From an uncultured Gammaproteobacteria bacterium (lineage in GTDB: Bacteria > Patescibacteriota > Patescibacteriia > UBA9570 > XYC2-FULL-38-9), in contig CAZBLE010000006.1 of the NCBI GenBank assembly GCA_964492735.1, positions 1 to 60,385 of the forward strand: a stretch of 60,385 bases of DNA. The letters are read 5' to 3'. Of the stretch, positions 1 through 60,385 are shown piece by piece (the first letter of the stretch is position 1; the number at the start of each line of letters is the position of its first letter). The translations under genes and the position numbers were made by a program. Below the pieces are notes generated by a model that was given only the letters and a program-made list of their open reading frames with translations, did no database searches and was not told the DNA's origin.

Positions 1-508
1 CTTTGCTCTTGAGAAACTTATGCGTTCCTTTCCATCCATAGATGATGAGCTCATGTTGTGGCATGTAGTCGAGTCTTCCGACAACCGCTTGATGTTTTAC
101 CCAGAGCAGGAGCTGCGAGAATCGTATGTCGAGTATTTCCATTGCGCGTCGGAGTGCAAACAGCATTTTGTCTGAGTTGAAGATGTAGATGGAATTTGGC
201 TTGTTGAAAAAGGGGACGAGGGGCTTCAACCATTTCCGCGAGAACAATTCATATTCTTCTTCTGTCTGCGCCTGATCATTCTGGATAATCTTGTCGTGAC
301 TCACTGGGTTGAACCCTTGTTTGCTTTCTACGTATGCCACCCCGTAAGGTGGGTCTGTTAGCAGGAGATCAATCAGATCTCCATTCATGAGAGAGTGTAC
401 GTCCCATTGTTTTGTCGCATCTCCACAGAGCAGGCGATGATCACCGAGTCTGTAGAGGTCGCCTGGTTTAACTGATTTTTTTGGCTTTGTTTCCGGTAAG
501 TTTTTCAT
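1..508 (-). CDS. DNA methyltransferase (beta-class N6A/N4C type, DPPY motif), 3' end cut by the window edge
   Basis: Absent from the ORF track because it runs off the window. Hand translation from the ATG at 508-506: MKNLPETKPKKSVKPGDLYRLGDHRLLCGDATKQWDVHSLMNGDLIDLLLTDPPYGVAYVESKQG...LLWVKHQAVVGRLDYMPQHELIIYGWKG, with no stop down to position 1. It is paralogous to the MTase half of 468..1739 and overlaps that gene by 41 nt. Confidence 0.8.
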   Translation of the reverse strand, partial: MKNLPETKPKKSVKPGDLYRLGDHRLLCGDATKQWDVHSLMNGDLIDLLLTDPPYGVAYVESKQGFNPVSHDKIIQNDQAQTEEEYELFSRKWLKPLVPFFNKPNSIYIFNSDKMLFALRRAMEILDIRFSQLLLWVKHQAVVGRLDYMPQHELIIYGWKGTHKFLKSK

Positions 509-1739
509 ACCTGTTAATGATTACTTGAATAAATACTGGGTCGAGTTCCACGAGATACGCAATGCGATTGAGTTGCTCGCACGCAATGAGTGTTGAGCCA
601 GATCCGCCGAAGCCGTCGAATACTCTGTCGCCAGGTTTTGTGCAGCGCCGCAACGGTTTCTCATGAAGCGTTGTTGGTTTTTCCGTTGGATGTTGGTACT
701 CATGACCGGGTAGTCGTTTTGCGAGCCAGATATTGAGCATATCTTCCACGTCTTCCATTGCACGATTTCCCGTTCCAACTTCCTTGTTCAAAATCTCATT
801 GAGATTATTGATTGGCGCAAGATATGGTGTTCCGCGTGTACCGTAGACACAAGGCTCATATACTTTGTTAAACGCGATCTGTGGTGTCATGTTGTGATTG
901 TTCTTGATCCATAAACACACTCGCTTGTTGTCGACTCCTACAGTGCGGTAGAGCTGCTGCACAACTCCGATCAGTGCTTCGTCTGACCACATGAATACAT
1001 GCCCGGATTCTTCAAGAATAGCTAGGCTGGCTTCAAGGGCTCTTTGCAGCCAGAGACTAAAGTCACTCAATGGCTTGTTGTCATTGACTTTAGTGCCACC
1101 GTATTTTCCTTTGGTGCTCACGCCATTGGAATAGTTGAGTCCAATATTGTAAGGGCTATCGCTATAAATCATGGAAACCTTCTTTCCGCCTAAAAGTCGC
1201 TTTGTGACCTCAGCATCAGTGCTGTCGCCACAGATTACGCGATGTCGACCAAGCTGAAACATGTCGCCCTCACGGACATTAGTTGTTTTTGCTTTTTCAA
1301 TTTCTTTGATTGTTTCAAAGTCGTCGTCTTCGACTTCAAGCGCGTCGTCCCAAATATTTGAGAGATCAGAATCGTCAAAGCCAACGTCGAGAAGGAGATC
1401 GACATCAAATTCTTTGAGTAGGTTGTAATCCCATTCGCCAGTATTGCGGTTGAGTCGTAGATTGAGTTCTTGTTCACGCTCAATCTCCGGAATATCTAAA
1501 TACACTACAGGAACTTCCGTGTACCCAAGTTCCTTCGCGCAGTGGAGGCGCATATGGCCACCGATGACTATATTAAACCGATCTTTGGCGCCATTCGCTA
1601 TAATCGGATCGATGAGTCCAAAACGGGTGATAGACTCTTTTAGGTTTGCAATCTGTTGATCACTCCAGTGACGTGGGTTGTATACGGCACTTTTAAGGTC
1701 AGTGATCACGACCTGTGTTGTTTGAATCGTTTGATTCAT
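468..1739 (-). CDS. ParB-like nuclease domain fused to a DNA methyltransferase (beta-class N6A/N4C)
   Basis: The N-terminus (NPRHWSDQQIANLKESITRFGLIDPIIAN...GGHMRLHCAKELGY) is ParB/Srx-like. It is followed by GDMFQLGRHRVICGDST, motif IV YSDSPYNIG and C-terminal motif I VFDGFGGSGSTLIACEQL. Confidence 0.85.
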   Translation of the reverse strand: MNQTIQTTQVVITDLKSAVYNPRHWSDQQIANLKESITRFGLIDPIIANGAKDRFNIVIGGHMRLHCAKELGYTEVPVVYLDIPEIEREQELNLRLNRNTGEWDYNLLKEFDVDLLLDVGFDDSDLSNIWDDALEVEDDDFETIKEIEKAKTTNVREGDMFQLGRHRVICGDSTDAEVTKRLLGGKKVSMIYSDSPYNIGLNYSNGVSTKGKYGGTKVNDNKPLSDFSLWLQRALEASLAILEESGHVFMWSDEALIGVVQQLYRTVGVDNKRVCLWIKNNHNMTPQIAFNKVYEPCVYGTRGTPYLAPINNLNEILNKEVGTGNRAMEDVEDMLNIWLAKRLPGHEYQHPTEKPTTLHEKPLRRCTKPGDRVFDGFGGSGSTLIACEQLNRIAYLVELDPVFIQVIINRYEKLTGNKAKKIS

Positions 1740-1778
1740 AGAACTTATGTTTACTTAATTATGCAAACATAAGAGCAT

Positions 1779-1817
1779 TTCCTTCTAGGAAGGTGTCAAA
1801 TATTTCCCTAGAAGGAA
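1779..1817. promoter_or_regulatory. 11-bp inverted repeat TTCCTTCTAGG-N17-CCTAGAAGGAA between the ParB-MTase start and the upstream gene end
   Basis: Arms are at 1779-1789 and 1807-1817 and are perfectly complementary. No U-run follows on the minus strand, so an operator or RNA hairpin is more likely than an intrinsic terminator. Confidence 0.4.
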
Positions 1818-1829
1818 AAAAGTGGAAAA

Positions 1830-2573
1830 CTATTTTTTTAAGATAGGAATGATTTTTTTCTTTCCTGATTGCCAGTAACCGTCCAAGAAAAATACTTCGC
1901 CAAACCCCGTTTTGTATAGATCAGAAATAGTTGCAGCACCTCGTTTATATCGATCATCCATGGAGATGTTTTTGACTAATGAGCTTCTTTTACCGCGTTC
2001 AGGGTCCTTACAATAGGTGTATAGCATTGCGAGATCAACCTCATTTCCAATATTATCGCAAAGATACTGCGCTGCTTTCGCAACTTGTGTTTTTGCATTA
2101 CCAAGCGCAATAATCTTCCCGTTAAAATGCAAGTTAGCCTTCTTACCTGATATAACAACCGAAGGTAAATCAATACTGGGTTTTTGGAAGTTCTGCTTCG
2201 GTGCTTTGTATACAACAGGCTGGAAAACAAATTTCGGCATGCTTTCTAGAATACCTCTCACAGCCTCTATTGCTGGCAACTGAAGTTGTGCAATTGACCT
2301 TGCAAATGCAGCTCTATTTTTTTGCATTTCTACAACCGCGGAGTTTTTAAATACTGCCTCCATCGGTATGACCATGCTATTACGAGCACTGAGTAAAGCA
2401 GATGCATTGAGTTTTTCATGCATACTCATTGCGTTCTTCGCGATCTCGTTGCTCATCTTTAGTAGCGGTGAATTTGCAAGAATTTCATTTGCAGACTGAA
2501 TTTTTATCACCGCAGAAGAAAGGGCGTCGATATCTGGAAATGTGGGAATGGGTATAACGATTTTGTTTGGCAT
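1830..2573 (-). CDS. hypothetical protein (247 aa)
   Basis: Long ORF, divergent from the LexA-like gene. No family recognised by eye. Confidence 0.55.
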   Translation of the reverse strand: MPNKIVIPIPTFPDIDALSSAVIKIQSANEILANSPLLKMSNEIAKNAMSMHEKLNASALLSARNSMVIPMEAVFKNSAVVEMQKNRAAFARSIAQLQLPAIEAVRGILESMPKFVFQPVVYKAPKQNFQKPSIDLPSVVISGKKANLHFNGKIIALGNAKTQVAKAAQYLCDNIGNEVDLAMLYTYCKDPERGKRSSLVKNISMDDRYKRGAATISDLYKTGFGEVFFLDGYWQSGKKKIIPILKK

Positions 2574-2640
2574 GTTGAGTGAATCAATGTCCTGCTGATA
2601 CAGCAGTAATTATGAGACATAGTAACCATTCGTCATTGAA

Positions 2641-2660
2641 TGGTCAAGAGGTCTTGACCA
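2641..2660. promoter_or_regulatory. Perfect palindrome TGGTCAAG-AGGT-CTTGACCA overlapping the -35 of the LexA-like gene promoter; candidate operator
   Basis: The 8-bp arms are exact reverse complements. The right arm contains the TTGACC -35 hexamer. Confidence 0.5.
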
Positions 2661-2682
2661 CGCTATTCAATAGGTATAGTAT
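2654..2682 (+). promoter_or_regulatory. Sigma70-like promoter TTGACC-17 nt-TAGTAT, 6 nt upstream of the ATG at 2689 (leaderless geometry)
   Basis: -35 at 2654-2659 and -10 at 2677-2682. No Shine-Dalgarno sequence fits before the ATG. Confidence 0.55.
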
Positions 2683-2688
2683 GCATTT

Positions 2689-3348
2689 ATGCATGACGTA
2701 CAAAAAATATTACTACAACTCGCAAACGAGCATAATCTCGGAAAGCTCTCCTATGGTGAAATGAGCAAACTCTTAGAAAGTAAGCTGGGGCATAAAGTTC
2801 ATAAGCAAACAGCAAAGCATCATTTTCAGCAGCTATTAAAGCGCGGAATGCTCACAGGGAGTAAGGAGAAGGGTGATGTACGCCCATTATCCGTTGCAGG
2901 TTCTGGATTGTTGTTTTCTTTGCCCATCATGGGAAACGCGAATTGCGGTGAAGCGCTTGAGCTTGCAGAGGATAGAGTGCACGAGTATATGCAGATTTCA
3001 AAGCGATTGAGTCGCATTGAAAGTGAATCGCAGCTGAAGCGATTATTTGGTTTACGCGCTGTTGGTGAATCAATGAACGCCGCACAGATCGGCGAAAGTA
3101 AATTACCAATTGACGATGGCGATATTGTATTGGTTGATCCGAAGTTTAACGGTAGTAGTCACAATAAATACATGGTTGCTGTTATTGACGGAGCTGCAAA
3201 CATAAAGCGAGTTATGCACGATACAAAACATAATCGCGTTATTCTGCATTCCGAGTCAACTAAAAAATATTCAGACATCCATCTTCATAAAGAGGATCTA
3301 GACCATGTAATTTTCTCTGGTGAAGTTGTGGGTGTAATTAAAGCATAA
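2689..3348 (+). CDS. LexA-like repressor (winged-helix N-terminus plus S24 self-cleaving peptidase domain)
   Basis: LPIMGNANCGEALEL aligns with the LexA cleavage loop (C-G in place of A-G). GESM carries the nucleophile Ser and ANIKR the general-base Lys. The N-terminal HTH is like LexA_DNA_bind. Confidence 0.8.
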   Translation: MHDVQKILLQLANEHNLGKLSYGEMSKLLESKLGHKVHKQTAKHHFQQLLKRGMLTGSKEKGDVRPLSVAGSGLLFSLPIMGNANCGEALELAEDRVHEYMQISKRLSRIESESQLKRLFGLRAVGESMNAAQIGESKLPIDDGDIVLVDPKFNGSSHNKYMVAVIDGAANIKRVMHDTKHNRVILHSESTKKYSDIHLHKEDLDHVIFSGEVVGVIKA

Positions 3349-3353
3349 AAGAT

Positions 3354-3593
3354 ATGGCAAACTATACAGTGGGTAAAAATAAAGGAAGTAAGGATTGGGC
3401 AGCGAAACGTGATGGGGCAAAACGTGCTAGTGTTCGTGCCGCAACACAGCAAGAAGCAGAAAAAATAGCAAAGCTATTGTCTGCAAATTCAGGTGGTGGC
3501 GAGGTACGAATCAAAGGTCGCGATGGTAAGATTCGAGATTCGGACACTGTGAAGCCTGGGCACGAAAGTTCTGTGAAGGATAAAAAATATTAG
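3354..3593 (+). CDS. DUF2188-like small protein
   Basis: 79 aa: WAAKRDGAKRASVRAATQQEAEKIAKLLSANSGGGEVRIKGRDGKIRDSDT, which matches my recollection of the DUF2188 pattern. Gap of 5 nt from the upstream gene. Confidence 0.55.
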   Translation: MANYTVGKNKGSKDWAAKRDGAKRASVRAATQQEAEKIAKLLSANSGGGEVRIKGRDGKIRDSDTVKPGHESSVKDKKY

Positions 3594-3594
3594 T

Positions 3595-4833
3595 ATGAGT
3601 GACCAAACTATTCCTTGTCCAAATTGTTCATATGCTATACCAGTTACAGAAGCCTTATCTGGAAAAATTAAAAAAGAGCTTGAGGGGCATTATGCAGATA
3701 AATTAAAACAGAAGGATGAGCAACTTGCTCTTGAGAGGGCAAAAATTCAAGAAGAGAAAACTGCCATCGAAAAAAGGGAACTAGATTTTGATAAGGTAGT
3801 GAACCAAAAAATCGAAATAGAACGTATTAAAATATTGGAAGACACAAAGAAAAAAGTAGCCGAGGAGAACAAAGAGGAGATAGAAGAATTGCGTTTACAT
3901 AGTATTGAACAGAAGAATAAAATCCAAGAACTGCAATCTGCTGAGCTAGATCTTCGGAAACAACGAAATGCTTTAGAGCAAGAAAAACAGTCACTTGAAT
4001 TAGATGTACAACGCCGTGTAGACGTGGAACGGGATAAAATTTTTCAGGAGGCTAAGCAACAGGCTCTTGGTGAAACTGATTTGAAACTGAAGGAAAAAGA
4101 TAAGATGATCGACATGATGCGTAAGCAGATTGACGAAGCCAAGAGAAAAGGTGAGCAAGGCTCAATGCAAGTACAAGGAGAGGTTCAGGAGGATGAGCTA
4201 AAGGCCGCTCTATCGCAGGCATTTCCTGTAGATTTAATCGATGATGTGCCTCAAGGGACTCGTGGTGCTGACTTGGTTCAGACTGTGCATTCGCAGTATG
4301 GTAATAAGTTAGGTGTAATTCTATGGGAGTCTAAGAATACAAAAAATTGGAGTAGTGACTGGATTAAAAAGTTAAAAAGCGACCAAGGGCTTGTAAAAGC
4401 CGATTTATGTATTTTAGTTAGCCAAGTACTACCAAATGATGTGACAACATTCACAGCGGTTGATGGTGTATGGGTATGTCATTACAGGTATGCACTAGCA
4501 TTAGCTCATGTACTTCGTTCGCAGGTGCTAGAAATCGGCAAACTTAAAGATGCTATGGTTGGTAAAGATGAAAAAATGGAGATGCTATATGCTTATTTAT
4601 CTGGTCCACAGTTTAGAAATCGTGTGGAAAATATAGTCATGGCTTTTGGTTCTTTGCAAGAAGAATTAACTAAAGAAAGACGTTCAATGGAACGAATGTG
4701 GGCAAAACGTGGGAAGGAAATTGAAAAAGTAATGATCAATACAACAGGAATGTATGGTGATTTACAAGGAATTATTGGTGATAAAGTGTTGCCGTCGGTA
4801 GAGACATTGGAGTTGGCGGAAGGTGAAGATTGA
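3595..4833 (+). CDS. DUF2130-like protein: N-terminal CxxC zinc ribbon, long K/E-rich coiled coil, C-terminal PD-(D/E)xK-like domain
   Basis: IPCPNCSYAIPV at the N-terminus, about 180 aa of coiled-coil-like sequence, then RGADLVQTV...GVILWESKNTKNW (D...ExK). Gap of 1 nt from the upstream gene. Confidence 0.65.
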   Translation: MSDQTIPCPNCSYAIPVTEALSGKIKKELEGHYADKLKQKDEQLALERAKIQEEKTAIEKRELDFDKVVNQKIEIERIKILEDTKKKVAEENKEEIEELRLHSIEQKNKIQELQSAELDLRKQRNALEQEKQSLELDVQRRVDVERDKIFQEAKQQALGETDLKLKEKDKMIDMMRKQIDEAKRKGEQGSMQVQGEVQEDELKAALSQAFPVDLIDDVPQGTRGADLVQTVHSQYGNKLGVILWESKNTKNWSSDWIKKLKSDQGLVKADLCILVSQVLPNDVTTFTAVDGVWVCHYRYALALAHVLRSQVLEIGKLKDAMVGKDEKMEMLYAYLSGPQFRNRVENIVMAFGSLQEELTKERRSMERMWAKRGKEIEKVMINTTGMYGDLQGIIGDKVLPSVETLELAEGED

Positions 4834-4838
4834 TTTGT

Positions 4839-5903
4839 ATGGAAATTAGTAAAGAAATAATATTATTTGATGATGCAATAAAAAAATCTCGTCAATACAC
4901 AGAAGAAAAAAATTGTAGGAAGCCAATCCGTCTATTGTTAGGCAATGGTTTTACAAGAGCATATTATAATAATTTTTCTTATACTACTCTTTTTTCTGCT
5001 ATAAAAGATGAGAAGGAGAACGAGCGTATACAGCAGCTGTTTCTCCATTTTGGAACATCGAATTTTGAAGTAGTGCTACGCTCCCTGAAGGATGCTCAGT
5101 TTGTTTTTGATCTTTATGATGCTGATAAGAGTGCTGTTGTGGCAGACTATGAAAAGGTTCGTGATGCTCTGGTGGAGGCGATATTGAAAGTACATCCCGA
5201 AAAGACAAATGAGATCCCTGAGCACAATAAAAAAACGTGCTTTTCATTTTTGGATAATTTTAATGATGTATATACTGTTAACTACGATTTACTACTTTAC
5301 TGGACCTTACTGCAAGAAATTAATCCCAAGTTCGGAGATTATTTTTTTAGAGATGAGGATACTCCTTTAGCGCACTGCGAATATTTTGAAGATGGGGGCC
5401 TTTCAAAAAAACACGTTTACTTTTTACATGGTGCATTGCATTTATTTGTTAAACGTAAGGTTACAATCAAAAAAGTTTGGGGTAATACCACCCCCCTGAT
5501 TCACCAGATAAAAGATGAAATGGAGAATAATTATTACCCTCTTGTTGTAGCCGAGGGTGACAGTGAATCCAAGCTTGAACAGATCAAAGGTAATCCCTAT
5601 TTACATCATATGTATTCAAAGTTCTTGAAAATTGAAGGACAGCTTTTTTCATTTGGCTTTTCTTTTTCTCATCAAGATGATCATATTATTAGAGCTATCG
5701 TGAAGAATGCAGCACTGCGTCACTTGTGGATCGGCATCAGAGGGGATTTTGAAAAGGAAGAAAATAAGAGACTATTACAGTTAGCAAATTCCATGGTATT
5801 ACAAAGAAGTCAACTAGTAGGTGATGTAGATACCCAAACCAGAGGCCCGTTATCTATCCATTTTTATAATGCAGGCGATTGTGATATTTGGGGAAAGAAT
5901 TAA
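4839..5903 (+). CDS. SIR2-like (DUF4917 / SIR2_2-type) protein
   Basis: LLLGNGFT (GxG loop), VYTVNYDLLLYW (NYD motif), YFLHGALH and LFSFGFSFSHQDDHII reproduce the motif order of the SIR2_2 superfamily. The track start is a TTG at 4830; the ATG at 4839 is more likely. The gene abuts the DUF2130 stop. Confidence 0.65.
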   Translation: MEISKEIILFDDAIKKSRQYTEEKNCRKPIRLLLGNGFTRAYYNNFSYTTLFSAIKDEKENERIQQLFLHFGTSNFEVVLRSLKDAQFVFDLYDADKSAVVADYEKVRDALVEAILKVHPEKTNEIPEHNKKTCFSFLDNFNDVYTVNYDLLLYWTLLQEINPKFGDYFFRDEDTPLAHCEYFEDGGLSKKHVYFLHGALHLFVKRKVTIKKVWGNTTPLIHQIKDEMENNYYPLVVAEGDSESKLEQIKGNPYLHHMYSKFLKIEGQLFSFGFSFSHQDDHIIRAIVKNAALRHLWIGIRGDFEKEENKRLLQLANSMVLQRSQLVGDVDTQTRGPLSIHFYNAGDCDIWGKN

Positions 5904-5904
5904 A

Positions 5905-6429
5905 TTAAACCCTATTTTCTTCTAATGCGTATATATACTCATTTTCCTTTTTTATCAAAATGATTGCAGTCCCATGACCACATTCAATGGTGTAACCATT
6001 TAGTTTTTTTTCACGAAGCATCTTCTTTAAAGAAGTGAAACGAATATTGTGGTGAATCCACATATCATCTGAGTTCAAAAACGAATCTGGTTCATTCAAA
6101 ATATATCCTGGCACATTTCCGCCATCTATTGCTTTTTGGCATCCCAGACACTTCATCCCATATTGGTCGTACCACATGATGCTGCGCATAATAAGGTGAC
6201 CGCACATACGACAATCAACACCATTTACTTCAACCTCAAAACCTTGTGGTTCTGTTAAGAGTCGCTTTTTTCTATTCTTGTCTTCCTGATCAATCTTTAT
6301 GAGGAGTTTAAAGAAGTTCACTAAGTTATTTCCATCTTCATATGCCTCCTGTCGATTCGTATATTCCTTACCTTGTAATCTACTGAGTTCAATGAACTCA
6401 TCAATGTGCTCGTCGGTGATTTTAGTCAT
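5905..6429 (-). CDS. hypothetical protein with CxxC...CxxC zinc-ribbon-like centre (174 aa)
   Basis: ORF containing VDCRMCGH...MKCLGCQKA. It converges on the SIR2-like gene with 1 nt between the stop codons. Confidence 0.5.
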   Translation of the reverse strand: MTKITDEHIDEFIELSRLQGKEYTNRQEAYEDGNNLVNFFKLLIKIDQEDKNRKKRLLTEPQGFEVEVNGVDCRMCGHLIMRSIMWYDQYGMKCLGCQKAIDGGNVPGYILNEPDSFLNSDDMWIHHNIRFTSLKKMLREKKLNGYTIECGHGTAIILIKKENEYIYALEENRV

Positions 6430-6649
6430 ATTATTTATATTAGGGGATTATGTCTATATTACGCCACATTCACCCTGGGCTAGTCTAGTTATAATATAAA
6501 CCAAAAACGAGACAGGAAAGTATTCCTTTTTATACTGTCCCAAATGTCTCATTTCTGACCCAGCAGTATTGTTGGTAACTATCCAAATACGCTATACTGT
6601 CCCCATTGGCCTGAGGTTCTAGACCCATACGGTCAGCATAAAAGAAAAA

Positions 6650-6672
6650 GCGCCTTCAAAGGGCGTTTTTTT
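6650..6672 (+). terminator. Weak intrinsic terminator-like hairpin plus T7 run
   Basis: GCGCC-ttcaaag-GGCGT followed by TTTTTTT. The stem has only 4 GC pairs plus one GU. Confidence 0.4.
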
Positions 6673-6677
6673 GTGGT

Positions 6678-7442
6678 ATGATATTCAGTGATACGAACAC
6701 TATGAACACCACCTTAATTATCCCTGCATTTTTTGCGGGCCTCCTCATGTTTCTTGCGCCGTGCACACTGCCACTTGTGCCTGGCTATTTGGCATTTATT
6801 GGTGGCGGCGCTGCGGCGGAACACAAAAAATGGAATATTTTTTGGAATGGTTTTTGGTATGTCATTGGATTTAGTGTCGTGTTTGTATTTCTTGGAAGTA
6901 TTGTTGGATTATTTGGAGCGACTATTCGATTAGATCAACGGCTCTTACTCGGGAGAATTGGTGGGCTGTTTATTTTTCTGTTTGGCGTATTTTTAGTTGG
7001 TGGCTCACAATGGCGTTTTTTACAGTGGATGAATGCGGAAAAAACAGTGCATATCAAAAATCTTCAACCAGGCAAACCGCTTTCGTCATTTTTATTTGGC
7101 GCGACATTTGCAATTGGCTGGACTCCATGTATCGGGCCAATACTCGGTTCTATTTTATTACTTGCAGCCACTTCAACGACAGTATGGCAAGGGGCGGGAT
7201 TACTGGCTGTATTTGCCATGGGTATGGGATTGCCATTTTTACTTCTGGCTGCAACTGCAGATGTTGCAATCAAACGATTGCGATATATCTACGCTTATTT
7301 ACCAATAATACAAAAAATTGGCGGCTTGTTTTTGATTGTCCTAGGACTTTGCATGATGGCTGGGTATATGGATGTGTGGAACAGGGTGCTATATAGCGCA
7401 TTTGGATTCATGCGTTATGAACGGTTGATTGATTTTTACTAG
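6678..7442 (+). CDS. ccdA: Cytochrome c biogenesis / thiol-disulfide transporter CcdA (DsbD transmembrane-domain family)
   Basis: FLAPCTLPLVPGYLAFIGG and IGWTPCIGPILGSILL carry the two conserved membrane Cys-Pro motifs. The true start may be the ATG at 6702, because an extended -10 (TGgTATGAT, 6674-6682) overlaps 6678. Confidence 0.85.
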   Translation: MIFSDTNTMNTTLIIPAFFAGLLMFLAPCTLPLVPGYLAFIGGGAAAEHKKWNIFWNGFWYVIGFSVVFVFLGSIVGLFGATIRLDQRLLLGRIGGLFIFLFGVFLVGGSQWRFLQWMNAEKTVHIKNLQPGKPLSSFLFGATFAIGWTPCIGPILGSILLLAATSTTVWQGAGLLAVFAMGMGLPFLLLAATADVAIKRLRYIYAYLPIIQKIGGLFLIVLGLCMMAGYMDVWNRVLYSAFGFMRYERLIDFY

Positions 7443-7506
7443 CATCGTTCACAATACCGCTTTTTTAGCGTATGATGTATGAGTTGCTATTAGCTATTTT
7501 CCATCT

Positions 7507-8802
7507 ATGATATTTGAAATTTTCATTGTTGTTGTGCTTATTTTTGCCAATGGTTTCTTTGCGATGTCATAAATTGCGATCGTGTCTGCAAAGCCATCTC
7601 AATTAGAAGAAAAGGCTCGTAAAGGCCACAAAGGTGCCAAAATCGCGCTCGCGCTCGCAGATCAACCGAACCAGTTTTTATCAACCATTCAAGTGGGGAT
7701 TACACTGATCGGCATTATCGCTGGTGCATATGGTGGCTCGACACTAGCAGCGCATCTTGTTGCGCCGTTGTCAGAAATTGCACTGATTGCACCATATAGT
7801 GAAACCATTGCATTTGTCTTGGTCGTTGGATCAATCACATTTTTTTCATTGATTATTGGCGAATTGGTTCCAAAACGTTTAGCGTTGTCTCACGCTGAAG
7901 GGATCGCAGCGATGACAGCGCCGGTGATGTTTTTGTTGTCTCGCATCGCGCTTCCGGTTGTGAAATTACTAACATTCACATCGGACATTGCTTTATGGAT
8001 TTTGCGGGTTGATCCAGATGCAAAAAATGAAGTCTCTGAAGAAGAGGTGAATTATTTGGTCAACGCGGGAACAGACTCTGGTGTCTTTGAGCCGGTAGAG
8101 CGTGAAATGGTACGTCGCGTGTTGCATCTTGATACACTGGCAGTCAGTAGTGTGATGACTCCGCGCGCAGAAATTATTTGGTATGACGTTGCCGATACTC
8201 CAGAAGTGAATTGGAAACGCATTGCTGAAAGCACACATTCCTATTTTCCAGTTAGTCGCGACTCGCTCGATGAAAATCTTGGAATTGCGAATGTGAAAGA
8301 CATCTGGTTTGCAGCCACACACAATGCTTCCGTCCGTGTTGAAGATCATTTGCGTGAACCGATTATTACCACTGAACATGTGCCGGTTTTGGAAGTGCTT
8401 GATGAATTCAAAAAAACCGGGCGTTCATACGCATTGGTGTTAGATGAATTTGGTGTGATTCGAGGACTGGTCACCTTAAAAGATATTTTGGAAGCAATCA
8501 CAGGCGAGATTCCATCTGCTGAAGACACAGATGATCCAGCGTCGATTGTGGAGCGAGAAGATGGTTCATATATTATTGATGCGACATTATCGATGTATGA
8601 TTTCAAAATGCATTTTGGGTTGCCGGATGATTTTTTCGGCACATCTGAAAATGAATATTCGTCTATCGCTGGCTTTATTATTGATCATTACAAAGCCATT
8701 CCAACAGCGGGCATGCACTTTTCAGTGAATGATTGGCGGTTTGAGGTGTTGGACATGGACGGACATCGGGTTGATAGCGTGCTTGTGACACGGAGTACAT
8801 AA
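7507..8802 (+). pseudogene. CNNM/DUF21-CBS-CorC_HlyC (hemolysin-family) membrane protein interrupted by an in-frame TAA at codon 22
   Basis: The frame from the ATG at 7507 reads MIFEIFIVVVLIFANGFFAMS-TAA(7570-7572)-IAIVSAKPSQLEE.... The family motif is FFxxSExAxVS, so the stop replaces the conserved Glu (GAA to TAA). The remaining 406 aa are intact. Confidence 0.7.
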
Positions 8803-8817
8803 ATCAGGCATACAACT

Positions 8818-9834
8818 ATGACGCGTAATCCAAAACATGAATTCATCAAAGGTGTTGAGCGACTCGTGAAACCGACTGACGTTGTCGCGATTAGTTTTTT
8901 GAATGCCTTTACGCGCAGGTTGCCAAAGACGGTCCAAAAAAAGTTGATGGCAAATACAGCGAAAACGATTCCGCACATGGGCTTTGTTGTGGAGCCATAT
9001 AGTTTTTTCCTGTGTTACAAAATCGCAGATCTTGCAATGGCGCAGGCGCTGATTTCTGACAAATATGTTCCAGTGAAAACAAAGATTTTTGATACAGACA
9101 CGCCGGAGTATTATGTGATCTTTGGATGTTTCACAGCGCATACCAGCGCATTTTGGGGAAGTCGGATTGAGATGTATGTGATTGCAGAAAACAAAGAAAC
9201 GGGTTTGCTGAGTTGGGTGATTGTTGATTACGATACAAATACGAATAGCTATGATCCAAAGCGGGGATTGATTGACGCGAATAGTCTCAACACCGCAATG
9301 ACAACAACCCCGCACGGTGAAGTGTTGGTGCACATGGAGCGCGATGACGCGACTCGAGCGCTGGTTGCGCACGCTGACACAACAGCTGGTGTAATGACGC
9401 GACTTGATGAGCGCTTGTGGCTTGAAGGAAATTTGTCAGTGGATTATGGAGAGGCAGCGTCTGACGGAATGGCTGATTTTTTCTCGTTGCAGTTTAACCC
9501 AGATGAAGTTGAGCAGGCGTTAGAGATTCCTGTTCAATCGGCCGCGGTTGAAGTGAATAGTTGGTATCCGGGTTTATTTGCACCGACTCCAAATAAAGTG
9601 GTTTGCTTCCCATATGCACAGCATTTTGTGACAGCAAGTTTTCACGGAATAGCATCTGATGCGATTGCAGACAAACAGGCGTTGATTGCTGAAGTTGAAA
9701 AGCTTGGTGATTTAAGTGGATTTACAGGCTTTTCCGCAAAACCGATAAAGCGACAGCTGGTGATTGGAATGGCTCTTTCGGCCCTTTTCACAACCGGATT
9801 ATTGATCTATAGTATTATTCGGACAGTTTATTAA
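8818..9834 (+). CDS. hypothetical protein with C-terminal transmembrane anchor (338 aa)
   Basis: Long ORF with C-terminal LVIGMALSALFTTGLLIYSII. No family recognised. Confidence 0.55.
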   Translation: MTRNPKHEFIKGVERLVKPTDVVAISFLNAFTRRLPKTVQKKLMANTAKTIPHMGFVVEPYSFFLCYKIADLAMAQALISDKYVPVKTKIFDTDTPEYYVIFGCFTAHTSAFWGSRIEMYVIAENKETGLLSWVIVDYDTNTNSYDPKRGLIDANSLNTAMTTTPHGEVLVHMERDDATRALVAHADTTAGVMTRLDERLWLEGNLSVDYGEAASDGMADFFSLQFNPDEVEQALEIPVQSAAVEVNSWYPGLFAPTPNKVVCFPYAQHFVTASFHGIASDAIADKQALIAEVEKLGDLSGFTGFSAKPIKRQLVIGMALSALFTTGLLIYSIIRTVY

Positions 9835-9844
9835 TAGTATTTTT

Positions 9845-9922
9845 ATGGCAAAAGGCGAATATCGCGACAAAAAGAATAAAAAGGTCAAAAAGAAAAAACA
9901 AGACAAGAAAAAAGCGGCCTAG
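9845..9922 (+). CDS. Possible 25-aa lysine-rich micro-ORF (MAKGEYRDKKNKKVKKKKQDKKKAA) abutting the ABC exporter start
   Basis: ATG at 9845. The TAG at 9920-9922 is followed immediately by the ATG at 9923. Too short to judge whether it is translated. Confidence 0.25.
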   Translation: MAKGEYRDKKNKKVKKKKQDKKKAA

Positions 9923-11677
9923 ATGAAAGATTCAAAAAAAGAGGCTTCATCAAAAAAACCGCAAGTCGAAAAACAACCAAGTGTGTTTGTTGTTCTTGCG
10001 CCATATAAACGGCAAATTTCATTGTTGATTGTTGTTGCTCTTGCAATTAATGTCCTTGCGCTCGTTTTGCCAAAAGTGATTTCACACGCCATTGATGACT
10101 TTGCACGTGGTCAATTTGATGCGCAGTATTCATCATTCTTATTCATTGGGGTGATTACCACTATTTTTGCACTGACCTATATTCAAAGTATTTTGCAAAC
10201 GATTGCCTCTGAGCGTGTCGGACGAGATTTGCGCACAGAGCTGTCAGCAAAAATTTCGAAACAGAGTTATGCCAAGATTCAAGAATTGACTCCAGCAACA
10301 TTGCTGACAAATTTAACGTCAGATATTGATGCGATGAAAACATTTGTTGCTCAGGCATTGGTGTCAATGGTTGCATCTGTTGTGACAATTATTGGTGCGA
10401 GTGGATTGTTGCTCTCAATTAATTGGAAGCTTGGTCTTGCAGTGCTCACGATTTTACCAATTATCGCTGGAACATTTTTCTTTGTGCTTTCAAAGGTACG
10501 AAAACTATTTGTCCAAACCCGTGAAGTGATTGATTGGCTCAACAAAGTGATTAACGAAAGTATTTTGGGAGCAGCCTTGATTCGCGTGTTGAACTCACAG
10601 GCATTGGAGCATGAAAAGTTTATTGCCGCGAATGAAAAGGCAAAAAGTTTAGGAATGCAGATTTTGCGCTTGTTTGCTGCGATGATTCCGGTGATTACAT
10701 TTGTAGCCAGTATGGCGACAGTGATTATTCTTGGACTCGGTGGGCACTTTGTGATTGCAGGAACAATGTCGCTCGGTGATTTTGCAGCGTTTAACAGCTA
10801 CCTCAGTACATTGATCTTTCCAATTTTCGTGATTGGATTTATGAGTAATATCATTGCCCAGGCAACAGCGTCGTATGGTCGTATTCGTGCCGTTTTGGAA
10901 TCAGAAGAAAAACCAGAAACGGGAATTATCACTGCTGACCTGAAGGGAGATGTCAGCTTTACTGATGTATCTGTGCAGTACGGTGAAAAATATGCATTGA
11001 AGGATGTAAGTTTTGAAGTTACACCTGGTAGCAAGACTGCGATTATTGGACCGACAGCAGGTGGAAAAACGCAGCTATTGTATCTACTCACTGGTTTAAT
11101 TGAACCGCAGTCGGGGGTTGTGCAATATGATGGCCATCCAATTGTAGAATATGAAACAGCGTCATTGCGCAGGCAAGTGGGAGTGGTGTTTCAGGATAGT
11201 ATTATCTTTCAATTATCAATTCGTGAGAACATTGCATTTAGCGAGGATGTCACAGAAGCAGATGTGCAAAAAGCGATTGAAGCCGCTGAGTTGAAAGATT
11301 TTATTGCCGAATTACCAGATGGATTAGATACAGTTGTATCAGAGCGTGGAACTTCATTGTCCGGCGGACAAAAACAACGGATCATGCTCGCGCGTGCACT
11401 TGCGCTCAATCCGCGTGTGTTGTTGCTTGATGACTTTACGGCTCGGGTTGATACGCAGACCGAAAAAAATATTCTCAGCAATATTGAAAAGAACTATCCA
11501 AACACAACACTCATTTCTGTGACGCAAAAAGTCGCAGCGATTGAGCACTATGATCAAATTGTCGTGTTGATGGAAGGGGAAGTATTGGCAACGGGCACCC
11601 ATGAACACTTGATGCAAACGTCGCCAGAATACGTTCAGATTTATGATTCACAGCAAAGTACACACGCATATGAATAA
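9923..11677 (+). CDS. ABC transporter, fused permease/ATP-binding subunit (type I exporter)
   Basis: Six-TM N-terminal half. Walker A GPTAGGKTQ, signature LSGGQKQR, Walker B LLLDD. Confidence 0.9.
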   Translation: MKDSKKEASSKKPQVEKQPSVFVVLAPYKRQISLLIVVALAINVLALVLPKVISHAIDDFARGQFDAQYSSFLFIGVITTIFALTYIQSILQTIASERVGRDLRTELSAKISKQSYAKIQELTPATLLTNLTSDIDAMKTFVAQALVSMVASVVTIIGASGLLLSINWKLGLAVLTILPIIAGTFFFVLSKVRKLFVQTREVIDWLNKVINESILGAALIRVLNSQALEHEKFIAANEKAKSLGMQILRLFAAMIPVITFVASMATVIILGLGGHFVIAGTMSLGDFAAFNSYLSTLIFPIFVIGFMSNIIAQATASYGRIRAVLESEEKPETGIITADLKGDVSFTDVSVQYGEKYALKDVSFEVTPGSKTAIIGPTAGGKTQLLYLLTGLIEPQSGVVQYDGHPIVEYETASLRRQVGVVFQDSIIFQLSIRENIAFSEDVTEADVQKAIEAAELKDFIAELPDGLDTVVSERGTSLSGGQKQRIMLARALALNPRVLLLDDFTARVDTQTEKNILSNIEKNYPNTTLISVTQKVAAIEHYDQIVVLMEGEVLATGTHEHLMQTSPEYVQIYDSQQSTHAYE

Positions 11678-13445
11678 GTACGCTCTTAATACAAATCAAG
11701 ATCCGACAGAAGAAGGGAGCATGAGTTCGGCTATTGTAAAACTTCGTCCATTGCTCACAAGTGAAACAGCGCAACTCATTCTTGCTGGTATTGCTATTAT
11801 TATCAATTCTACACTGACGCTGATTGGTCCGCTGATTGTCGGGCACGTGATTGATAATGCAATTGCCACAAAAGATTTTAATAGTGTATTGCGTTTTGTT
11901 CTACTATTGATTGGTATTTATTTTCTTGCATTGCTTGCAAGTTACGCGCAAACACGGATTATGGGTGGTGTGAGTCAGCGTGTATTGTATCGCTTGCGTA
12001 ATACAATTTTTGCGAAACTACAAGATTTGCCAGTTGCATTTTTTGGTGCAAATAAAGCGGGTGATTTGATTTCTCGTATTAATAATGACACGGATAAGCT
12101 CGGGCAATTTTTCTCACAATCAATCATGCAGTTTCTTGGAAATATTTTCTTGATCATTGGTTCTGGAATTGCAATCGTGTTGATTAATCCGCGCTTGGGA
12201 CTTGCCGCACTTGTTCCTGCATTTGTGCTATTCATTTTAACAAAACTTCTTGGACCATGGATTAAGCGCAAAAATGCAGTGAATATGAAAAGTGTTGGGG
12301 GAATGAGTGCTGAAATTCAAGAAAGCCTTGATCACTTTAAAGTTGTTGTTGCGTTTAATCGACGTGATTATTTTCGTAAAGCGTTTCAAGAGGCGAACGA
12401 AGAAAATTATTCAACAGCTGTCCGCGCTGGAATTGCGAATAATACATTTACTCCAGTCTATGGATTTGCGTCGAATATCGCAATTTTGATTGTGATTTTA
12501 TATGGCTTCCATTTGATTAGCGCTGGCACATTTACATTTGGATTATTGATTAGTTTTTTGTCTTACATCAATCGACTCTATGATCCACTTCGGCAAATGG
12601 CAGCGCTCTGGACTACATTTCAAGTAGCGCTCGCTGGCTGGGATCGAATTCACGCTATCTTGCAACTGGAAACAGATTTACCAGTTATTCCTGCAGATAC
12701 GGCGCAATCAAGTGCGGCTGTTACAGATGCGATTATGGAATTTCAGGGTGTCGACTTTGGATATACAGATGATGCATTGGTGCTGAACAACATTAGCTTT
12801 GCGCTTGAGCATGGAAAAGCCTACGCATTGGTTGGTCCAACAGGTGGTGGTAAAACAACAACTGCCTCGCTGATGGCTCGATTGTTTGATCCCGCAAACG
12901 GAACAGTACTTTTGAATGGAAAAGATTTGCGATCATACACAACAGATGAACGCGCGGCACAGATTGGGTTTATTTTGCAAGAACCATTTTTGTTCACTGG
13001 AACAGTGGGAGATAATATTCGCTATGGAAATTCCGAATATGCAGATGTTTCAAATGATGATTTAACCGCAGCGCTTGAGCAACAGAATTTGCATGATGTG
13101 ATTGCGAAGTTTGATGAAGGTCTTGATACAAAAATTGAAAATGGTGGTGACTCAATGAGTTTGGGCCAAAAGCAGTTGATTGCATTTGTGCGTGCGCTGC
13201 TCCGTAAACCACAATTACTGATTTTAGATGAAGCCACTGCAAATATTGATACGGTTACTGAGCAATTACTTGAAGCTATTTTACGCAAACTTCCAGAGTC
13301 AACGACTCGAGTAGTTATTGCGCATCGCTTGAATACGATTGCAGATGCAGATACCATTTTCTTCGTGAACGGCGGAACAATTACTGAGGCTGGTTCAATG
13401 GAAAAAGCCGTGGAGCTTCTGATGAGTGGAAAGCGGAAGAGTTAG
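11670..13445 (+). CDS. ABC transporter, fused permease/ATP-binding subunit (heterodimer partner)
   Basis: GPTGGGKTT, LSLGQKQL, LILDEATA. The start is uncertain (11643, 11670 or 11721). It overlaps the upstream stop. Confidence 0.9.
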   Translation: MNKYALNTNQDPTEEGSMSSAIVKLRPLLTSETAQLILAGIAIIINSTLTLIGPLIVGHVIDNAIATKDFNSVLRFVLLLIGIYFLALLASYAQTRIMGGVSQRVLYRLRNTIFAKLQDLPVAFFGANKAGDLISRINNDTDKLGQFFSQSIMQFLGNIFLIIGSGIAIVLINPRLGLAALVPAFVLFILTKLLGPWIKRKNAVNMKSVGGMSAEIQESLDHFKVVVAFNRRDYFRKAFQEANEENYSTAVRAGIANNTFTPVYGFASNIAILIVILYGFHLISAGTFTFGLLISFLSYINRLYDPLRQMAALWTTFQVALAGWDRIHAILQLETDLPVIPADTAQSSAAVTDAIMEFQGVDFGYTDDALVLNNISFALEHGKAYALVGPTGGGKTTTASLMARLFDPANGTVLLNGKDLRSYTTDERAAQIGFILQEPFLFTGTVGDNIRYGNSEYADVSNDDLTAALEQQNLHDVIAKFDEGLDTKIENGGDSMSLGQKQLIAFVRALLRKPQLLILDEATANIDTVTEQLLEAILRKLPESTTRVVIAHRLNTIADADTIFFVNGGTITEAGSMEKAVELLMSGKRKS

Positions 13446-13463
13446 TAAGTGTTTTGAAGATAT

Positions 13464-13493
13464 AAAAATAACGCCTGTGTAGGCGTTATTTTT
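13464..13493. terminator. Bidirectional intrinsic terminator between convergent genes
   Basis: AAAAATAACGCC-tgtgta-GGCGTTATTTTT, a 9-bp or longer stem flanked by A-runs and T-runs. Confidence 0.75.
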
Positions 13494-13504
13494 ATTTGTG
13501 TAGA

Positions 13505-14956
13505 TTACAACAACGTGCTCAAATCCAGTGTTTCAGTAATCTGGAGTTGATCGACAAATTCTTGGTCATGACACACAACCACAATCGCACCTTCATAATT
13601 GTTTAAAGCATCAGCAATAATCGGTAAATGACGGAAGTTAATATGATTGGTCGGCTCGTCTAAAATCAATAAGCCCGGTTCTTGCAACAAAAAGCGCGCA
13701 TAGGACAACAAGCCTTTTTGACCTTCAGATAGTTTTCCAATTGGTGTGTGAAGCGCGTCACCTTTTAACAAGAAGTGTGCAGCTGCTTGGTAGAGCTCTT
13801 GCTCACCTCCAGTGACTTGAATCGCTTTCAAGGCTTCAAAGGCTGTACTGTCAAAATCAAGTCCAGAAAAATCTTGTCGATAATATCCTTCGCGAATTCC
13901 TTCAACAATTTCCATTCCTTTTTCAGTCGCATTTGCAAGTGCTTCGAGTAGAGTTGTCTTACCAATACCGTTTGGACCAATAATATGAAGCATATCACCA
14001 CGACGCAGAGTAATGTCGACTTCTTTTTCGCGACGCTCATGATCAACAATAATTCCAACAGACCGTAAATGCAGAATTGGATTTTTCAAATCTTCTTGCA
14101 CAGGAATCACAAATGGGCGAATAGTTTTGTCTTCTTGTCGTACGCTGACCATTGCGTCTTCGCTTTCTTCAATTTCATCACGGAGTTTACTCGCGAGTTT
14201 ACGCATTTTACCACCCTTGTTTGCAAAAAAGTTGACTTTGTCCTTACGATCTTGAATAGTCTTTTTTAATTGCGCATTTTTGCGTTGTTCTCGTTCGACT
14301 TGCGCTGCAATTTCTTCTACTACATCAAAGTAATCGCCAATGTATTGTTGCGTTTTGTGTGTATGCGCGTCTAAGTGAATGACCGCGTCTGTAAAGGTAT
14401 TTAAGAAAGTTGCGTCATGAGAAATCACAATCACAGTTTTTTCGTAGCCAAGTAAAAACGCGATGAGGTGATTGATGCCATCTTCATCTAAATTATTTGT
14501 TGGCTCATCAAGTAACAGGATATCTGGATTTTGTACGAGGGCATAGGCAAGAAGCAAGCGCGCTTGTTGGCCACCGGAGAGTTTTCCAACAAGCCAATCG
14601 AGTGGCAGACTGAGATTCACTGCATCAAACACTTTAGCAATCCGTCGATCCAAGTCATAAATTGTTTCATCTACAAATGCCCGAGCAAAAAAATCAGAAA
14701 TTGAGAGTTCTAAGCAATCGCGTGGAATCACCTGCATGGCAATGCCAACACTCGCGCCGTCTTTAATGTGGATTGTGCCTTTTTCTGGTTGCAGCTCCCC
14801 GGTAATCATTTTAAAAATAGTACTTTTTCCAGCCCCATTTTGACCCATAATGGTCACTTTGCTATTTTCGCGTACAGAAAAACTTGCTTCATCAAGAATC
14901 ATTTTTTTCTCGCCGTATTTATAGGTAACGTCAGTGAATCGAATTGCGACAGACAT
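13505..14956 (-). CDS. ABC-F family ATPase (two ABC cassettes, no transmembrane domain)
   Basis: GQNGAGKST...LSGGQQARL...LLLDEPTN, then GPNGIGKTT...LSEGQKGLL...LILDEPTN. Confidence 0.85.
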   Translation of the reverse strand: MSVAIRFTDVTYKYGEKKMILDEASFSVRENSKVTIMGQNGAGKSTIFKMITGELQPEKGTIHIKDGASVGIAMQVIPRDCLELSISDFFARAFVDETIYDLDRRIAKVFDAVNLSLPLDWLVGKLSGGQQARLLLAYALVQNPDILLLDEPTNNLDEDGINHLIAFLLGYEKTVIVISHDATFLNTFTDAVIHLDAHTHKTQQYIGDYFDVVEEIAAQVEREQRKNAQLKKTIQDRKDKVNFFANKGGKMRKLASKLRDEIEESEDAMVSVRQEDKTIRPFVIPVQEDLKNPILHLRSVGIIVDHERREKEVDITLRRGDMLHIIGPNGIGKTTLLEALANATEKGMEIVEGIREGYYRQDFSGLDFDSTAFEALKAIQVTGGEQELYQAAAHFLLKGDALHTPIGKLSEGQKGLLSYARFLLQEPGLLILDEPTNHINFRHLPIIADALNNYEGAIVVVCHDQEFVDQLQITETLDLSTLL

Positions 14957-15091
14957 AGTTGTAAAATTAAGATAACCGACGCATCATACTGGTTTTTCGC
15001 AGTAAAGTCAATGTTTGCTCTTCGCAGTCTTTTTCAAAGTACTGTATACTATAGACAAGTCTCTAATTAAAAAATGAATAAAAGAGGAGGT

Positions 15092-15874
15092 ATGGCAAAA
15101 CAAACAACAGAGTCTAAAAAATTTACAAATTTACGTCGCTGGAATATCGCAATGTTTTTCTTGCATGCGATTCAAGCCGGACTCATGTTCGCGCTGAGTA
15201 GTGATTTTTCATTACCGCTCACCACGCTATTTGTTGAGTTTAATCCACAGACAATGATGCTTGCTCAAAACATTGAAGAGCTTGGCATGGTCCGCGTTGG
15301 GCCTCTGGTCGCTGGATTTTTAGCGCTGTCTGCGCTCGCGCATTTGCTGGTGTCATTGCCAGGAATTTTTCAGTGGTATGTCCGCAATCTCAAAAAAGGA
15401 GTCAACTACGCACGTTGGATTGAATATTCTCTCAGCTCATCACTCATGATTGTGGTGATCGCAATGCTGACTGGAATGTATGACGCCATTAGTTTGGTGC
15501 TCATGTTCTCACTCAATGCCATGATGATTTTGTTTGGTTGGATGATGGAGCTCCATAATCAATCAACAAAGAAAACAGATTGGACATCATATATCTTTGG
15601 TTGCATTGCCGGAATTATCCCATGGATCGCGATTGCATGTTACCTCGCATTTGCAGGTGAAGGGGATTTCAAAGCGCCGACATTCGTGTATTGGCTCTTC
15701 TTCTCCATGTTCGTGTTCTTTAATACCTTTGCAGTCAACATGATTTTGCAATACAAAAAGGTTGGAAAATGGAGTGATTATACCTACGGCGAAAAAATGT
15801 ATATCATCTTAAGTCTTCTTGCGAAAACAGCGCTTGCGTGGCAAGTGTGGGCCGGGACATTACGTCCAGTGTAA
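15092..15874 (+). CDS. Heliorhodopsin
   Basis: Strong Shine-Dalgarno sequence AAGAGGAGG 2 nt before the ATG at 15092. Family blocks as I recall them from HeR 48C12: RWIEYSLSSSLMIVVIA (counterion Glu), ILFGWMME, FGCIAGIIPWIAI, GEKMYIILSLLAKTALAWQVWAGTL (Schiff-base Lys in SLLAK). Seven TM segments. Confidence 0.85.
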   Translation: MAKQTTESKKFTNLRRWNIAMFFLHAIQAGLMFALSSDFSLPLTTLFVEFNPQTMMLAQNIEELGMVRVGPLVAGFLALSALAHLLVSLPGIFQWYVRNLKKGVNYARWIEYSLSSSLMIVVIAMLTGMYDAISLVLMFSLNAMMILFGWMMELHNQSTKKTDWTSYIFGCIAGIIPWIAIACYLAFAGEGDFKAPTFVYWLFFSMFVFFNTFAVNMILQYKKVGKWSDYTYGEKMYIILSLLAKTALAWQVWAGTLRPV

Positions 15875-15885
15875 AGAGCGCGCGT

Positions 15886-17607
15886 ATGAATTTTTTGCAT
15901 AAAAAAAATCTTCGTCGTTCGTTTTTACTGCTTTTGTCACTCGCGTGTGTTTCACACCTTGCGACAGGTTCGGTATTCGCTGCATCATCAGTATCGACGA
16001 CAATCAAAGCCACAAAAATTCTATTGAATAAAAAAGGCTCTTCTATTTCAGCACAAGGTGCGCGGCCTGTTATTATTAAAGATGGATTAAAGGTGACAGG
16101 GGATATTACAGTAGGTGATGGAAAAACAGTTGATGGAGTGGATGTTGGAAATTTAGCTGCGACGGTTGCAGCATTGCAGTTAGGAACAGGAGGAGTTTCA
16201 TACACGGCCGGAACAGGTGTTTCTATTAGTGGTACAGCAATTAGCGCAACTCTTGGAACAAGCGTTGAATCAGCTGAGCTCACTGATGCGACAGTTACAG
16301 CTGATGATTTAGCAGATAATAGTGTTGGTGCGGGGGAGCTTGGAAATACTGCAATTCAAAATGGTGATATTGAAACTGCCGATCTTCCGAATGATTTAGC
16401 AATTTCTGGAGGTACAATCAATAACACAACGATTGGAGCAACAACAGCTTCAACAGGAAATTTTTCAAATCTTACGCTCAATGGAACCTCTCCGGTATTG
16501 CCCGTGCTCGGCTCTGTCCCAAAAGCAATTGTGAATAGGACTATTGATACAATAGGGCAAGGTCCTTCTACAACGATTGGAGTGGATGGTTTTCCGATTA
16601 TTTCCTATATTGATAGTACAAACCGTGATTTAAAAGTTGCACATTGTGAGAATGTGAATTGTAGCAGTTCGACTATTACAACAGTATCTGATGATGGACG
16701 GCTCTATACGGCTATTATTATTGGAGCAGATGGTTTGCCAGTGATTGTCTATGACCGATTTAGTTCCAATGGTGTTATGGTGGTAAAGTGTGGCAACACT
16801 GCCTGTTCTTCCGGAAACACCACCTCTGTTATTGAAGCAGTGAGTATACGTTTACCTTCAATAAGTATTGGAGCAGATGGTTTGCCAGTTCTGGCCTATA
16901 ATGAAGTGTCTGGTGCTGATTTAAAAGCTGTAAAATGTGGGAATACAGCGTGTTCTTCTGGAAATACTATTACAACGATTGATAATGATAGTATTGTTTC
17001 TTTTAGTCCAACAACGATTGTGGTGCCACCGGATGGACTACCGGTTATTGCATACCATAAATATAGTAGTGCATTTGATTTAAAAGTTGCAAAGTGCACA
17101 CTTGCAGATTGTTCAACAAGTACCACCGAAATTCTTGATACTCCAAATAATGTTGGACTCTATAGCTCGTTAACGATTGGTATTGATGGCTTGCCAATAG
17201 TGAGTTATTACGATGATTCGAATGATAATTTAATGATTGCAAAATGTGGTGATGCAACATGTACAAATGCATCTGCAACTATCACAACCGTTGATAGTAC
17301 TGGGAATGTCGGGTCTGGTAACACTATTACGATTGGGCCTGATGGGTTTCCGATTGTTGCGTATATGGATGAGACAAATGGTTATATAAAAGTACTCAAA
17401 TGCAGCACATTGAGCTGCGCAACGGGAAATACAACAACTGCAGTAGTGAATCTTAACACAACATCATTTTTCTACGTGCATATACTTTCTCTAACAATGG
17501 GTAGGAATAATTTGCCATTTATTGCGTACTTCCACCAAGGAGATGAAAGTCTGAGAACGGCGGCTCTTGGTAGTATTTTTGGTAGTGGGTATTTTATCCG
17601 CAGGTAG
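15886..17607 (+). CDS. Secreted surface protein: signal peptide, fibre-like G/T/S-rich region, seven-blade repeat domain with conserved Cys pairs
   Basis: Signal peptide MNFLHKKNLRRSFLLLLSLACVSHLATGSVFA. The repeat unit is IGxDGxPxIxYxDxxxxxLKxxKCxxxxCxxxxxT. Confidence 0.7.
   Translation: MNFLHKKNLRRSFLLLLSLACVSHLATGSVFAASSVSTTIKATKILLNKKGSSISAQGARPVIIKDGLKVTGDITVGDGKTVDGVDVGNLAATVAALQLGTGGVSYTAGTGVSISGTAISATLGTSVESAELTDATVTADDLADNSVGAGELGNTAIQNGDIETADLPNDLAISGGTINNTTIGATTASTGNFSNLTLNGTSPVLPVLGSVPKAIVNRTIDTIGQGPSTTIGVDGFPIISYIDSTNRDLKVAHCENVNCSSSTITTVSDDGRLYTAIIIGADGLPVIVYDRFSSNGVMVVKCGNTACSSGNTTSVIEAVSIRLPSISIGADGLPVLAYNEVSGADLKAVKCGNTACSSGNTITTIDNDSIVSFSPTTIVVPPDGLPVIAYHKYSSAFDLKVAKCTLADCSTSTTEILDTPNNVGLYSSLTIGIDGLPIVSYYDDSNDNLMIAKCGDATCTNASATITTVDSTGNVGSGNTITIGPDGFPIVAYMDETNGYIKVLKCSTLSCATGNTTTAVVNLNTTSFFYVHILSLTMGRNNLPFIAYFHQGDESLRTAALGSIFGSGYFIRR
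16570..17607 (+). repeat. Seven tandem coding repeats of about 46-52 aa (propeller-blade-like); six contain a C-x4-C pair
   Basis: Examples: LKVAHCENVNCSSST, VVKCGNTACSSGNT, AVKCGNTACSSGNT, VAKCTLADCSTST, IAKCGDATCTNAS, VLKCSTLSCATGNT. The last unit is degenerate and lacks the Cys pair. Confidence 0.75.
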
Positions 17608-17644
17608 CCTGTTCGTGGTTTTATAGTGTGCTATACTCGTTTCC

Positions 17645-19021
17645 ATGATTTCACCATGGATTCACCAACTGAACCGAACACGACCTGCTGCAGAACTGTC
17701 TGAAAATGCTATTGCTGATGTTGTTGTGATTGGCGCAGGGATTGCTGGAGTGACAACAGCTTACTATATATTGAAAAACACCACGCACCGCGTCTTTCTC
17801 ATTGAAGCGGGGAAAGTTGCGCATGGTGCAACTGGGCACAACGCAGGGCAAATTGCGAGTTATTTTGAACGCACGTTTGCAGACATTGCAGATGAGTTTG
17901 GCTTGGAGCTTGCGGCTCGTGGCCAAGAGTCGATTGATAACGCGTGGATTTTGCTTGAAGAAATTTTGCGTGATACAGCAATTCCAGCGCCACTCTGGCC
18001 GGTGACCGGGTATGCAGGAATTTCAAGTTCGGAATTGCTCGCGACCTATCTTGAAGATACCTATTTAAAACATTCAGCTGGTATTCAAGCAGAAGATCTA
18101 TTGATTGCAGATACAGTTGATCTCATAACAATTCCAGAAAAATACCACGGTCATTATACGGTATTGCCGCTCGCTGACATTCAGTCACTCCTGAACACAA
18201 ATGACCCAGAGTATATCGCCGCCTTGCGCGGTCGGAAAGGGTGTATGAATAGCGCGCTGTTTTGTGAAGAGCTGGTTCAATGGATGCTTGAGAATTATGC
18301 GGAGCGTTTACGCCTTGCTGAACACTCTCCGGTGCAACTTGTTCAATGTATGGCTGATGGTGTGATTGTGCATGCCAATGGTTTTACGATTCCAGCACAA
18401 TACGCAGTGCTTTGCACAAATGGTTTCGAGCATTTTGCAATTGAAAGTGAGAACAATCCAACACTCAATACAGATTTTCATTCGATGATTCATGGTACAA
18501 TTGGCTATATGGCTGCGTATCTTGACGAACAGGATCAGCCGCCAGCTGCGATGAGTTATTTAGAGCTTGTTGAATCGGCAGAGTCGCGTGACTCTGAGCC
18601 ACCGGCGTATATTTATTTAACACGCCGGCCGTTTGAACTCGAGGCTGATAAAAAACATAATTTGATTTGTATCGGTGGACCAGAGGAGTACCTGGAAGAT
18701 CATCGAGAATATTCACCAGACATGGCATATCGAGATCTTTCGTTAGTCGAGATGACAGAGTTTTTACAGAAAACTGTGCGTGATGCGCCGACAGATCCAA
18801 AGTATACATATCAATGGCATGGCCTGATGGGGTATACGCGCAATAATATGCGTCGGGTTGGACCGGAGCCAACTGAATCACGCCTGCTGTATAACCTTGG
18901 ATGTAATGGTGTTGGAATTTTACCGTCTATTTTTGGCGGGCACCGAATTGCGCGGTATTTAAATAATGAGTCTGTTGAGCCGTCAATCTTTGATGTCCCA
19001 AATCAATTATCATCTGTATGA
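17645..19021 (+). CDS. FAD-dependent oxidoreductase (DAO family)
   Basis: Dinucleotide-binding motif VVVIGAGIAGVTTAYYIL. 458 aa. Confidence 0.75.
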   Translation: MISPWIHQLNRTRPAAELSENAIADVVVIGAGIAGVTTAYYILKNTTHRVFLIEAGKVAHGATGHNAGQIASYFERTFADIADEFGLELAARGQESIDNAWILLEEILRDTAIPAPLWPVTGYAGISSSELLATYLEDTYLKHSAGIQAEDLLIADTVDLITIPEKYHGHYTVLPLADIQSLLNTNDPEYIAALRGRKGCMNSALFCEELVQWMLENYAERLRLAEHSPVQLVQCMADGVIVHANGFTIPAQYAVLCTNGFEHFAIESENNPTLNTDFHSMIHGTIGYMAAYLDEQDQPPAAMSYLELVESAESRDSEPPAYIYLTRRPFELEADKKHNLICIGGPEEYLEDHREYSPDMAYRDLSLVEMTEFLQKTVRDAPTDPKYTYQWHGLMGYTRNNMRRVGPEPTESRLLYNLGCNGVGILPSIFGGHRIARYLNNESVEPSIFDVPNQLSSV

Positions 19022-19716
19022 AAAAAACTTCTTGGGATCAAGAATATGAAAAGCCTGTATTAATGACAGGAAGCACAACAGCGCAGCCATCTGTTTTAAA
19101 ATTATTGCGCTTACTCAAAAAGCAATATGATTTTCGAGTTGAAGATAAACGGATTCTTGATTTTGCGTGTGGAACAGGGCGACTAGCGATTGATCTTGCA
19201 CAGCGCGGTGCAACAGTTTCTGGTTTTGATATCTCTGGCATCGCGATTGAGCAGGCTCGCAAAATGGCCCATGAGCACGGTTTGAGAATTGACCTCAAGC
19301 AATTTGAGTGGAATGCGCGGGCCACGATTGACGAGCGTGAGGCATATTTTGATGGTGTGATCATGAATATGGCGTTTCATTTATTTGATGCAGCAGGGCG
19401 TACGCATGCGCTGCAAGAAATTCATCGTATTCTTCGGCCACGTGGTTTTGTGGTTATTCGGACGCTGGCAGTAGAAGGGGATACGAATGCAAAGCAGTTG
19501 CTCGTAGATCACCCATCACCGCAAGATCCAGGCTCATACCGCATGCCAGACATGAAGCATGACGAGCATCCATTCTCACGCACAGAACTAATGGAGTTGT
19601 TTGGTGCTACAGGCAACTGGACTGTTGTGCATATCCAAAAAGTGACAGGGCACCCACGATTTAATGGCAAGATCTATAAAAGACAGTATTGGGAAGTGAT
19701 TGCACAAAAAGCATAG
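19018..19716 (+). CDS. Class I SAM-dependent methyltransferase
   Basis: ILDFACGTGRLAIDLAQRGATVSGFDIS (motif I plus acidic post-I). ATGA overlap with the upstream gene. Confidence 0.75.
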   Translation: MKKTSWDQEYEKPVLMTGSTTAQPSVLKLLRLLKKQYDFRVEDKRILDFACGTGRLAIDLAQRGATVSGFDISGIAIEQARKMAHEHGLRIDLKQFEWNARATIDEREAYFDGVIMNMAFHLFDAAGRTHALQEIHRILRPRGFVVIRTLAVEGDTNAKQLLVDHPSPQDPGSYRMPDMKHDEHPFSRTELMELFGATGNWTVVHIQKVTGHPRFNGKIYKRQYWEVIAQKA

Positions 19717-19776
19717 ATTTTTGTGATGAGGACCGTAGGTTTGTAGATATCCTTATTTTTCGGTATGATTTCAATC

Positions 19777-19881
19777 ATGCGCCAACAAATAAGATATCAA
19801 TATAGTCGTTATGCTGCTGATAGTATTGTTTTTTTATTGCTAGGGTTTGCTATTTTTATGGTATCGAGGAGTTGCGGATAA
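19777..19881 (+). other. Short ORF encoding the missing first transmembrane helix of the NOX-like gene, in a different frame
   Basis: MRQQIRYQYSRYAADSIVFLLLGFAIFMVSRSCG-stop. Removing one T from the T5 run at 19853-19857 fuses it to the downstream frame, giving ...LLLGFAILWYRGVADNN.... Confidence 0.5.
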
Positions 19882-21103
19882 CAACGTATTTACAACAACA
19901 GAATCAACCCTGACAGCAATCGGGCAGGTCCTTGGCTTCATTGGTATTGTATTATTCGCGTTGAATTTGATTATCAGCGCGCGGTTTATATGGCTTGAAG
20001 GACTCTTTGGAGGTCTGAATCGTTTGTATATTCAACATAGTCGTTACGGTCAATGGGCATTTATTGCATTATTGTTTCACCCATTGCTCTTGGTTTTTCA
20101 ATATAGCGGCGGGTCATTTGTGCTCGCAATCAAGTTTTTGTTGCCGAGCGATAATGTACCACTGACATTTGGCATCATCGGTCTGTATTCAATGATTGCA
20201 TTAATTGCATTGACGCTCTATATTCGTCCGCATTATCACTTATGGAAATGGCTGCATAAATTATTTGGTGTGGCATTTTTCTTTGGAGGATTGCATGTGT
20301 TATTAATTCCAAGTTCTTTGAGTCAATATGCGCCATTAAAAATCTATATCTTAACGATCGTTGTCTTAGGTTTGTCGGCGTATGTGTACCGCAGTCTGCT
20401 CGCGCAGTTTTTCGTGCGCCAATATCGATATACGGTGTTGAGTGTAACACCATTAAATAACATGATTACACGCGTTCTTTTAAAGCCCGTCGCACAGCCC
20501 ATGAATCATCGGGCTGGGCAATTTTTGTTTATTCGATTTATTGACCATGATGTATCTGCTGAAGCACATCCATTTAGTATTGTGTCAGAGCCGGGCGCAG
20601 AATTTTTAGAAATTGCTGTAAAAAATAGTGGTGATTATACGGCAAGGCTGAATCAGTTGTCGGCAGGGTCCGAAGCTTTTCTTGAAGGGCCATTCGGCTA
20701 TTTTTTCGTGCCCAATGGGGCGGTGCAAAAACAAGTCTGGGTTGCCGGAGGAATTGGGATCACGCCATTCATGGGTCGGGTGCGTTTAATGGCACAGTCA
20801 GGCCTATCTGAAGGGGAGTCTATTGATTTCTATTATTGTGTGCGAAATAGTACTGAAACAGTGTATCTTGATGAGCTGCGTGCACTCGAACAATTATTTC
20901 CCGGCCGATTTCGTGTCATTGTTTTTGCATCTGATACAGAAGGCCGCATTACTGCAGAAACGATTGCAGAGCGCTCTGGAGGACTTACAGAGACAGATGT
21001 GTTTATGTGCGCACCACCTGCCATGATTCACAGTTTAAAGAAACAATTTCGAGCGATCGGTGTTTCAAAAGCTGCGCTGCATTCAGAAGAATTTTCGTTG
21101 TAA
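19847..21103 (+). CDS. NOX-like membrane oxidoreductase: ferric-reductase transmembrane domain plus FAD-binding and NAD(P)H-binding FNR-like domains
   Basis: Bis-His heme motifs HSRYGQWAFIALLFH (H-x13-H) and HKLFGVAFFFGGLH (H-x12-H). FAD motif HPFSIVS, NAD(P)H motif VAGGIGITPF, and C-terminal MCAPPAM. Only 5 TM helices lie in this frame; the sixth is in the 19777 frame. Confidence 0.8.
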   Translation: MLFLWYRGVADNNVFTTTESTLTAIGQVLGFIGIVLFALNLIISARFIWLEGLFGGLNRLYIQHSRYGQWAFIALLFHPLLLVFQYSGGSFVLAIKFLLPSDNVPLTFGIIGLYSMIALIALTLYIRPHYHLWKWLHKLFGVAFFFGGLHVLLIPSSLSQYAPLKIYILTIVVLGLSAYVYRSLLAQFFVRQYRYTVLSVTPLNNMITRVLLKPVAQPMNHRAGQFLFIRFIDHDVSAEAHPFSIVSEPGAEFLEIAVKNSGDYTARLNQLSAGSEAFLEGPFGYFFVPNGAVQKQVWVAGGIGITPFMGRVRLMAQSGLSEGESIDFYYCVRNSTETVYLDELRALEQLFPGRFRVIVFASDTEGRITAETIAERSGGLTETDVFMCAPPAMIHSLKKQFRAIGVSKAALHSEEFSL

Positions 21104-21106
21104 TAT

Positions 21107-21466
21107 ATGAAATACCTCACACTCGCTGCTATGATCATTTTCACGCTGACTGTTGGAACAGTTGGTCTCTTGAGCTTGCTGTTTCCGAATGCAACCTATG
21201 CACCAACCTCATCTGCAAATGCAAATCAAGCAGCGCAACCAACCTTTACTGCAAAGCAAGTCTCACAGCACGCAAAAAAAACCGACTGTTATTTAATCGT
21301 GAAGGGAGTTGTCTATGACGTGACGTCATATATTGGCGCGCATCCAGGAGGAGCAGGGGAGATTACAAGTCGTTGCGGCGGCGAAGTAACAAGTATATTC
21401 ACTTCAATTCATTCAAATGCAGCCTGGAACCTGCTTGGAAAATATGAGGTAGGAAAATTACAATAG
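21107..21466 (+). CDS. Exported or membrane-anchored cytochrome b5-like heme-binding domain protein
   Basis: N-terminal hydrophobic segment, then CYLIVKGVVYDVTSYIGAHPGG...SIHS (HPGG and HS heme ligands). Starts 3 nt after the NOX-like stop. Confidence 0.8.
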   Translation: MKYLTLAAMIIFTLTVGTVGLLSLLFPNATYAPTSSANANQAAQPTFTAKQVSQHAKKTDCYLIVKGVVYDVTSYIGAHPGGAGEITSRCGGEVTSIFTSIHSNAAWNLLGKYEVGKLQ

Positions 21467-21480
21467 ACCGCGCGAGTTTG

Positions 21481-22152
21481 TTATCGTGTGAATATTGAAT
21501 AGAGTGCAATCGCAGCAGCGTGGGTGACATTCAGTGATTCAAGGGTTTCGTTATGTTCAATAACGAGGGAAGTGCCGCTAATGTCCATTGTGATGCCGTG
21601 TCCTTCAGAGCCGAGAATAATCACTGGTCGTGTTGCGACTGTTGCTTGTTGCAAGGCAATGCTTTCAGGTCGCTTTTCAATGCGGTACACTGGTCGCTCT
21701 AAGGCCGTAATGAATTCAACTGCCTTTCCGCGAGTCATACTCATCCATGGAACGTGAAAGAGTGCGCCACTACTTGCACGCACAACCTTTGAGCTCGTAA
21801 TATCAGCTGACTCAATCGCAATAATTGCACCATCAAATGCAAGGGCAAGGCGTAATAATGTACCGACGTTCCCTGGATCTTGCACACCGTCTAATACAAC
21901 GACCACAGATTGATTTTGGATGTCATCGAGCGTCCATTCCGGAATGCGTGCCACTGCCGCAATGGGTTGAGGGTGTTCGGTTGTGACAAGTGTTTCAAAT
22001 TTAAAGCTATCGTTTCCCGTAAATGTCCATTCAATATAGCTCTTTGCTTCTGCGACTGGGATTTCACCTTCGACTAATAGGAGGTTGTTTTCTCGACGAC
22101 CTTTTTTTGTGTGGAGTTTTTTAATCAGTGATTCTTGGGCTTTTGTGAGCAT
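21481..22152 (-). CDS. TrmH/SpoU-family RNA 2'-O-methyltransferase
   Basis: VVVLDGVQDPGNVGTLLRLALAFD, IILGSEGHGI, ESLNVTHAAAIALY. Confidence 0.85.
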   Translation of the reverse strand: MLTKAQESLIKKLHTKKGRRENNLLLVEGEIPVAEAKSYIEWTFTGNDSFKFETLVTTEHPQPIAAVARIPEWTLDDIQNQSVVVVLDGVQDPGNVGTLLRLALAFDGAIIAIESADITSSKVVRASSGALFHVPWMSMTRGKAVEFITALERPVYRIEKRPESIALQQATVATRPVIILGSEGHGITMDISGTSLVIEHNETLESLNVTHAAAIALYSIFTR

Positions 22153-22204
22153 AAGATGAGTGTGTTATGATAATTTCGCAGTTCCTACTATTTATAACAC
22201 ATTT

Positions 22205-22705
22205 ATGAAATATACACTTTCTATTGCCTTGTTCAGCGCTTTGCTGCTCATGGGCGCATCTTGTGGTAAAACCGCAGATACAACAACAAATACAACAGAG
22301 TCAGCAATAGCGAATGCTCAAGCAGCTGCTTCTGTGACAACAAATTCTACGAATACAGCAGTAAATACAACTACTCCAACAAATACCAACACAAATAAAA
22401 CAGCTGGTGTGACGACTACAACAAATGACGCTCAAGCAGGTCTTGAAGAGCCAGCGGCGGCTGCAAGTGGCATTTCAGCCAGTGATATTGCAAAACACAA
22501 CACAAAATCAGATTGTTGGACAAGTATTTCTGGAAAAGTGTATGACGTGACGAAGTACATCGCGAAGCATCCAGGTGGTCAGGTGATTACACAAATATGC
22601 GGAAAAGAGGGTACGCAGCTATTTGCAACACAAGGTGGACGTGGGCAACACAGCGGCACAGCTCGATCTCAACTTGCGACATTTGAGATCGGAACATTGC
22701 AATAA
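22205..22705 (+). CDS. Exported (possibly lipoprotein) cytochrome b5-like heme-binding domain protein with T/N-rich linker
   Basis: MKYTLSIALFSALLLMGASCGK signal peptide, low-complexity TTNT linker, then CWTSISGKVYDVTKYIAKHPGG...QHSGTA. Confidence 0.8.
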   Translation: MKYTLSIALFSALLLMGASCGKTADTTTNTTESAIANAQAAASVTTNSTNTAVNTTTPTNTNTNKTAGVTTTTNDAQAGLEEPAAAASGISASDIAKHNTKSDCWTSISGKVYDVTKYIAKHPGGQVITQICGKEGTQLFATQGGRGQHSGTARSQLATFEIGTLQ

Positions 22706-22757
22706 CCAAGTCTCAAAAATTGTCAAATTGACTGTTGATATCTTTTTGGCCTTTTTC

Positions 22758-22785
22758 TTGAGGTTTTTGGCACATTTGCTATAAT
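22758..22785 (+). promoter_or_regulatory. Extended -10 promoter upstream of HU (TTGAGG-16 nt-TGC-TATAAT)
   Basis: TATAAT at 22780-22785 is preceded by TGC. The -35-like hexamer is at 22758-22763. Confidence 0.55.
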
Positions 22786-22816
22786 ACCTTCAGCTAATTC
22801 ACTTAAACGAAGTCAT

Positions 22817-23101
22817 ATGCGAAAACCAATGACAAAGAGTCAGTTCGTCGCTCACCTCTCTGAGAAGTCAGGAATGAGTAAAAAAGAAGTTACAGCAATG
22901 TGGGAATTGCTTGTTGAAACTATCTACGACGAAACAAAACAAGCCGGAATGTGCACATTACCAGGCGTTGGTAAAATGGTGTTACAACAACGTGCAGCGC
23001 GCCAAGGCCGCAATCCTGCAACAGGCGAAACTATCAACATTCCTGCAAAGACAGTGTTGAAATTCCGTGTTGCAAAACAAGCGAAAGACGCAATTCTGTA
23101 A
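22817..23101 (+). CDS. hup: HU-family nucleoid-associated DNA-binding protein
   Basis: MTKSQFVAHLSEKSGMSKKEV...RQGRNPATGETINIPAKTVLKFRVAKQAKDAI. The start may be the ATG at 22829. Confidence 0.9.
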   Translation: MRKPMTKSQFVAHLSEKSGMSKKEVTAMWELLVETIYDETKQAGMCTLPGVGKMVLQQRAARQGRNPATGETINIPAKTVLKFRVAKQAKDAIL

Positions 23102-23122
23102 TTCATCTCACAATTCAGAAGC

Positions 23123-23148
23123 AAAAACCGGGCATGCCCCGGTTTTTT
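23123..23148 (+). terminator. Intrinsic terminator after HU
   Basis: AACCGGG-catgc-CCCGGTT followed by TTTTTT. Confidence 0.85.
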
Positions 23149-23204
23149 GTTTGTTGTATCTACTTTTAAAAAAGTGAAAGTGTCGATAGAGAGTTGTGCC
23201 AAAT

Positions 23205-23234
23205 AAAAAATCGGACAGAGGAGTCCGATTTTTT
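23205..23234. terminator. Bidirectional intrinsic terminator serving the minus-strand Lys-rich gene
   Basis: AAAAAATCGGAC-agagga-GTCCGATTTTTT. Confidence 0.8.
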
Positions 23235-23242
23235 ATGTAAGA

Positions 23243-23452
23243 CTATTTCTTACGTTTCGCTGGTTTTCGTTTAGCGACTTTCTTTACTGCTTTCTTCACT
23301 ACTTTTTTAGCGACTTTCTTTTTCGCCACCTTTTTCTTTGCTGGTTTTTTCGCTACTTTCTTTTTCACTACTTTTTTAACAGCTTTTTTTGCAGGTTTGC
23401 GAACAACTTTTTTCTTCGCAGGTTTTTTTGTTGCTTTTTTCTTTGTTGCCAT
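23243..23452 (-). CDS. Histone H1-like lysine/alanine-rich basic protein (69 aa)
   Basis: MATKKKATKKPAKKKVVRKPAKKAVKKVVKKKVAKKPAKKKVAKKKVAKKVVKKAVKKVAKRKPAKRKK. A GGGGG Shine-Dalgarno sequence lies 8 nt upstream of the ATG at 23452. The upstream part of the track ORF is not needed. Confidence 0.7.
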   Translation of the reverse strand: MATKKKATKKPAKKKVVRKPAKKAVKKVVKKKVAKKPAKKKVAKKKVAKKVVKKAVKKVAKRKPAKRKK

Positions 23453-23561
23453 TTGAAACACCCCCTTTCTTAAAAATGATACATATAGTATACCGTGCAT
23501 GTGCAATCACGAATAGAACAAAACGCATGCAAACTGTGGAAAACTTTTGTTGACGCTGCTG

Positions 23562-23603
23562 ATACCTTATGTTACAAGGTATATACCTCATAAGATAAGG
23601 TAT
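23562..23603. promoter_or_regulatory. Two abutting 21-bp palindromes (ATACCTT-N7-AAGGTAT and ATACCT-N9-AGGTAT) just upstream of padR; candidate PadR operators
   Basis: 23562-23582 ataccttatgttacaaggtat and 23583-23603 atacctcataagataaggtat. They overlap a TATATA/TATAAA -10 element 4-6 nt from the ATG at 23613. Confidence 0.6.
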
Positions 23604-23612
23604 ATAAATACT

Positions 23613-23957
23613 ATGAAATTTGAACCAGAATTATTAAAAGGCAGTACAAAAAATATTATTCTCGCAATTCTTCTAAAAGAAGATATGCATGGATATCAAA
23701 TGATTCGCGAAATTCGTGATCGAACACGTGAGTTATTAGAATATGGAGAGGGAAGTATTTATCCCGCATTGCATTTATTAGAACAAGAAAAATATGTGAA
23801 GAGTTATTGGGCGCAAGCAGAAAATGGACGCGATCGAAAATACTACAGCATCACAGCGAAAGGAAAGAAAAAACTACGTGTTGCAGTGAAAGAATGGAAG
23901 TTGTATAGCGATGCTGTTGATTCTTTGTTGAAAGGCTTGCGTTTGATTCAGTCGTAA
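23613..23957 (+). CDS. PadR-family transcriptional regulator
   Basis: LLKGSTKNIILAILLKEDMHGYQMIREI...GSIYPALHLLEQEKYVKSYW...RKYYSITAKGKK. Confidence 0.9.
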   Translation: MKFEPELLKGSTKNIILAILLKEDMHGYQMIREIRDRTRELLEYGEGSIYPALHLLEQEKYVKSYWAQAENGRDRKYYSITAKGKKKLRVAVKEWKLYSDAVDSLLKGLRLIQS

Positions 23958-23966
23958 GTTGATAGC

Positions 23967-24683
23967 GTGTTGTATATGAATCCATATTCATTAACTGCAG
24001 GCATGAGAGCGCATATTGCTGCAGTGGCAAAAAAATCAAAAGTTTCCCGTGTAAAGCGTCATGACATTCAACGTGAGCTTACAGCTTTCGCAGAAGACTA
24101 CGCCCGTGAGCTTCATTTTGACGGAAAGGATGCTTCTGAAATTGAGGCTCTTGTGATTGAGGCAATTGGTGCGCCAGAGCAGCGCGGGAAAGAGTTTACG
24201 ATCGCAAATCGAATACTTGCTCGTGTTCCGTGGATTGGACCATTGTTTTATGATGACGCATTGCAGGCTGGTACCATACTCTTTTTATTACAGTTGTCTG
24301 GAATTGTTGTCTTCGTTGTATTCTTTTTAGGTCTCGAGAGTCGCATTCTTTCAAATACAGCATTGCGGTATAACATTGTGGAAATCGGATTTTTCCTATT
24401 GTGGTTGCTGTATGGATTTGTGCTTGGCATGTATACGCGTTTACGATTACAGTTTTTTTGGAAAAGTTTTGATGCAGTCATTGCCTCGATGACTCCCGTG
24501 ATTCTATTTTTTGTTGTCTTTGTTGCGAATCGTTCTGTTGAGGTATATGCGCATAGTGCGACATTCCGCCTTGATTCATTGTATTATTCTCTTTTCTTTT
24601 TGTTCCTGTATCCACCTCTCTTTTGTGGAATCATTGTGCCATATAACGTAGTGAAAAAATTTCAGCGAAAAAGTAATCGATAA
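23967..24683 (+). CDS. PadR-associated membrane protein (soluble helical N-terminus plus 4-5 TM)
   Basis: Directly downstream of padR, an arrangement typical of PadR-linked membrane partners. No catalytic motif seen. Confidence 0.55.
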   Translation: MLYMNPYSLTAGMRAHIAAVAKKSKVSRVKRHDIQRELTAFAEDYARELHFDGKDASEIEALVIEAIGAPEQRGKEFTIANRILARVPWIGPLFYDDALQAGTILFLLQLSGIVVFVVFFLGLESRILSNTALRYNIVEIGFFLLWLLYGFVLGMYTRLRLQFFWKSFDAVIASMTPVILFFVVFVANRSVEVYAHSATFRLDSLYYSLFFLFLYPPLFCGIIVPYNVVKKFQRKSNR

Positions 24684-24695
24684 TTATTATCCTGT

Positions 24696-25859
24696 ATGAA
24701 TTATTCTAATCGTTTTCGTTTTTATTCAAGTATATTCGGCGGTATAAGCATCATTGTTCTATTTATTATACTCCGCGGTATGGTGAATACTGCACTGGAC
24801 CCAATTCATGGAGCTGTGCCGTTTGACCAATTAGAAAATCCACCAAAAGATGCGTTTGTCTTGATTCAAAACCATGGTGATAAAGATGGCGGTGCTTCTC
24901 AAGTAGTTTCGCTTAACGGGGCAGTGATGAAAAAATCATCGAGCGCTACGAGTGAGTGGTATAGTGCTATTCGTTTGTGGGAGGGTGAAGAATTTATCAT
25001 CGCGTCTGGAACAAAAGATGGCTATGGGTATCAGCAGTGGCTGACATCAAAAGATGGCCAACTTCAAGAAATTCAGTTACCTTCTGTTTGCCAAGGAGGA
25101 TTTACAGAAAATGCAAGCGAGAGTATAACTTGCGTAGGAAGTGTTTCTCTTTCGCCAGATCAACAGCAAATCCTTCTTGCGGGCTGGCGGTCAGATGCGA
25201 CGCAGTCAGTAGAGTCGACTGAGTCAGTGTATGTTTTGTGGAATCGATTAGACAATAGTAGTCAGGTTATTCGAAAAGCTGATTTGCCAATTGATGAGCA
25301 ATTAAAAAATGATAGAGGAGTATACCTTTCCATTGAGTGGGAGAAAAGTAACCCACATACAGCCTTTGTGATTGTGCAAAAAGAACAAGAAGGCGTAGTA
25401 ACGCAACTCGCACGCTTTCGCTACTCAACAGACAGTGGTGTGTATGAGTCATATGGACTCACTGCAGACTATGGTCCATTAATGATTCCAGTGGTTCAAG
25501 AAAATGCTCGAATGCTGGATATGACCAGTGCTTCACCGCATCCTATTTCACTGCCATATACGTATGAAAAATTTGGTGGTGTTTTGATCCCATTCCAGAG
25601 CATTGTGGTTCGTGATTCAAAAACACAAGTGGGTAGTACAATCATGCGGTGGCGAAAATTCTTTGGATTTAATTCAGTGTATGTGTATCAAGTTGGTATT
25701 AAAGATAATCCCGAATGGTTTATTGTACGGATTGATAATAACCTGTTTTTAACAAAAATTGGTAGTACGCAATATTCATATATCACAAGCTTGCCGTATG
25801 AAGCTCCAGAAGAAATGCCAACAATTATGGTTGATATCGTCGCTCTAAATAAGCAGTGA
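24696..25859 (+). CDS. hypothetical membrane-anchored extracytoplasmic protein (387 aa)
   Basis: N-terminal TM segment FYSSIFGGISIIVLFIILRGMV followed by a soluble domain. No family recognised. Confidence 0.55.
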   Translation: MNYSNRFRFYSSIFGGISIIVLFIILRGMVNTALDPIHGAVPFDQLENPPKDAFVLIQNHGDKDGGASQVVSLNGAVMKKSSSATSEWYSAIRLWEGEEFIIASGTKDGYGYQQWLTSKDGQLQEIQLPSVCQGGFTENASESITCVGSVSLSPDQQQILLAGWRSDATQSVESTESVYVLWNRLDNSSQVIRKADLPIDEQLKNDRGVYLSIEWEKSNPHTAFVIVQKEQEGVVTQLARFRYSTDSGVYESYGLTADYGPLMIPVVQENARMLDMTSASPHPISLPYTYEKFGGVLIPFQSIVVRDSKTQVGSTIMRWRKFFGFNSVYVYQVGIKDNPEWFIVRIDNNLFLTKIGSTQYSYITSLPYEAPEEMPTIMVDIVALNKQ

Positions 25860-25883
25860 TATGTTGCAACATACTTATGCACG

Positions 25884-25918
25884 ACACACCTTTTCTCATT
25901 GAGAAGGTGTGTTTTTTT
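25884..25918 (+). terminator. Intrinsic terminator
   Basis: ACACACCTTTTCTC-att-GAGAAGGTGTGT followed by TTTTTTT. Confidence 0.85.
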
Positions 25919-25962
25919 GTGTGAGTTGACGAAACCGTCTAACCAAGGCACAATCTGACCAT

Positions 25963-26292
25963 ATGATAGAACTTACAACAATCGCAGTCTGTCAGGCGCC
26001 GATGTGCCAAGAAAAGGGAAGTAAGACAATTTTATTGCGTTTGCATGAGCAGTACGCGGCAGAGTTTCAAACAACGTATCCAGGTTTGCAGATTATCGCA
26101 GGTGATTGCCAAGGAGAGTGTGAAACTGGTCCGAATGTTCGTGTTAACGATACATTTTTATTGAAAAATGTTGATAAGGATAAAGCAAAAGTACTTCTCG
26201 AAAATCCAGATATCTTACTTGGTGAAATTCAACATGTTCAAGAAAAAGACCAAGAGACCTTTCAGCGTATTGTGAGCGGAGAGTTGTATTAA
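25963..26292 (+). CDS. Thioredoxin-like [2Fe-2S] ferredoxin domain protein
   Basis: Four Cys in the family pattern: VCQAPMCQEKG...GDCQGECETGPNVRVND. Confidence 0.7.
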   Translation: MIELTTIAVCQAPMCQEKGSKTILLRLHEQYAAEFQTTYPGLQIIAGDCQGECETGPNVRVNDTFLLKNVDKDKAKVLLENPDILLGEIQHVQEKDQETFQRIVSGELY

Positions 26293-26811
26293 CTATTTCG
26301 TTAAAAAGAAAAACACGTACCAACCAAGAAACAGGACTTGAATAATATAGCCTTGCGTGAGTCGAATTGGTGTGCGGATGAGGTCGTGGCACCAGCCATG
26401 AAATTTTTGAAATGGAGTGATAATCTGAAATAGACTTTCAGCAATGTTTTTTCGTAATCCAGGAATAGCTGTTGGAAATACACCAAATTCAATGTGGGTA
26501 TACAGTGTCATTAAGAGGTCTGGCAACACGCCGCCTAACGCTCCCCAAATGATCAGATCATTCTGTGGGTGGTCTTTAAATAAGAGTGTGATTAAAATAA
26601 GCGCAATGGTTGTAGACCCATCAGCAATGGCAATTCGTCGTCCAAATGGATCATAGAGATTTTCTGCAAGCCGCCAATAGATAAATTCATCGCCATGAGG
26701 AATCATGTCGAGAATAAAATGGGAGAGTATAGCAGCAAAAAAACCAAGCATTGGATCTCCGGTCCAATACGCAACAACGATTCCTGCGGCTGCATGGGTA
26801 GTGAGTGTCAT
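26293..26811 (-). CDS. Membrane-bound metal-dependent hydrolase, YdjM/DUF457-like
   Basis: MTLTTHAAAGIVVAY...ILSHFILDMIPHGDE and a multi-TM body. Confidence 0.65.
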   Translation of the reverse strand: MTLTTHAAAGIVVAYWTGDPMLGFFAAILSHFILDMIPHGDEFIYWRLAENLYDPFGRRIAIADGSTTIALILITLLFKDHPQNDLIIWGALGGVLPDLLMTLYTHIEFGVFPTAIPGLRKNIAESLFQIITPFQKFHGWCHDLIRTPIRLTQGYIIQVLFLGWYVFFFLTK

Positions 26812-26826
26812 AAGAGACGTTTCTTG

Positions 26827-26900
26827 TTGCGGGGGCTGGATTTGAACCAGCGACCTCCTGGTTATGAGCCAGGCGAGCTGCCAGACTGCTCTACCCCGCG
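26827..26900 (-). tRNA. Initiator tRNA-Met (anticodon CAT); CCA not encoded
   Basis: The reverse complement reads CGCGGGGTAGAGCAGTCTGGCAGCTCGCCTGGCTCATAACCAGGAGGTCGCTGGTTCAAATCCAGCCCCCGCAA. This is nearly identical in layout to E. coli tRNA-fMet, including the C1xA72 mismatch. Downstream sequence is CAAGAA rather than CCA. Confidence 0.9.
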
Positions 26901-26988
26901 CATCAATACTGAATCATTCAGGGCTGATGTGCTGTGTAGAACAGATGTTATGAAGACAATAGCAGAAATGTATCTGTATTGCAACGTG

Positions 26989-27070
26989 TACCGGAGGAGA
27001 GGGTCGAACTCTCATGGGTTTCCCCGCACGATCTTGAGTCGTGTGCGTCTGCCAGTTCCGCCACTCCGGC
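26989..27070 (-). tRNA. tRNA-Leu (anticodon CAA), long variable arm; CCA not encoded
   Basis: The reverse complement reads GCCGGAGTGGCGGAACTGGCAGACGCACACGACTCAAGATCGTGCGGGGAAACCCATGAGAGTTCGACCCTCTCCTCCGGTA (82 nt). Anticodon loop is CT-CAA-GA. Confidence 0.9.
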
Positions 27071-27088
27071 AAAGGATATAGCTTAAGG

Positions 27089-27117
27089 AATATACGCAAA
27101 AATAGCGAAGATGTCAA
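27089..27117 (-). promoter_or_regulatory. Consensus-like sigma70 promoter for the tRNA-Leu/tRNA-fMet unit (TTGACA-17 nt-TATATT on the minus strand)
   Basis: -35 at 27117-27112 and -10 at 27094-27089 (minus-strand reading), about 18 nt upstream of tRNA-Leu G1 at 27070. Confidence 0.7.
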
Positions 27118-27140
27118 TTTCTTGGTATACTATCCAGACT

Positions 27141-28058
27141 ATGACTCGAATTATTTCAGTAGTAAACCAAAAAGGAGGGGTTGGAAAAACAACCACATCA
27201 GTAAATGTTGCTGCGGCATTAGCGCTTCTTGAAAAACGTGTGTTATTAGTCGATATTGACTCGCAAGGCAATGCAACATCTGGCTTAGGCTTTGATCCGA
27301 CATCAGTGCACCCATCGGTGTACGATGTGTTGATTGAAAATTCTGGAATTGACCAGGCAATTATCAATACTGGTATCGAGGGGTTAGATTTATTACCAGC
27401 GCATGTTGATTTAGCAGGTGCATCAGTTGAATTGATTAGCGTTGATCAACGAGAGCATCGCTTGCGACACGCACTTGGCATTGTTGAAGACCGATATGAT
27501 TTTATTATCATTGATTGTCCGCCATCACTTGGTGTTTTAACCATTAATGGCATTGTCGCAGGTAATGAAATTTTAATTCCTGTGCAGGCAGAATATTATG
27601 CGCTTGAAGGACTGGGTCAATTATTGCGTACGATTGAACTCACAAAAGAATACCTTCATCCAGAAATGCAGATTTTAGGTGCAGTACTGACAATGTATGA
27701 TCGTCGAAATCGTTTGTCACACGCAGTATTTGAAGATATGTACAAACATTTTCCAAATACAGTGTTTCGGACGATTATCCCACGAACAGTTCGCCTTGCC
27801 GAAGCGCCGTCATATGGTAAGCCAATTGCACTGTATGACCCGACTGGTAATGGAGCGAAGGCATATATGAAGCTCGCTCGAGAAATTTTGATTCGCGAAG
27901 CGCATATTAATCCGCGTGAAGTGCTGCAGCAAGTGGCAGAAGAGGGAAATATGGAAGTGCCGGAACCAGACCTGAATTACGATGATCCTGTTGAAGCGCG
28001 TGAGGCGATTTTAGATTCATTAAGCGAAGAAGAACAATCAACAACTGAAAGCGTATGA
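27141..28058 (+). CDS. parA: Chromosome partitioning ATPase ParA/Soj with an acidic C-terminal extension of about 55 aa
   Basis: IISVVNQKGGVGKTTTSVN (deviant Walker A), IIIDCPPSLG. The tail ...EEGNMEVPEPDLNYDDPVEAREAILDSLSEEEQSTTESV extends beyond the usual ParA end. Confidence 0.9.
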   Translation: MTRIISVVNQKGGVGKTTTSVNVAAALALLEKRVLLVDIDSQGNATSGLGFDPTSVHPSVYDVLIENSGIDQAIINTGIEGLDLLPAHVDLAGASVELISVDQREHRLRHALGIVEDRYDFIIIDCPPSLGVLTINGIVAGNEILIPVQAEYYALEGLGQLLRTIELTKEYLHPEMQILGAVLTMYDRRNRLSHAVFEDMYKHFPNTVFRTIIPRTVRLAEAPSYGKPIALYDPTGNGAKAYMKLAREILIREAHINPREVLQQVAEEGNMEVPEPDLNYDDPVEAREAILDSLSEEEQSTTESV

Positions 28059-28954
28059 CACAAACAAAAGGCGGTCTTGGACGAGGCTTAAGCTCTTTGA
28101 TTCCACCAAAACAATCTGACATGAGCCGAGAGAGTGAGCGTCGGGCCAGTGACCCAGATTTAGAGCTCGTGGCAAACTCATCGATTCTTCAAGTACCGAT
28201 TGAGCTCATTGATACCAATACGTATCAACCACGAACCCATTTTGATGAACGCGCGTTGCATGAGCTCGCTGACTCTATTGAACAGCATGGACTACTTGAG
28301 CCAGTGATTGTGACAAAAAAAGGTGATCGATATGAACTTATTGCTGGTGAGCGACGTTTTCGAGCGCATGGGTTATTGAAAAAAAAGACTGTTCCTGCAA
28401 TTTTACGTACTGCTTCAGAATTAGAGCGTTTGCAACTTGCGTTGATTGAAAATATTCAACGTGAAGACCTGCATCCAATCGAACGAGCGATGAGTTATGC
28501 GCAACTCACAGATGAATTTGGCTTAACGCAAGAAGAGGCCGCGCGCCGTCTTGGTATTGCGCGCTCAACATTTGCGAATGCTGTGCGGTATTTAGAGCTT
28601 CCAGCAGAAATTCAGCAGGCATTAGGGGAGCGTCGCATTACTGAAGGACATGCAAAAATTTTATTAGGCGTGCCATCTGCTACAGAGCAGCTGCAATTAT
28701 TTAAACAGATGACTTCTGGCGCTGCTATGAGCGTTCGTGAGCTGGAAGAAATTGTTGCGATCCAAAAAGGACAAGGTCCAAAACAAAAAGCAGCAAATGC
28801 AAAATCTCGAGAGCTGGTTGAAGTTGAAGAACTGTTGCAGAAAAAGCTCGGAACAAAAGTTGGCATTCGAACACGCGGAAAGGGTCGATATCAAATTGTG
28901 ATCGATGCGTATGCGAGTGATGATTTAAAACGCATTGTAAAACAGTTGTCGTAA
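28055..28954 (+). CDS. parB: Chromosome partitioning protein ParB/Spo0J
   Basis: LLEPVIVTKKGDRYELIAGERRFRA, LIENIQREDLHPIERA, and an HTH region. ATGA overlap with parA. Confidence 0.9.
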   Translation: MTQTKGGLGRGLSSLIPPKQSDMSRESERRASDPDLELVANSSILQVPIELIDTNTYQPRTHFDERALHELADSIEQHGLLEPVIVTKKGDRYELIAGERRFRAHGLLKKKTVPAILRTASELERLQLALIENIQREDLHPIERAMSYAQLTDEFGLTQEEAARRLGIARSTFANAVRYLELPAEIQQALGERRITEGHAKILLGVPSATEQLQLFKQMTSGAAMSVRELEEIVAIQKGQGPKQKAANAKSRELVEVEELLQKKLGTKVGIRTRGKGRYQIVIDAYASDDLKRIVKQLS

Positions 28955-28959
28955 GGCGG

Positions 28960-30543
28960 CTATTCAGCTTTTTTACGACGTAATCCAAGGCGTTCGAAAA
29001 AGTGCTTATTCTTTTTGTTCATGTATTGACGAATGTGCTGTCGTGCGCCAGTTGTTTTAACAAAGGAGAGCCAGCCAGCAGATGGGCCAGTACGCGCTGG
29101 GTTGATCAGAATTTCAACAACATCACCACTACGTAGTGGGTCACTGAGACTTGCTTGCTGGTCATTGATTTTTACCCCTGCGCATTTATCTCCAAGGTCA
29201 GAATGGATTTTATACGCAAAGTCAACGGCGGTTGCGTCTTCAGGTAGTTCAATAACATCTCCAATCGGAGTGAAAACAAAAATGGTATTTTGAAAGAGGT
29301 CAATTTTTAATGTTTCGAGTAATTGGTGAGTATCGGTAACGTTTTCTTGTAAGTCTACAACTTCTTTCATCCAATTCATGCGTGGGTCTGTTTTTGTTGC
29401 CCCGTCCTTTTTTTCTTTATATTGCCAGTGAGCAGCAATGCCGAATTCCGCTTCTTGATGCATTTCTGGGGTCCGAATTTGAATTTCAGCAATTTCAGCG
29501 TACATTTCATTGGTCGCAAATCGAGCAGGAGAAAATACAGTGGTATGTAGTGATTGATAGCCATTTGGCTTTGGTTGGCTAATATAGTCTTTAATCCGAC
29601 CTTTCAGAGGTTTGCAAATTTCATGAATAACACCAAGAGTTTCATAGCATTTTGCGATTGATGGAACAATGACACGCACTGCGACCATGTCGTAAATCTT
29701 GCTGACATCTCGGTTGTTTTTAATCAATTTTTTGTAGAGGGAGTAGAGATGTTTTCGTCGACCATGGATTGCGACAAATTCAACATTGCGGTCATCAAAT
29801 TCTTGTTTTAAATAATCAACAAATTCAGCAATAAATTCTTCTTTTTGTTTCCATTGCAAATCCATTTGTTTTGTAATCCATTCATATTCTTCTGGATAGA
29901 CATATGGAAATGCTAAATCTTCAATAATTCCTTTGAGTTCACCCATACCGAGTCGGTTTGCAATAGCGGCGTGAATTTCGAGACTCTCCAACGCAATGCG
30001 TCGTTGTTTTTCTGGTGGCAGCGCACTAAGAGTTCGTAAGTTATGAATTCTATCTGCAAGGCGAATCATAATCACGCGAGCGTCTTGGGCCATGGCCAAA
30101 AACATTCGACGTAGGTTTTCGACATAGCGATCTTCGCCACGATATTTGAGTTGACCAAGCTTTGTTACACCTTGCACTAAAAAGGCCACTTCATCACCAA
30201 AGGCTTTTTTTACATCTTCAATTGTGACTGTAGTATCTTCAGGGACATCATGGAGTAGTCCAGCGACAATTGTCGCGTGGTCCATATTGAGTTCAGTGAG
30301 AAAGAGGGCAGTAGCAAGTGGATGGACAATATAAGGGTCACCAGATTTTCGTTTTTGGTCACCATGTGCCTTCACAGCAAATGTATAGGCGCGGCGAATT
30401 TCTGCAGATTCAGCACCTCGTCCTTTTTTTTCAATAACATGAATAATGTCATCAATGCTGGCATCTCGATGAGATCGAATAATGGATGATTCGTCTGAGT
30501 ATGGCATGAATTTGAGTCTACTCCGGTGCTGCAAAGTTTGCAA
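28960..30543 (-). CDS. rel: RelA/SpoT-homologue (p)ppGpp synthetase/hydrolase, short form ending just after the TGS domain
   Basis: HD domain (HGDQKRKSGDPYIVHPL, LLHDVPEDT), synthetase domain (GYQSLHTTV) and TGS (IFVFTPIGDVIELPEDATAVDFAYKIHSDLG). Only about 45 aa follow the TGS domain. Confidence 0.9.
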   Translation of the reverse strand: MQTLQHRSRLKFMPYSDESSIIRSHRDASIDDIIHVIEKKGRGAESAEIRRAYTFAVKAHGDQKRKSGDPYIVHPLATALFLTELNMDHATIVAGLLHDVPEDTTVTIEDVKKAFGDEVAFLVQGVTKLGQLKYRGEDRYVENLRRMFLAMAQDARVIMIRLADRIHNLRTLSALPPEKQRRIALESLEIHAAIANRLGMGELKGIIEDLAFPYVYPEEYEWITKQMDLQWKQKEEFIAEFVDYLKQEFDDRNVEFVAIHGRRKHLYSLYKKLIKNNRDVSKIYDMVAVRVIVPSIAKCYETLGVIHEICKPLKGRIKDYISQPKPNGYQSLHTTVFSPARFATNEMYAEIAEIQIRTPEMHQEAEFGIAAHWQYKEKKDGATKTDPRMNWMKEVVDLQENVTDTHQLLETLKIDLFQNTIFVFTPIGDVIELPEDATAVDFAYKIHSDLGDKCAGVKINDQQASLSDPLRSGDVVEILINPARTGPSAGWLSFVKTTGARQHIRQYMNKKNKHFFERLGLRRKKAE

Positions 30544-30563
30544 GAATGCTCAAATATTGGCCG

Positions 30564-32864
30564 TTAATCTTGAGTGTCGTTATCTTTGCTAAAAGTACAC
30601 TCTTTGCTTGAGCAGCGGATCGTATTTTTCGCACCAAATACCAAGAGGCTTCCACATGTAGGACACACTTCACCAGTCGGCTTGCTCCAATAGGCATTTT
30701 TACATTCAGGATATTGGTTGCAGGCATAAAATGTTTTGCCACGCTTACTTCGTTTTTCAACAATGTCTCCTTTATTACAGAGAGGGCAGGTGACTCCAGT
30801 TTTCTTTTCAATTCCAACGATGTTTTTACATTCAGGATATCCAGAGCAGCCGAGGAATTCACCAAAGCGACCACGTTTCTTTACCATGGGTTTTCCGCAG
30901 AGCTCACATGGAACATCAATTTTTTCTTCTTCCGCTGCTTTTCCGTCTTCGCCAAGTGGCTTTGTTGTTTTACACTCAGGATACGCAGTGCATGCAAGAA
31001 ATTTTCCAAAGCGCCCCATTTTGATTTGCATAGGCTTTCCGCATTTGTCACAGATTTCATCTGTAGTTTCTTGAACGATATCTTCTTTTGTAATTTCTTC
31101 GTCTTTTTCCATAAGCAATTGTTTAAATGGCTTGTAAAAATCGTCAATTAATGGTTCCCATTCCTTTGTTCCTTCAGCAATGTCATCAAGGCCTTGTTCC
31201 ATGGTTGCGGTAAAATCGTAATCAACAATGGTTGGAAAATGCTCAACCAATAAATCGTTGACCAAGAAACCAATTTCTTCAGGGATGAGTTTTCGTTCTT
31301 CTTTACGAACATAACCACGAGCTTGAACTGTTGCCAGTGTTGGAGCATAGGTTGATGGACGTCCAATGCCTTTTTCTTCAAGGGCTTTGACGATTGCCGC
31401 TTCAGTGTAGCGAGCTGGTGGCTCAGTAAAATGTTGCACCGGTGTTACTTGCTGCGCATTTACGCTATCTCCTTGTGTAAGGTGCGGAAGAATTTTCTCG
31501 TTTGATTTATCTGGATAGAGCTTAAGCCAGCCATCAAAAAGTAATTCTGATCCAGTAGAACGGAAGCTATATTTGCCAGTTGCAATATCAACTGTTGTGG
31601 CTTTCATTTGCGCAGGTGTCATTTGTGAGCCGACAGCGCGTGACCAAATCAATGTATAAATTTTCAGTTGTTGTGCACTTAAGTATGGAGCGGCAAGTTC
31701 TGGTGTGAGGGTTGCGTCTGTTGGACGAATCGCTTCATGGGCTTCTTGTGCACCTTTTGATTTTGTTGTGTAGGTTGTCCGCTCTGCGTATTCTTTACCA
31801 TAGGTTTGTGTAATAAATTCCGCTGCTTCGTCTAAAAACTTTTCGGCAAGGTTGAGCGAATCAGTACGCATGTAGGTAATTAAACCGGTTGACGCACCAC
31901 TAATACTGACACCTTCATAGAGTTGTTGCGCGAGCATCATGGTTTGTTTTGCAGAATAGCCGAGTCGGTTATTCGCTTCTTGTTGAAGTGTCGAAGTTTT
32001 AAATGGCGCACTTGGCGTACGTTTGCGATCTTTTTGCTCAATGTGCGCAACACTGTAGGTGCCATTGAGCAACTCTTTTATAATCGCATCTGCAGATTCT
32101 TGGTTGTTGATTTGTAGCTTATCAACTTTCTTTCCATCAATGGCTTGCAGCGCACCTTCGAATTCAATGTCAGATTTTTCAAACAATGCATCAATCGTCC
32201 AATATTCTTCAGCATTAAACGCTTGAATTTCGCGTTCACGTTCAACGATCATGCGGACGACAACAGATTGTACACGACCGGCAGAGAGCCCGCGATAGAT
32301 TTTGCGCCAGAGAAACGGAGAGAGTTCATATCCAACGAGTCGGTCAAGGATTCGACGTGCTTGTTGCGCGTCGACAGTGTCCATATTAATGTCACGCGGA
32401 TGTTCAAGGGCTTCAAGAATAGCTGTTTTGGTAATTTCGTGAAACGCAATGCGATAGACAGGGATGTCTTTTTTTGGCGCTAAAATTTCAAGCAAATGCC
32501 ACGCAATTGCTTCTCCTTCTCGGTCTTCATCGGATGCGAGATAAATCGCTTGCGCTGATTTTGCGAGTTTTTTTAATTCTGAAACCCGTTTTTTGGCTTT
32601 TGTCGGAACAATGTATTTTGGTTCGTAGTGATTTTCCGTATCAATGCCGAGTCGACTTTTTGGAAGATCACGCACATGACCAAATGAACTTTCTACTTTA
32701 TACCCACGCCCAAGAAATCGAGAAATTGTTTTTGCTTTTGTAGGAGACTCAACGATGACGAGTTTTACGCCAGCGGGTTTTGCTTTCTTGGTTTTGGCCG
32801 CAGTTTTTTTCGCTGCGGGCTTTTTTGTGGGGGTTTTTTCCATAATGGATGTAGTTATAGTCAC
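30564..32864 (-). CDS. topA: DNA topoisomerase I with Lys-rich N-terminal tail and four C-terminal zinc ribbons
   Basis: KLVIVESPTKAKTI (Toprim), the active-site region, and CDKCGKPM/CELCGKPM/CPLCNKG/CPTCGSL zinc ribbons. Confidence 0.95.
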   Translation of the reverse strand: MTITTSIMEKTPTKKPAAKKTAAKTKKAKPAGVKLVIVESPTKAKTISRFLGRGYKVESSFGHVRDLPKSRLGIDTENHYEPKYIVPTKAKKRVSELKKLAKSAQAIYLASDEDREGEAIAWHLLEILAPKKDIPVYRIAFHEITKTAILEALEHPRDINMDTVDAQQARRILDRLVGYELSPFLWRKIYRGLSAGRVQSVVVRMIVEREREIQAFNAEEYWTIDALFEKSDIEFEGALQAIDGKKVDKLQINNQESADAIIKELLNGTYSVAHIEQKDRKRTPSAPFKTSTLQQEANNRLGYSAKQTMMLAQQLYEGVSISGASTGLITYMRTDSLNLAEKFLDEAAEFITQTYGKEYAERTTYTTKSKGAQEAHEAIRPTDATLTPELAAPYLSAQQLKIYTLIWSRAVGSQMTPAQMKATTVDIATGKYSFRSTGSELLFDGWLKLYPDKSNEKILPHLTQGDSVNAQQVTPVQHFTEPPARYTEAAIVKALEEKGIGRPSTYAPTLATVQARGYVRKEERKLIPEEIGFLVNDLLVEHFPTIVDYDFTATMEQGLDDIAEGTKEWEPLIDDFYKPFKQLLMEKDEEITKEDIVQETTDEICDKCGKPMQIKMGRFGKFLACTAYPECKTTKPLGEDGKAAEEEKIDVPCELCGKPMVKKRGRFGEFLGCSGYPECKNIVGIEKKTGVTCPLCNKGDIVEKRSKRGKTFYACNQYPECKNAYWSKPTGEVCPTCGSLLVFGAKNTIRCSSKECTFSKDNDTQD

Positions 32865-32879
32865 GAATTGAATCCCTTG

Positions 32880-34205
32880 TCAAATTGCAGAAGGTGTCGC
32901 TTGGGTTGGGAATAAGGTGCGCTGCCTGAGAATGTCATCAGTTTTTATCCAATATTCGCGGATAGATCCAGCAAGATAGAGAGAGCCGGTGATGAGTAAT
33001 GGACGGTTTGTTTGTGTTGCAAGTGCAAGGCCAGTTTGAATTGCCTGCATTGCATCTGGCTCAGTGTATAGATCGGCTGTTGGGGATTGTTTTCGTAGTT
33101 CCGCAGCAACAGTTTCTGGTGGATAGGATGAAAAGCCAGGGAGTTCCCATGATGTACAAATAATCGTTGTGCTGACTTCTAGAATAATTGCGAGAGTTGC
33201 TGAGAGGTCTTTGGTTTCTTTGAGTGACAAAATAATAATTGGCGTGGAGTCCGTGAGTTCATGGAGCGAAGACTGCATTGCACGCAGTTTCGGTTCAGAG
33301 TGAGCACCATCAAGAATCACGAGGGGAGATTGTTGTAGGATTTCCATCCGCGCTGGCAGCTGTGTTGTGGCAATGCCACGTGCAATTGCTTCATCGGCAA
33401 TTTGTAAAAAATGACACACTGCAGCAACAAGCTCTGCATTTTGTTGTTGATGCGCTCCGGCCATTCCCGTTGTGTACCGCTGCGCTGAGGCGCTTGTAAC
33501 GATGTGCAGCGGAGCATCTTGCGCGGTTGCTTCAGCTGCAATCACATTTTGAATAATTGGATTTGTATTATTAGTGAATACAGGAATTTGTTTTTTAATA
33601 ATCCCAGCTTTGTGCCATGCGATTTGTTCAATCGTGTCACCAAGAATATCAGTGTGATCAATCCCGATGGGAGTAATGACAGAAGCGACAACGTTCATTG
33701 CAATGTTACTGTAATCAAATCGTCCGCCGCAACCAGTTTCAAGTACAAAATACTCCACGTCACATTCACGCATGTATTGGACGGCGATACTGAAAAATAC
33801 TTCTGCATATGATGGTTTCATTGCGGGATCCTCTGCAGCAATCTGTTCAACAATACGGAGCGTTGAATCAACAAGGCGAACAAACGCTGCTGGGTCCATG
33901 AGCGTGCCATTTACAGAAATATTTTCAATTGGCGTTTGAACATAGGGCGATGTATAGAGTCCAACCGTTTTTCCACTTTCGCGCAATACGTTGTAGAGCA
34001 TTGTTGAAGTAGAGCCTTTTCCTGATGTGCCGGCAATATGCAGTGTCTTGATACCACGCTCTGGATTGCCTAACCGATCAAAGAGGTGCTGCGCGCGTTG
34101 TAAAAAAAATGCCTGATCGCTCGGCTGCGTTGTCTTCATGTAATCTTGTTTTGCAATCGTTGCAGTTTCAAGACGGTGCTTTGCGGCGCGGTAGTCGTCA
34201 AACAT
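32880..34205 (-). CDS. folC: Folylpolyglutamate synthase/dihydrofolate synthase (Mur ligase family)
   Basis: P-loop HIAGTSGKGST and Mur-ligase middle and C-terminal domains. Confidence 0.85.
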   Translation of the reverse strand: MFDDYRAAKHRLETATIAKQDYMKTTQPSDQAFFLQRAQHLFDRLGNPERGIKTLHIAGTSGKGSTSTMLYNVLRESGKTVGLYTSPYVQTPIENISVNGTLMDPAAFVRLVDSTLRIVEQIAAEDPAMKPSYAEVFFSIAVQYMRECDVEYFVLETGCGGRFDYSNIAMNVVASVITPIGIDHTDILGDTIEQIAWHKAGIIKKQIPVFTNNTNPIIQNVIAAEATAQDAPLHIVTSASAQRYTTGMAGAHQQQNAELVAAVCHFLQIADEAIARGIATTQLPARMEILQQSPLVILDGAHSEPKLRAMQSSLHELTDSTPIIILSLKETKDLSATLAIILEVSTTIICTSWELPGFSSYPPETVAAELRKQSPTADLYTEPDAMQAIQTGLALATQTNRPLLITGSLYLAGSIREYWIKTDDILRQRTLFPTQATPSAI

Positions 34206-34272
34206 GGGAATAGAGGGTCAATGAAATGGAAAATTGTGCATATAATAATGTAGCTGTCTTCAAATAGCAAAT

Positions 34273-35466
34273 TCAGCCTTTTTTATAGGTTCCGTTTGGT
34301 TGCAGTACAATCATCCCGCTGAGTTCTAGTTCAGCGAGTTCTACGTACAATTCGTCTGTTCCAAAGCCCGATGCTTCTTGTAGTTCTTCAATTGTGAGGG
34401 CTTGCAGGGGATTGTCAAAAGCCGCAAGAATTGGATGGAGTATTGGAGCGACTGAGGGTTCTGTGTGTGATTGTGACTGCGTGCCTGACTTTGCGTTGAT
34501 TTGTAATTGTTCGGCCACGTAGTCACGTAGTTGATTCATTGATGACAGCGGTCTGGTTCCAAGCTCAATGAGTTGATTGGTGCCAGCAGATTGTGGTGCG
34601 TATATTTGTCCTGGAACAGCAAAGACATCGCGATATTCTTCTGTGGCGAGGCGCGCGGTGATGAGTGATCCAGATTTTTCCGCAGCTTCAACAACAATGG
34701 TGAGCGTAGAGAGTCCGGCAATGATACGATTGCGTTCTGGAAAAAACTCTGGACGACACGGAGTGCTTGGTGGGTATTCTGATAACAGGAGTCCGCCGGC
34801 GTCGAGAATTTGCTTGGCGAGTCCTTTATGGCGCGGAGGTGTGATTTCTGAATCTGTAATCGGCGATCCGAGAACAGCAATGGTTGGTAAGTGATTTTCA
34901 AGCGCGGCTTCGTGCGCACGCGCATCAACGCCGAGCGCAAGTCCAGAAACGATCGTGCAATTAAAAAATTTCAGCGTACGGCCAATGTCATCAGTGACAT
35001 ATCTGCCGTAGTCTGAGATTTTTCGCGAACCAATAATGGAAACATTGAGGCTGCCGCGCGGTTGAAGGAGTTGGGTATTGCCCCGTGCATAGAGGAGTAT
35101 GGGTGGTTCATGAATCAGTCGCAACGCATCTGAATACCCTTGATCGCGTATACAGAGCAATTCAATTCCGCGTGCTCGCAGATCATGTACTTCAGTGCGG
35201 GCAGATGCAAGGTCAATTGCTTCTTTGCGTTTTTGTAGCGCTGAAATTGTTTTCTGGCTCAATCGATGCGTATATCGTACAAGATCTTTTCCAGAAAGTT
35301 CCCAGAGAGTTTTTGGGTCCGGTGTTTTTTTATATAGTCTCGCGAGAAGAGGGAGGTAGAGTGCGTATTGTTTTGCGAGGGCGTGGAAAAAAATATGATC
35401 GTCTTCAGAACAGTGGTGCATAAAAAATAAAAACACGTGCTCGCGATCACAGAGAGACGTGTCCAA
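34273..35466 (-). CDS. dprA: DNA-processing protein DprA/Smf
   Basis: IVSGLALGVDARAHEAAL, the Rossmann-like DprA core, and a C-terminal winged-helix-like tail. Confidence 0.85.
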   Translation of the reverse strand: MDTSLCDREHVFLFFMHHCSEDDHIFFHALAKQYALYLPLLARLYKKTPDPKTLWELSGKDLVRYTHRLSQKTISALQKRKEAIDLASARTEVHDLRARGIELLCIRDQGYSDALRLIHEPPILLYARGNTQLLQPRGSLNVSIIGSRKISDYGRYVTDDIGRTLKFFNCTIVSGLALGVDARAHEAALENHLPTIAVLGSPITDSEITPPRHKGLAKQILDAGGLLLSEYPPSTPCRPEFFPERNRIIAGLSTLTIVVEAAEKSGSLITARLATEEYRDVFAVPGQIYAPQSAGTNQLIELGTRPLSSMNQLRDYVAEQLQINAKSGTQSQSHTEPSVAPILHPILAAFDNPLQALTIEELQEASGFGTDELYVELAELELSGMIVLQPNGTYKKG

Positions 35467-35492
35467 GCGGACTATATCATATTTGAAAATCC

Positions 35493-35521
35493 TTGCCTAA
35501 TGACAAGTGATTTTATACACT
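35493..35521 (+). promoter_or_regulatory. Promoter TTGCCT-17 nt-TACACT, 6 nt upstream of the Nudix ATG (leaderless geometry)
   Basis: -35 at 35493-35498, -10 at 35516-35521, ATG at 35528. Confidence 0.5.
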
Positions 35522-35527
35522 GGTGGT

Positions 35528-36073
35528 ATGAAATCAACAAAACAAGAGAAACCAACGCAGATGCAAGAGTTAATGCAGCATTGTCCGCGATGTGGTAGCG
35601 CGCAGCTGAACATTCCAAACGAAAAAAATATGGAGTGTCTTGATTGTGGATTTGACCTGTATTGGAATCCAGTGTGCGCAACTGCTGTGATTGTACAGCG
35701 TGCAAATGGTGATATTTTATTAGTGAAGCGAGCAAAAGATCCAGCGAAAGGAACATGGGATTTGCCAGGTGGATTTGCGGATTTTGGTGAGAATTTTGAA
35801 GATGCGGCGCGGCGAGAAATTCAAGAAGAGCTCGGTATTACGCTTTCACATTTTGAATACCTTGGGTCATTTCCAAATGTGTATACATATAAAGATATCA
35901 GCTACCAAACGATCGATGTGGTATTGATTGCCGATGTGGGTGATGTTGAAATCGATCTTGAAACGGATGAGTTACTTGATTTTTCATGGCAAAATCCAAA
36001 AAACGTAGATCTTGAAACTGTTGGCCTTGTGTCTATCCAGGCCGCATTGAAGGTATATTGTCAGAATCTATGA
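35528..36073 (+). CDS. Nudix hydrolase with N-terminal zinc ribbon (NudC-like layout)
   Basis: CPRCGS...CLDCGF and the Nudix box GGFADFGENFEDAARREIQEELGI. Confidence 0.85.
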   Translation: MKSTKQEKPTQMQELMQHCPRCGSAQLNIPNEKNMECLDCGFDLYWNPVCATAVIVQRANGDILLVKRAKDPAKGTWDLPGGFADFGENFEDAARREIQEELGITLSHFEYLGSFPNVYTYKDISYQTIDVVLIADVGDVEIDLETDELLDFSWQNPKNVDLETVGLVSIQAALKVYCQNL

Positions 36074-37026
36074 GTATTGAAGCAAATCGTTTTGGAGTAC
36101 CTCAACGTGAATCATCACTTGATCACGAGGTGCATGCCTTGGTGAATGAGACAGAGGTGCAACAGCAGATTGAGAGCCTTACTCAGGCCGTGGATGATTT
36201 CTATATGAGCGTGCAAGAGTATTTTGATTTTGTAGAAAAAGAACCAGGCGCTGGCGCATATGCACGTCAGTTACTCGGTGTGGCACACGATCAAGCTGTA
36301 GAGATTTTACAAGACATTGAACGACTTCCTCAGCAAACAGTACTCTCCGACCCGACGGTAACAAAGCTGCATCGGATATATACCCTTGCAGTTGAAGCGC
36401 TTGAGCCACGTTTTATCGAATTGGTTGATCAGCAATTTCTTGAAGAAATTGATCAAGTGGAAAGCGCTGGAGATGATGTGATTTATTATTCTGCATATGA
36501 AGTAGTATCAGAGCGGCAGCGGGAAATTCTTGATAGATTGCAATCCGCTCGTCCTGAAGCAGAGCGGCGCGATGCAATACTTCGCGAGCTTGTTGAGATT
36601 CAAATAGAGAGTCAGATGGAGACAGCGAAAATACCAATGGCAGTGATTGATTGTGCAGCCGATGTGATTGCAGAAATGGAGTCTGTGGAATTTGACTACA
36701 CTACAGATCTAGCAGAATTGGACAAAATTCTCGCAGATCTTACTGGAATGGAACAATTGCCGAAACGATTGGATATATTGCGAGTGAGTCTACGCGCAGA
36801 AATGATGTATGCGGCGAGACTGTATAGTATTGGTGGTGAGATGGCACAAGAGCAACTAATGAGAATAAAGGGCATGTACCATTCTTTGGCTGATGAATAT
36901 CGAGCACTGCGTTTAGTAGAAGTTGCGCATATGTATGAAACGCGGGCGAATAATTTTCAAGCAATAGTTGAACTGATGGCTACTCACAAATCATTCTACG
37001 CAGGTCGTGTTGTCTCGCAGGCATAG
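36070..37026 (+). CDS. hypothetical acidic, all-helical protein (318 aa)
   Basis: ATGA overlap with the Nudix stop. No family recognised. Confidence 0.5.
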   Translation: MSIEANRFGVPQRESSLDHEVHALVNETEVQQQIESLTQAVDDFYMSVQEYFDFVEKEPGAGAYARQLLGVAHDQAVEILQDIERLPQQTVLSDPTVTKLHRIYTLAVEALEPRFIELVDQQFLEEIDQVESAGDDVIYYSAYEVVSERQREILDRLQSARPEAERRDAILRELVEIQIESQMETAKIPMAVIDCAADVIAEMESVEFDYTTDLAELDKILADLTGMEQLPKRLDILRVSLRAEMMYAARLYSIGGEMAQEQLMRIKGMYHSLADEYRALRLVEVAHMYETRANNFQAIVELMATHKSFYAGRVVSQA

Positions 37027-37071
37027 AAATGAGATTGCATTCAGATTCTATTTGCGTCATACTATGATCAT

Positions 37072-37893
37072 ATGACACGCGAACAGTTACAACAATATTA
37101 TCCAGATACCTACGTTTTTTTTCGCGAAATGTCAGACACGCATCCATTTTGGGTAGCGCTGTCGAAAGTGAGTTTACAACAAGTCCAAGCTGGACGAACG
37201 CTCCTTGCTGATCTCGAGCAAGTGTTTGCAGCACTGAAGGAAGTGGATGGGCATCATGTGTTCATTGATCGTATTTCAACCGTGACATCGCATGATGAAT
37301 TAATGGGGTTGTTGACGAAGCTCTATGTCGCATATTTGTATCGTGATCATGGTGCAGAATTAGTACATGGTGGTGATCATGGATTTGACATTGAAGTAAC
37401 GATTGCAGATCAGTTGATTGCGCTTGGTGTTGTGTCGTTCCATTCGTTTGATTCATTGACTGATCAATTTTCTCGAGTGGTCCACGATGAGATTGTGCAT
37501 TTAAAAGATCGTGCAGATATTCATGCGCGAGCGGGTAGTGATGATGAGGGTGTTCCGGTGCGTGACGCAGAGGTTGTTGGTGAGAAGCGCGCACAGCAAG
37601 CGCAGACACCAGCAGAGTTTATTGATGAACTAGAGCGCTATAGCAAAACAGTGAAAGATCATACTGGAGCACATCATCAAATTGTGACATCAGTGTCACC
37701 GAGTGCCATTTTGCCAAAACAGGCGGCGCTGGCACATTATATTGACAACAGTCATGACGATCTCGCAAAGCGTTTTCCAATGATTGCTGGGGTGTTGTTG
37801 GTTGATCCACGACCAGGAGTAGAAAAAGCTTCCTTTTTGCCGTTTCATGTTGGTGGGGAGTATTTGCAAGAATTATTGGACAAGACAGATTAG
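37072..37893 (+). CDS. hypothetical protein (273 aa)
   Basis: Long ORF on the same strand. No family recognised. Confidence 0.5.
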   Translation: MTREQLQQYYPDTYVFFREMSDTHPFWVALSKVSLQQVQAGRTLLADLEQVFAALKEVDGHHVFIDRISTVTSHDELMGLLTKLYVAYLYRDHGAELVHGGDHGFDIEVTIADQLIALGVVSFHSFDSLTDQFSRVVHDEIVHLKDRADIHARAGSDDEGVPVRDAEVVGEKRAQQAQTPAEFIDELERYSKTVKDHTGAHHQIVTSVSPSAILPKQAALAHYIDNSHDDLAKRFPMIAGVLLVDPRPGVEKASFLPFHVGGEYLQELLDKTD

Positions 37894-37911
37894 GCGTTGT
37901 AGATTTGCGCC

Positions 37912-39009
37912 ATGAATTTGACGATAGAACAACAACAGGTTCGTGAATTGCGGCGGATTGTCCGCTCACATGGTTTTCAGTTATTTGGAATGATGCCACT
38001 GGGAGAGAGTCAGACATTTTCGCATTTGGTTGAGTGGCTTGATGAAGGAATGGAAGGTTCGATGGAGTGGATGGCTCGAGAAGATGCTGTTGAGAAACGA
38101 GCACTTCCGGAAAGGATTTTACCAGGAGCACGCAGCGTGATGACATTGGCGTTTTCCTATGCGACACGCGAGCCAATTCCAGATGCGCTCTTGAACGATC
38201 CATCGCGAGGTGTGATTGCACGGTATGCGCTGTACGATGATTATCATGATGTTGTAAAGAAAAAATTGATTGCGATTGGAAGAGAGGTGTCTGAGTGGGC
38301 GCGTGAACAGGGGCTGGCGACTGATATCAATTGGAAGGCCTATGTTGATGCTGGTCCATTTTTGGAACGCGAATGGGCACAGCGCGCAGGGCTTGGGTTT
38401 ATTGGTCGCAATGCCAATTTGATTAATGTGACGCTCGGGTCGTATTTATTTTTGTCAGAAATTTTATTTACTGTTGATTTGCCTGAAGTGAAGCAAGATC
38501 TGCGCGGGTCGTGTGCGCGGTGCACAAATTGTGTTGGCAAGTGTCCGACAGGTGCGATTGTCGCGGATAAAACGATCGATGCCCGCAAATGTATTTCATA
38601 TCAGACAATTGAACAGAAAGGGAGTATTCCAGAATGGATTCGCCCCTTAATGGGCAATCGGATTTATGGGTGTGATATTTGCCAAGAAGTCTGCCCGTGG
38701 AATAAGAATCGGAAGGTTGAAACAGCGAGTGATTTTCAGGTGCGCGAGGATTTAGTTGCCCCAAAATTTGAGACGCTGTTGTTTTTTGATGATGAGAGTT
38801 TTGCACAGCGGTTTCGCAAGTCACCGATTAAACGGGCAAAAAGGGAAGGGTTGATGCGTAATGTGGCGGTTGGGCTAGGGAATTGGGCAGCGCACGTTGA
38901 TCGAGATGATGCAGTAGAAGCTGTTCGATTATTGGAGTTAATGAAACGGAATGAATCTTCCGCGTTGGTGCAGGAGCATATTGATTGGGCGCTTGCGCAA
39001 GTGAGATAG
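37912..39009 (+). CDS. queG: tRNA epoxyqueuosine(34) reductase QueG
   Basis: CARCTNCVGKCPTGAI and CDICQEVCPWNK 4Fe-4S motifs, plus a C-terminal HEAT-like tail. Confidence 0.85.
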   Translation: MNLTIEQQQVRELRRIVRSHGFQLFGMMPLGESQTFSHLVEWLDEGMEGSMEWMAREDAVEKRALPERILPGARSVMTLAFSYATREPIPDALLNDPSRGVIARYALYDDYHDVVKKKLIAIGREVSEWAREQGLATDINWKAYVDAGPFLEREWAQRAGLGFIGRNANLINVTLGSYLFLSEILFTVDLPEVKQDLRGSCARCTNCVGKCPTGAIVADKTIDARKCISYQTIEQKGSIPEWIRPLMGNRIYGCDICQEVCPWNKNRKVETASDFQVREDLVAPKFETLLFFDDESFAQRFRKSPIKRAKREGLMRNVAVGLGNWAAHVDRDDAVEAVRLLELMKRNESSALVQEHIDWALAQVR

Positions 39010-39092
39010 CGGTAGATAGTTGCAAAACAAACTGTTTTTTAGTAGGCTCATTTCGTCTGCTGGGGATGAACCTTGGCGACACTGGAGGGCCC

Positions 39093-39272
39093 ATGGCCCG
39101 AGGTTGGAGAGAAAATTCCCGCGGCGCAAAGCGCCGCAAGCCGTGCAAGAGGAAGTCCGCCGTGCGGGGCCGCCGTGCGCGCCACTTCAAGAAGACCAAG
39201 GCTGCTCCTCAGCCCACGAGGAGGCAGTACGAGCAGCCTCGGTGCAATGATTATGGGGACTGGGGCATGTGA
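39093..39272 (+). CDS. 59-codon highly basic ORF inside GC-rich island 1
   Basis: A GGAGGG Shine-Dalgarno sequence lies 3 nt before the ATG. Sequence: MARGWRENSRGAKRRKPCKRKSAVRGRRARHFKKTKAAPQPTRRQYEQPRCNDYGDWGM. Several frames are open here because of the high GC, so whether it is coding remains uncertain. Confidence 0.4.
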   Translation: MARGWRENSRGAKRRKPCKRKSAVRGRRARHFKKTKAAPQPTRRQYEQPRCNDYGDWGM

Positions 39273-39342
39273 CCCCAGTCACCGGCCGAGACGACGATGC
39301 CCTGCATTGTCGTCTCACGTTGTTCAGAGTTCATAATAGATT

Positions 39343-39891
39343 ATGACCTGCGAACAATGGTATGCTTATATCATGCAAACACACGGCACATCTCCACAAT
39401 CGAGTCGTTTTTCACAAATGCTCTACACAAGCATTGGAGTGGTGTACGCTTTGTACACATACGCATTTTTTGCAGTATTTTCACATAATCGATTCATGGA
39501 GTTGGGGAGTGGTATTTATTGGACTGTAGAAATCATATTTCTACTCAGTATATGCGTTCGCTTGTTTATACGTCGCAGTACTATCGCAGAAGAAACCCGT
39601 ATCCTTATGTTCAATATTGGATTTCGGTATCTTGGTATTTTTGTACTGACCCTTCTGCCAATGTTCGCTACGAGTATTTTTTCTAGTGGTGTGTTGTTTG
39701 ATTTTTTTAACCACCTTGGAGAAAGTTTGGCGCTGACACTTGTGAAAGCATTAATTGATCTTTTTGTGCTGAGTGGTATTTTGATTATCTGGTCATTGAT
39801 AGAATCAATTATTCGACGTTTATTTATAAAGCGCATTGATAGCCATTCTTCGCACGATCAGGATGATTATTTCGATGGCGTATATTCGTAA
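39343..39891 (+). CDS. hypothetical multi-pass membrane protein
   Basis: Four or five hydrophobic segments. The start is uncertain (39343, 39373 or 39418). Confidence 0.5.
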   Translation: MTCEQWYAYIMQTHGTSPQSSRFSQMLYTSIGVVYALYTYAFFAVFSHNRFMELGSGIYWTVEIIFLLSICVRLFIRRSTIAEETRILMFNIGFRYLGIFVLTLLPMFATSIFSSGVLFDFFNHLGESLALTLVKALIDLFVLSGILIIWSLIESIIRRLFIKRIDSHSSHDQDDYFDGVYS

Positions 39892-39940
39892 ATAAGCAAT
39901 ATGTGCTACACTTATTCTAAGTAAGTAATAATATGAAACT

Positions 39941-40741
39941 ATGAAAAAAATACAATTTATAACAGCATTATTCGTATCATTCGGTCTCGTCAGTGCAGTT
40001 TCGTTTGTTCCGGCGTCAGTCCTCGCTTCAAAAGGTGAAAGTGAAACGGAGGTTGAAGTTGAGGTAGAAAAAACTGAGAAACCTGAAAAGGTGGAAAAAT
40101 CGCACAAGGTTGAAATTGATGGAGATGGTATTGATAATGATAGTGATGGAAAAACAGATGAGGTGAATACTGGTGCGTATACAGAACATGAAACAGAAGA
40201 TGTGGAAGATGAAGATCGGTTTGATGAACTCGTATCTACATTTGAAGGAGAGGCGAAAGGAAAGGTAAAAGTCAAATTTAAAGATGGAAGTGTTTTTGAA
40301 CACCGTATTTTTACAAATGCAACAGCAGAAAAAGATACAACGCTTGAACAGTTGAAAGGAAGTGGGTTGTTATTAGCGGTACGTGGAAATGGAAAAACAA
40401 TCGCAGCGGTGAATCCATATACAGGAAAAAAAGTAGACACTGCAAAACTCTCACTTGCACGCACTTTTGGAAAACACACAGTGAAACAGACGGACTTTTT
40501 AGAAAATGGAAGTGATGAAGTATTGGTCGTGTCGTCGAATCAAAAAAGTGTGGTGCATCTGACGTTATTGCGTTTTAATGCGACAGATGATTCGTTTGAT
40601 GTATTGAGTCGAAAAACAGTTTTTTCTGTGAACGCTGCTCCAAAGAAAACAACGGTGACAAAAGATAGTATTACACTCAAAAATGCAAAAGGAAAAGCCG
40701 TCAAAACATTGACAGTGAATGAGTATTACAAAATGCGGTAG
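39941..40741 (+). CDS. hypothetical secreted protein with acidic E/K/V-rich N-terminal region
   Basis: Signal peptide MKKIQFITALFVSFGLVSAVSFVPASVLA followed by ESETEVEVEVEKTEKPEKVEK. Confidence 0.6.
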   Translation: MKKIQFITALFVSFGLVSAVSFVPASVLASKGESETEVEVEVEKTEKPEKVEKSHKVEIDGDGIDNDSDGKTDEVNTGAYTEHETEDVEDEDRFDELVSTFEGEAKGKVKVKFKDGSVFEHRIFTNATAEKDTTLEQLKGSGLLLAVRGNGKTIAAVNPYTGKKVDTAKLSLARTFGKHTVKQTDFLENGSDEVLVVSSNQKSVVHLTLLRFNATDDSFDVLSRKTVFSVNAAPKKTTVTKDSITLKNAKGKAVKTLTVNEYYKMR

Positions 40742-40827
40742 TTATTGATACGGACTTGCGGAAAAAGTGATTTTTTTGTAGGATTTTTGTAATCCAATCG
40801 ACATGGTGTCGATGGACAGGAGGTGTC

Positions 40828-41007
40828 ATGAAGAAGCGGAAGAATGGCGGTCGTGGTCATCACCACGGAGCCAACAGCAAGAAGCAGCAGCGCCCACTGT
40901 CTGCTACGACAGGCTATGCGACGAAGCCCGGCAAGTCTGCCGGGCTTCAACCTGACCCCAAGGAGAGGGGACGCACGAAGAAGTACGTCGCCCCGCCCAA
41001 GAAGTAG
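40828..41007 (+). CDS. 59-codon highly basic ORF inside GC-rich island 2
   Basis: An AGGAGG Shine-Dalgarno sequence lies 5 nt before the ATG. Sequence: MKKRKNGGRGHHHGANSKKQQRPLSATTGYATKPGKSAGLQPDPKERGRTKKYVAPPKK. A GC-rich hairpin plus T6 follows. Confidence 0.45.
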   Translation: MKKRKNGGRGHHHGANSKKQQRPLSATTGYATKPGKSAGLQPDPKERGRTKKYVAPPKK

Positions 41008-41024
41008 AGGCGGCGCGTTTTTTA
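40985..41024 (+). terminator. GC-rich hairpin plus T6 run after the island-2 small ORF
   Basis: ACG(T)CGCC...GGCGGCGCGT is an imperfect stem spanning the stop codon, followed by TTTTTT at 41018-41023. Confidence 0.55.
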
Positions 41025-41130
41025 GGGTGGGTTGAGCATCGCTCGATCCGCCCGCTCCCAGTCCACAGCAGTTTTTCTCAAGCGGAAAAACAATTGTGAA
41101 TTGAGGGTAGAAAAAGCTAGCACATCTGCA

Positions 41131-44100
41131 TTAGAGAGTGCAGAGTGTAATAATTTCTTTGAGTTTCGTGAGCCATTGATCACCGAGTTGATCTAAGCGT
41201 GCGCGGGCTTTAAACGCCATGTGCGAGCGTTCGTAGATCCGCTCCCATTCGGGCGGAAGATCAGGTAGTGCTTCAGAAGTGGTGATCGTGATTCGCTCGC
41301 TTGCCAGACGGTTACTCGCAGTCGGATAGTCGGTGCTAATCGAAACCAATGTTGACCGACTCGCCAGAATTTTAATTTCAAGCAGTTGCATCAGCCCAGT
41401 AATTTCCGGAATCAACACATCACCGTTCCATAATAATTCATATTTCATGAGATCTGCTCGTGCATCTGATAATTCAGAGAGGTCTGCGCAATTCGCAAGT
41501 TGTTGATACAGCTGAATGCGCTCAGCAGTGTCCGGAATCAGATCTTCTGGAATGCGACCTTCAATGGGGAGGTCAATATTGACTTCTCGAATTGGTTCGA
41601 GATTTTTGCCTTGGAGCTGTTGCACGGCAGTGTTGAGTAACCGAACATAGAGGTGCAGGCCAATTTTACTGGCGTGGCCATGTTGCGCTTTCCCGAGCAT
41701 ATTTCCAACACCACGAATTTCCATGTCGCGCATCGCAAGCTCAAAGCCGTCGCCAAGTCCGCTCGCTGCTTGCAGTGCAAGAAAGCGTTCTTTCACATCA
41801 CCGGCGAGTTGTTGTTCTTTATAGAGAAAATAGGCATACCCTTGCTCGCGCGCGCGACCAACGCGACCTTTTAGCTGATAGAGTTCCGCAAGTCCGAACA
41901 TCGCAGCATTTTCAACAATGATCGTGTTTGCACTCGCAACATCAAGTCCATTTTCAACAATACTACTGGCGAGTAAGACATCGATCTGGCCAGTGTCGAA
42001 TGCATGCATTACTTCAGACAAGGCCTTTGGTTGCATTTGGCCGTGCGCAATAGAAATGCGCACATCTTCGCCAAGTAATGCTTGTAGCTCTAACTTGCGA
42101 CGTTCAATTGATTGGACACGATTATAGACATAATACACTTGGCCGCCACGAGCCCGTTCGCGAGCAACAGCTTCTTGGATCACTTCTGTGTTGAGCGGAA
42201 CAATACTGAGCTCAACGGCTTTGCGCGCTGCTGGGGGAGTTAAGATTGTGCTAATAGCGCGCACACCAGATAACGACAAGTGTAAGGTTCGCGGAATTGG
42301 TGTCGCGGTCATGGTGAGTACATGGGCACTTGATCGTAAACTAGTGAGTGTTTCTTTCGCTTTCACACCAAAGCGTTGCTCTTCATCGATTACAATCAAT
42401 CCGAGTTTTTTAAATTGTACGTCAGAGCTAAAAATCCGATGCGTCCCCACAACAATATCAACACTACCGGCTGCGATCTTCGCGATTGTATCTTTTTGCT
42501 CGGCAGGAGATTGAAAGCGAGAGAGCGCGCCGACAGAAACACCAAGTTCCTTGAAGCGTTCAGTAAAGGTATCAAAATGTTGTTGTGTCAAAATAGTTGT
42601 TGGAGCAAGAACAGCCACTTGGTAGCCATTGAGCACTGCTCGATATGCTGCACGTAGCGCAACTTCAGTTTTTCCAAACCCAACATCACCACACAGCAGA
42701 CGATCCATCGGTTGGTCTTTCATCATGTCATCAAAGATATTTTGCAACGCATCACGCTGGTCAACAGTTAGGTCATACGGACACGCATCATCAAGATGCT
42801 GCTCTTCTTTTTGGGGAAGCATGTGGTGCGCTGTTGCGGTTGTGCGCCTTGCATAGACATCAAGCAATTCTTGTGCAACTTTTGCGACATCTTCTTGCAC
42901 TGCAACGAGCGCTGTATTCCAACTCGCGCCAGACAGTTTTTGTAGTTCAGGATGTTCACCGCCAATGTATTTATCAATACGATCAGCCAGTTCAATTGGT
43001 ACATAAATTTTATCGCGACCCGCATATTCGAGAACAAAATACTCACGATCAATGTCATTGATTGTTTGCATGCTCATGCCGCCAAACCGAGCAATCCCAT
43101 GATGCGTATGAACAACGTAATCGCCAGGTTTTAATTGTTGCATTAAGGCACGCTGTAATTTTTTACTGGCCTTTTTTTGTCGTTGCTCAATAAAGCCAAT
43201 GTCTGCATCAGTGAGACACATGAATGAGTGAGTCGGATTAGTTGAAACAAATCCACGGCCAATGGTTTCTAGTTCAGATACTTGAATGTGCGCTGCAAGA
43301 GTTCCTTCTTCATGAGTAATAAATTGTGTGAGCGCGCCAGCATCGGCTGTAAAAAAGACAACTTCAGTTGTGGTTGCAATATCTTTTAATAAGTCATCGC
43401 GCCTCAGATGGTACGATTTTGGCAGAATATATGGCGCATTTTCAGCCGGTGTTTTTGGACCATCTGCAGAAGGGAGGATGTTTGCGTGGATGATCTGTTG
43501 TGGTTCGTGCGTAGCGCAGGCTGCTTCAGGGAGTTCAGTGTCAAAAAGCAACACAGTGCGAAAGGCTGGAATGTATTCGTAGAAATTGCTGCGACCGCGT
43601 GCGTTTTGTGGGGCAACGAGCACAGGAGTGTCAATTTTTTCTACAACAGAAAAATCATCACCCGATAGCACAGATACATGTTCAATCGTATCGCCAAAGA
43701 ATGACACACGATAGGGTTTGTCTGTATGAATATCTAAAATATCGCCACGCAACGCAAACGTTGCCGGACGACTTGCTGTTTGGTCTCGTTCAAAGCCCAT
43801 GTCTGTCAGCTTTTCTCGCAGCTCAGCCAGTGGAATTATTTCATCTGTGGCAAAGCGGAGGGTTTGCCGTTCAAGGATTGATGGTGCTGGTAGCAGTGCT
43901 GTTTCGATTGTTTTACTGTCTGCGATGACAATGTCGTATTGTAATAATTGAGGAAGAAGGTGAATTTGACCATTCCATTCAAGAATACGCGGGGCTGCAT
44001 TTTTTTTGTGGAAGTGGGGAAGACTTGTAGTGAGAATGCGTCGGTCTGTCGGATGCGCCACAATCACAAATAACCCTTTTTCAAAAAGGGTGGGGGTTGT

Positions 44101-44181
44101 TGAAAGAAGATGGGCGAGAGCGGTGGCGTTCGGAACGCTGCCGATCTGCCGTGGTTGTGCAATCTGTTTCATGGTGTGCAT
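41131..44181 (-). CDS. mfd: Transcription-repair coupling factor Mfd
   Basis: CarD/RNAP-interacting region (GDYVVHTHHGIARF), helicase motifs GDVGFGKTEVALRAA and DEEQRFGV, and a TRG-like C-terminus. 1016 aa. Confidence 0.95.
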   Translation of the reverse strand: MHTMKQIAQPRQIGSVPNATALAHLLSTTPTLFEKGLFVIVAHPTDRRILTTSLPHFHKKNAAPRILEWNGQIHLLPQLLQYDIVIADSKTIETALLPAPSILERQTLRFATDEIIPLAELREKLTDMGFERDQTASRPATFALRGDILDIHTDKPYRVSFFGDTIEHVSVLSGDDFSVVEKIDTPVLVAPQNARGRSNFYEYIPAFRTVLLFDTELPEAACATHEPQQIIHANILPSADGPKTPAENAPYILPKSYHLRRDDLLKDIATTTEVVFFTADAGALTQFITHEEGTLAAHIQVSELETIGRGFVSTNPTHSFMCLTDADIGFIEQRQKKASKKLQRALMQQLKPGDYVVHTHHGIARFGGMSMQTINDIDREYFVLEYAGRDKIYVPIELADRIDKYIGGEHPELQKLSGASWNTALVAVQEDVAKVAQELLDVYARRTTATAHHMLPQKEEQHLDDACPYDLTVDQRDALQNIFDDMMKDQPMDRLLCGDVGFGKTEVALRAAYRAVLNGYQVAVLAPTTILTQQHFDTFTERFKELGVSVGALSRFQSPAEQKDTIAKIAAGSVDIVVGTHRIFSSDVQFKKLGLIVIDEEQRFGVKAKETLTSLRSSAHVLTMTATPIPRTLHLSLSGVRAISTILTPPAARKAVELSIVPLNTEVIQEAVARERARGGQVYYVYNRVQSIERRKLELQALLGEDVRISIAHGQMQPKALSEVMHAFDTGQIDVLLASSIVENGLDVASANTIIVENAAMFGLAELYQLKGRVGRAREQGYAYFLYKEQQLAGDVKERFLALQAASGLGDGFELAMRDMEIRGVGNMLGKAQHGHASKIGLHLYVRLLNTAVQQLQGKNLEPIREVNIDLPIEGRIPEDLIPDTAERIQLYQQLANCADLSELSDARADLMKYELLWNGDVLIPEITGLMQLLEIKILASRSTLVSISTDYPTASNRLASERITITTSEALPDLPPEWERIYERSHMAFKARARLDQLGDQWLTKLKEIITLCTL

Positions 44182-44324
44182 CCTTTATATATGAAGTCAG
44201 TCAGAAAGGCAATGCAGTTTCTTTAAACGCACTTTGCATTAACATAGCGCATTTAATTGTTTACATAAAAAAAGCGAGAATGGGATCGAGAGTGAGGCGT
44301 GTCTGTTGCGACGCCCGTTGTTGC

Positions 44325-44552
44325 TCAATCGATGCCCGTTCTCGTGTCTCGCTTGTCGAGATCGTGTAAGATCCCGTACGCGAGGTAGAAGACGATGAAT
44401 GGTAATATCGTATATAGAGAATATGTAATCTTCTCTTGCTGCCCCATTACTACGCGGTAGATGATTACAGCAAGCTCAACAGCAGCAAAGCCACCGATGC
44501 GGATCAAAAACCCGACAACAACGTACCGCAGACTACCTTTCTCGTTGCTCAT
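44325..44552 (-). CDS. small two-TM membrane protein (75 aa), hypothetical
   Basis: ORF with two hydrophobic helices and GGATGGAG upstream. No family recognised. Confidence 0.4.
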   Translation of the reverse strand: MSNEKGSLRYVVVGFLIRIGGFAAVELAVIIYRVVMGQQEKITYSLYTILPFIVFYLAYGILHDLDKRDTRTGID

Positions 44553-44698
44553 GGAAGCTCCATCCGCGCTGTTGCGGATCTGGGTGGAAGGTGCGCACTC
44601 AAAGTGAGAATTGAATGACGGGGTATTTCAGCATGCAGATGTCTATTTGTCAATCCATCAAATTTTCGATACTCTCTGTACTATACACATGAACACAT

Positions 44699-45088
44699 AT
44701 GATCAACCTTACCTATACATTTGAAACAGTAACGCCCCAAACAGTCTATGACGCGTGGCTTGATAGTGATCGGCATACATGGATGACGGGCGCTGAAGCA
44801 ACAATGTCAGCAGAGGTTGGAGAAGAGTTTAGTGCGTGGGACGGATACATTACTGGTAAAAATCTTGAACTTGAACCAGCAACAAAAATTGTCCAGTCAT
44901 GGCGCACGACAGAATTCCCATCTGATGCGGCAGATTCAGTATTGACGATTGAGCTTGCGTCAACAGAAGATGGGCACGGTACTCTTTTGACACTCACCCA
45001 TGATCGATTGCCGCATGATCAAGAAGACGCATACCGCACAGGTTGGTATGAGCATTACTTTGAACCAATGCAAGAATATTTTGAGTAG
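44699..45088 (+). CDS. SRPBCC-superfamily protein (AHSA1/START-like)
   Basis: 129 aa. The pattern VYDAWLDSDRHTWMTG...GYITGKNLELEP...IVQSWR...LTLTH...GWYEHYFEPM is typical of the AHSA1 family. Confidence 0.7.
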   Translation: MINLTYTFETVTPQTVYDAWLDSDRHTWMTGAEATMSAEVGEEFSAWDGYITGKNLELEPATKIVQSWRTTEFPSDAADSVLTIELASTEDGHGTLLTLTHDRLPHDQEDAYRTGWYEHYFEPMQEYFE

Positions 45089-45094
45089 TGCAGA

Positions 45095-45724
45095 TTATCC
45101 GAGTAATTTTTTCTTTGCGCCAAGGTAGATGTAAGAGAGGAGAAGTGTAACGGCGTACAATAAAAATACGCCACGGAACCAACCGGATTGCACGTGTGTG
45201 CCCAGTTGCAGCGCGTGCAATACAATGAGACCCATTGCAATGTGATTCGCGCCTAAAATAACTTTCCAGATTTTTTTCTCGCTGAGCCAACTCTTTAATT
45301 CAAATGATAAAAAGATGACGAAACTGATGGTGCCCAAAAAGAGATATGGAGCCAGTTCTTTGCCATACGCGTCAACATAACTATTTGGCGGCAAACCAAA
45401 ACCATCTTGATACAACTGCCAGATCATCAAGCCAGGGTGCAGGAAAATTGCGAGTAAGACAATTACTTCAGTCACTTTTGTATAGAGCTTTGTGCTACCT
45501 TCATCTGCGCCAGCATATTCACGCAACACCCACACTATATAATGTCCCCACATCAACGAAAATGCGATGAGACCGAGAACTGGAAAGATTGCATAGGTTG
45601 TGTTGAAGAGTCCGGTAAAATCCCAATCGCGCATGTTACCCCAAGTAATCACTGCGAGTAGTAACGATACGCCGGCAATTGCCCAGGCGATGAATGAAAT
45701 GCGTTGCTTTATAAATGTGCGCAT
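45095..45724 (-). CDS. hypothetical multi-pass membrane protein (210 aa from MRTFIKQ)
   Basis: The longer track ORF (to 45832) would overlap the rhodanese gene. The internal ATG at 45724 removes that overlap. Confidence 0.55.
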   Translation of the reverse strand: MRTFIKQRISFIAWAIAGVSLLLAVITWGNMRDWDFTGLFNTTYAIFPVLGLIAFSLMWGHYIVWVLREYAGADEGSTKLYTKVTEVIVLLAIFLHPGLMIWQLYQDGFGLPPNSYVDAYGKELAPYLFLGTISFVIFLSFELKSWLSEKKIWKVILGANHIAMGLIVLHALQLGTHVQSGWFRGVFLLYAVTLLLSYIYLGAKKKLLG

Positions 45725-45744
45725 AAAAAATAGATGAATAAATA

Positions 45745-46065
45745 TTATTGTTCGAGCGGGAAGCCGGCTGTTTGCCAAGCGCTTGTTCCATCTTTGACAT
45801 TCACAACATGTTTCATTCCAGCGCGGACACAAAACGCTGTCGCAAGCATACTGCGTGAGCCAGAGGCACAGACAATGTAGACTGGTGCATCAGATTCAAA
45901 TTCTTTGACCCGCGCTTGAATTTCGTTTGATGGAATGTTGATTGCGTGCGGAATATGCCCTTCAGCAAATTCTTCAGGAGAGCGCACATCGATAATGCGA
46001 GTTGCTGGGTCAGTTGTTATTTTGTCATGTAATTCTTGTGCGGTAACGGATGTAATGCTGAACAT
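45745..46065 (-). CDS. Single-domain rhodanese-like sulfurtransferase
   Basis: Active-site loop VYIVCASGSRS. 106 aa. Confidence 0.85.
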   Translation of the reverse strand: MFSITSVTAQELHDKITTDPATRIIDVRSPEEFAEGHIPHAINIPSNEIQARVKEFESDAPVYIVCASGSRSMLATAFCVRAGMKHVVNVKDGTSAWQTAGFPLEQ

Positions 46066-46133
46066 ATACTATATAATGAGTCAATTTTCTTTTGGCAGCA
46101 TAGCACAGATGCGAGGATGTTTCATCTCACTGC

Positions 46134-46162
46134 TTGACAAAGCGCTCTGCATGTGTTATTCA
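46134..46162 (+). promoter_or_regulatory. Candidate promoter TTGACA-17 nt-(TGT)TATTCA, giving a 5' UTR of about 140 nt for the DEAD-box helicase
   Basis: -35 at 46134-46139 and -10 at 46157-46162, preceded by TGT. Confidence 0.45.
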
Positions 46163-46307
46163 TAATCGATTCTTTCTTCTGGTTTTGTGCATGGTGGACG
46201 TGCATGTGAGCTTTCCAGAGCTCGAGCTATTGAAGAGGGAAACAGGAGTTTTTGAAGGATCACTTGATCCAAAACTCTCTCAATAGTTAACCAGTTACAA
46301 TATACTA

Positions 46308-47789
46308 ATGACAAACGAACAACAAACCTTCGCTGATCTTGGGTTGCATGAGGCAATCATGAAACTTTTGACAGCGCGTGAAATTACCATTCCAACTCCA
46401 ATTCAAGCCCAAAGTATTCCTGCTGTATTGCGCGGTGAAGATGTCCTTGGTATTGCACAAACTGGAACCGGAAAGACACTCGCGTTTTTACTTCCTGTTC
46501 TGCAACGCATGTTGGAGCAAGATGTAAAAGATCGTAAAAAATTTGAACAAGTCTTAATCATGGTACCAACGCGTGAGCTTGCGGCCCAAGTGCAAGAAAC
46601 AATGCAATGGTTTCAACGAGAATTCCATGTATTTTCAACAGTCATTGTCGGTGGTGAATCAATCGGCAAACAAATTAAAGAAATTCGCCGTGGACAACAA
46701 ATTTTGATTGCAACACCAGGTCGTATGATCGATCATTTGCAACAAGGAACAATCCAATTAAAGAATACACATACAGTGATTTTGGATGAAGCAGATCGAA
46801 TGTTTGATATGGGTTTTGCGCCACAAATTAAACGTGTCTTTGAGTATTTACCAAAAGCAACTGCGCGTCAGACATTGTTGTTTTCAGCGACAATGCCAGA
46901 TAGTGTTACACGTCTCATTCGTGAGCAGATGAAAGAACCAGTGCGTATTGAAGTATCAATCCAAGGTTCAACAAATGCAGATGTATCACAAGAAATTGTG
47001 GTATTGGATAACGCGCATCGTCAAGGTGCGTTACTCGAGTTATTGCGCGGAACAGAAGATGCGACATTGATTTTTTCTCGAACAAAGCATCAAGCAAAAA
47101 AACTCAAACAGTTCTTGAAAGACAAAGGCTTTAAAGCAGAAGAGTTACATGGAAACTTGTCACAAGCGCAACGTAAACGGGCGATTGAAGCTGTGCAAAA
47201 AAAGAAATCTCGCATTTTGGTTGCGACTGACGTTGCAGGTCGTGGGATCGACATTCCACACATCGGGCTTGTAATTAATTACGAATTGCCGGATAATCCA
47301 GAGGATTACGTGCATCGTATTGGACGGACTGGCCGTGCAGGAAGATCTGGCCGCGCTGTTTCATTCGTGCTTACTGATCAACAAGATCTCTTACAACAAG
47401 TTCAACGCTTGATTAACGAACAAATTGCACAGACGCATTTGGAAACAGTTCCATCAGGACAATTGTTACCAGCAGGCAGTTCTCGTGGTCGTCGAACCTA
47501 TGGCGGTAATCGCGGCGGTTCTTCTCGTGGCGGTAGTCGCGGAGGCTCTCGCGGTGGTAGTTCTGGCGGCGGCGGATATTCTCGTGGTGGTGACTTCCGA
47601 TCTGGTTCGTCACAGTCACGGAATTTCCCAGCATCTGGCTCGTCTTTTAATAAAGGACGACGCAGTTCAGGTGGAGCAGCTGGCGGGCGTTCTGGAAAGC
47701 GAAGTTATGGAGCAAGTAGTGGCGGCGGGCGAACGAATAATCATTCACGATCTCGTTCAGCACAATCACCATCACGCACTGCTGCATAA
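46308..47789 (+). CDS. DEAD-box ATP-dependent RNA helicase with a C-terminal R/G/S-rich tail of about 110 aa
   Basis: Q-motif, AQTGTGKT, DEAD (ILDEADRM), SAT, HRIGRTGRAG. Tail: GGNRGGSSRGGSRGGSRGGSSGGGGYSRGGDFRSG.... Confidence 0.95.
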   Translation: MTNEQQTFADLGLHEAIMKLLTAREITIPTPIQAQSIPAVLRGEDVLGIAQTGTGKTLAFLLPVLQRMLEQDVKDRKKFEQVLIMVPTRELAAQVQETMQWFQREFHVFSTVIVGGESIGKQIKEIRRGQQILIATPGRMIDHLQQGTIQLKNTHTVILDEADRMFDMGFAPQIKRVFEYLPKATARQTLLFSATMPDSVTRLIREQMKEPVRIEVSIQGSTNADVSQEIVVLDNAHRQGALLELLRGTEDATLIFSRTKHQAKKLKQFLKDKGFKAEELHGNLSQAQRKRAIEAVQKKKSRILVATDVAGRGIDIPHIGLVINYELPDNPEDYVHRIGRTGRAGRSGRAVSFVLTDQQDLLQQVQRLINEQIAQTHLETVPSGQLLPAGSSRGRRTYGGNRGGSSRGGSRGGSRGGSSGGGGYSRGGDFRSGSSQSRNFPASGSSFNKGRRSSGGAAGGRSGKRSYGASSGGGRTNNHSRSRSAQSPSRTAA

Positions 47790-47840
47790 GCAGAATATTG
47801 AGTACGGTAGGTCATTAATATAAATAAAGTATACACATTT

Positions 47841-48092
47841 ATGGCAAAAAATCTTTTTGTCGGAGGCATCGCCTTCAGTTCAACAGATGAAACATTACAC
47901 GCAGCATTTGCAGAAGCAGGAAACGTTGTGTCTGCAAAAATTATCATGGATCGAGACACTGGTCGCTCACGCGGATTTGGTTTCGTTGAAATGGCAACAG
48001 AAGAAGAGGCACAAGCTGCGATTCAAATGTGGGATGGTCAAGAATTAGACGGTCGCGCAATTGCAGTCAAAGAAGCACAACCAAAACAATAA
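47841..48092 (+). CDS. RRM (RNP-1/RNP-2) RNA-binding protein
   Basis: RNP-2 LFVGGI and RNP-1 RGFGFVEM. 83 aa. Confidence 0.9.
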   Translation: MAKNLFVGGIAFSSTDETLHAAFAEAGNVVSAKIIMDRDTGRSRGFGFVEMATEEEAQAAIQMWDGQELDGRAIAVKEAQPKQ

Positions 48093-48123
48093 CAGCAAAT
48101 TCCTCGTTTGAGGAATACAAAAA

Positions 48124-48158
48124 CACCGTGTCGACTCTTCCGAAGATACGGTTTTTTT
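48124..48158 (+). terminator. Intrinsic terminator after the RRM gene
   Basis: ACCGT...TCTTCCGAAGA...ACGGT imperfect hairpin followed by TTTTTTT. Confidence 0.65.
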
Positions 48159-48168
48159 GATTACATTA

Positions 48169-48597
48169 TTATTTTTTTGATTCCTTAGATAGTCCGCTCA
48201 TCAGCATATAGAGGAGGAGTCCAAATGGCCCAGACATCAATGTAAAAAATAAGGCGATGCGCAGCTTCAGTAGGTTTTTATTATTTTGAATAGTGTCTAG
48301 CCATAAAAATCGACCAACAAATAAATCCCATACAAGAATATGTAGCCACACCAGAGTAATGCCAAAGTCGTTGCTCAAGAGTGCGACGATGCTGTCTAAT
48401 TGCGGATTTGCAACTGCTGGGAGAATATCGCCAAACGCTGGAACAATCAGCAGGGTGTAGATCACCGCGAGTGGAATAAATTGCCAATAGCCGCGATTGA
48501 GCTTTTGTGTCAGATTGCTGTGCGGCGCAATAATCATTGTGAGCCAAAAAGGCAAGACAACGATATTGATGATTTGAAAAATGAGTGTGTAATTCAT
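48169..48597 (-). CDS. DUF4281 / ABA4-like membrane protein (143 aa from MNYTLIF)
   Basis: VLPFWLTMIIAPHS...WLHILVWDLFVGRFLWLD...MSGPFGLLLYML matches my recollection of the ABA4-like family. The N-terminal extension in the track (to 48867) overlaps a better plus-strand gene. Confidence 0.6.
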   Translation of the reverse strand: MNYTLIFQIINIVVLPFWLTMIIAPHSNLTQKLNRGYWQFIPLAVIYTLLIVPAFGDILPAVANPQLDSIVALLSNDFGITLVWLHILVWDLFVGRFLWLDTIQNNKNLLKLRIALFFTLMSGPFGLLLYMLMSGLSKESKK

Positions 48598-48721
48598 TGT
48601 GTGTTTTATTATTTCTATTATGGACATTGTCGCACAAGAGAGTGCTGTCTCGCAAGCACTGCTTGCATGATTTGCGCTGTTTCGATAGGGTGAGTGTCCA
48701 ACTGACATTACGGAGGATGCA

Positions 48722-49012
48722 ATGTCTTTAAGGCAAAGTGCTGATTTGCTGCGGCTTGCTGGGATGTTTCCTGAGGCAATTATTGCAGCCCTTGGGTTTA
48801 TCCGTGGACTCCAAGATGGAGGCAAGCTCACGGATTCAGCAGTTCGTGAGATCATTCGGAACACCAAGGCTCTTGCTGAGCTCGGTGCTCATCCGGTGCT
48901 CGACATCTCGGACTTGCTCCTGGTCGTGCGCTGGCTCTTGCGAATGGCGCAGCAGGATCCGGATTCACTCAGAGACTCCCTGAAAAAAATGCAGGCGTAT
49001 CTAAGTGAATGA
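48722..49012 (+). CDS. hypothetical helical protein (96 aa), visibly GC-richer than its neighbours
   Basis: A GGAGG Shine-Dalgarno sequence lies 6 nt before the ATG. No family recognised. Confidence 0.5.
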   Translation: MSLRQSADLLRLAGMFPEAIIAALGFIRGLQDGGKLTDSAVREIIRNTKALAELGAHPVLDISDLLLVVRWLLRMAQQDPDSLRDSLKKMQAYLSE

Positions 49013-49041
49013 TTTTCTATTAGAATGAGGATATTTGTGGT

Positions 49042-49356
49042 ATGCTGTATCACATGATTACAACATATCTTTTTTACATCATCTTTTTCCTCGGCGGCAT
49101 TGGCGTTGCGATGCTCCAGAGACGTATTATGCGCAACATGAAAATTCGCGCTAAGCAACCACTGAGCGCTGGGCACAAAAACATCGATCTCAAAGGTCGG
49201 CTTTTGCGTGGCTCAATTGCACTCGCGTGTGTTGTGTATGGAGTCTGGTTTGATAGCAATATTGCAATGCTCGGCGCTGGATACGCAGCTTATGAAACTG
49301 TCGCAACCTGGTGCGGCTTTTATGCGCTGATCGGCCGAAACACCTGTCCGCTATAA
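49042..49356 (+). CDS. DUF2892 (YgaP-like) membrane protein
   Basis: C-terminal WCGFYALIGRNTCPL motif and two TM segments. The start is uncertain. Confidence 0.65.
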   Translation: MLYHMITTYLFYIIFFLGGIGVAMLQRRIMRNMKIRAKQPLSAGHKNIDLKGRLLRGSIALACVVYGVWFDSNIAMLGAGYAAYETVATWCGFYALIGRNTCPL

Positions 49357-49376
49357 TTGTAAGATCTTCATTGTAT

Positions 49377-50375
49377 ATGGCAGAGCGTGTAATGAGCTTT
49401 AGGAGGAAGGCGGACCGATTGCAGCAAAAAATTGGCATTGCATATGAGATGTTGCATGTGCGTCGTCCAGAGTTACTTGAACGGCGCTGTATGCAGAATC
49501 TAGAAGACCAAATACGCGAACAAGGTTTTCCAAGTGAAGATTTATTGAATGAATATGAAGCCGAGTTGCCGTTGCTGAGAGAAATTTTTGGAACACCTGA
49601 AGATGGATTGAATCGTGATATTCTTTTTCATGGAACTGGTTTGAAAAAATATGCAGTTGATAAATATAACATCACACCAGAATCTCAAGAGCATTCATCA
49701 GAGTGCGTTCCTGTGCTGGAGCGCATTTTAGATGAGGGCTTGATTGTTCATCAAGATCCGTGGCTTCCGACAGGCGAGGTGCAGAGTGCGTCTTTTGCAG
49801 TGAGTTATTTTTATGCAAAATGGTATTCAGATAAATACACTGGCACAGATACTACACTAGAGTACAAATTTGGAGACACGCTTGATTGGTTTTTATATTA
49901 CATGAAAGATACGATGTATCAGGAGTTTCGTGAAGTCATAAGTGGTGAGCGGCAATTTGACGTTACTCAGTTATATCAACGTAAAAAAGAAAGTGATTCA
50001 TTATATACAAATAAATTGTACCATTGGATTGCGAGCTTACGGCATGACGCATCTGAAAATACTTCAATGATAAATATTTTACAACAACCAACGGACATAA
50101 CAGATAATTGGGGAGCAGTGTTGTGTTTTGATCGTAAGGCTATTCAAACATTTCAGATGTCTTTTGGTGATACACATGAAGTTCGCACAGATAAGCCTGT
50201 TTCACCAGATTTCATTAAAGCATTGGGTGTACCTCGACAGCACCTCGGGACTGCTCGAGACTTACTCGCGGCCGCGGGTCGTAATATTCCATTATTCGCA
50301 CTTGAATGCGCTGATATGCATTTAGTGGATTTTGATTTTACTAACCTTATTCGACGTGTAGAGAAAGATAGATAA
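49377..50375 (+). CDS. hypothetical protein (332 aa)
   Basis: Long ORF. The ATG at 49377 avoids overlap with the DUF2892 gene. Confidence 0.5.
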   Translation: MAERVMSFRRKADRLQQKIGIAYEMLHVRRPELLERRCMQNLEDQIREQGFPSEDLLNEYEAELPLLREIFGTPEDGLNRDILFHGTGLKKYAVDKYNITPESQEHSSECVPVLERILDEGLIVHQDPWLPTGEVQSASFAVSYFYAKWYSDKYTGTDTTLEYKFGDTLDWFLYYMKDTMYQEFREVISGERQFDVTQLYQRKKESDSLYTNKLYHWIASLRHDASENTSMINILQQPTDITDNWGAVLCFDRKAIQTFQMSFGDTHEVRTDKPVSPDFIKALGVPRQHLGTARDLLAAAGRNIPLFALECADMHLVDFDFTNLIRRVEKDR

Positions 50376-50489
50376 TCATAGCTCAAGCGTTGACAATATC
50401 AGGTTTTTTATAGTATAGTTCGGAGCGAAATGCTGCTATTTGTCAGCGCTTTTTTATTATCAATCTCTATTCGTTAAATCCGCCCCCTT

Positions 50490-52271
50490 ATGTCCGCTAT
50501 TCGAAACGTTGCGATTATCGCCCATGTCGACCATGGAAAAACCACTCTTGTCGATGCATTACTCACGCAATCACAATCTTTGAACCACAAAGAATCAGAA
50601 CACACAGAATTATTGATGGACAATAATGATCTTGAGCGTGAACGTGGAATCACTATTTTTAGTAAAAACGCTGCGCTGCAATGGAAAGATACAAAAGTGA
50701 ATATTATCGATACTCCAGGCCATGCGGACTTTGGTGGGGAAGTTGAACGCGTTCTTTCGATGGCGGATGGTGCGTTGTTGCTTGTTGATGCACAAGAAGG
50801 ACCGATGCCACAAACTCGTTTCGTGCTTAAAAAAGCTCTAGCAATGAAGCAGCGGATTATTGTTATCGTGAATAAAGTTGATAAGCCAGATGCAAATCCA
50901 CAAGAAGCAGTGAATCGAACATTTGATTTATTTGTTGAACTTGGAGCTGATGATGCAACGCTTGATTTTCCAATTGTCTACGCGTCAGCAATTCAAGGAA
51001 AGGCAGGACTCGAGGAAGATATCAATTCAATGACAGACATCACACCGATTCTTGATGCGATTCTTGAATATATCCCGCAGCCACAGGGTGACCCAGAAGC
51101 GCCATTGCAAATTCGGATTACATCAATTTCAGCAGATGCATTTAAAGGTCGCATTAGTACTGGTCGTATCCATAATGGAAAAGTATCTGCAGCACAGCCA
51201 TTGATGCATATCGCGCGTGACGGTAAACAAACACAAGTAAAAGTGACATCACTGATGGCGGCGCAAGGTCTTGGCAAAGTTGATATCACTGAAGCAGTAG
51301 CGGGTGACATTGTTTCGATTGCTGGTATTACGGATGCAGCAATCGGCGACACATTGGCTGAAGTCAGCAATCCAATTGCATTACCTGTTGTTGCGATTGA
51401 TGAACCAACAGTGCGGATGACATTTATGGTAAACACATCACCATTTGCAGGAACAGAAGGTGAATTTTCTACCAGTCGCCAAATTGAACAACGCTTGATG
51501 AAAGAATTAGAAACGGACATGGCATTGCGGGTTGAAGCAAATGGTTCTGGTGAATGGCTCGTGTCTGGTCGCGGTGAATTGCATCTTGCGATTTTGATTG
51601 AACGCCTACGTCGTGAAGGGTTTGAATTTCAAGTGAGTAATCCAACAGTAATTACAAAAGAAGTCGATGGCAAAACACACGTACCGTTTGATCGTGTGAC
51701 CATTGAAGCGCCAGATGAATTTTCAGGAGCAGTGATTCAAAAACTCGGGAGTCGTCGCGGTCAAATGCAAGAAATGCGAACAGTCAATGGCATTACATTT
51801 GTAGAATACGTTATTCCAACGCGTGGTTTGTTTGGGTACCGCAGCCATTTACTCACTGACACAAAAGGTCTTGGGATTATGAACGCTTCATTTGAAGGAT
51901 ATTTTCCAGATCCAGGTGATTGGGTTGAACGTGAAACTGGCTCGCTGGTTGCGCATGAAGCAGGTGATACAACGCTCTACGGCTTAACACGTTCACAAGA
52001 TCGTGGCGTATTGTTTGTTGAACCGGGTGTGAAGGTGTATCGTGGCCAAGTAATCGGACAAAATGCGCGTCAAGGAGATCTCGTTGTGCATGTCTGCCGT
52101 AAAAAAGAATTGACCAATATGCGCTCATCTGGTGATGGTGTTGCCGAAAATTTCCGTGTTCCGAAAAAGATGGATCTTGAAGCAGCTCTCGAATATATTG
52201 TTGATGATGAACTCGTTGAAATTACTCCAGAAAATATTCGCATTCGAAAGAAAAATCTTAACGTGAAATAA
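50490..52271 (+). CDS. typA: Translational GTPase TypA/BipA
   Basis: AHVDHGKTT, DTPGHADF, NKVD. EF-G-like domains without domain IV. 593 aa. Confidence 0.95.
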   Translation: MSAIRNVAIIAHVDHGKTTLVDALLTQSQSLNHKESEHTELLMDNNDLERERGITIFSKNAALQWKDTKVNIIDTPGHADFGGEVERVLSMADGALLLVDAQEGPMPQTRFVLKKALAMKQRIIVIVNKVDKPDANPQEAVNRTFDLFVELGADDATLDFPIVYASAIQGKAGLEEDINSMTDITPILDAILEYIPQPQGDPEAPLQIRITSISADAFKGRISTGRIHNGKVSAAQPLMHIARDGKQTQVKVTSLMAAQGLGKVDITEAVAGDIVSIAGITDAAIGDTLAEVSNPIALPVVAIDEPTVRMTFMVNTSPFAGTEGEFSTSRQIEQRLMKELETDMALRVEANGSGEWLVSGRGELHLAILIERLRREGFEFQVSNPTVITKEVDGKTHVPFDRVTIEAPDEFSGAVIQKLGSRRGQMQEMRTVNGITFVEYVIPTRGLFGYRSHLLTDTKGLGIMNASFEGYFPDPGDWVERETGSLVAHEAGDTTLYGLTRSQDRGVLFVEPGVKVYRGQVIGQNARQGDLVVHVCRKKELTNMRSSGDGVAENFRVPKKMDLEAALEYIVDDELVEITPENIRIRKKNLNVK

Positions 52272-52423
52272 CCACCAGCTTTGCACAATCTGTATATTTG
52301 TTGTAGTCTCAGACATAAGTGGTGTTATTATGCAATCTCTTCAACCACCCGAAGCGTTTATGCCCGCGCACACACCGGGAATGAGATTGTTCCACAGAAG
52401 GGAATTGTCTAATCAATTTCATC

Positions 52424-52606
52424 ATGCATATGTCTCATAAAAAAGATGAGTACGAATATGACTACAATGAAATGATGAAGCATTGGAGAAGTTGGGGCTC
52501 TTGGTTTTCCTGGGGCTCACCAATTGGCTTAAGTATTGGCCTCGCCATTACACTTCTGTCAGTCGGCGGCTTTCTCATGATGCTGCATCAGATCGGCTGG
52601 GTGTAA
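52424..52606 (+). CDS. small membrane protein, W/S-rich juxtamembrane segment (60 aa), hypothetical
   Basis: ORF followed immediately by a strong terminator. One TM segment, GLSIGLAITLLSVGGFLMML. Confidence 0.4.
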   Translation: MHMSHKKDEYEYDYNEMMKHWRSWGSWFSWGSPIGLSIGLAITLLSVGGFLMMLHQIGWV

Positions 52607-52620
52607 ACCCCGCAGGTGTC

Positions 52621-52649
52621 AAAAAAAGCCCGAGATTCTCGGGCTTTTT
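52621..52649. terminator. Strong bidirectional intrinsic terminator
   Basis: AAAAAAAGCCCGAG-att-CTCGGGCTTTTT. Confidence 0.9.
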
Positions 52650-52650
52650 A

Positions 52651-54843
52651 TTATGCAGCTTTTTGTTGCTCATTATTTTCTGACTGTGCAATAGAATTTT
52701 GTACTTTGCCCATCAATAAATCTAAACGATATTTTACGTTACGTAATTCACGAATGAGTGTTTGACTTGTTTGCAGTAGCATTAAGTTTGTTAGTTGCTC
52801 ATCAATTGTTTTGAGGCTTTTGTTGACTAGCTCTAATGACTCTGCATCATCTGGTAGTTCTTGGTCCAATTCTTCACCTGCAGTACGCAGCATACGTAAA
52901 TCAAAATAGGCAAGTAGTTCGCCAAATTCACTTTCGAATTCCGCCATCATCGTTGGCTTGAATTCTGTAACCCGATTGAGGCGATAGATAAACTGTCCGA
53001 CAATCGATTCAAAGTCTGGTGGGAAAATATGAGGTAGTCCTTCTAAGCGACGTGTTGTTACTTCTTTTTGTAACTTACTCATTTCTTCAGAAAAGTGGCG
53101 CGTTTGATTCTTCCACGTTTCTGTAAGCGCTGTTTCAGCGGCAACACTTGCGACCGCGCCAAATAGTTGCTCGCCAATAACTTCTTCTGCAGTTTCTTCC
53201 TCTTCTTCGGTGTCAGGGTGCTCCACTTTCCATTGATCAAAAGCATCGCGTTGTTTCTCTATCTCAGGAATGAGATCAAGGACTGCTTGGAAAAGCTCTC
53301 GCTGACTTTCTTCAATAATGACGCCGGCTTTTGAGAATGTTCCCTCAGCAGATAGGCGATCAAGAAGAGAAGTGAAGAGATCAGTTAATGACTGTGTGTC
53401 TGCAACTTTGAAGATAGGCTCCATTGTTTTAAAGACAGTTCGTAGGGCGCTGTAGTCTGTGCCCGTTGTGTCATTCAAAAAACTCATGAATTGTTTGAGC
53501 TCCTTCACTTGATCAATGGTTGTTCTGCCGTCTTCTTGGTTTTCGATAGGTTCATTTTTTTCGTTGAATGCAGTGTTGTTAATAGCATTCACGTCTACTG
53601 CGGCAGTGTAGCTATCGATTGTATTTGCTGGTGTAGGGTTTGTTTCTATTTCTGTCGCTGTAGTATTTTCTGGTACAGCATTTGCGGTCGTTGCCTCAGG
53701 AGTTGGGTTTGTTTGACCAGTGATACTATACCAGTCTTGTAGAAGTTTCTGATTATTTTCTGTAAAGAGTGCAAGCGCATTAGCTGCCTCAAGAAGATGT
53801 GTATCTGCTGAAGTCATCCGAACGCCAGCGCGTTCAAAGTCATATCCAGATTGTACTGTTTCAAGAATTTTTGTAATTGCTTCAGAAATACTGTAGCCAG
53901 AAATTGAATCAAAGACAGGTCGCAAGTGTTCAATTATATCAAGACCTGCAAGCATTTGTTCACGTTGTGCGCTTGTTGCTGTGTCTTTTGTTTGTATAAA
54001 TAGGTACTCTGCCGCAATTTCAATTTGACCAACAGGATTTGCTGGAAAGTTTGTTTCAGCCGCAGCTTTTTTTTCAGTGAGCGCATTTGCATGCCAAGAT
54101 TGTAATGTGTCCGCATGTGTTTCTGTGTATGTTGCAATTTCCAGTGCTGCGTCAATCATTTTTATAGAGTAGGGGGTGATGACAACGTCTTCTTCTGAAA
54201 AGGTATTGCCATTGAGAAGTGTTTCAAGAATACCTTCAAGACGTTCTCTGACTGAAGTAGTATTTTCACCTTCTGTTAATGGGCGAATGCGATACAACAT
54301 ATCCAGGCCAGCAAGAAGTTGGGTTTTGGTTTTTTCTGTTGCAGAATTTGCAGCATCAGAAAAAAAATATTCAACAGCTAATTCAGATTGGCCAATGGCA
54401 TCAGTTGGAAAGCCTGGAGATTGTTCAGTGGATATTTCTGGGCTATTTTGCCATTTGAGAAATTCAACCTTGTCTTCACGAGCAAGTTCGATTAATTGTA
54501 ACGCACGCTGAATTGCAGGATCATCTTCTGGTTTAATCGAAAGAGTATCACGTTCAAATGATGCGCCTGTTTTAAGTGTATTGTGAATTTCTGCAAGTTT
54601 TGCATAAATACCTACTTCGCCTTCAGTTGCAAACACGGGCCAGAGGCGTTGCAATAACTGCCCAACTTCTTGGTAGTCTTCAGATTGAAACATGTCATCT
54701 GCCGCAGCTCGAGTTTGTCGAAAATTGATATATGCATCTAGCGTCTCTGCTCCAACATCTGCTGGGAGAAATTGTGGTTGTTCTGGTTCGCGTTCTTGTG
54801 GTCCACCTTGTGGAAATGCGTAGACGTTATTTTCGTATGTCAT
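52651..54843 (-). CDS. Large acidic hypothetical protein (730 aa) with four internal repeats of about 110 aa and a C-terminal coiled coil
   Basis: Repeats are anchored by FP(T/A)D/NxxGQxExAxEY...LAGLDxxxxxRP...FE/SxxxV...LQxW. No family recognised. Confidence 0.6.
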   Translation of the reverse strand: MTYENNVYAFPQGGPQEREPEQPQFLPADVGAETLDAYINFRQTRAAADDMFQSEDYQEVGQLLQRLWPVFATEGEVGIYAKLAEIHNTLKTGASFERDTLSIKPEDDPAIQRALQLIELAREDKVEFLKWQNSPEISTEQSPGFPTDAIGQSELAVEYFFSDAANSATEKTKTQLLAGLDMLYRIRPLTEGENTTSVRERLEGILETLLNGNTFSEEDVVITPYSIKMIDAALEIATYTETHADTLQSWHANALTEKKAAAETNFPANPVGQIEIAAEYLFIQTKDTATSAQREQMLAGLDIIEHLRPVFDSISGYSISEAITKILETVQSGYDFERAGVRMTSADTHLLEAANALALFTENNQKLLQDWYSITGQTNPTPEATTANAVPENTTATEIETNPTPANTIDSYTAAVDVNAINNTAFNEKNEPIENQEDGRTTIDQVKELKQFMSFLNDTTGTDYSALRTVFKTMEPIFKVADTQSLTDLFTSLLDRLSAEGTFSKAGVIIEESQRELFQAVLDLIPEIEKQRDAFDQWKVEHPDTEEEEETAEEVIGEQLFGAVASVAAETALTETWKNQTRHFSEEMSKLQKEVTTRRLEGLPHIFPPDFESIVGQFIYRLNRVTEFKPTMMAEFESEFGELLAYFDLRMLRTAGEELDQELPDDAESLELVNKSLKTIDEQLTNLMLLQTSQTLIRELRNVKYRLDLLMGKVQNSIAQSENNEQQKAA

Positions 54844-55059
54844 ATAGACATTTAATCAAATTTTTGTTATTTGCGCCACAGGCTTGTCGAATGTTTGATT
54901 TTTTAGTATAACGAACAGGTCTAACAACGCCTTGTCTGTCCACGAGCGCTTACATGAAATGGTCACGCGGTTTGATGAAAAGCGTGCATGTTAAGAGTAA
55001 TGACTGTGCAGAACGTTACAACCGGCCAAGACGCTGGTTTATTTTTAATATAAAAAAAT

Positions 55060-57669
55060 ATGAATAATGCACATACCAAACAAGCACAAGAGGTGTTGCA
55101 ACAGATTGATGTAGAAGAACACAAGGGTCTTCCAAGTGATCGTGTTTCTGCGCAGCGTGAGCAGCATGGTAGAAATGTGTTACCAGAAGGCAAGAAAGTG
55201 CGCTGGTATCAGCGTTTTGCCAAACAGTTTATGGATATTTTTGTTGCGATTTTATTACTCGCAGCCATTGTTGCGTATATTGCAGGTGACATAAAGGATG
55301 CTGTTATTATTGGGATTATTATTTTGCTCAATGCACTCTTTGGATTTGCGCAAGAGCAAAAAGCCGAACAAGCAATTGCGGCGTTGCAAGCCTTGTCACA
55401 AGATGCTGCGACAGTATTGCGTGATGGCGTGACTGCGCGCATTCCGGTTGCAGATATTGTTGTAGGAGATATATTGCTGCTTGAGTCAGGTGATGCAATT
55501 GCGGCTGATGCTCGATTGCTTACTCAAATACAATTACGGGTGAGCGAATCAGCGCTGACTGGTGAATCACAGGCAGTGAGTAAAAATGCAGATGAGATTG
55601 TTGGGGCCGAGGTGCCGTTGGGTGATCGTGTGAACATGGTATATAAAGATACAAATATTGTAGAAGGACGCGCAACAGCGGTCGTTGTGGCCGTGGGAGC
55701 AGATACCGAAGTGGGTAAAATTTCAACACTCTTACAACAGACAATTGAACGCAAGACACCACTTGAACAAGAGTTACATCGGATTGGAACATGGCTCACA
55801 GGCTTTGCGATAGTCTCCGCCGGTGTTATTTTTGTTAGCCTTGCAGTTCGTGGAGGCTCTATTGATTCAGCCGCGCTCACAGCTATTTCTTTGGCTGTAG
55901 CAGTTGTGCCAGAAGGCATTCCGGCTGTTGTGACGACAGTGTTAGCAATTTCTGTTGCTCGACTCGCAAAACATAATGCAATTATCCGTAAGCTTTCTGC
56001 CGTAGAAACACTGGGAGCTATTTCTGCAATTCTTACAGACAAAACAGGCACACTGACAAAAAATGAAATGACTGTTGTGCGTGTCGCACGTGGTGAGACA
56101 GGGGTGGATATTCCTGCTACGGACACAACAGATGAATTATTGTGGGTGCTCAGGGCAGCGGTGTTGTGTAATAACGCTTCTCTTCAAGATGATGGTAATC
56201 ACATTGGGGATCCAACCGAAACGTGTTTATTAGTGGCTGCTGAGCAAGCGGGCATTCAGATTGCAGACACTGCGGCAGCATACCCAAGGATTGCGGAGTT
56301 GCCATTTAATTCAGAAACAAAACGGATGATTGTCGCTGTGAATGATACAGTCACTGGTGATGTGATATGTATCGCGAAGGGTGCGCACGAATCTGTGGTT
56401 GCATTGTGTGGTGATTCTGTAACACCTGATATGCATGCTGTGGCAACAGCAGAGGCTGCAGCAGGAAAGCGATTTTTAGCATATGCAATGGCACGTATTC
56501 CAAAAGAGACACATGCAAAAACCAATATTGAAACATTATTGACTGATGTTGCGTATGAATATATCGGTAGCACGTCAGCGATTGATCCATTGCGAGACGA
56601 GGTGATTGCTGCTGTCCAAGAGGCAAAACGAGCAGGTATTCGCAGTATCATGATTACTGGAGATCACCGTCTTATTGCAACAACAATTGGGAAGCAGCTC
56701 GGAATTATCTCTTCTGATGCAGAAGTGCGTGATGGGGCAGAGCTTGCTTCTGTGTCTGATGCTGATTTTGTCGCAATGCTTGAGACAGTTTCTGTGTTTT
56801 CACGCGTTTCGCCTGAGCAAAAATTGCACATTGTGAAAGCAATGCAGCGTCGTGGAAATATCGTTGCAGTGACAGGTGATGGGGTGAATGATGCGCCAGC
56901 AATAAAAACAGCAAACATTGGCGTTGCCATGGGAGTGACCGGCACAGATGTTACAAAACAGGTTGCAGATATGGTGTTAAAAGATGATAATTATGCAACG
57001 ATTGTGGAGGCAGTTCGACAAGGTCGTGGCATTTTTCAAAACTTCATTAGCTTTTTGCGATATCAAATTTCTTGTAACGTTTCTGGTGTGATTACAGTCT
57101 TTGCAGTGGTCATTGCAGGGTTTCCCGCACCATTACTACCAATCCATATCTTACTCCTTAATCTTGCTTCAGAAACTGGTCCGTCAATCGCGCTTGGGTT
57201 AGAAAAAGCGCCGCATGACACAATGGCGACACCGCCACGTAACAGCGAGGAGTCACTGCTGTCTCGTGATCGTCTTATTGGGATTGCGTGGGAAGCGATT
57301 GTAATGGCTGCAGTTGCGATTGCTGCATATCTTTTAACAGAGCCGCTTGGACAAAGTATTGCGACAACCGCCACCTTAACAACTGCTTTTTTGTCTCGCT
57401 TGTGGCACTCGTGGAGTAGTCGTGTTCATGAACGCTCAATATTTTCTCGATCATTGTTTTCGAACACAGCGCTACTGTGGGTTGTTGGGCTAACCATTCT
57501 TGGGTATGTTGCGGCATTTGCATTACCAGTTGTTCGTACAGCGTTAAAAATTACGCTATTACCATTAGATGTGCTTGCGCAATCAGTTGCATTGTCTTTT
57601 GTTTCTATTGTGGTGATTGAACTTGGAAAAATAGTGTTGCGTACTCGCACGCAAGGTGAGTCATCCTAG
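55060..57669 (+). CDS. P-type cation-transporting ATPase (P2A, Ca2+-ATPase-like)
   Basis: Cation_ATPase_N-like start, TGES, PEGIPAVVT, DKTGTLT, TGDGVNDAPA. Confidence 0.9.
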   Translation: MNNAHTKQAQEVLQQIDVEEHKGLPSDRVSAQREQHGRNVLPEGKKVRWYQRFAKQFMDIFVAILLLAAIVAYIAGDIKDAVIIGIIILLNALFGFAQEQKAEQAIAALQALSQDAATVLRDGVTARIPVADIVVGDILLLESGDAIAADARLLTQIQLRVSESALTGESQAVSKNADEIVGAEVPLGDRVNMVYKDTNIVEGRATAVVVAVGADTEVGKISTLLQQTIERKTPLEQELHRIGTWLTGFAIVSAGVIFVSLAVRGGSIDSAALTAISLAVAVVPEGIPAVVTTVLAISVARLAKHNAIIRKLSAVETLGAISAILTDKTGTLTKNEMTVVRVARGETGVDIPATDTTDELLWVLRAAVLCNNASLQDDGNHIGDPTETCLLVAAEQAGIQIADTAAAYPRIAELPFNSETKRMIVAVNDTVTGDVICIAKGAHESVVALCGDSVTPDMHAVATAEAAAGKRFLAYAMARIPKETHAKTNIETLLTDVAYEYIGSTSAIDPLRDEVIAAVQEAKRAGIRSIMITGDHRLIATTIGKQLGIISSDAEVRDGAELASVSDADFVAMLETVSVFSRVSPEQKLHIVKAMQRRGNIVAVTGDGVNDAPAIKTANIGVAMGVTGTDVTKQVADMVLKDDNYATIVEAVRQGRGIFQNFISFLRYQISCNVSGVITVFAVVIAGFPAPLLPIHILLLNLASETGPSIALGLEKAPHDTMATPPRNSEESLLSRDRLIGIAWEAIVMAAVAIAAYLLTEPLGQSIATTATLTTAFLSRLWHSWSSRVHERSIFSRSLFSNTALLWVVGLTILGYVAAFALPVVRTALKITLLPLDVLAQSVALSFVSIVVIELGKIVLRTRTQGESS

Positions 57670-57701
57670 GGAATTATCCAGAAGATTGGTATACTCCAAT
57701 A

Positions 57702-58277
57702 ATGAATTATTCTCGTCGGTTACTCGCAATTTCGTGGGTGGTATTTGCTGCAATTGTTGTTGCATTAATTGTATTTGATGCGGTGACAGCAATTATTCTG
57801 TCGTATAGCGTCATGTGGCTCTTTGCGCTCGCTACGCGCCAACGAGAGTTGTCTGTGCGCATCGGTATTGGCTCGGTCATCGCATTGGGTTGGATGTTGA
57901 TTGCGAAAGGAGAGTATGGATATGCAAATCATTCTGTTGCAGTCTATGGTTTTAATATATTTCCATTACTCGCTATCCCAAGTGCATTGGTCGCATTTTT
58001 TCTGATATATGAAACAATCACACTGTGGTTGAAGCCAAAGACGGCTGCGCTAGATTGGCTGCTTGTTATCGTGCTGGATGTGCTACTCGTAACAGTGATG
58101 GAATTTATTGGGTATCACATCTTTCAAATTCAAAATCTCGCGACAAGTCAGTATTCAGGTTTTGTGTGGTGTAATTGTTTTCACGCACCATGGTGGATGC
58201 AGTTGTCGTATTACAGTTTCCCGATTCTATTTTTCGCAGCATTTCGGTTTGTGCAAAAACACTATCTACGCAAATAA
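57702..58277 (+). CDS. hypothetical multi-pass membrane protein (191 aa)
   Basis: Five or six hydrophobic segments. No family recognised. Confidence 0.5.
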   Translation: MNYSRRLLAISWVVFAAIVVALIVFDAVTAIILSYSVMWLFALATRQRELSVRIGIGSVIALGWMLIAKGEYGYANHSVAVYGFNIFPLLAIPSALVAFFLIYETITLWLKPKTAALDWLLVIVLDVLLVTVMEFIGYHIFQIQNLATSQYSGFVWCNCFHAPWWMQLSYYSFPILFFAAFRFVQKHYLRK

Positions 58278-58304
58278 AAAGAGCTGCGTGATGCAGCTCT
58301 TTTA
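58276..58304. terminator. Bidirectional intrinsic terminator
   Basis: AAAAAGAGCTGC-gtgat-GCAGCTCTTTT. Confidence 0.8.
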
Positions 58305-58326
58305 CGCAGATAATAAGGAAGTGTGC

Positions 58327-58755
58327 TTACATCCAAAGTCCAATCACAAGCGCCATTGCAGTGAGAGTGACGACTTGGCAGGCAGCTTGAATACTGATTT
58401 GTTTCCATAGTACTTCACGACTCACGCCAGACCACATGACCGCACCAATGAGAGTTGGGAAGACAATACCAATGAGAGCCCACCAGATGATTTCATATGG
58501 ACTACCTTGTGCTTGTAAGGCGAGCTGCATAAAATGAGCGAGTACATATGCCTCAATGAATGTGATGATAAGTTGAATGATATACAGTGGACCAGCTTCT
58601 TGCGCCGCTGCTTTTTTTTCTGCATCAGAGCGCTTATTGAAGCCTGTGACAATCATCCATTGTTTTCGAAATAAGACGCTGTACCATAACGCGCCAATGA
58701 TGTACGCCACCACTGTTGCCGCGATGACAGATAAAATATTGATTTCGATATTCAT
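58327..58755 (-). CDS. DUF1761 membrane protein
   Basis: N-terminal ILSVIAATVVAYIIGALWYSVLFRKQW is typical of DUF1761. Confidence 0.65.
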   Translation of the reverse strand: MNIEINILSVIAATVVAYIIGALWYSVLFRKQWMIVTGFNKRSDAEKKAAAQEAGPLYIIQLIITFIEAYVLAHFMQLALQAQGSPYEIIWWALIGIVFPTLIGAVMWSGVSREVLWKQISIQAACQVVTLTAMALVIGLWM

Positions 58756-58826
58756 ATATATAAGGTTAATAATTTGTTTATTCTATTGTAGGTTTTGTCT
58801 GCTCGCTTGTCTATTGTTGATGGACT

Positions 58827-59255
58827 TTATCTGACTTTTACCACAACACTCGCTGTGCGAGCGTCTCTTTGAAAATCGACAATCCGAGGATTTTTCCCGC
58901 CCTTTAGTCTTGCTAAATACTGCATTACGGTTCTTTCAATAGCCCCTCTGCCATTTCCAAAAATAATTCGAACACACTCACCTGGGTATGTGGCAAGTAA
59001 GTCATTAATTCCACTTTCAACATCTTCTGTGTAGTGCCCGTGAAAATCAACATGTGGTAAAGATTGATTCATTGTTGCGGCAAATAATTCAGTTTCGATT
59101 GTTTGCGGCTGCGTTAATTTTGCTCGTTCTGTTTCTGTACGCGCTGCCTGACGAGCTGCTTCTTTTTCTTCTTTACTCGGAGCTTGCCAAGAGTCTGCGC
59201 CAGACTGTGCTGGTGCAGGGTTCCTGCCAAAAGCTTTTTCACGTCCTCGTCCCAT
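58827..59255 (-). CDS. Smr-domain protein
   Basis: VDFHGHYTEDVESGINDLL...RIIFGNGRGAIERTVMQYL matches the Smr (MutS2 C-terminal) pattern. Confidence 0.7.
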   Translation of the reverse strand: MGRGREKAFGRNPAPAQSGADSWQAPSKEEKEAARQAARTETERAKLTQPQTIETELFAATMNQSLPHVDFHGHYTEDVESGINDLLATYPGECVRIIFGNGRGAIERTVMQYLARLKGGKNPRIVDFQRDARTASVVVKVR

Positions 59256-59272
59256 AAGATTTTTAATACTAA

Positions 59273-60325
59273 TTAATACTGAACCGTGATTGTTTTATTA
59301 ACCCCGTCAATGTGTATCATGCCACCATGGGGTACAATGAACATTGGATCAGTATGTCCAAAGTCCATATCAAAAATGATCGGAGCTTCAGGATTATACT
59401 CCGTCATTGCATTGATAATTTCTTCACGTTGCGCAGAGCGGAATACTTCTTTTTCATCTTCTGTTTTGTGTTCGCCTAGACTTTCTGCTTTTGCACGCCC
59501 AACCATTATGGCAGAAAACTGTTGAAGCATACCGCGTTCACCCATGCACATGAGTAAGCGTTTCACATATCCACTGCTCGGCATTTCTTCCGACGTTTCA
59601 AAATACAAAATGTTACCTTTTAGAGAATCAAGAGAAGGTAAGTAGATATTGGTTCGTAATTGAAAGTCGATAATTTCTAAACAGCCGCCCCATGCATTTC
59701 CTCTAACGATTTTTTCTTGGTTGTTGTACCATTCCCATTCTTTTGCAGGAGATAGAGGTCGAAATTTTGTGAGATTTTCAGGATTGCTCCAATCGAGATA
59801 GCTGTCGCTATATTCTGCGGCAGGTTGAAGCGCCGTTTCGCCACCCTCAAATAAGGCTTTTCGTATATAGTTCACAGTGTACTCATCCATTGCGCCTGAT
59901 AGGCCGAATTGAGTTAGCACAGCAGGGCCAGAGTAGGTAACATATCCACCGATCTGATTGAGGAATAAACAGAGGTTTGTTGCATCGCTGTACCCCATAA
60001 AAATTTTGGGATTTGCTTTTACAATTTCAGTATCAAGGTATCGTAATACTGTAATTTGATCAGCTCCGCCAATAGAGCAAAAAATTGCCTTGATTTCAGG
60101 GTCTTGAAGAGCAGTGTGAATATCTTCGGCGCGCTCTTCTGGAGTAGAGGCTTTTCGGGTTGTTGGATATTCAATTGGTTCAAGTTCAAACACATCGCGA
60201 AGACGTTGAAGTCCCAATTCAAACTGATGTGTAAACATATTTACTGCCGCACCTCCGGAAGGTGAAAGTATCGCTACCTTGTCTCCACTCTGAAGTTTTT
60301 GTGGGTAGAATGATTTGGATTTCAT
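59273..60325 (-). CDS. S66-family LD-carboxypeptidase (LdcA/MccF-like)
   Basis: GDKVAILSPSG, nucleophile block MGYSDATNL, His block DFGHTDP. Confidence 0.8.
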   Translation of the reverse strand: MKSKSFYPQKLQSGDKVAILSPSGGAAVNMFTHQFELGLQRLRDVFELEPIEYPTTRKASTPEERAEDIHTALQDPEIKAIFCSIGGADQITVLRYLDTEIVKANPKIFMGYSDATNLCLFLNQIGGYVTYSGPAVLTQFGLSGAMDEYTVNYIRKALFEGGETALQPAAEYSDSYLDWSNPENLTKFRPLSPAKEWEWYNNQEKIVRGNAWGGCLEIIDFQLRTNIYLPSLDSLKGNILYFETSEEMPSSGYVKRLLMCMGERGMLQQFSAIMVGRAKAESLGEHKTEDEKEVFRSAQREEIINAMTEYNPEAPIIFDMDFGHTDPMFIVPHGGMIHIDGVNKTITVQY

Positions 60326-60342
60326 ATGATTTATATTAAATC

Positions 60343-60369
60343 AAAAAACTCGCGATAAAGCGAGTTTTT
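60343..60369. terminator. Intrinsic terminator-like hairpin flanked by A-runs and T-runs
   Basis: AAAAAACTCGC-gataaa-GCGAGTTTTT. It probably terminates a gene beyond the right edge of the window. Confidence 0.6.
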
Positions 60370-60385
60370 AAAATGGGTGCGGGAG

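Follow-up and report, generated by a model that had tools for sequence, protein, structure and literature searches.

A conserved heliorhodopsin gene on a patescibacterial contig and an acetoacetate-decarboxylase-like family as its candidate partner

Introduction

Which protein might be acted upon by the heliorhodopsin (HeR) encoded at 15092..15874 on the forward strand of the 60,385-nt stretch of DNA analysed here (the window), and from where would it obtain its retinal? Heliorhodopsins are light-sensing membrane proteins that carry retinal, and the partners demonstrated experimentally are a handful: glutamine synthetase, photolyase and one ABC exporter. An earlier note on this DNA recognised the gene and put forward two of its immediate neighbours, a secreted propeller protein and an ABC-F ATPase, as a possible new functional partner. 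Here, these two candidates are weighed together with an ABC exporter pair, a string of redox genes and an unannotated gene upstream, according to their recurrence at the HeR loci of relatives (designated by L numbers).

Results

The open reading frame at 15092..15874 is a genuine, well-conserved heliorhodopsin, ordinary for Patescibacteria. Its 260-aa product matches Pfam PF18761 with 331.7 bits (cutoff 26.7) over profile positions 1-242 of 242, and the NCBIfam HeR equivalog NF038020 with 336.5 bits (cutoff 100). The PDB sequence matches include TaHeR (6is6, E=2e-75) and 48C12 (6su3, E=2e-62), with which full-length alignment gives 52% and 45% identity, respectively. The Schiff-base Lys of the SxxxK motif in TM7, K245, corresponds to K241 of 48C12 and K238 of TaHeR, and S241 of the same motif corresponds to S237 and S234. 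The counterion Glu of TM3, E111, is E107 in 48C12 and E108 in TaHeR. Of the conserved His residues, H25 is equivalent to H23 of 48C12, and H84 to H80 of 48C12 and H82 of TaHeR, while R108 aligns with R104 of 48C12. The view that this is a HeR with intact Lys, Glu and His is thus borne out by the profile scores and by the mapping of K245, E111, H25 and H84. The motifs quoted in the earlier note (RWIEYSLSSSLMIV, ILFGW, FGCIAGIIPWI and GEKMYIILSLLAKTALAWQVWAGTL) are all found, the 48C12 strings that it set against them agree with the PDB sequence of 48C12, and the alignment with 48C12 and TaHeR, which it had suggested, places the Lys of SLLAK at the Schiff-base position.

Besides Lys, Glu, the two His and SxxxK, the protein shares the motifs RWxEYS and FGCIAG with 48C12 (6SU3) and with TaHeR (6IS6), which belongs to a Thermoplasmatales archaeon; it differs from both in coming from a CPR bacterium. 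Position 217 is Met, as in TaHeR, whereas 48C12 has Gln213. The inverted topology of these two proteins is also predicted for the window HeR. Lys and Arg residues number five at the N-terminus and four, two and four in loops 88-117, 152-167 and 220-235, and loops 38-68 and 187-200 are acidic; this positive-inside pattern suggests a cytoplasmic N-terminus and an outside C-terminus. The basic residues of ICL1 (R100, K103, K104 and R108) are kept.

The span of the frame is 15074/15092..15874 when both candidate starts are considered. The exact start is slightly uncertain, because an in-frame ATG at 15074 would add six residues and a GAGGAGG motif ends only 2 nt before the ATG at 15092. The HeR genes called in near relatives are 260 aa long, equal to the product from 15092. 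A dN/dS of 0.04, at dS 0.52, indicates purifying selection and, together with the intact frame and all the key residues, rules out a decaying gene or pseudogene.

The relatives of this HeR that carry a name belong to Patescibacteria, Kerfeldbacteria and Dojkabacteria, and the gene is that of a CPR bacterium probably related to Kerfeldbacteria. Near relatives were recovered from freshwater metagenomes, among them Lake Mendota sample 3300042861, while an exact-sequence look-up of the window HeR in public assemblies gave no record. The novelty that had been implied for the gene is lower than supposed, since CPR heliorhodopsins have been documented (Chiriac et al. 2022, PMC9166423; Bulzu et al. 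2021, PMC8612252) and NCBI already annotates the relatives in Kerfeldbacteria and Patescibacteria MAGs as 'heliorhodopsin HeR'. Those published proteins come from the same phylum-level group, their retinal motifs (SLVAK, SLIAK and SFVAK) are of the same type as SLLAK, and they too occur without a retinal pathway (PMC9166423, PMC8612252). The two surveys cover mostly Saccharimonadia and describe redox or histidine-kinase neighbours (PMC9166423, PMC8612252).

Among the 49 main ORFs of the 60 kb, Pfam gave no match to SQS_PSY, Amino_oxidase, lycopene cyclase, BCD or RPE65, in accord with the remark that no crtE/B/I/Y or blh gene is visible. The sole carotenoid-associated family in the window is PF14108, found with 116.5 bits in an ABA4-like membrane protein (48169..48867, reverse strand). 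A Blh-like identity for the multi-TM orphan ORFs of the window was also considered and dropped, a lenient re-scan giving no match at E up to 5. Rhodopsin-bearing Saccharibacteria are likewise without blh, HeR takes up external retinal fast, and a host or environmental source of retinal has already been proposed for such reduced-genome bacteria (PMC9296517). Since both the published CPR genomes and this contig are without a carotenoid or retinal pathway, the chromophore would most likely be obtained in finished form from a host or the environment. The suggestion of retinal scavenging by a reduced-genome organism agrees with this, the organism being one of the Patescibacteria.

Regarding the immediate neighbours, the ABC-F gene (13505..14956, reverse strand) is indeed divergent from HeR across an intergenic region of 135 nt (14957..15091). 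It encodes a soluble ATPase with two NBDs (two ABC_tran domains) and no TMD, and its best NCBIfam match is a ribosomal protection-like ABC-F with 315 bits, under the cutoff of 380. Promoter-like hexamers can be read in the intergenic region at 15021-15050 (+) and 15011-14983 (-), though the promoter and terminator scans of the locus were at chance level overall and are therefore uninformative. On the other side, the propeller gene (15886..17607, forward strand) has its ATG at 15886, 11 nt past the HeR stop, as had been noticed. The encoded protein has a signal-peptide-like N-terminus, a low-complexity Gly/Thr-rich stalk of ~190 residues and a seven-bladed lectin-like beta-propeller made of about seven repeats of ~50 aa, with one C-x4-C pair per blade. 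The propeller is modelled by AF2 with pLDDT above 90 over residues ~215-565 (~350 residues), and the top Foldseek matches are the Photorhabdus PLL/PHL lectins (TMt 0.72-0.80, E~1e-12). These lectins are also seven-bladed and extracellular, a location predicted for the window protein. In contrast to them, the window protein carries the C-x4-C pairs, the signal peptide and the stalk, and identity is 12-14%.

The model of the earlier note, in which HeR works with the co-transcribed secreted propeller and/or the divergent ABC-F ATPase, draws on this arrangement. The two genes share a strand and are separated by 11 nt with no terminator-like site between them (in a scan at chance level); the propeller lectin is probably co-transcribed with HeR. 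In L171, L172 and L173, a propeller ortholog begins 11 nt after HeR and the order HeR-propeller-DAO is kept; ABC-F remains divergent from HeR in L067 and L172. Contact at the outer face would be topologically possible, given the long extracellular loop and the outside C-terminus of HeR. However, the HeR-propeller-DAO order, with ABC-F across the divergent gap, is kept only in near relatives, whose HeR shows 96.5% identity at a nucleotide identity of about 80%, and is explained by shared descent because it is seen only at that level of HeR identity. At HeR identities of 80% or less, homologs of the propeller, DAO, methyltransferase and ferric-reductase genes lie within 10 kb in none of 85 HeR loci. 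The expectation of a neighbourhood conserved among HeR-bearing relatives therefore stands, trivially, for the near relatives and fails at the 85 more distant loci.

Other features of the propeller point the same way. No HeR lies near a homolog of 49% identity, the protein evolves fast (70-73% identity and dN/dS of 0.24 vs 0.04 for HeR), and its domain is widespread and, in many phyla, joined to surface modules of the PKD or SLH type. Moreover, the characterised HeR partners all bind the cytoplasmic face (PMC11109279), whereas the propeller is secreted. As for ABC-F, a housekeeping-type soluble ATPase, it is found elsewhere only 3-9 kb from HeR, in a few near or clade relatives, and was rejected as a partner, this being residual synteny only. 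The propeller was likewise rejected as a conserved partner beyond near relatives, and most likely represents a fast-evolving surface adhesin that is unrelated to HeR and only by chance its neighbour. A new partnership with either neighbour is weakly supported on these counts, and we regard it as decidedly unlikely.

The ABC-transporter precedent does not fit ABC-F, a soluble ribosome-associated ATPase, but a pair of genes at 9923..13445, a point that the note had missed. These encode two half-transporters, each with TMD and NBD, of a heterodimeric type-I exporter. The first (9923..11677, forward strand) has Pfam ABC_membrane and ABC_tran domains and is MsbA/SmdA-like by NCBIfam; the second (11643..13445), identified by Pfam, overlaps it by 35 nt and matches TM_0288 (315 bits) and TmrA (6raf, 281 bits) in the PDB. 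The pair is 1.6 kb upstream of HeR on the same strand, and the opposite-strand ABC-F gene separates them. In Ornithinimicrobium cerasi, OcHeR regulates the heterodimeric MDR ABC exporter OmrDE, to which it binds by means of ICL1, and the operon order is hp-omrD-omrE-helR (Cho et al. 2024, PMC11109279).

A system of this type would mean that light-dependent up-regulation of the exporter is the chief task of HeR, the hypothetical gene that precedes the pair in the window (8818..9834) being a passenger and the counterpart of 'hp'. The window resembles the published operon in its half-transporter pair, which is of the TM287/288 and TmrAB class, in its order hypothetical-ABC-ABC-(ABC-F)-HeR and in the basic cytoplasmic loops of its HeR, including the ICL1 residues, and the ABC pair occurs together with HeR again in L088. 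Unlike the published case, the cluster is interrupted by an opposite-strand gene, hence it would not form a single operon, and there is no conservation of this layout among CPR HeRs. The pair near HeR recurs only in L088/L089, and a full-length exporter homolog within 10 kb was found at none of 43 well-flanked species-representative CPR HeR loci, which also rules out a general enrichment of ABC exporters near CPR HeRs. Furthermore, the closest genus-level relatives have HeR beside a homolog of the hypothetical gene and are without the ABC pair, while L104 carries the pair and that gene without HeR. This reading is accordingly considered unlikely.

Downstream of the propeller there is a co-directional string of redox genes (17645..21466, forward strand) that, according to Pfam, encode a DAO-type FAD oxidoreductase, a SAM methyltransferase, a ferric-reductase-like flavocytochrome and cytochrome b5. 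Light and oxidative-stress sensing has been proposed generally for monoderm and CPR HeRs, and glutaredoxin, peroxidase and catalase are enriched in published HeR neighbourhoods (PMC8612252, PMC9166423). The window HeR might by analogy be a sensor that controls the adjacent DAO oxidase, the ferric-reductase-like flavocytochrome and two cytochrome b5 proteins; in L086, the homolog of the hypothetical gene adjoins MsrA and MsrB, which would agree with a redox role. Nevertheless, none of these redox genes recurs near other HeRs, DAO and methyltransferase being jointly syntenic in L171 only, and the window HeR does not adjoin glutaredoxin or GSHPx, families that are enriched in the published neighbourhoods. 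BLAST detects no homology between the ferric-reductase protein of the window and that of L005 (E=0.05), so their orthology is unsupported. Control of these genes by HeR thus appears improbable.

The gene that does recur is the hypothetical one at 8818..9834 (forward strand), which encodes a tail-anchored protein of 338 aa with an acetoacetate-decarboxylase (ADC)-like beta-cone fold. The proteins of 338 aa that neighbour HeR in L005 and L001 show no homology to the window propeller; their true homolog in the window is this ADC-like protein. Members of its family directly adjoin HeR in L001, L005, L007, L018, L088, L107, L121, L133 and L162. In the four closest genus-level relatives, the adjacency comes in four different arrangements, covering all four orientations; in more distant members the gap is 8 nt (L088), 13 nt (L107) or 154 nt (L133), and the genes are also adjacent in L121 and L162. 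The HeRs linked in this manner fall in at least three distinct regions of the HeR tree, and no residue that could mark linked vs unlinked HeRs is common to all three linked clades.

Viewed from the ADC-like family, HeR is the commonest true neighbour, found within 5 kb at 13 of 82 non-redundant loci. In well-flanked loci from the search with this family, HeR is within 10 kb in 6 of 23 and adjacent in 4 of 23, against naive expectations of about 2% and 0.2%, the linkage P-values treating loci as independent and ignoring their relatedness. HeR was not found within 10 kb at the other 17 of 23 loci, and of the 80 closest species-representative HeR loci just 2 carry the ADC-like gene. In the window itself the two genes are 5.3 kb apart and not adjacent, and they do not form one operon because an oppositely oriented gene intervenes. 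L088 again combines the ADC-like gene with the ABC pair and HeR. The ADC-like family tracks HeR across clades and, rather than the adjacent propeller, is the likeliest candidate for its working partner.

The ADC-like ORF has no sequence match in Pfam, NCBIfam or the PDB, and 32 members of its family, together with 10 distant relatives drawn from a profile search of 1.84 billion proteins, provided no sequence bridge to these databases either. The small, unannotated family comprises about 250 clusters among the 1.84 billion representatives and is found in CPR bacteria; it is absent from the reports of the CPR HeR surveys (PMC9166423, PMC8612252). The gene has a dN/dS of 0.08. An AF2 model of the protein (pLDDT 89.3, pTM 0.87) has as top Foldseek matches in the PDB the ADC-superfamily enzymes 3c8w, 3bgt, 5upb and 4zbt with probability 1.0, the fold match being moderate (E 1e-6 to 4e-4, TM 0.32-0.53). 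The beta-cone fold is thus shared with ADC-superfamily proteins such as 3BH2/3BGT, Sbi_00515 (4ZBT) and Swit_4259 (5UPB), from which the window protein differs in the lack of sequence similarity and of an invariant catalytic lysine, and in having three additional helices at the N-terminus and, at the C-terminus, a membrane anchor predicted from a single TM helix. Its soluble domain, predicted to be cytoplasmic and tethered to the membrane, has a net charge of -12, and the cytoplasmic loops of HeR are basic. The 50 columns that are invariant across 32 diverse members contain no Lys (K11 and K87 are conserved at 90% or more) and include His108, His269, Glu118, Asp137, Arg199, Glu203 and Tyr266, a set that suggests an active or ligand-binding site.

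Discussion

The linkage of an ADC-like protein to an opsin could also be due to the chromophore. In ADC enzymes, the active site lies in a deep funnel within the beta-cone fold and acts on carbonyl substrates. The ADC-like protein could then be a new retinal-handling protein that captures or releases retinal, or makes it from a host-derived precursor, and it would lie beside opsin genes, as blh does elsewhere, because it handles retinal. The invariant residues would fit a ligand site, the known retinal genes are missing from CPR bacteria, and adjacency in varied orientations recalls blh, which is often found beside rhodopsin genes (PMC9296517). Against this, the fold is unlike that of the known carotenoid oxygenases (the RPE65 propeller and the Blh membrane protein), the family is without an invariant lysine, and neither type of rhodopsin is found within 10 kb of most members. 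A search for a type-1 rhodopsin beside the HeR-less ADC-like genes, made with an approximate probe sequence, gave no bacteriorhodopsin-like match in the loci examined. In addition, HeR needs no help to bind free retinal rapidly (PMC9296517). A role of the ADC-like protein in serving the chromophore is therefore judged highly improbable.

The reading that we prefer is that of a light sensor with a cytoplasmic partner. The window HeR is predicted to have seven helices with the N-terminus in the cytoplasm; K245 would bind all-trans retinal and E111 would serve as the counterion. As in the bacterial HeRs characterised so far, ion pumping is most likely absent; judging from the family, the protein is probably a slow-cycling light sensor that alters the activity of a partner protein through its positively charged cytoplasmic loops. 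The best-supported candidate for that partner is the acidic, tail-anchored cytoplasmic protein of ADC-like fold, which may work jointly with the TmrAB-type ABC exporter pair encoded directly after it. Taken as a whole, an account in which a functional CPR HeR uses scavenged retinal and acts as a light sensor on the ADC-like protein, perhaps with the ABC pair, seems to us reasonably probable. More tentatively, HeR and the CPR-restricted ADC-like protein might constitute an undescribed light-responsive pair, in which either HeR switches an enzyme on the cytoplasmic side of the membrane (in some lineages together with a TmrAB-type ABC exporter) or the ADC-like protein handles scavenged retinal; we consider this possible, though doubtful.

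Alone, the window HeR adds little to what is known of heliorhodopsins, as CPR HeRs and their dependence on outside retinal have already been published. If true, either version of the pair would place a new phylum-specific effector among the few known HeR partners. A functional link between HeR and the ADC-like family would mean a new effector of HeR signalling in ultra-small symbionts, and would give a first clue to the function of an orphan protein family.

The heliorhodopsin gene

The protein encoded in the window is, judging from its sequence, close to certain to be a functional heliorhodopsin (HeR). The ORF at 15074..15874 (+) contains an ATG at 15092, with a GAGGAGG motif directly 5′ of it, giving a 260-aa product (15092..15874), the same length as in the gene calls of near relatives. 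This product covers the entire Pfam model Heliorhodopsin (PF18761; 331.7 bits, cutoff 26.7) and passes the NCBI equivalog model (336.5 bits, cutoff 100). The top solved-structure matches are TaHeR (6IS6, E=2e-75, 52% identity) and 48C12 (6SU3, E=2e-62, 45% identity), followed by other HeRs, with type-1 rhodopsins at about E 0.008 at best. The earlier note had made the identification from 48C12 strings, which agree with the PDB sequence, and its intact retinal-binding Lys, TM3 Glu and conserved His are borne out by alignment to 48C12. The Lys of SLLAK occupies the Schiff-base position (K245, K241 in 48C12), S241 of the SxxxK motif corresponds to S237, the counterion E111 to E107, and the conserved H25, H84 and R108 to H23, H80 and R104, respectively. 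Five K/R in the N-terminus, 4, 2 and 4 in the putative cytoplasmic loops, and acidic outer loops fit a cytoplasmic N-terminus. Compared with a relative about 80% identical in nucleotide sequence, the protein is 96.5% identical (dN/dS 0.04 at dS 0.52); the gene is genuine, and it is both intact and under constraint. By analogy with the family, the protein is probably a slow-cycling sensor that acts by modulating partners and does not pump ions.

Of 7657 homologs retrieved with this HeR, those close to it that carry a name are annotated 'heliorhodopsin HeR' and come from MAGs of Patescibacteria, Kerfeldbacteria and Dojkabacteria. In Patescibacteria (CPR), 98 HeRs have been reported in 86 genomes, class ABY1 included (PMC9166423), and CPR heliorhodopsins are documented as well in PMC8612252; the window HeR is a genuine but ordinary member. 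Several MAGs whose contigs carry CPR-type HeR and ADC-like genes (L067, L007-L009 and similar loci) are titled Bdellovibrionales, Gammaproteobacteria or Actinomycetota, labels that, from gene content and accompanying homologs, are probably placeholders or mis-binned.

Source of retinal

Pfam scans of the 49 main ORFs of the window detected no phytoene synthase/desaturase, lycopene cyclase, Blh or RPE65 family, nor did a lenient re-scan of the multi-TM orphan ORFs, which upholds the earlier statement that 60 kb contain no retinal-synthesis genes. The sole carotenoid-associated family is an ABA4-like membrane protein of 232 aa (48169..48867, −; PF14108, 116 bits), a family tied in plants to the synthesis of the carotenoid neoxanthin. 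Retinal scavenging, as proposed before, is a reasonable inference, but it is not new: rhodopsin-bearing CPR bacteria without blh have been described, which probably use host retinal, and free retinal is taken up fast by HeR (PMC9296517).

Neighbouring genes as candidate partners

The propeller protein and the ABC-F ATPase on either side of HeR had been proposed as its partners. The propeller gene (15886..17607, +) starts 11 nt past the HeR stop; in its product, a signal peptide and a low-complexity stalk precede about seven repeats of ~50 residues, each with a C-x4-C pair. AlphaFold models residues ~215-565 with confidence (pLDDT above 90), and the model resembles the Photorhabdus PLL/PHL lectins, which have seven blades (TM up to 0.80, E about 1e-12), so that 'secreted propeller' was correct and a sugar-binding surface adhesin would be the likeliest role. 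The neighbourhood is kept in the very close relatives L171, L172 and L173, where a 260-aa HeR, an identical 11-nt gap, a propeller ortholog (70-73% identical) and a DAO gene follow one another. However, homologs of the propeller, DAO, methyltransferase and ferric reductase genes lie within 10 kb of HeR in none of 85 loci with HeR identity ≤80%. Nor does a HeR lie near a propeller homolog of 49% identity. No gene of the block evolves faster than the propeller gene (dN/dS 0.24), whose repeat domain is widespread and occurs in fusions with PKD or SLH modules. As a partner conserved beyond near relatives, the propeller was rejected on the evidence of the 85 loci and of the 49%-identical homolog.

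Upstream, the divergent ABC-F gene (13505..14956, −) encodes a protein that has two ABC ATPase domains and lacks a membrane domain; ABC-F models fit best, with scores below curated cutoffs. The divergent arrangement recurs in the very close relatives L067 and L172, but elsewhere ABC-F is found only 3-9 kb from HeR, in three loci, and was likewise set aside. Such short-range synteny is as expected from shared descent and lends no support to a functional tie with either neighbour; as partners, both are weakly supported.

An ABC exporter would be a candidate by literature precedent, with poor conservation. The stretch from the ADC-like gene to ABC-F holds two overlapping TMD-NBD half-transporter genes (9923..13445, +) of the TM287/288 and TmrAB class. 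OmrDE, encoded in the operon hp-omrD-omrE-helR, is of this class too, and OcHeR raises its activity in light (PMC11109279). The ADC-like gene, an ABC pair and HeR occur together again in L088; no exporter of this class lies nearby in 43 well-flanked CPR HeR loci, and the closest genus-level relatives have no ABC exporter next to HeR.

Other genes of the window

A redox cluster, unusual for a reduced-genome bacterium, occupies 17645..22705; it encodes a DAO-type FAD oxidase, a flavocytochrome of ferric-reductase/NOX-like type with TM, FAD and NAD domains, and, at 21107..21466 and 22160..22705, two proteins with a cytochrome b5 domain. Weak homologs of the cytochrome b5 proteins occur no more than 10 kb from HeR in L007, L009 and L048. 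At 468..5903, a defence-like cluster comprises a ParB_N-fused type II DNA methyltransferase (468..1739; PADLOC MTase_II, 229 bits), an S24 peptidase/LexA-like gene (2689..3348), a DUF2130 protein (3595..4833) and a DUF4917/SIR2-like protein (4830..5903; PADLOC candidate system PDC-S21, 302 bits). ARAGORN placed tRNA-Met(CAT) and tRNA-Leu(CAA) at 26826..27070 (−), adjoining parA/parB genes; Rfam recovered tRNA-Met(CAT) only. Sizeable ORFs at 52651..54843 (−), 49311..50375 (+), 24696..25859 (+) and 36058..37893 (+) had no Pfam match; Pfam-less ORFs of the window measure 730, 354, 387, 322 and 273 aa.

A HeR-linked ADC-like family

Among the partner candidates, only the acetoacetate-decarboxylase-like (ADC-like) protein has cross-clade neighbourhood support. 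The window gene (8818..9834, +; 338 aa) has a homolog directly beside HeR in each of the four closest genus-level relatives, every time in a different arrangement: upstream (L001) or downstream (L005) on the same strand, convergent (L007) and divergent (L018). In L001 (8001..11889, contig shared with L090), two HeR paralogs that share 78% and 73% identity with the window HeR flank the ADC-like gene in the order HeR1, 179-aa ORF, ADC-like gene, HeR2. The family search returned about 980 CPR proteins, none annotated; the family accounts for only 250 clusters among 1.84 billion representatives. In a survey of 80 metagenome loci plus others (82 non-redundant loci), HeR was the commonest true neighbour, within 5 kb in 13 and directly adjacent in 9. 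In well-flanked loci from the family search, HeR was within 10 kb in 6/23 and adjacent in 4/23, against naive expectations of about 2% and 0.2% (binomial P 5e-6 and 1e-7, uncorrected for phylogeny). In a neighbour-joining tree of HeRs, the linked ones come from no fewer than three separate parts, among them a deep-branching group. Against a partnership count the 5.3 kb between the two genes in the window, the lack of a nearby HeR for most family members, and a comparison of linked and unlinked HeRs that found no residues specific to the former.

The ADC-like protein has no sequence match in Pfam, NCBIfam or PDB. Its AlphaFold model (pLDDT 89, pTM 0.87) predicts three N-terminal helices, a beta-rich core and a single C-terminal TM helix, and Foldseek matched the core to acetoacetate decarboxylase superfamily enzymes (E 1e-6 to 4e-4, TM 0.4-0.53). 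The 50 invariant positions of the family include H108, E118, D137, R199, E203, Y266 and H269 and no lysine, so that it is not a classical Schiff-base ADC enzyme. Given the C-terminal anchor and no signal peptide, the soluble domain should be cytoplasmic; it is acidic (net charge −12), which suits the basic cytoplasmic loops of HeR, loops that mediate binding in known HeR-partner pairs (PMC11109279).

A DsbD-type thiol-disulfide membrane protein is encoded just upstream of the ADC-like gene (window 6678..7442; L170 2850..3590), directly adjoining it in L170 and separated from it in the window by a CNNM/CorC transporter gene. On a Saccharibacteria contig (L086, 7011..8990), an ADC-like gene without HeR within 8 kb adjoins genes for the methionine sulfoxide reductases MsrA and MsrB, a Fur regulator, rhodaneses and a glutaredoxin, surroundings suggestive of a link between the family and oxidative stress.

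The published literature searched makes no mention of a HeR-linked ADC-like family, and it is this family that the analysis adds to what is known.

Follow-up and report, generated by a model that had tools for sequence, protein, structure and literature searches.

The window analysed here is the whole 60,385-nt stretch given above (positions 1 to 60,385 of contig CAZBLE010000006.1). It belongs to a tiny CPR (Patescibacteria) genome of 1.104 Mb, in which a profile search of the whole genome found one match to the ferric-reductase domain (FRD) and two matches to cytochrome b5, all inside 3 kb. By our own estimate, random placement would bring a given b5 gene to within 1 kb of the NOX gene with a chance of about 0.002. 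The locus contains the following features.

17645-19021, plus strand: DAO-type FAD oxidoreductase (Pfam); context only, outside the module
19018-19716, plus strand: SAM methyltransferase (Pfam); context only, outside the module
19765..19881, plus strand: 38-aa reading frame, MISIMRQQIRYQYSRY followed by a hydrophobic stretch (translation); corresponds to the N-terminus and TM1 of an intact NOX
19847..21103, plus strand: main NOX ORF, 418 aa, TTG start (Pfam, SpNOX match, motifs)
19853..19857, plus strand: run of five T, apparent site of a 2-nt deletion/frameshift (comparison with relatives)
20036..20080, plus strand: TM3 histidine pair H64-x13-H78 (motif; H88/H102 in the homologue alignment)
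20255..20296, plus strand: TM5 histidine pair H137-x12-H150 (motif; H161/H174 in the alignment)
20567..20578, plus strand: FAD-binding motif HPFS, residues 241-244 (motif; H265/P266 in the alignment)
20747..20770, plus strand: NAD(P)H-binding motif GGIGITPF, residues 301-308 (motif; invariant positions in the alignment)
21107..21466, plus strand: b5-1, membrane-anchored cytochrome b5, 119 aa (Pfam, 1CXY match, AF2 model, Foldseek, synteny)
21481..22152, minus strand: SpoU-family RNA methyltransferase (Pfam SpoU_methylase, E 9.8e-24); context only
22205..22705, plus strand: b5-2, probable lipoprotein cytochrome b5, 166 aa (Pfam); link to NOX loose

All the genes that an earlier note had placed here (NOX, two b5 genes, an opposite-strand methylase, and an upstream FAD oxidoreductase and methyltransferase) are present. 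The start of b5-1 follows the NOX stop by 3 nt, and the minus-strand SpoU-family methylase is the sole gene between b5-1 and b5-2.

The NOX ORF matched Ferric_reduct (residues 29-147), FAD_binding_8 and NAD_binding_1 in Pfam. It runs through TM2-TM6 of the ferric-reductase domain, with the four haem-ligand histidines, into a FAD/NAD(P)H dehydrogenase domain. Its closest solved relative is SpNOX (8qt6/8qq7; E 4.6e-36, query residues 32-403), and the SpNOX dehydrogenase domain (8qq5) aligned with that of the NOX (E 2.9e-26). The cofactor signature reported in the earlier note (H-x13-H, H-x12-H, HPFS, GGIGITPF and CAPP) was recovered in full, the C-terminal CAPP at residues 388-391. In a 43-row alignment of NOX homologues, H88, H102 and H174 were invariant and H161 nearly so; H265, P266, G325, G326, G328, T330 and P331 were also invariant. 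At E<=1e-10 the search gave 1131 homologues; each of the best 120 of these 1131 carries the FRD as well as the FAD-binding domain. The 19847..21103 product is, by its sequence, an SpNOX-type flavocytochrome with all cofactor motifs.

Both histidine pairs are present in the annotated NOX ORF, but it contains five helices only, and TM1 sits in another frame. The ATG at 19765, beside the start (19764) formerly given for the NOX unit, turned out to be out of frame with the main ORF. It opens a frame of 38 aa that stops at 19879-19881 and resembles the start of intact NOX homologues, namely their cytoplasmic N-terminus and TM1. TM1 is displaced because the window is without 2 nt of the T-run that are present in three relatives: alignment with the congener G001 revealed the 2-nt deficit at 19853-19857, and one contig each from two other studies has TT put in behind 19852 relative to the window. 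A contig from the possible source run (depth 6.9) is the same as the window at the T-run. The open frames of NOX homologues span 453-462 aa, and their annotated lengths are about 427-440 aa. Since the deficit parts TM1 from the rest of the protein, the NOX/b5 module of this strain may work poorly or not at all. The sole NOX copy could even be a frameshifted pseudogene and the locus idle in this strain, which would be compatible with the family-wide readings given below; we regard such decay as rather unlikely. The deficit relative to G001 and to contigs of two other studies, its recurrence in an independent contig of the possible source run, and the presence of a single FRD gene in the genome argue for it. 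However, the depth is just about 7x and contigs drop variants; the remaining 418-aa frame is open and retains every invariant residue; b5-1 is intact; and the TM1 peptide together with the five-TM remainder, or a product started at TTG 19847, might still assemble.

The b5-1 product matched Cyt-b5 (PF00173) with E 6.9e-21 and 74.5 bits, against a cut-off of 23.7 bits. It consists of an anchor helix (residues 2-25), a linker (28-41) and a b5 domain (45-119) containing Cys61/Cys90, His79 (in the HPGG at 79) and His102. The AF2 model showed a Lys-led helix of 24 residues, a disordered linker and a b5 fold, to which Foldseek matched b5 chains (TMt 0.82-0.85). By sequence, the top PDB hit of b5-1 was 1CXY (E 3.2e-13, both Cys aligned), cytochrome b558 of Ectothiorhodospira vacuolata, which shares 40% identity with b5-1 over 80 columns (Foldseek) with both Cys and both His aligned. 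Cytochrome b558, a soluble periplasmic protein with a disulfide, is not known to pair with a NOX, whereas b5-1 is membrane-anchored beside one. Among 20 aligned b5 relatives, the Cys pair was invariant (20/20) and both His ligands were retained in at least 90%. All 54 b5 ORFs begin with an N-terminal Lys/Arg and a strongly hydrophobic 17-mer, exactly two Cys follow this 17-mer in 53 of the 54, and the linkers are rich in T/S/N/P. Sequence conservation of the anchor goes beyond hydrophobicity: across the 54 rows, fixed columns hold K (51 rows), T (41), L (39) and F (46).

The second protein, b5-2, also matched Cyt-b5 (E 3.2e-19; 69.1 bits, cut-off 23.7 bits). Its start is most likely ATG 22205 (166 aa, MKYTL...LMGASC) rather than GTG 22160. 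The N-terminus reads MKYTLSIALFSALL and then LMGASC with Cys20, a lipobox-like box when judged by the general consensus; similar boxes occur in the orthologues from G001 and G002 (L049 and L051). A T/A/N-rich linker of 69 residues leads to a domain with Cys104/Cys132, HPGG at 122, QHS at 148 and the ligands His122/His149. Judged by sequence, b5-1 and b5-2 are both classical bis-His cytochromes b5, with putative binding of haem b. Their export-type leaders, namely the helix and linker of b5-1 and the lipobox-like leader of b5-2, together with the invariant Cys pair, predict an extracytoplasmic position for both proteins, in line with the earlier proposal.

The pairing of NOX and b5 was surveyed from both sides. 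On the b5 side, b5-1-like sequences were collected from species-representative genomes, giving 55 loci, of which 52 had usable flanks. A full-length NOX was adjacent on the same strand in 49/52 loci (tblastn), upstream of the b5 in 46 and downstream in 3; in one further locus the adjacent NOX was cut by the contig end, so that a NOX stands beside the b5-1-like gene in 50 of 52 informative loci. This near-obligate pairing answers the co-occurrence check that had been called for. At most loci the b5 start lay between -4 and +19 nt from the NOX stop. The 370 flanking ORFs contained only two recurrent families, NOX at 50 loci and b5 at 54, and no other cluster appeared at more than 9 loci. Fusions of b5 and NOX were absent from the best 120 of the 1131 NOX homologues and from 7 longer b5 relatives.

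Seen from the NOX side, the association was looser. Among 54 sampled Patescibacteria genomes with a full-length homologue, a b5 lay within about 1 kb in 17, spread over 13 GTDB families; 37 had no adjacent b5, and 26 gave no b5 match at all. NOX-type enzymes of the phylum therefore work without a b5. Among the closest NOX homologues, 8/11 had a b5 within about 1 kb, and the pairing was found in 7/16 relatives. In the tree, whose sampling is skewed because the b5 gene was the route by which most rows were obtained, the NOX homologues with an adjacent b5 formed a 60-row clade (support 97) with a 7-row clade without b5 as its sister. The next gene in the sister clade was a FUR-family regulator in 3/3 loci checked.

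The conserved unit is thus the two-gene NOX/b5-1 operon, and the cluster of a NOX with two b5 genes, as first described, stands for b5-1 but not for b5-2. The b5-2 orthologues of G001 and G002 have the same SpoU/HU/PadR context with no NOX adjacent: the gene order is methyltransferase, SpoU, b5-2, with SpoU directly adjoining the methyltransferase gene and no NOX in between, and in G001 b5-2 is 6 kb away from the NOX. These contexts rule out b5-2 as a conserved NOX neighbour; it is probably a lipoprotein b5 with a loose link to the NOX. The FAD oxidoreductase and the methyltransferase, once counted as members of the cluster, are not conserved beside NOX in relatives either. The genes upstream of NOX in G001, G003 and G006 are an ABC transporter, a Na/Ca exchanger and an ABC ATPase, which excludes the two as conserved partners.

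For the complex prediction, we used the intact pair of G001 (85% identical), with NOX residues 1-212, three haems and the whole b5. The runs gave ipSAE values of 0.85, 0.86 and 0.86, compared with 0.00 for the best of 3 controls, which may not be membrane proteins. The ipSAE mark was reached by 116/157 solved complexes and 2/215 mismatched pairs in a calibration that covered neither our own alignments nor the riding haems used here. At least 51% of the contacts agreed between runs, and the partner pLDDT was at least 77. The confident interface comprised b5 residues 1-30 against NOX residues 89-107, 113-122 and 141-149. In the predicted complex, the anchor helix packs on TM3/TM4 of the NOX, N-in and C-out; the b5 N-terminus lies at their cytoplasmic ends, and residues 19-30 come close to the outer loop. 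T5 and F12, two conserved b5 residues, rank among the contacts of lowest error. The haem domain of b5 was absent from the confident contacts; therefore, haem-to-haem docking is unsupported by the prediction. Furthermore, p22phox sits on the TM3/TM4 face of NOX2 (PMC9711523), and since the predicted site is the same, the fact that the prediction passed its controls may in part reflect solved NOX complexes memorised by the predictor. Both p22phox and b5-1 would thus be small membrane partners on one face, as far as the accessible part of that source describes it. In contrast to b5-1, p22phox is a four-helix protein that carries a cytosolic docking tail and lacks a haem domain, and the two have no sequence relation.

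This likeness bears on an account in which the enzyme is an NAD(P)H oxidase making superoxide/H2O2 from O2 at the outer haem and b5-1 is a p22phox-like accessory that stabilises, matures or tunes it without being an obligatory acceptor. The restriction of the confident contacts to the anchor, on the face used by p22phox, agrees with it, and O2 alone, without a partner, sustains SpNOX turnover according to the available parts of PMC5676040 and PMC11564096. Metagenome runs labelled wastewater, riverine, activated-sludge and freshwater contain near-identical DNA, and the genome encodes CydA and gave a weak Fe-SOD-like match; contact with O2 is therefore likely. However, a pure stabiliser would not need the haem-binding domain that is conserved in the His ligands and the Cys pair, and most NOX homologues of the phylum have no such subunit. 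The potential of cytochrome b5 is about 0 mV, and a b5 beside an exposed low-potential haem would be reduced anyway. We consider the oxidase account improbable.

The NOX/b5-1 unit probably moves electrons out of the cell. The best explanation, to which we assign a probability of about 0.5, is a two-gene operon in which the NOX passes cytoplasmic NAD(P)H electrons to an outward-facing b5-1 and so exports reducing equivalents. The flavocytochrome would draw electrons from cytoplasmic NAD(P)H and, by way of FAD and the two b haems within the membrane, deliver them at the membrane's outer face. The bitopic b5-1 would hold its N-terminal helix in the membrane against TM3/TM4, N-terminus inside, and a linker of about 19 residues would suspend the bis-His haem domain, stabilised by a disulfide, over the outer face as the third haem and immediate electron acceptor. 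NAD(P)+ would be regenerated, and outside the cell Fe(III) chelates, O2 or a further surface protein are candidates for the acceptor. With its linker of about 69 residues, the probable lipoprotein b5-2 would be a plausible further relay and not an obligate partner. Haem loading, reduction of b5-1, the direction in which electrons flow and the acceptor at the end of the chain are inferences here. The outer haem of SpNOX is highly exposed, and cytochrome c is reduced directly under anaerobic conditions, as given in the accessible text of PMC11564096; outward transfer to a haem protein is therefore plausible. The same source notes that O2 may not be the natural acceptor of bacterial NOX homologues. 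Counting against the electron-export explanation are the confident placement of the anchor alone, the many NOX homologues with no b5 next to them, the partner-free O2 reduction by SpNOX, the lack of b5-NOX fusions among the homologues inspected, the missing haem-synthesis matches described next and the frameshift in the window.

No match to ferrochelatase or ALAD was found in the 98%-complete genome, so all haems would need scavenging. At least four products bind haem by prediction (NOX, two b5 and CydA), which would also suit exported b5 proteins that capture external haem for a haem-auxotrophic cell, with NOX electrons reducing, releasing or loading it. In the part of their preprint available to us, Tamarit et al. 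raise the idea that the Tyr-ligated cytb5MY of related operons releases haem (bioRxiv 10.1101/2021.11.17.468889). Against such a role, b5-1 and b5-2 are bis-His, their closest solved relatives are the electron carriers 1CXY and flavocytochrome b2 and not Tyr-ligated MAPR-like proteins, and no transporter gene recurred beside the NOX/b5 pair among the flanking ORFs of the b5-side loci. We judge haem capture to be highly improbable, and electron export through the NOX/b5-1 operon is compared with known systems below.

The chain had been thought to be undescribed, but co-localisation of FRD and b5 genes in CPR is already published: in 185 CPR genomes a PF00173 gene was found no more than 10 kb from a PF01794 gene, and a membrane complex with a function specific to CPR was proposed (Tamarit et al., bioRxiv 10.1101/2021.11.17.468889). 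Those pFre/cytb5 clusters likewise come from CPR, and the PF01794 and PF00173 genes here, whose homologues bear CPR names, also lie within 10 kb. In the sections of the preprint available, the operon comprises a Tyr-ligated cytb5MY, two atypical b5-like (A/B) proteins and a two-component system, whereas only two genes are found here, with a classical bis-His, 1CXY-like b5 of clade 2 of Tamarit et al. No cytb5MY-type gene is present, the only two b5 genes of the genome both being His-ligated, and no response regulator or histidine kinase was detected in the 14 ORFs scanned between 15074 and 26811. Operons of the cytb5MY type do occur in other sampled genomes (three loci). The main text of Tamarit et al., supplements being outside our scope, makes no mention of signal peptide, extracellular, periplasm, secreted, disulfide, cysteine or NADPH oxidase. 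Because the pairing is already in the preprint, the value of the present locus is a sharper hypothesis and not a discovery.

SpNOX (8qt6, 8qq7) has the build expected for an unshifted NOX here, a 6-TM FRD with two His pairs followed by FAD and NAD(P)H domains, and, like the NOX here, no large outer loops, according to the accessible parts of PMC5676040 and PMC11564096. It has no reported partner gene, whereas a dedicated exported b5 gene lies 3 nt downstream here. The MsrQ-like flavinylated systems combine PF01794 with a fused PF00175 in 1437 clusters and are predicted to hand electrons of NAD(P)H to a redox protein outside the cytosol; some are tied to iron assimilation (Meheust et al., eLife 2021, PMC8238504). 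Their outer partner, as far as the consulted part of that study describes it, is an ApbE-flavinylated FMN-binding protein, mostly in Actinobacteria, in contrast to the haem b5 here; neither ApbE (PF02424) nor FMN_bind (PF04205) had a match in the whole 98%-complete genome. MsrQ-MsrP of Gram-negative bacteria also has an FRD-type di-haem membrane protein feeding a specific extracytoplasmic partner (PMC11564096, in part). Unlike the NOX, MsrQ has no dehydrogenase domain and takes quinol as donor, and its partner MsrP is a molybdoenzyme; Oxidored_molyb (PF00174) had no match in the genome.

The b5 subfamily found beside NOX at 50/52 loci is a concrete, clonable candidate partner for bacterial NOX homologues. 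CPR bacteria are generally regarded as lacking respiratory chains, and the NOX/b5 module could let their cells re-oxidise NAD(P)H at the surface or reduce iron for uptake. Going further, we tentatively suggest that b5-1 may be a stoichiometric anchored subunit that forms a three-haem outward wire and serves as the physiological acceptor of the phylum's SpNOX-type enzymes, and that, with b5-2-like lipoproteins, it may make up a haem-based route of extracellular electron transfer. If this is true, the route would be the haem-based counterpart of the flavin-based routes in Firmicutes and Actinobacteria, and fermentative, haem-scavenging CPR cells could unload electrons from NAD(P)H onto Fe(III), O2 or the surface of a host.

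The genome that contains the window comprises 1.10 Mb in 57 contigs (98% complete), the window being contig C6. A profile search of the whole genome yielded a single ferric-reductase domain (FRD) match and two cytochrome b5 matches, which came from the following NOX, b5-1 and b5-2 genes only.

19847–21103, plus strand: NOX ORF, 418 aa; Pfam Ferric_reduct, FAD_binding_8 and NAD_binding_1
21107–21466, plus strand: b5-1, 119 aa; Cyt-b5 E 6.9e-21; begins 3 nt past the NOX stop
22205–22705, plus strand: b5-2, start placed at ATG 22205, 166 aa; Cyt-b5 E 3.2e-19; beyond the minus-strand SpoU methylase

The translated NOX ORF carried the complete cofactor signature claimed in the earlier note (H64-x13-H78, H137-x12-H150, HPFS, GGIGITPF and CAPP), and its alignment with SpNOX covered residues 32–403 (E 4.6e-36). 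The two b5-domain genes described there, one directly past the NOX stop and one beyond the opposite-strand methylase, were confirmed by their Pfam matches. Names carried by NOX homologues among the matches listed (Buchananbacteria, Gracilibacteria, Paceibacteria and Berkelbacteria) agree with the placement of the genome in the CPR/Patescibacteria.

An ATG at 19765 opens a frame different from that of the main NOX ORF, encoding 38 residues with a basic N-terminus and a hydrophobic stretch before a stop. Close NOX homologues include TM1, as seen from the length of their open frames (453–462 aa) and from the annotated lengths among the matches listed (about 427–440 aa). Alignment with the same-genus genome G001, which has an intact pair, revealed a 2-nt gap in the window at the T-run 19853–19857. 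One contig from each of two other sequencing studies (X2 and X6, 90–99% alike) shows an insertion of TT after 19852, and two added bases join the upstream 38-aa frame to the main ORF. Because the 2-nt deficit puts TM1 in another frame, the break in the genome's sole NOX copy falls between TM1 and TM2. It reflects either a true mutation or an error due to low coverage. The contig of study X1, a possible source sample, is identical to the window at this site with a depth of 6.9; the site lies outside the coverage of the X5 contigs.

The co-occurrence of NOX and b5, which the earlier note had proposed to analyse, was surveyed from both sides. Sixteen of 61 relatives gave a match including FRD, and in 7 of the 16 a b5 domain is its immediate neighbor; a sub-cut-off b5 match was found in G022, 1.1 kb from the FRD match and on the opposite strand. 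Of 400 genomes sampled evenly across the phylum, 54 contained a full-length NOX homologue. Some b5 match was present in 28 of these, and 17, across 13 GTDB families, had a same-strand b5 within about 1 kb; the same arrangement was found for 8 of the 11 best NOX matches. In the search that started from b5, patterns derived from the b5-1 subfamily alignment A3 retrieved 55 loci in species-representative genomes, three of which were left out because the contig ends within 70 nt upstream of b5. Full-length NOX adjoined b5 on the same strand in 49 of the 52 informative loci (tblastn), and one further locus had an adjoining NOX cut by the contig end. The remaining two, L092 and L098, showed no NOX within 3 kb of b5. 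The distance from the NOX stop to the b5 start was mostly −4 to +19 nt. Among 370 flanking ORFs, NOX occurred in 50 loci and b5 in 54, with every other family in at most 9 loci; the conserved unit is therefore strictly two genes, NOX and b5-1.

Comparison of gene order delimited the unit further. G001 and G002 share the gene order methyltransferase, SpoU, b5-2, HU and PadR, in which the methyltransferase and SpoU genes are directly adjacent; the NOX/b5-1 pair of G001 is found 6 kb from this cluster. In the window, the pair lies between the methyltransferase and SpoU genes. The upstream DAO-type oxidoreductase and methyltransferase were ruled out as parts of a module, since the genes upstream of NOX differ among G001, G003 and G006. 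Thus, the cluster proposed earlier stands for the NOX/b5-1 pairing; b5-2 and the genes upstream of NOX are bystanders.

Several other genes were recorded in the course of these comparisons. A small thioredoxin-like [2Fe-2S] ferredoxin is encoded 3 kb downstream of b5-2 (window 25963–26292, plus strand, E 2.1e-08); it was absent beside the module in other genomes, as judged from the 370 flanking ORFs. A DUF1761 protein is encoded 37 kb from the module (window 58327–58755, minus strand) and also directly past the NOX–b5 pair of G075 (L048:3747–4178, minus strand), which may be a coincidence. In the congener, a third b5 gene (L050, G001:C15) is transcribed divergently from a two-component system, and a gene for a DUF1003 membrane protein comes after it. 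The window also holds both a heliorhodopsin gene (15074–15874, plus strand, E 3.3e-99) and an ABA4-like membrane protein gene (48169–48867, minus strand, E 1.3e-33).

A FastTree phylogeny was calculated from 76 NOX rows, with five presumed re-fetches left out. Homologues with an adjacent b5 formed a clade of 60 rows (support 97) in this sample, which is biased to loci fetched through b5. Its sister was a 7-row NOX clade without b5. In 3 of 3 sister-clade loci checked, the next gene encodes a FUR-family regulator (L010:2739–3143, L011:2732–3145 and L016:1077–1493), and a BadF/BcrA-type ATPase gene lies upstream. The FUR-family neighbors hint at iron or peroxide as a lead to the terminal acceptor. 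Distances of NOX and of the b5 domains were correlated (mirror-tree, Mantel r = 0.35, 48 pairs, 0 of 2000 permutations as high); this modest correlation was set aside as evidence for contact, because co-inherited neighbors would give the same. Another FRD architecture was encountered in G128, a 394-aa fusion of a Rieske [2Fe-2S] domain to a ferric-reductase transmembrane domain (L046:4417–5601, minus strand), with a MauE/DoxX-like gene as its neighbor and a b5–NOX pair nearby.

The b5 proteins are predicted to face outward, in line with the extracytoplasmic location claimed in the earlier note, when leaders, Cys pairs, linkers and the AF2 fold of b5-1 are taken together. In the b5-first set, every one of the 54 b5 ORFs opens with Lys/Arg and then a strongly hydrophobic 17-mer, past which 53 of them contain exactly two Cys. 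Both Cys were invariant and both His ligands nearly invariant in a broad 20-row b5 alignment, and the linkers are abundant in T, S, N and P. The AF2 model of b5-1 (mean pLDDT 75.3) consists of a helix at 2–25, a low-confidence linker at 28–41 and a b5 fold at 45–119, which matched solved b5 chains with TMt values of 0.82–0.85. Among solved structures, the bacterial b5 1CXY gave the best sequence match, and the two Cys are aligned as well; we take this protein to be disulfide-bearing and periplasmic. For b5-2, LMGASC with Cys20 precedes a 69-residue linker (21 T, 15 A and 9 N), which we read as a putative lipoprotein on a long tether. The window also encodes a DsbD_TM/CcdA-type membrane protein (6678–7442, plus strand, E 5.6e-20). 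Since proteins of this type transfer reducing power for thiols to the outside, it may affect how oxidised the Cys pairs of the exported b5 proteins are.

Some b5-1 orthologues have a C-terminal extension of about 90 aa (L006:3129–3398, L007:3068–3331, L008:3112–3387 and L040:3676–3930), ending in an acidic, Trp-containing tail (...DDENDWTIWDTDADD...). A PepSY domain, suspected by eye, was dropped as its identity; Pfam at E ≤ 10 returned no family, just two chance-level matches. Three tandem Cyt-b5 domains occur in a single 391-aa open frame at G046:C18:2689–3573. No b5–NOX fusion was found among the best 120 of 1131 NOX homologues or in 7 longer b5 relatives, which is weak evidence of a true absence.

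The b5 anchor is conserved in sequence: of 54 rows, 51 have K, 41 T, 39 L and 46 F, each at a fixed column. Such conservation exceeds what membrane anchoring by itself would require. Because the window NOX is split, we modelled the G001 pair (85% identity for NOX, 81% for b5), folding NOX residues 1–212 with three haems and the whole b5, with an alignment supplied for each protein. The ipSAE values were 0.85, 0.86 and 0.86, and the best of three controls reached 0.00. In a calibration without riding ligands or custom alignments, 116 of 157 solved complexes attained the ipSAE mark, as did 2 of 215 mismatched pairs. The runs shared at least 51% of contacts, with a partner pLDDT of at least 77. 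The confident interface places b5 residues 1–30 against NOX 89–107 (TM3), 113–122 and 141–149 (TM4), and the conserved T5 and F12 are among the lowest-error contacts. The anchor is predicted to be oriented N-in, C-out, since its N-terminus is at the cytoplasmic helix ends and residues 19–30 are near the outer loop. The b5 haem domain was outside the confident contacts. The TM3/TM4 face is the one that p22phox uses on NOX2 (PMC9711523); therefore, the prediction's pass may owe something to solved NOX complexes that the predictor has memorised.

In the proposed route, NAD(P)H would reduce FAD in NOX, electrons would cross the membrane via the two b haems, and the b5 domain, kept by its anchor no farther from the outer haem than a linker of about 19 residues, would take them up. 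The last step is plausible, as the outer haem of SpNOX is exposed and the enzyme reduces a haem protein, cytochrome c, directly without O2 (PMC11564096). The SpNOX authors question whether O2 serves as the acceptor in vivo, and liken the enzyme to MsrQ, the electron donor of MsrP (PMC11564096). A close predicted analogue is provided by 'MsrQ-like' proteins that fuse FRD to a NAD-binding domain and pair with extracytosolic flavinylated proteins, mostly in Actinobacteria (PMC8238504); here, b5 would replace the outer flavinylated redox protein. Flavinylation is reported as under-represented in CPR (PMC8238504), and a profile search of the 98%-complete genome gave no ApbE, FMN_bind or MsrP-type match. 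Flow in the inward direction, from b5 to NAD(P)+, was discarded on the basis of midpoint potentials.

Regarding other iron and haem functions, FeoB_N was matched in the genome, yet also in 14 of 14 control genomes, which makes this match uninformative; FeoB_C and rubrerythrin gave no match in the genome. CydA (cytochrome bd subunit I) is encoded at G000:C18:1278–2555 (E 1.6e-94). No ferrochelatase or ALAD match was found in the 98%-complete genome. With these missing beside CydA and other haem proteins, the cell appears to rely on scavenging to supply several haem proteins with their cofactor.

The earlier note knew of no such described chain, but the pairing is already in print. According to Tamarit et al. 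(bioRxiv 10.1101/2021.11.17.468889), PF01794 occurs in 1427 of 7645 CPR genomes, and 185 of those 1427 have PF00173 within 10 kb of it; outside CPR, they did not find the two together in this way. The authors suggest a membrane complex whose function is unknown. The main text of this preprint is without the terms 'signal peptide', 'extracellular', 'periplasm', 'secreted', 'disulfide', 'cysteine' and 'NADPH oxidase'. Among the papers retrieved on ferric reductases or NADPH oxidases in CPR or Patescibacteria, it gave the only description of the pairing. Larger operons in G079, G106 and G155 (L042, L043 and L044), in which NOX-type genes alternate with divergent b5-like proteins (THSGG for HPGG), match the operon drawn in the preprint; L042 and L043 continue with a response regulator and a histidine kinase.

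We file the locus as a further member of a known, uncharacterised kind of NOX/b5 pairing. What the present analysis adds is a bis-His b5 subfamily almost always paired with NOX, a unit of strictly two genes with b5-2 and the upstream genes as bystanders, a conserved b5 anchor with a predicted site on NOX, and, in this genome, the frameshift of NOX.
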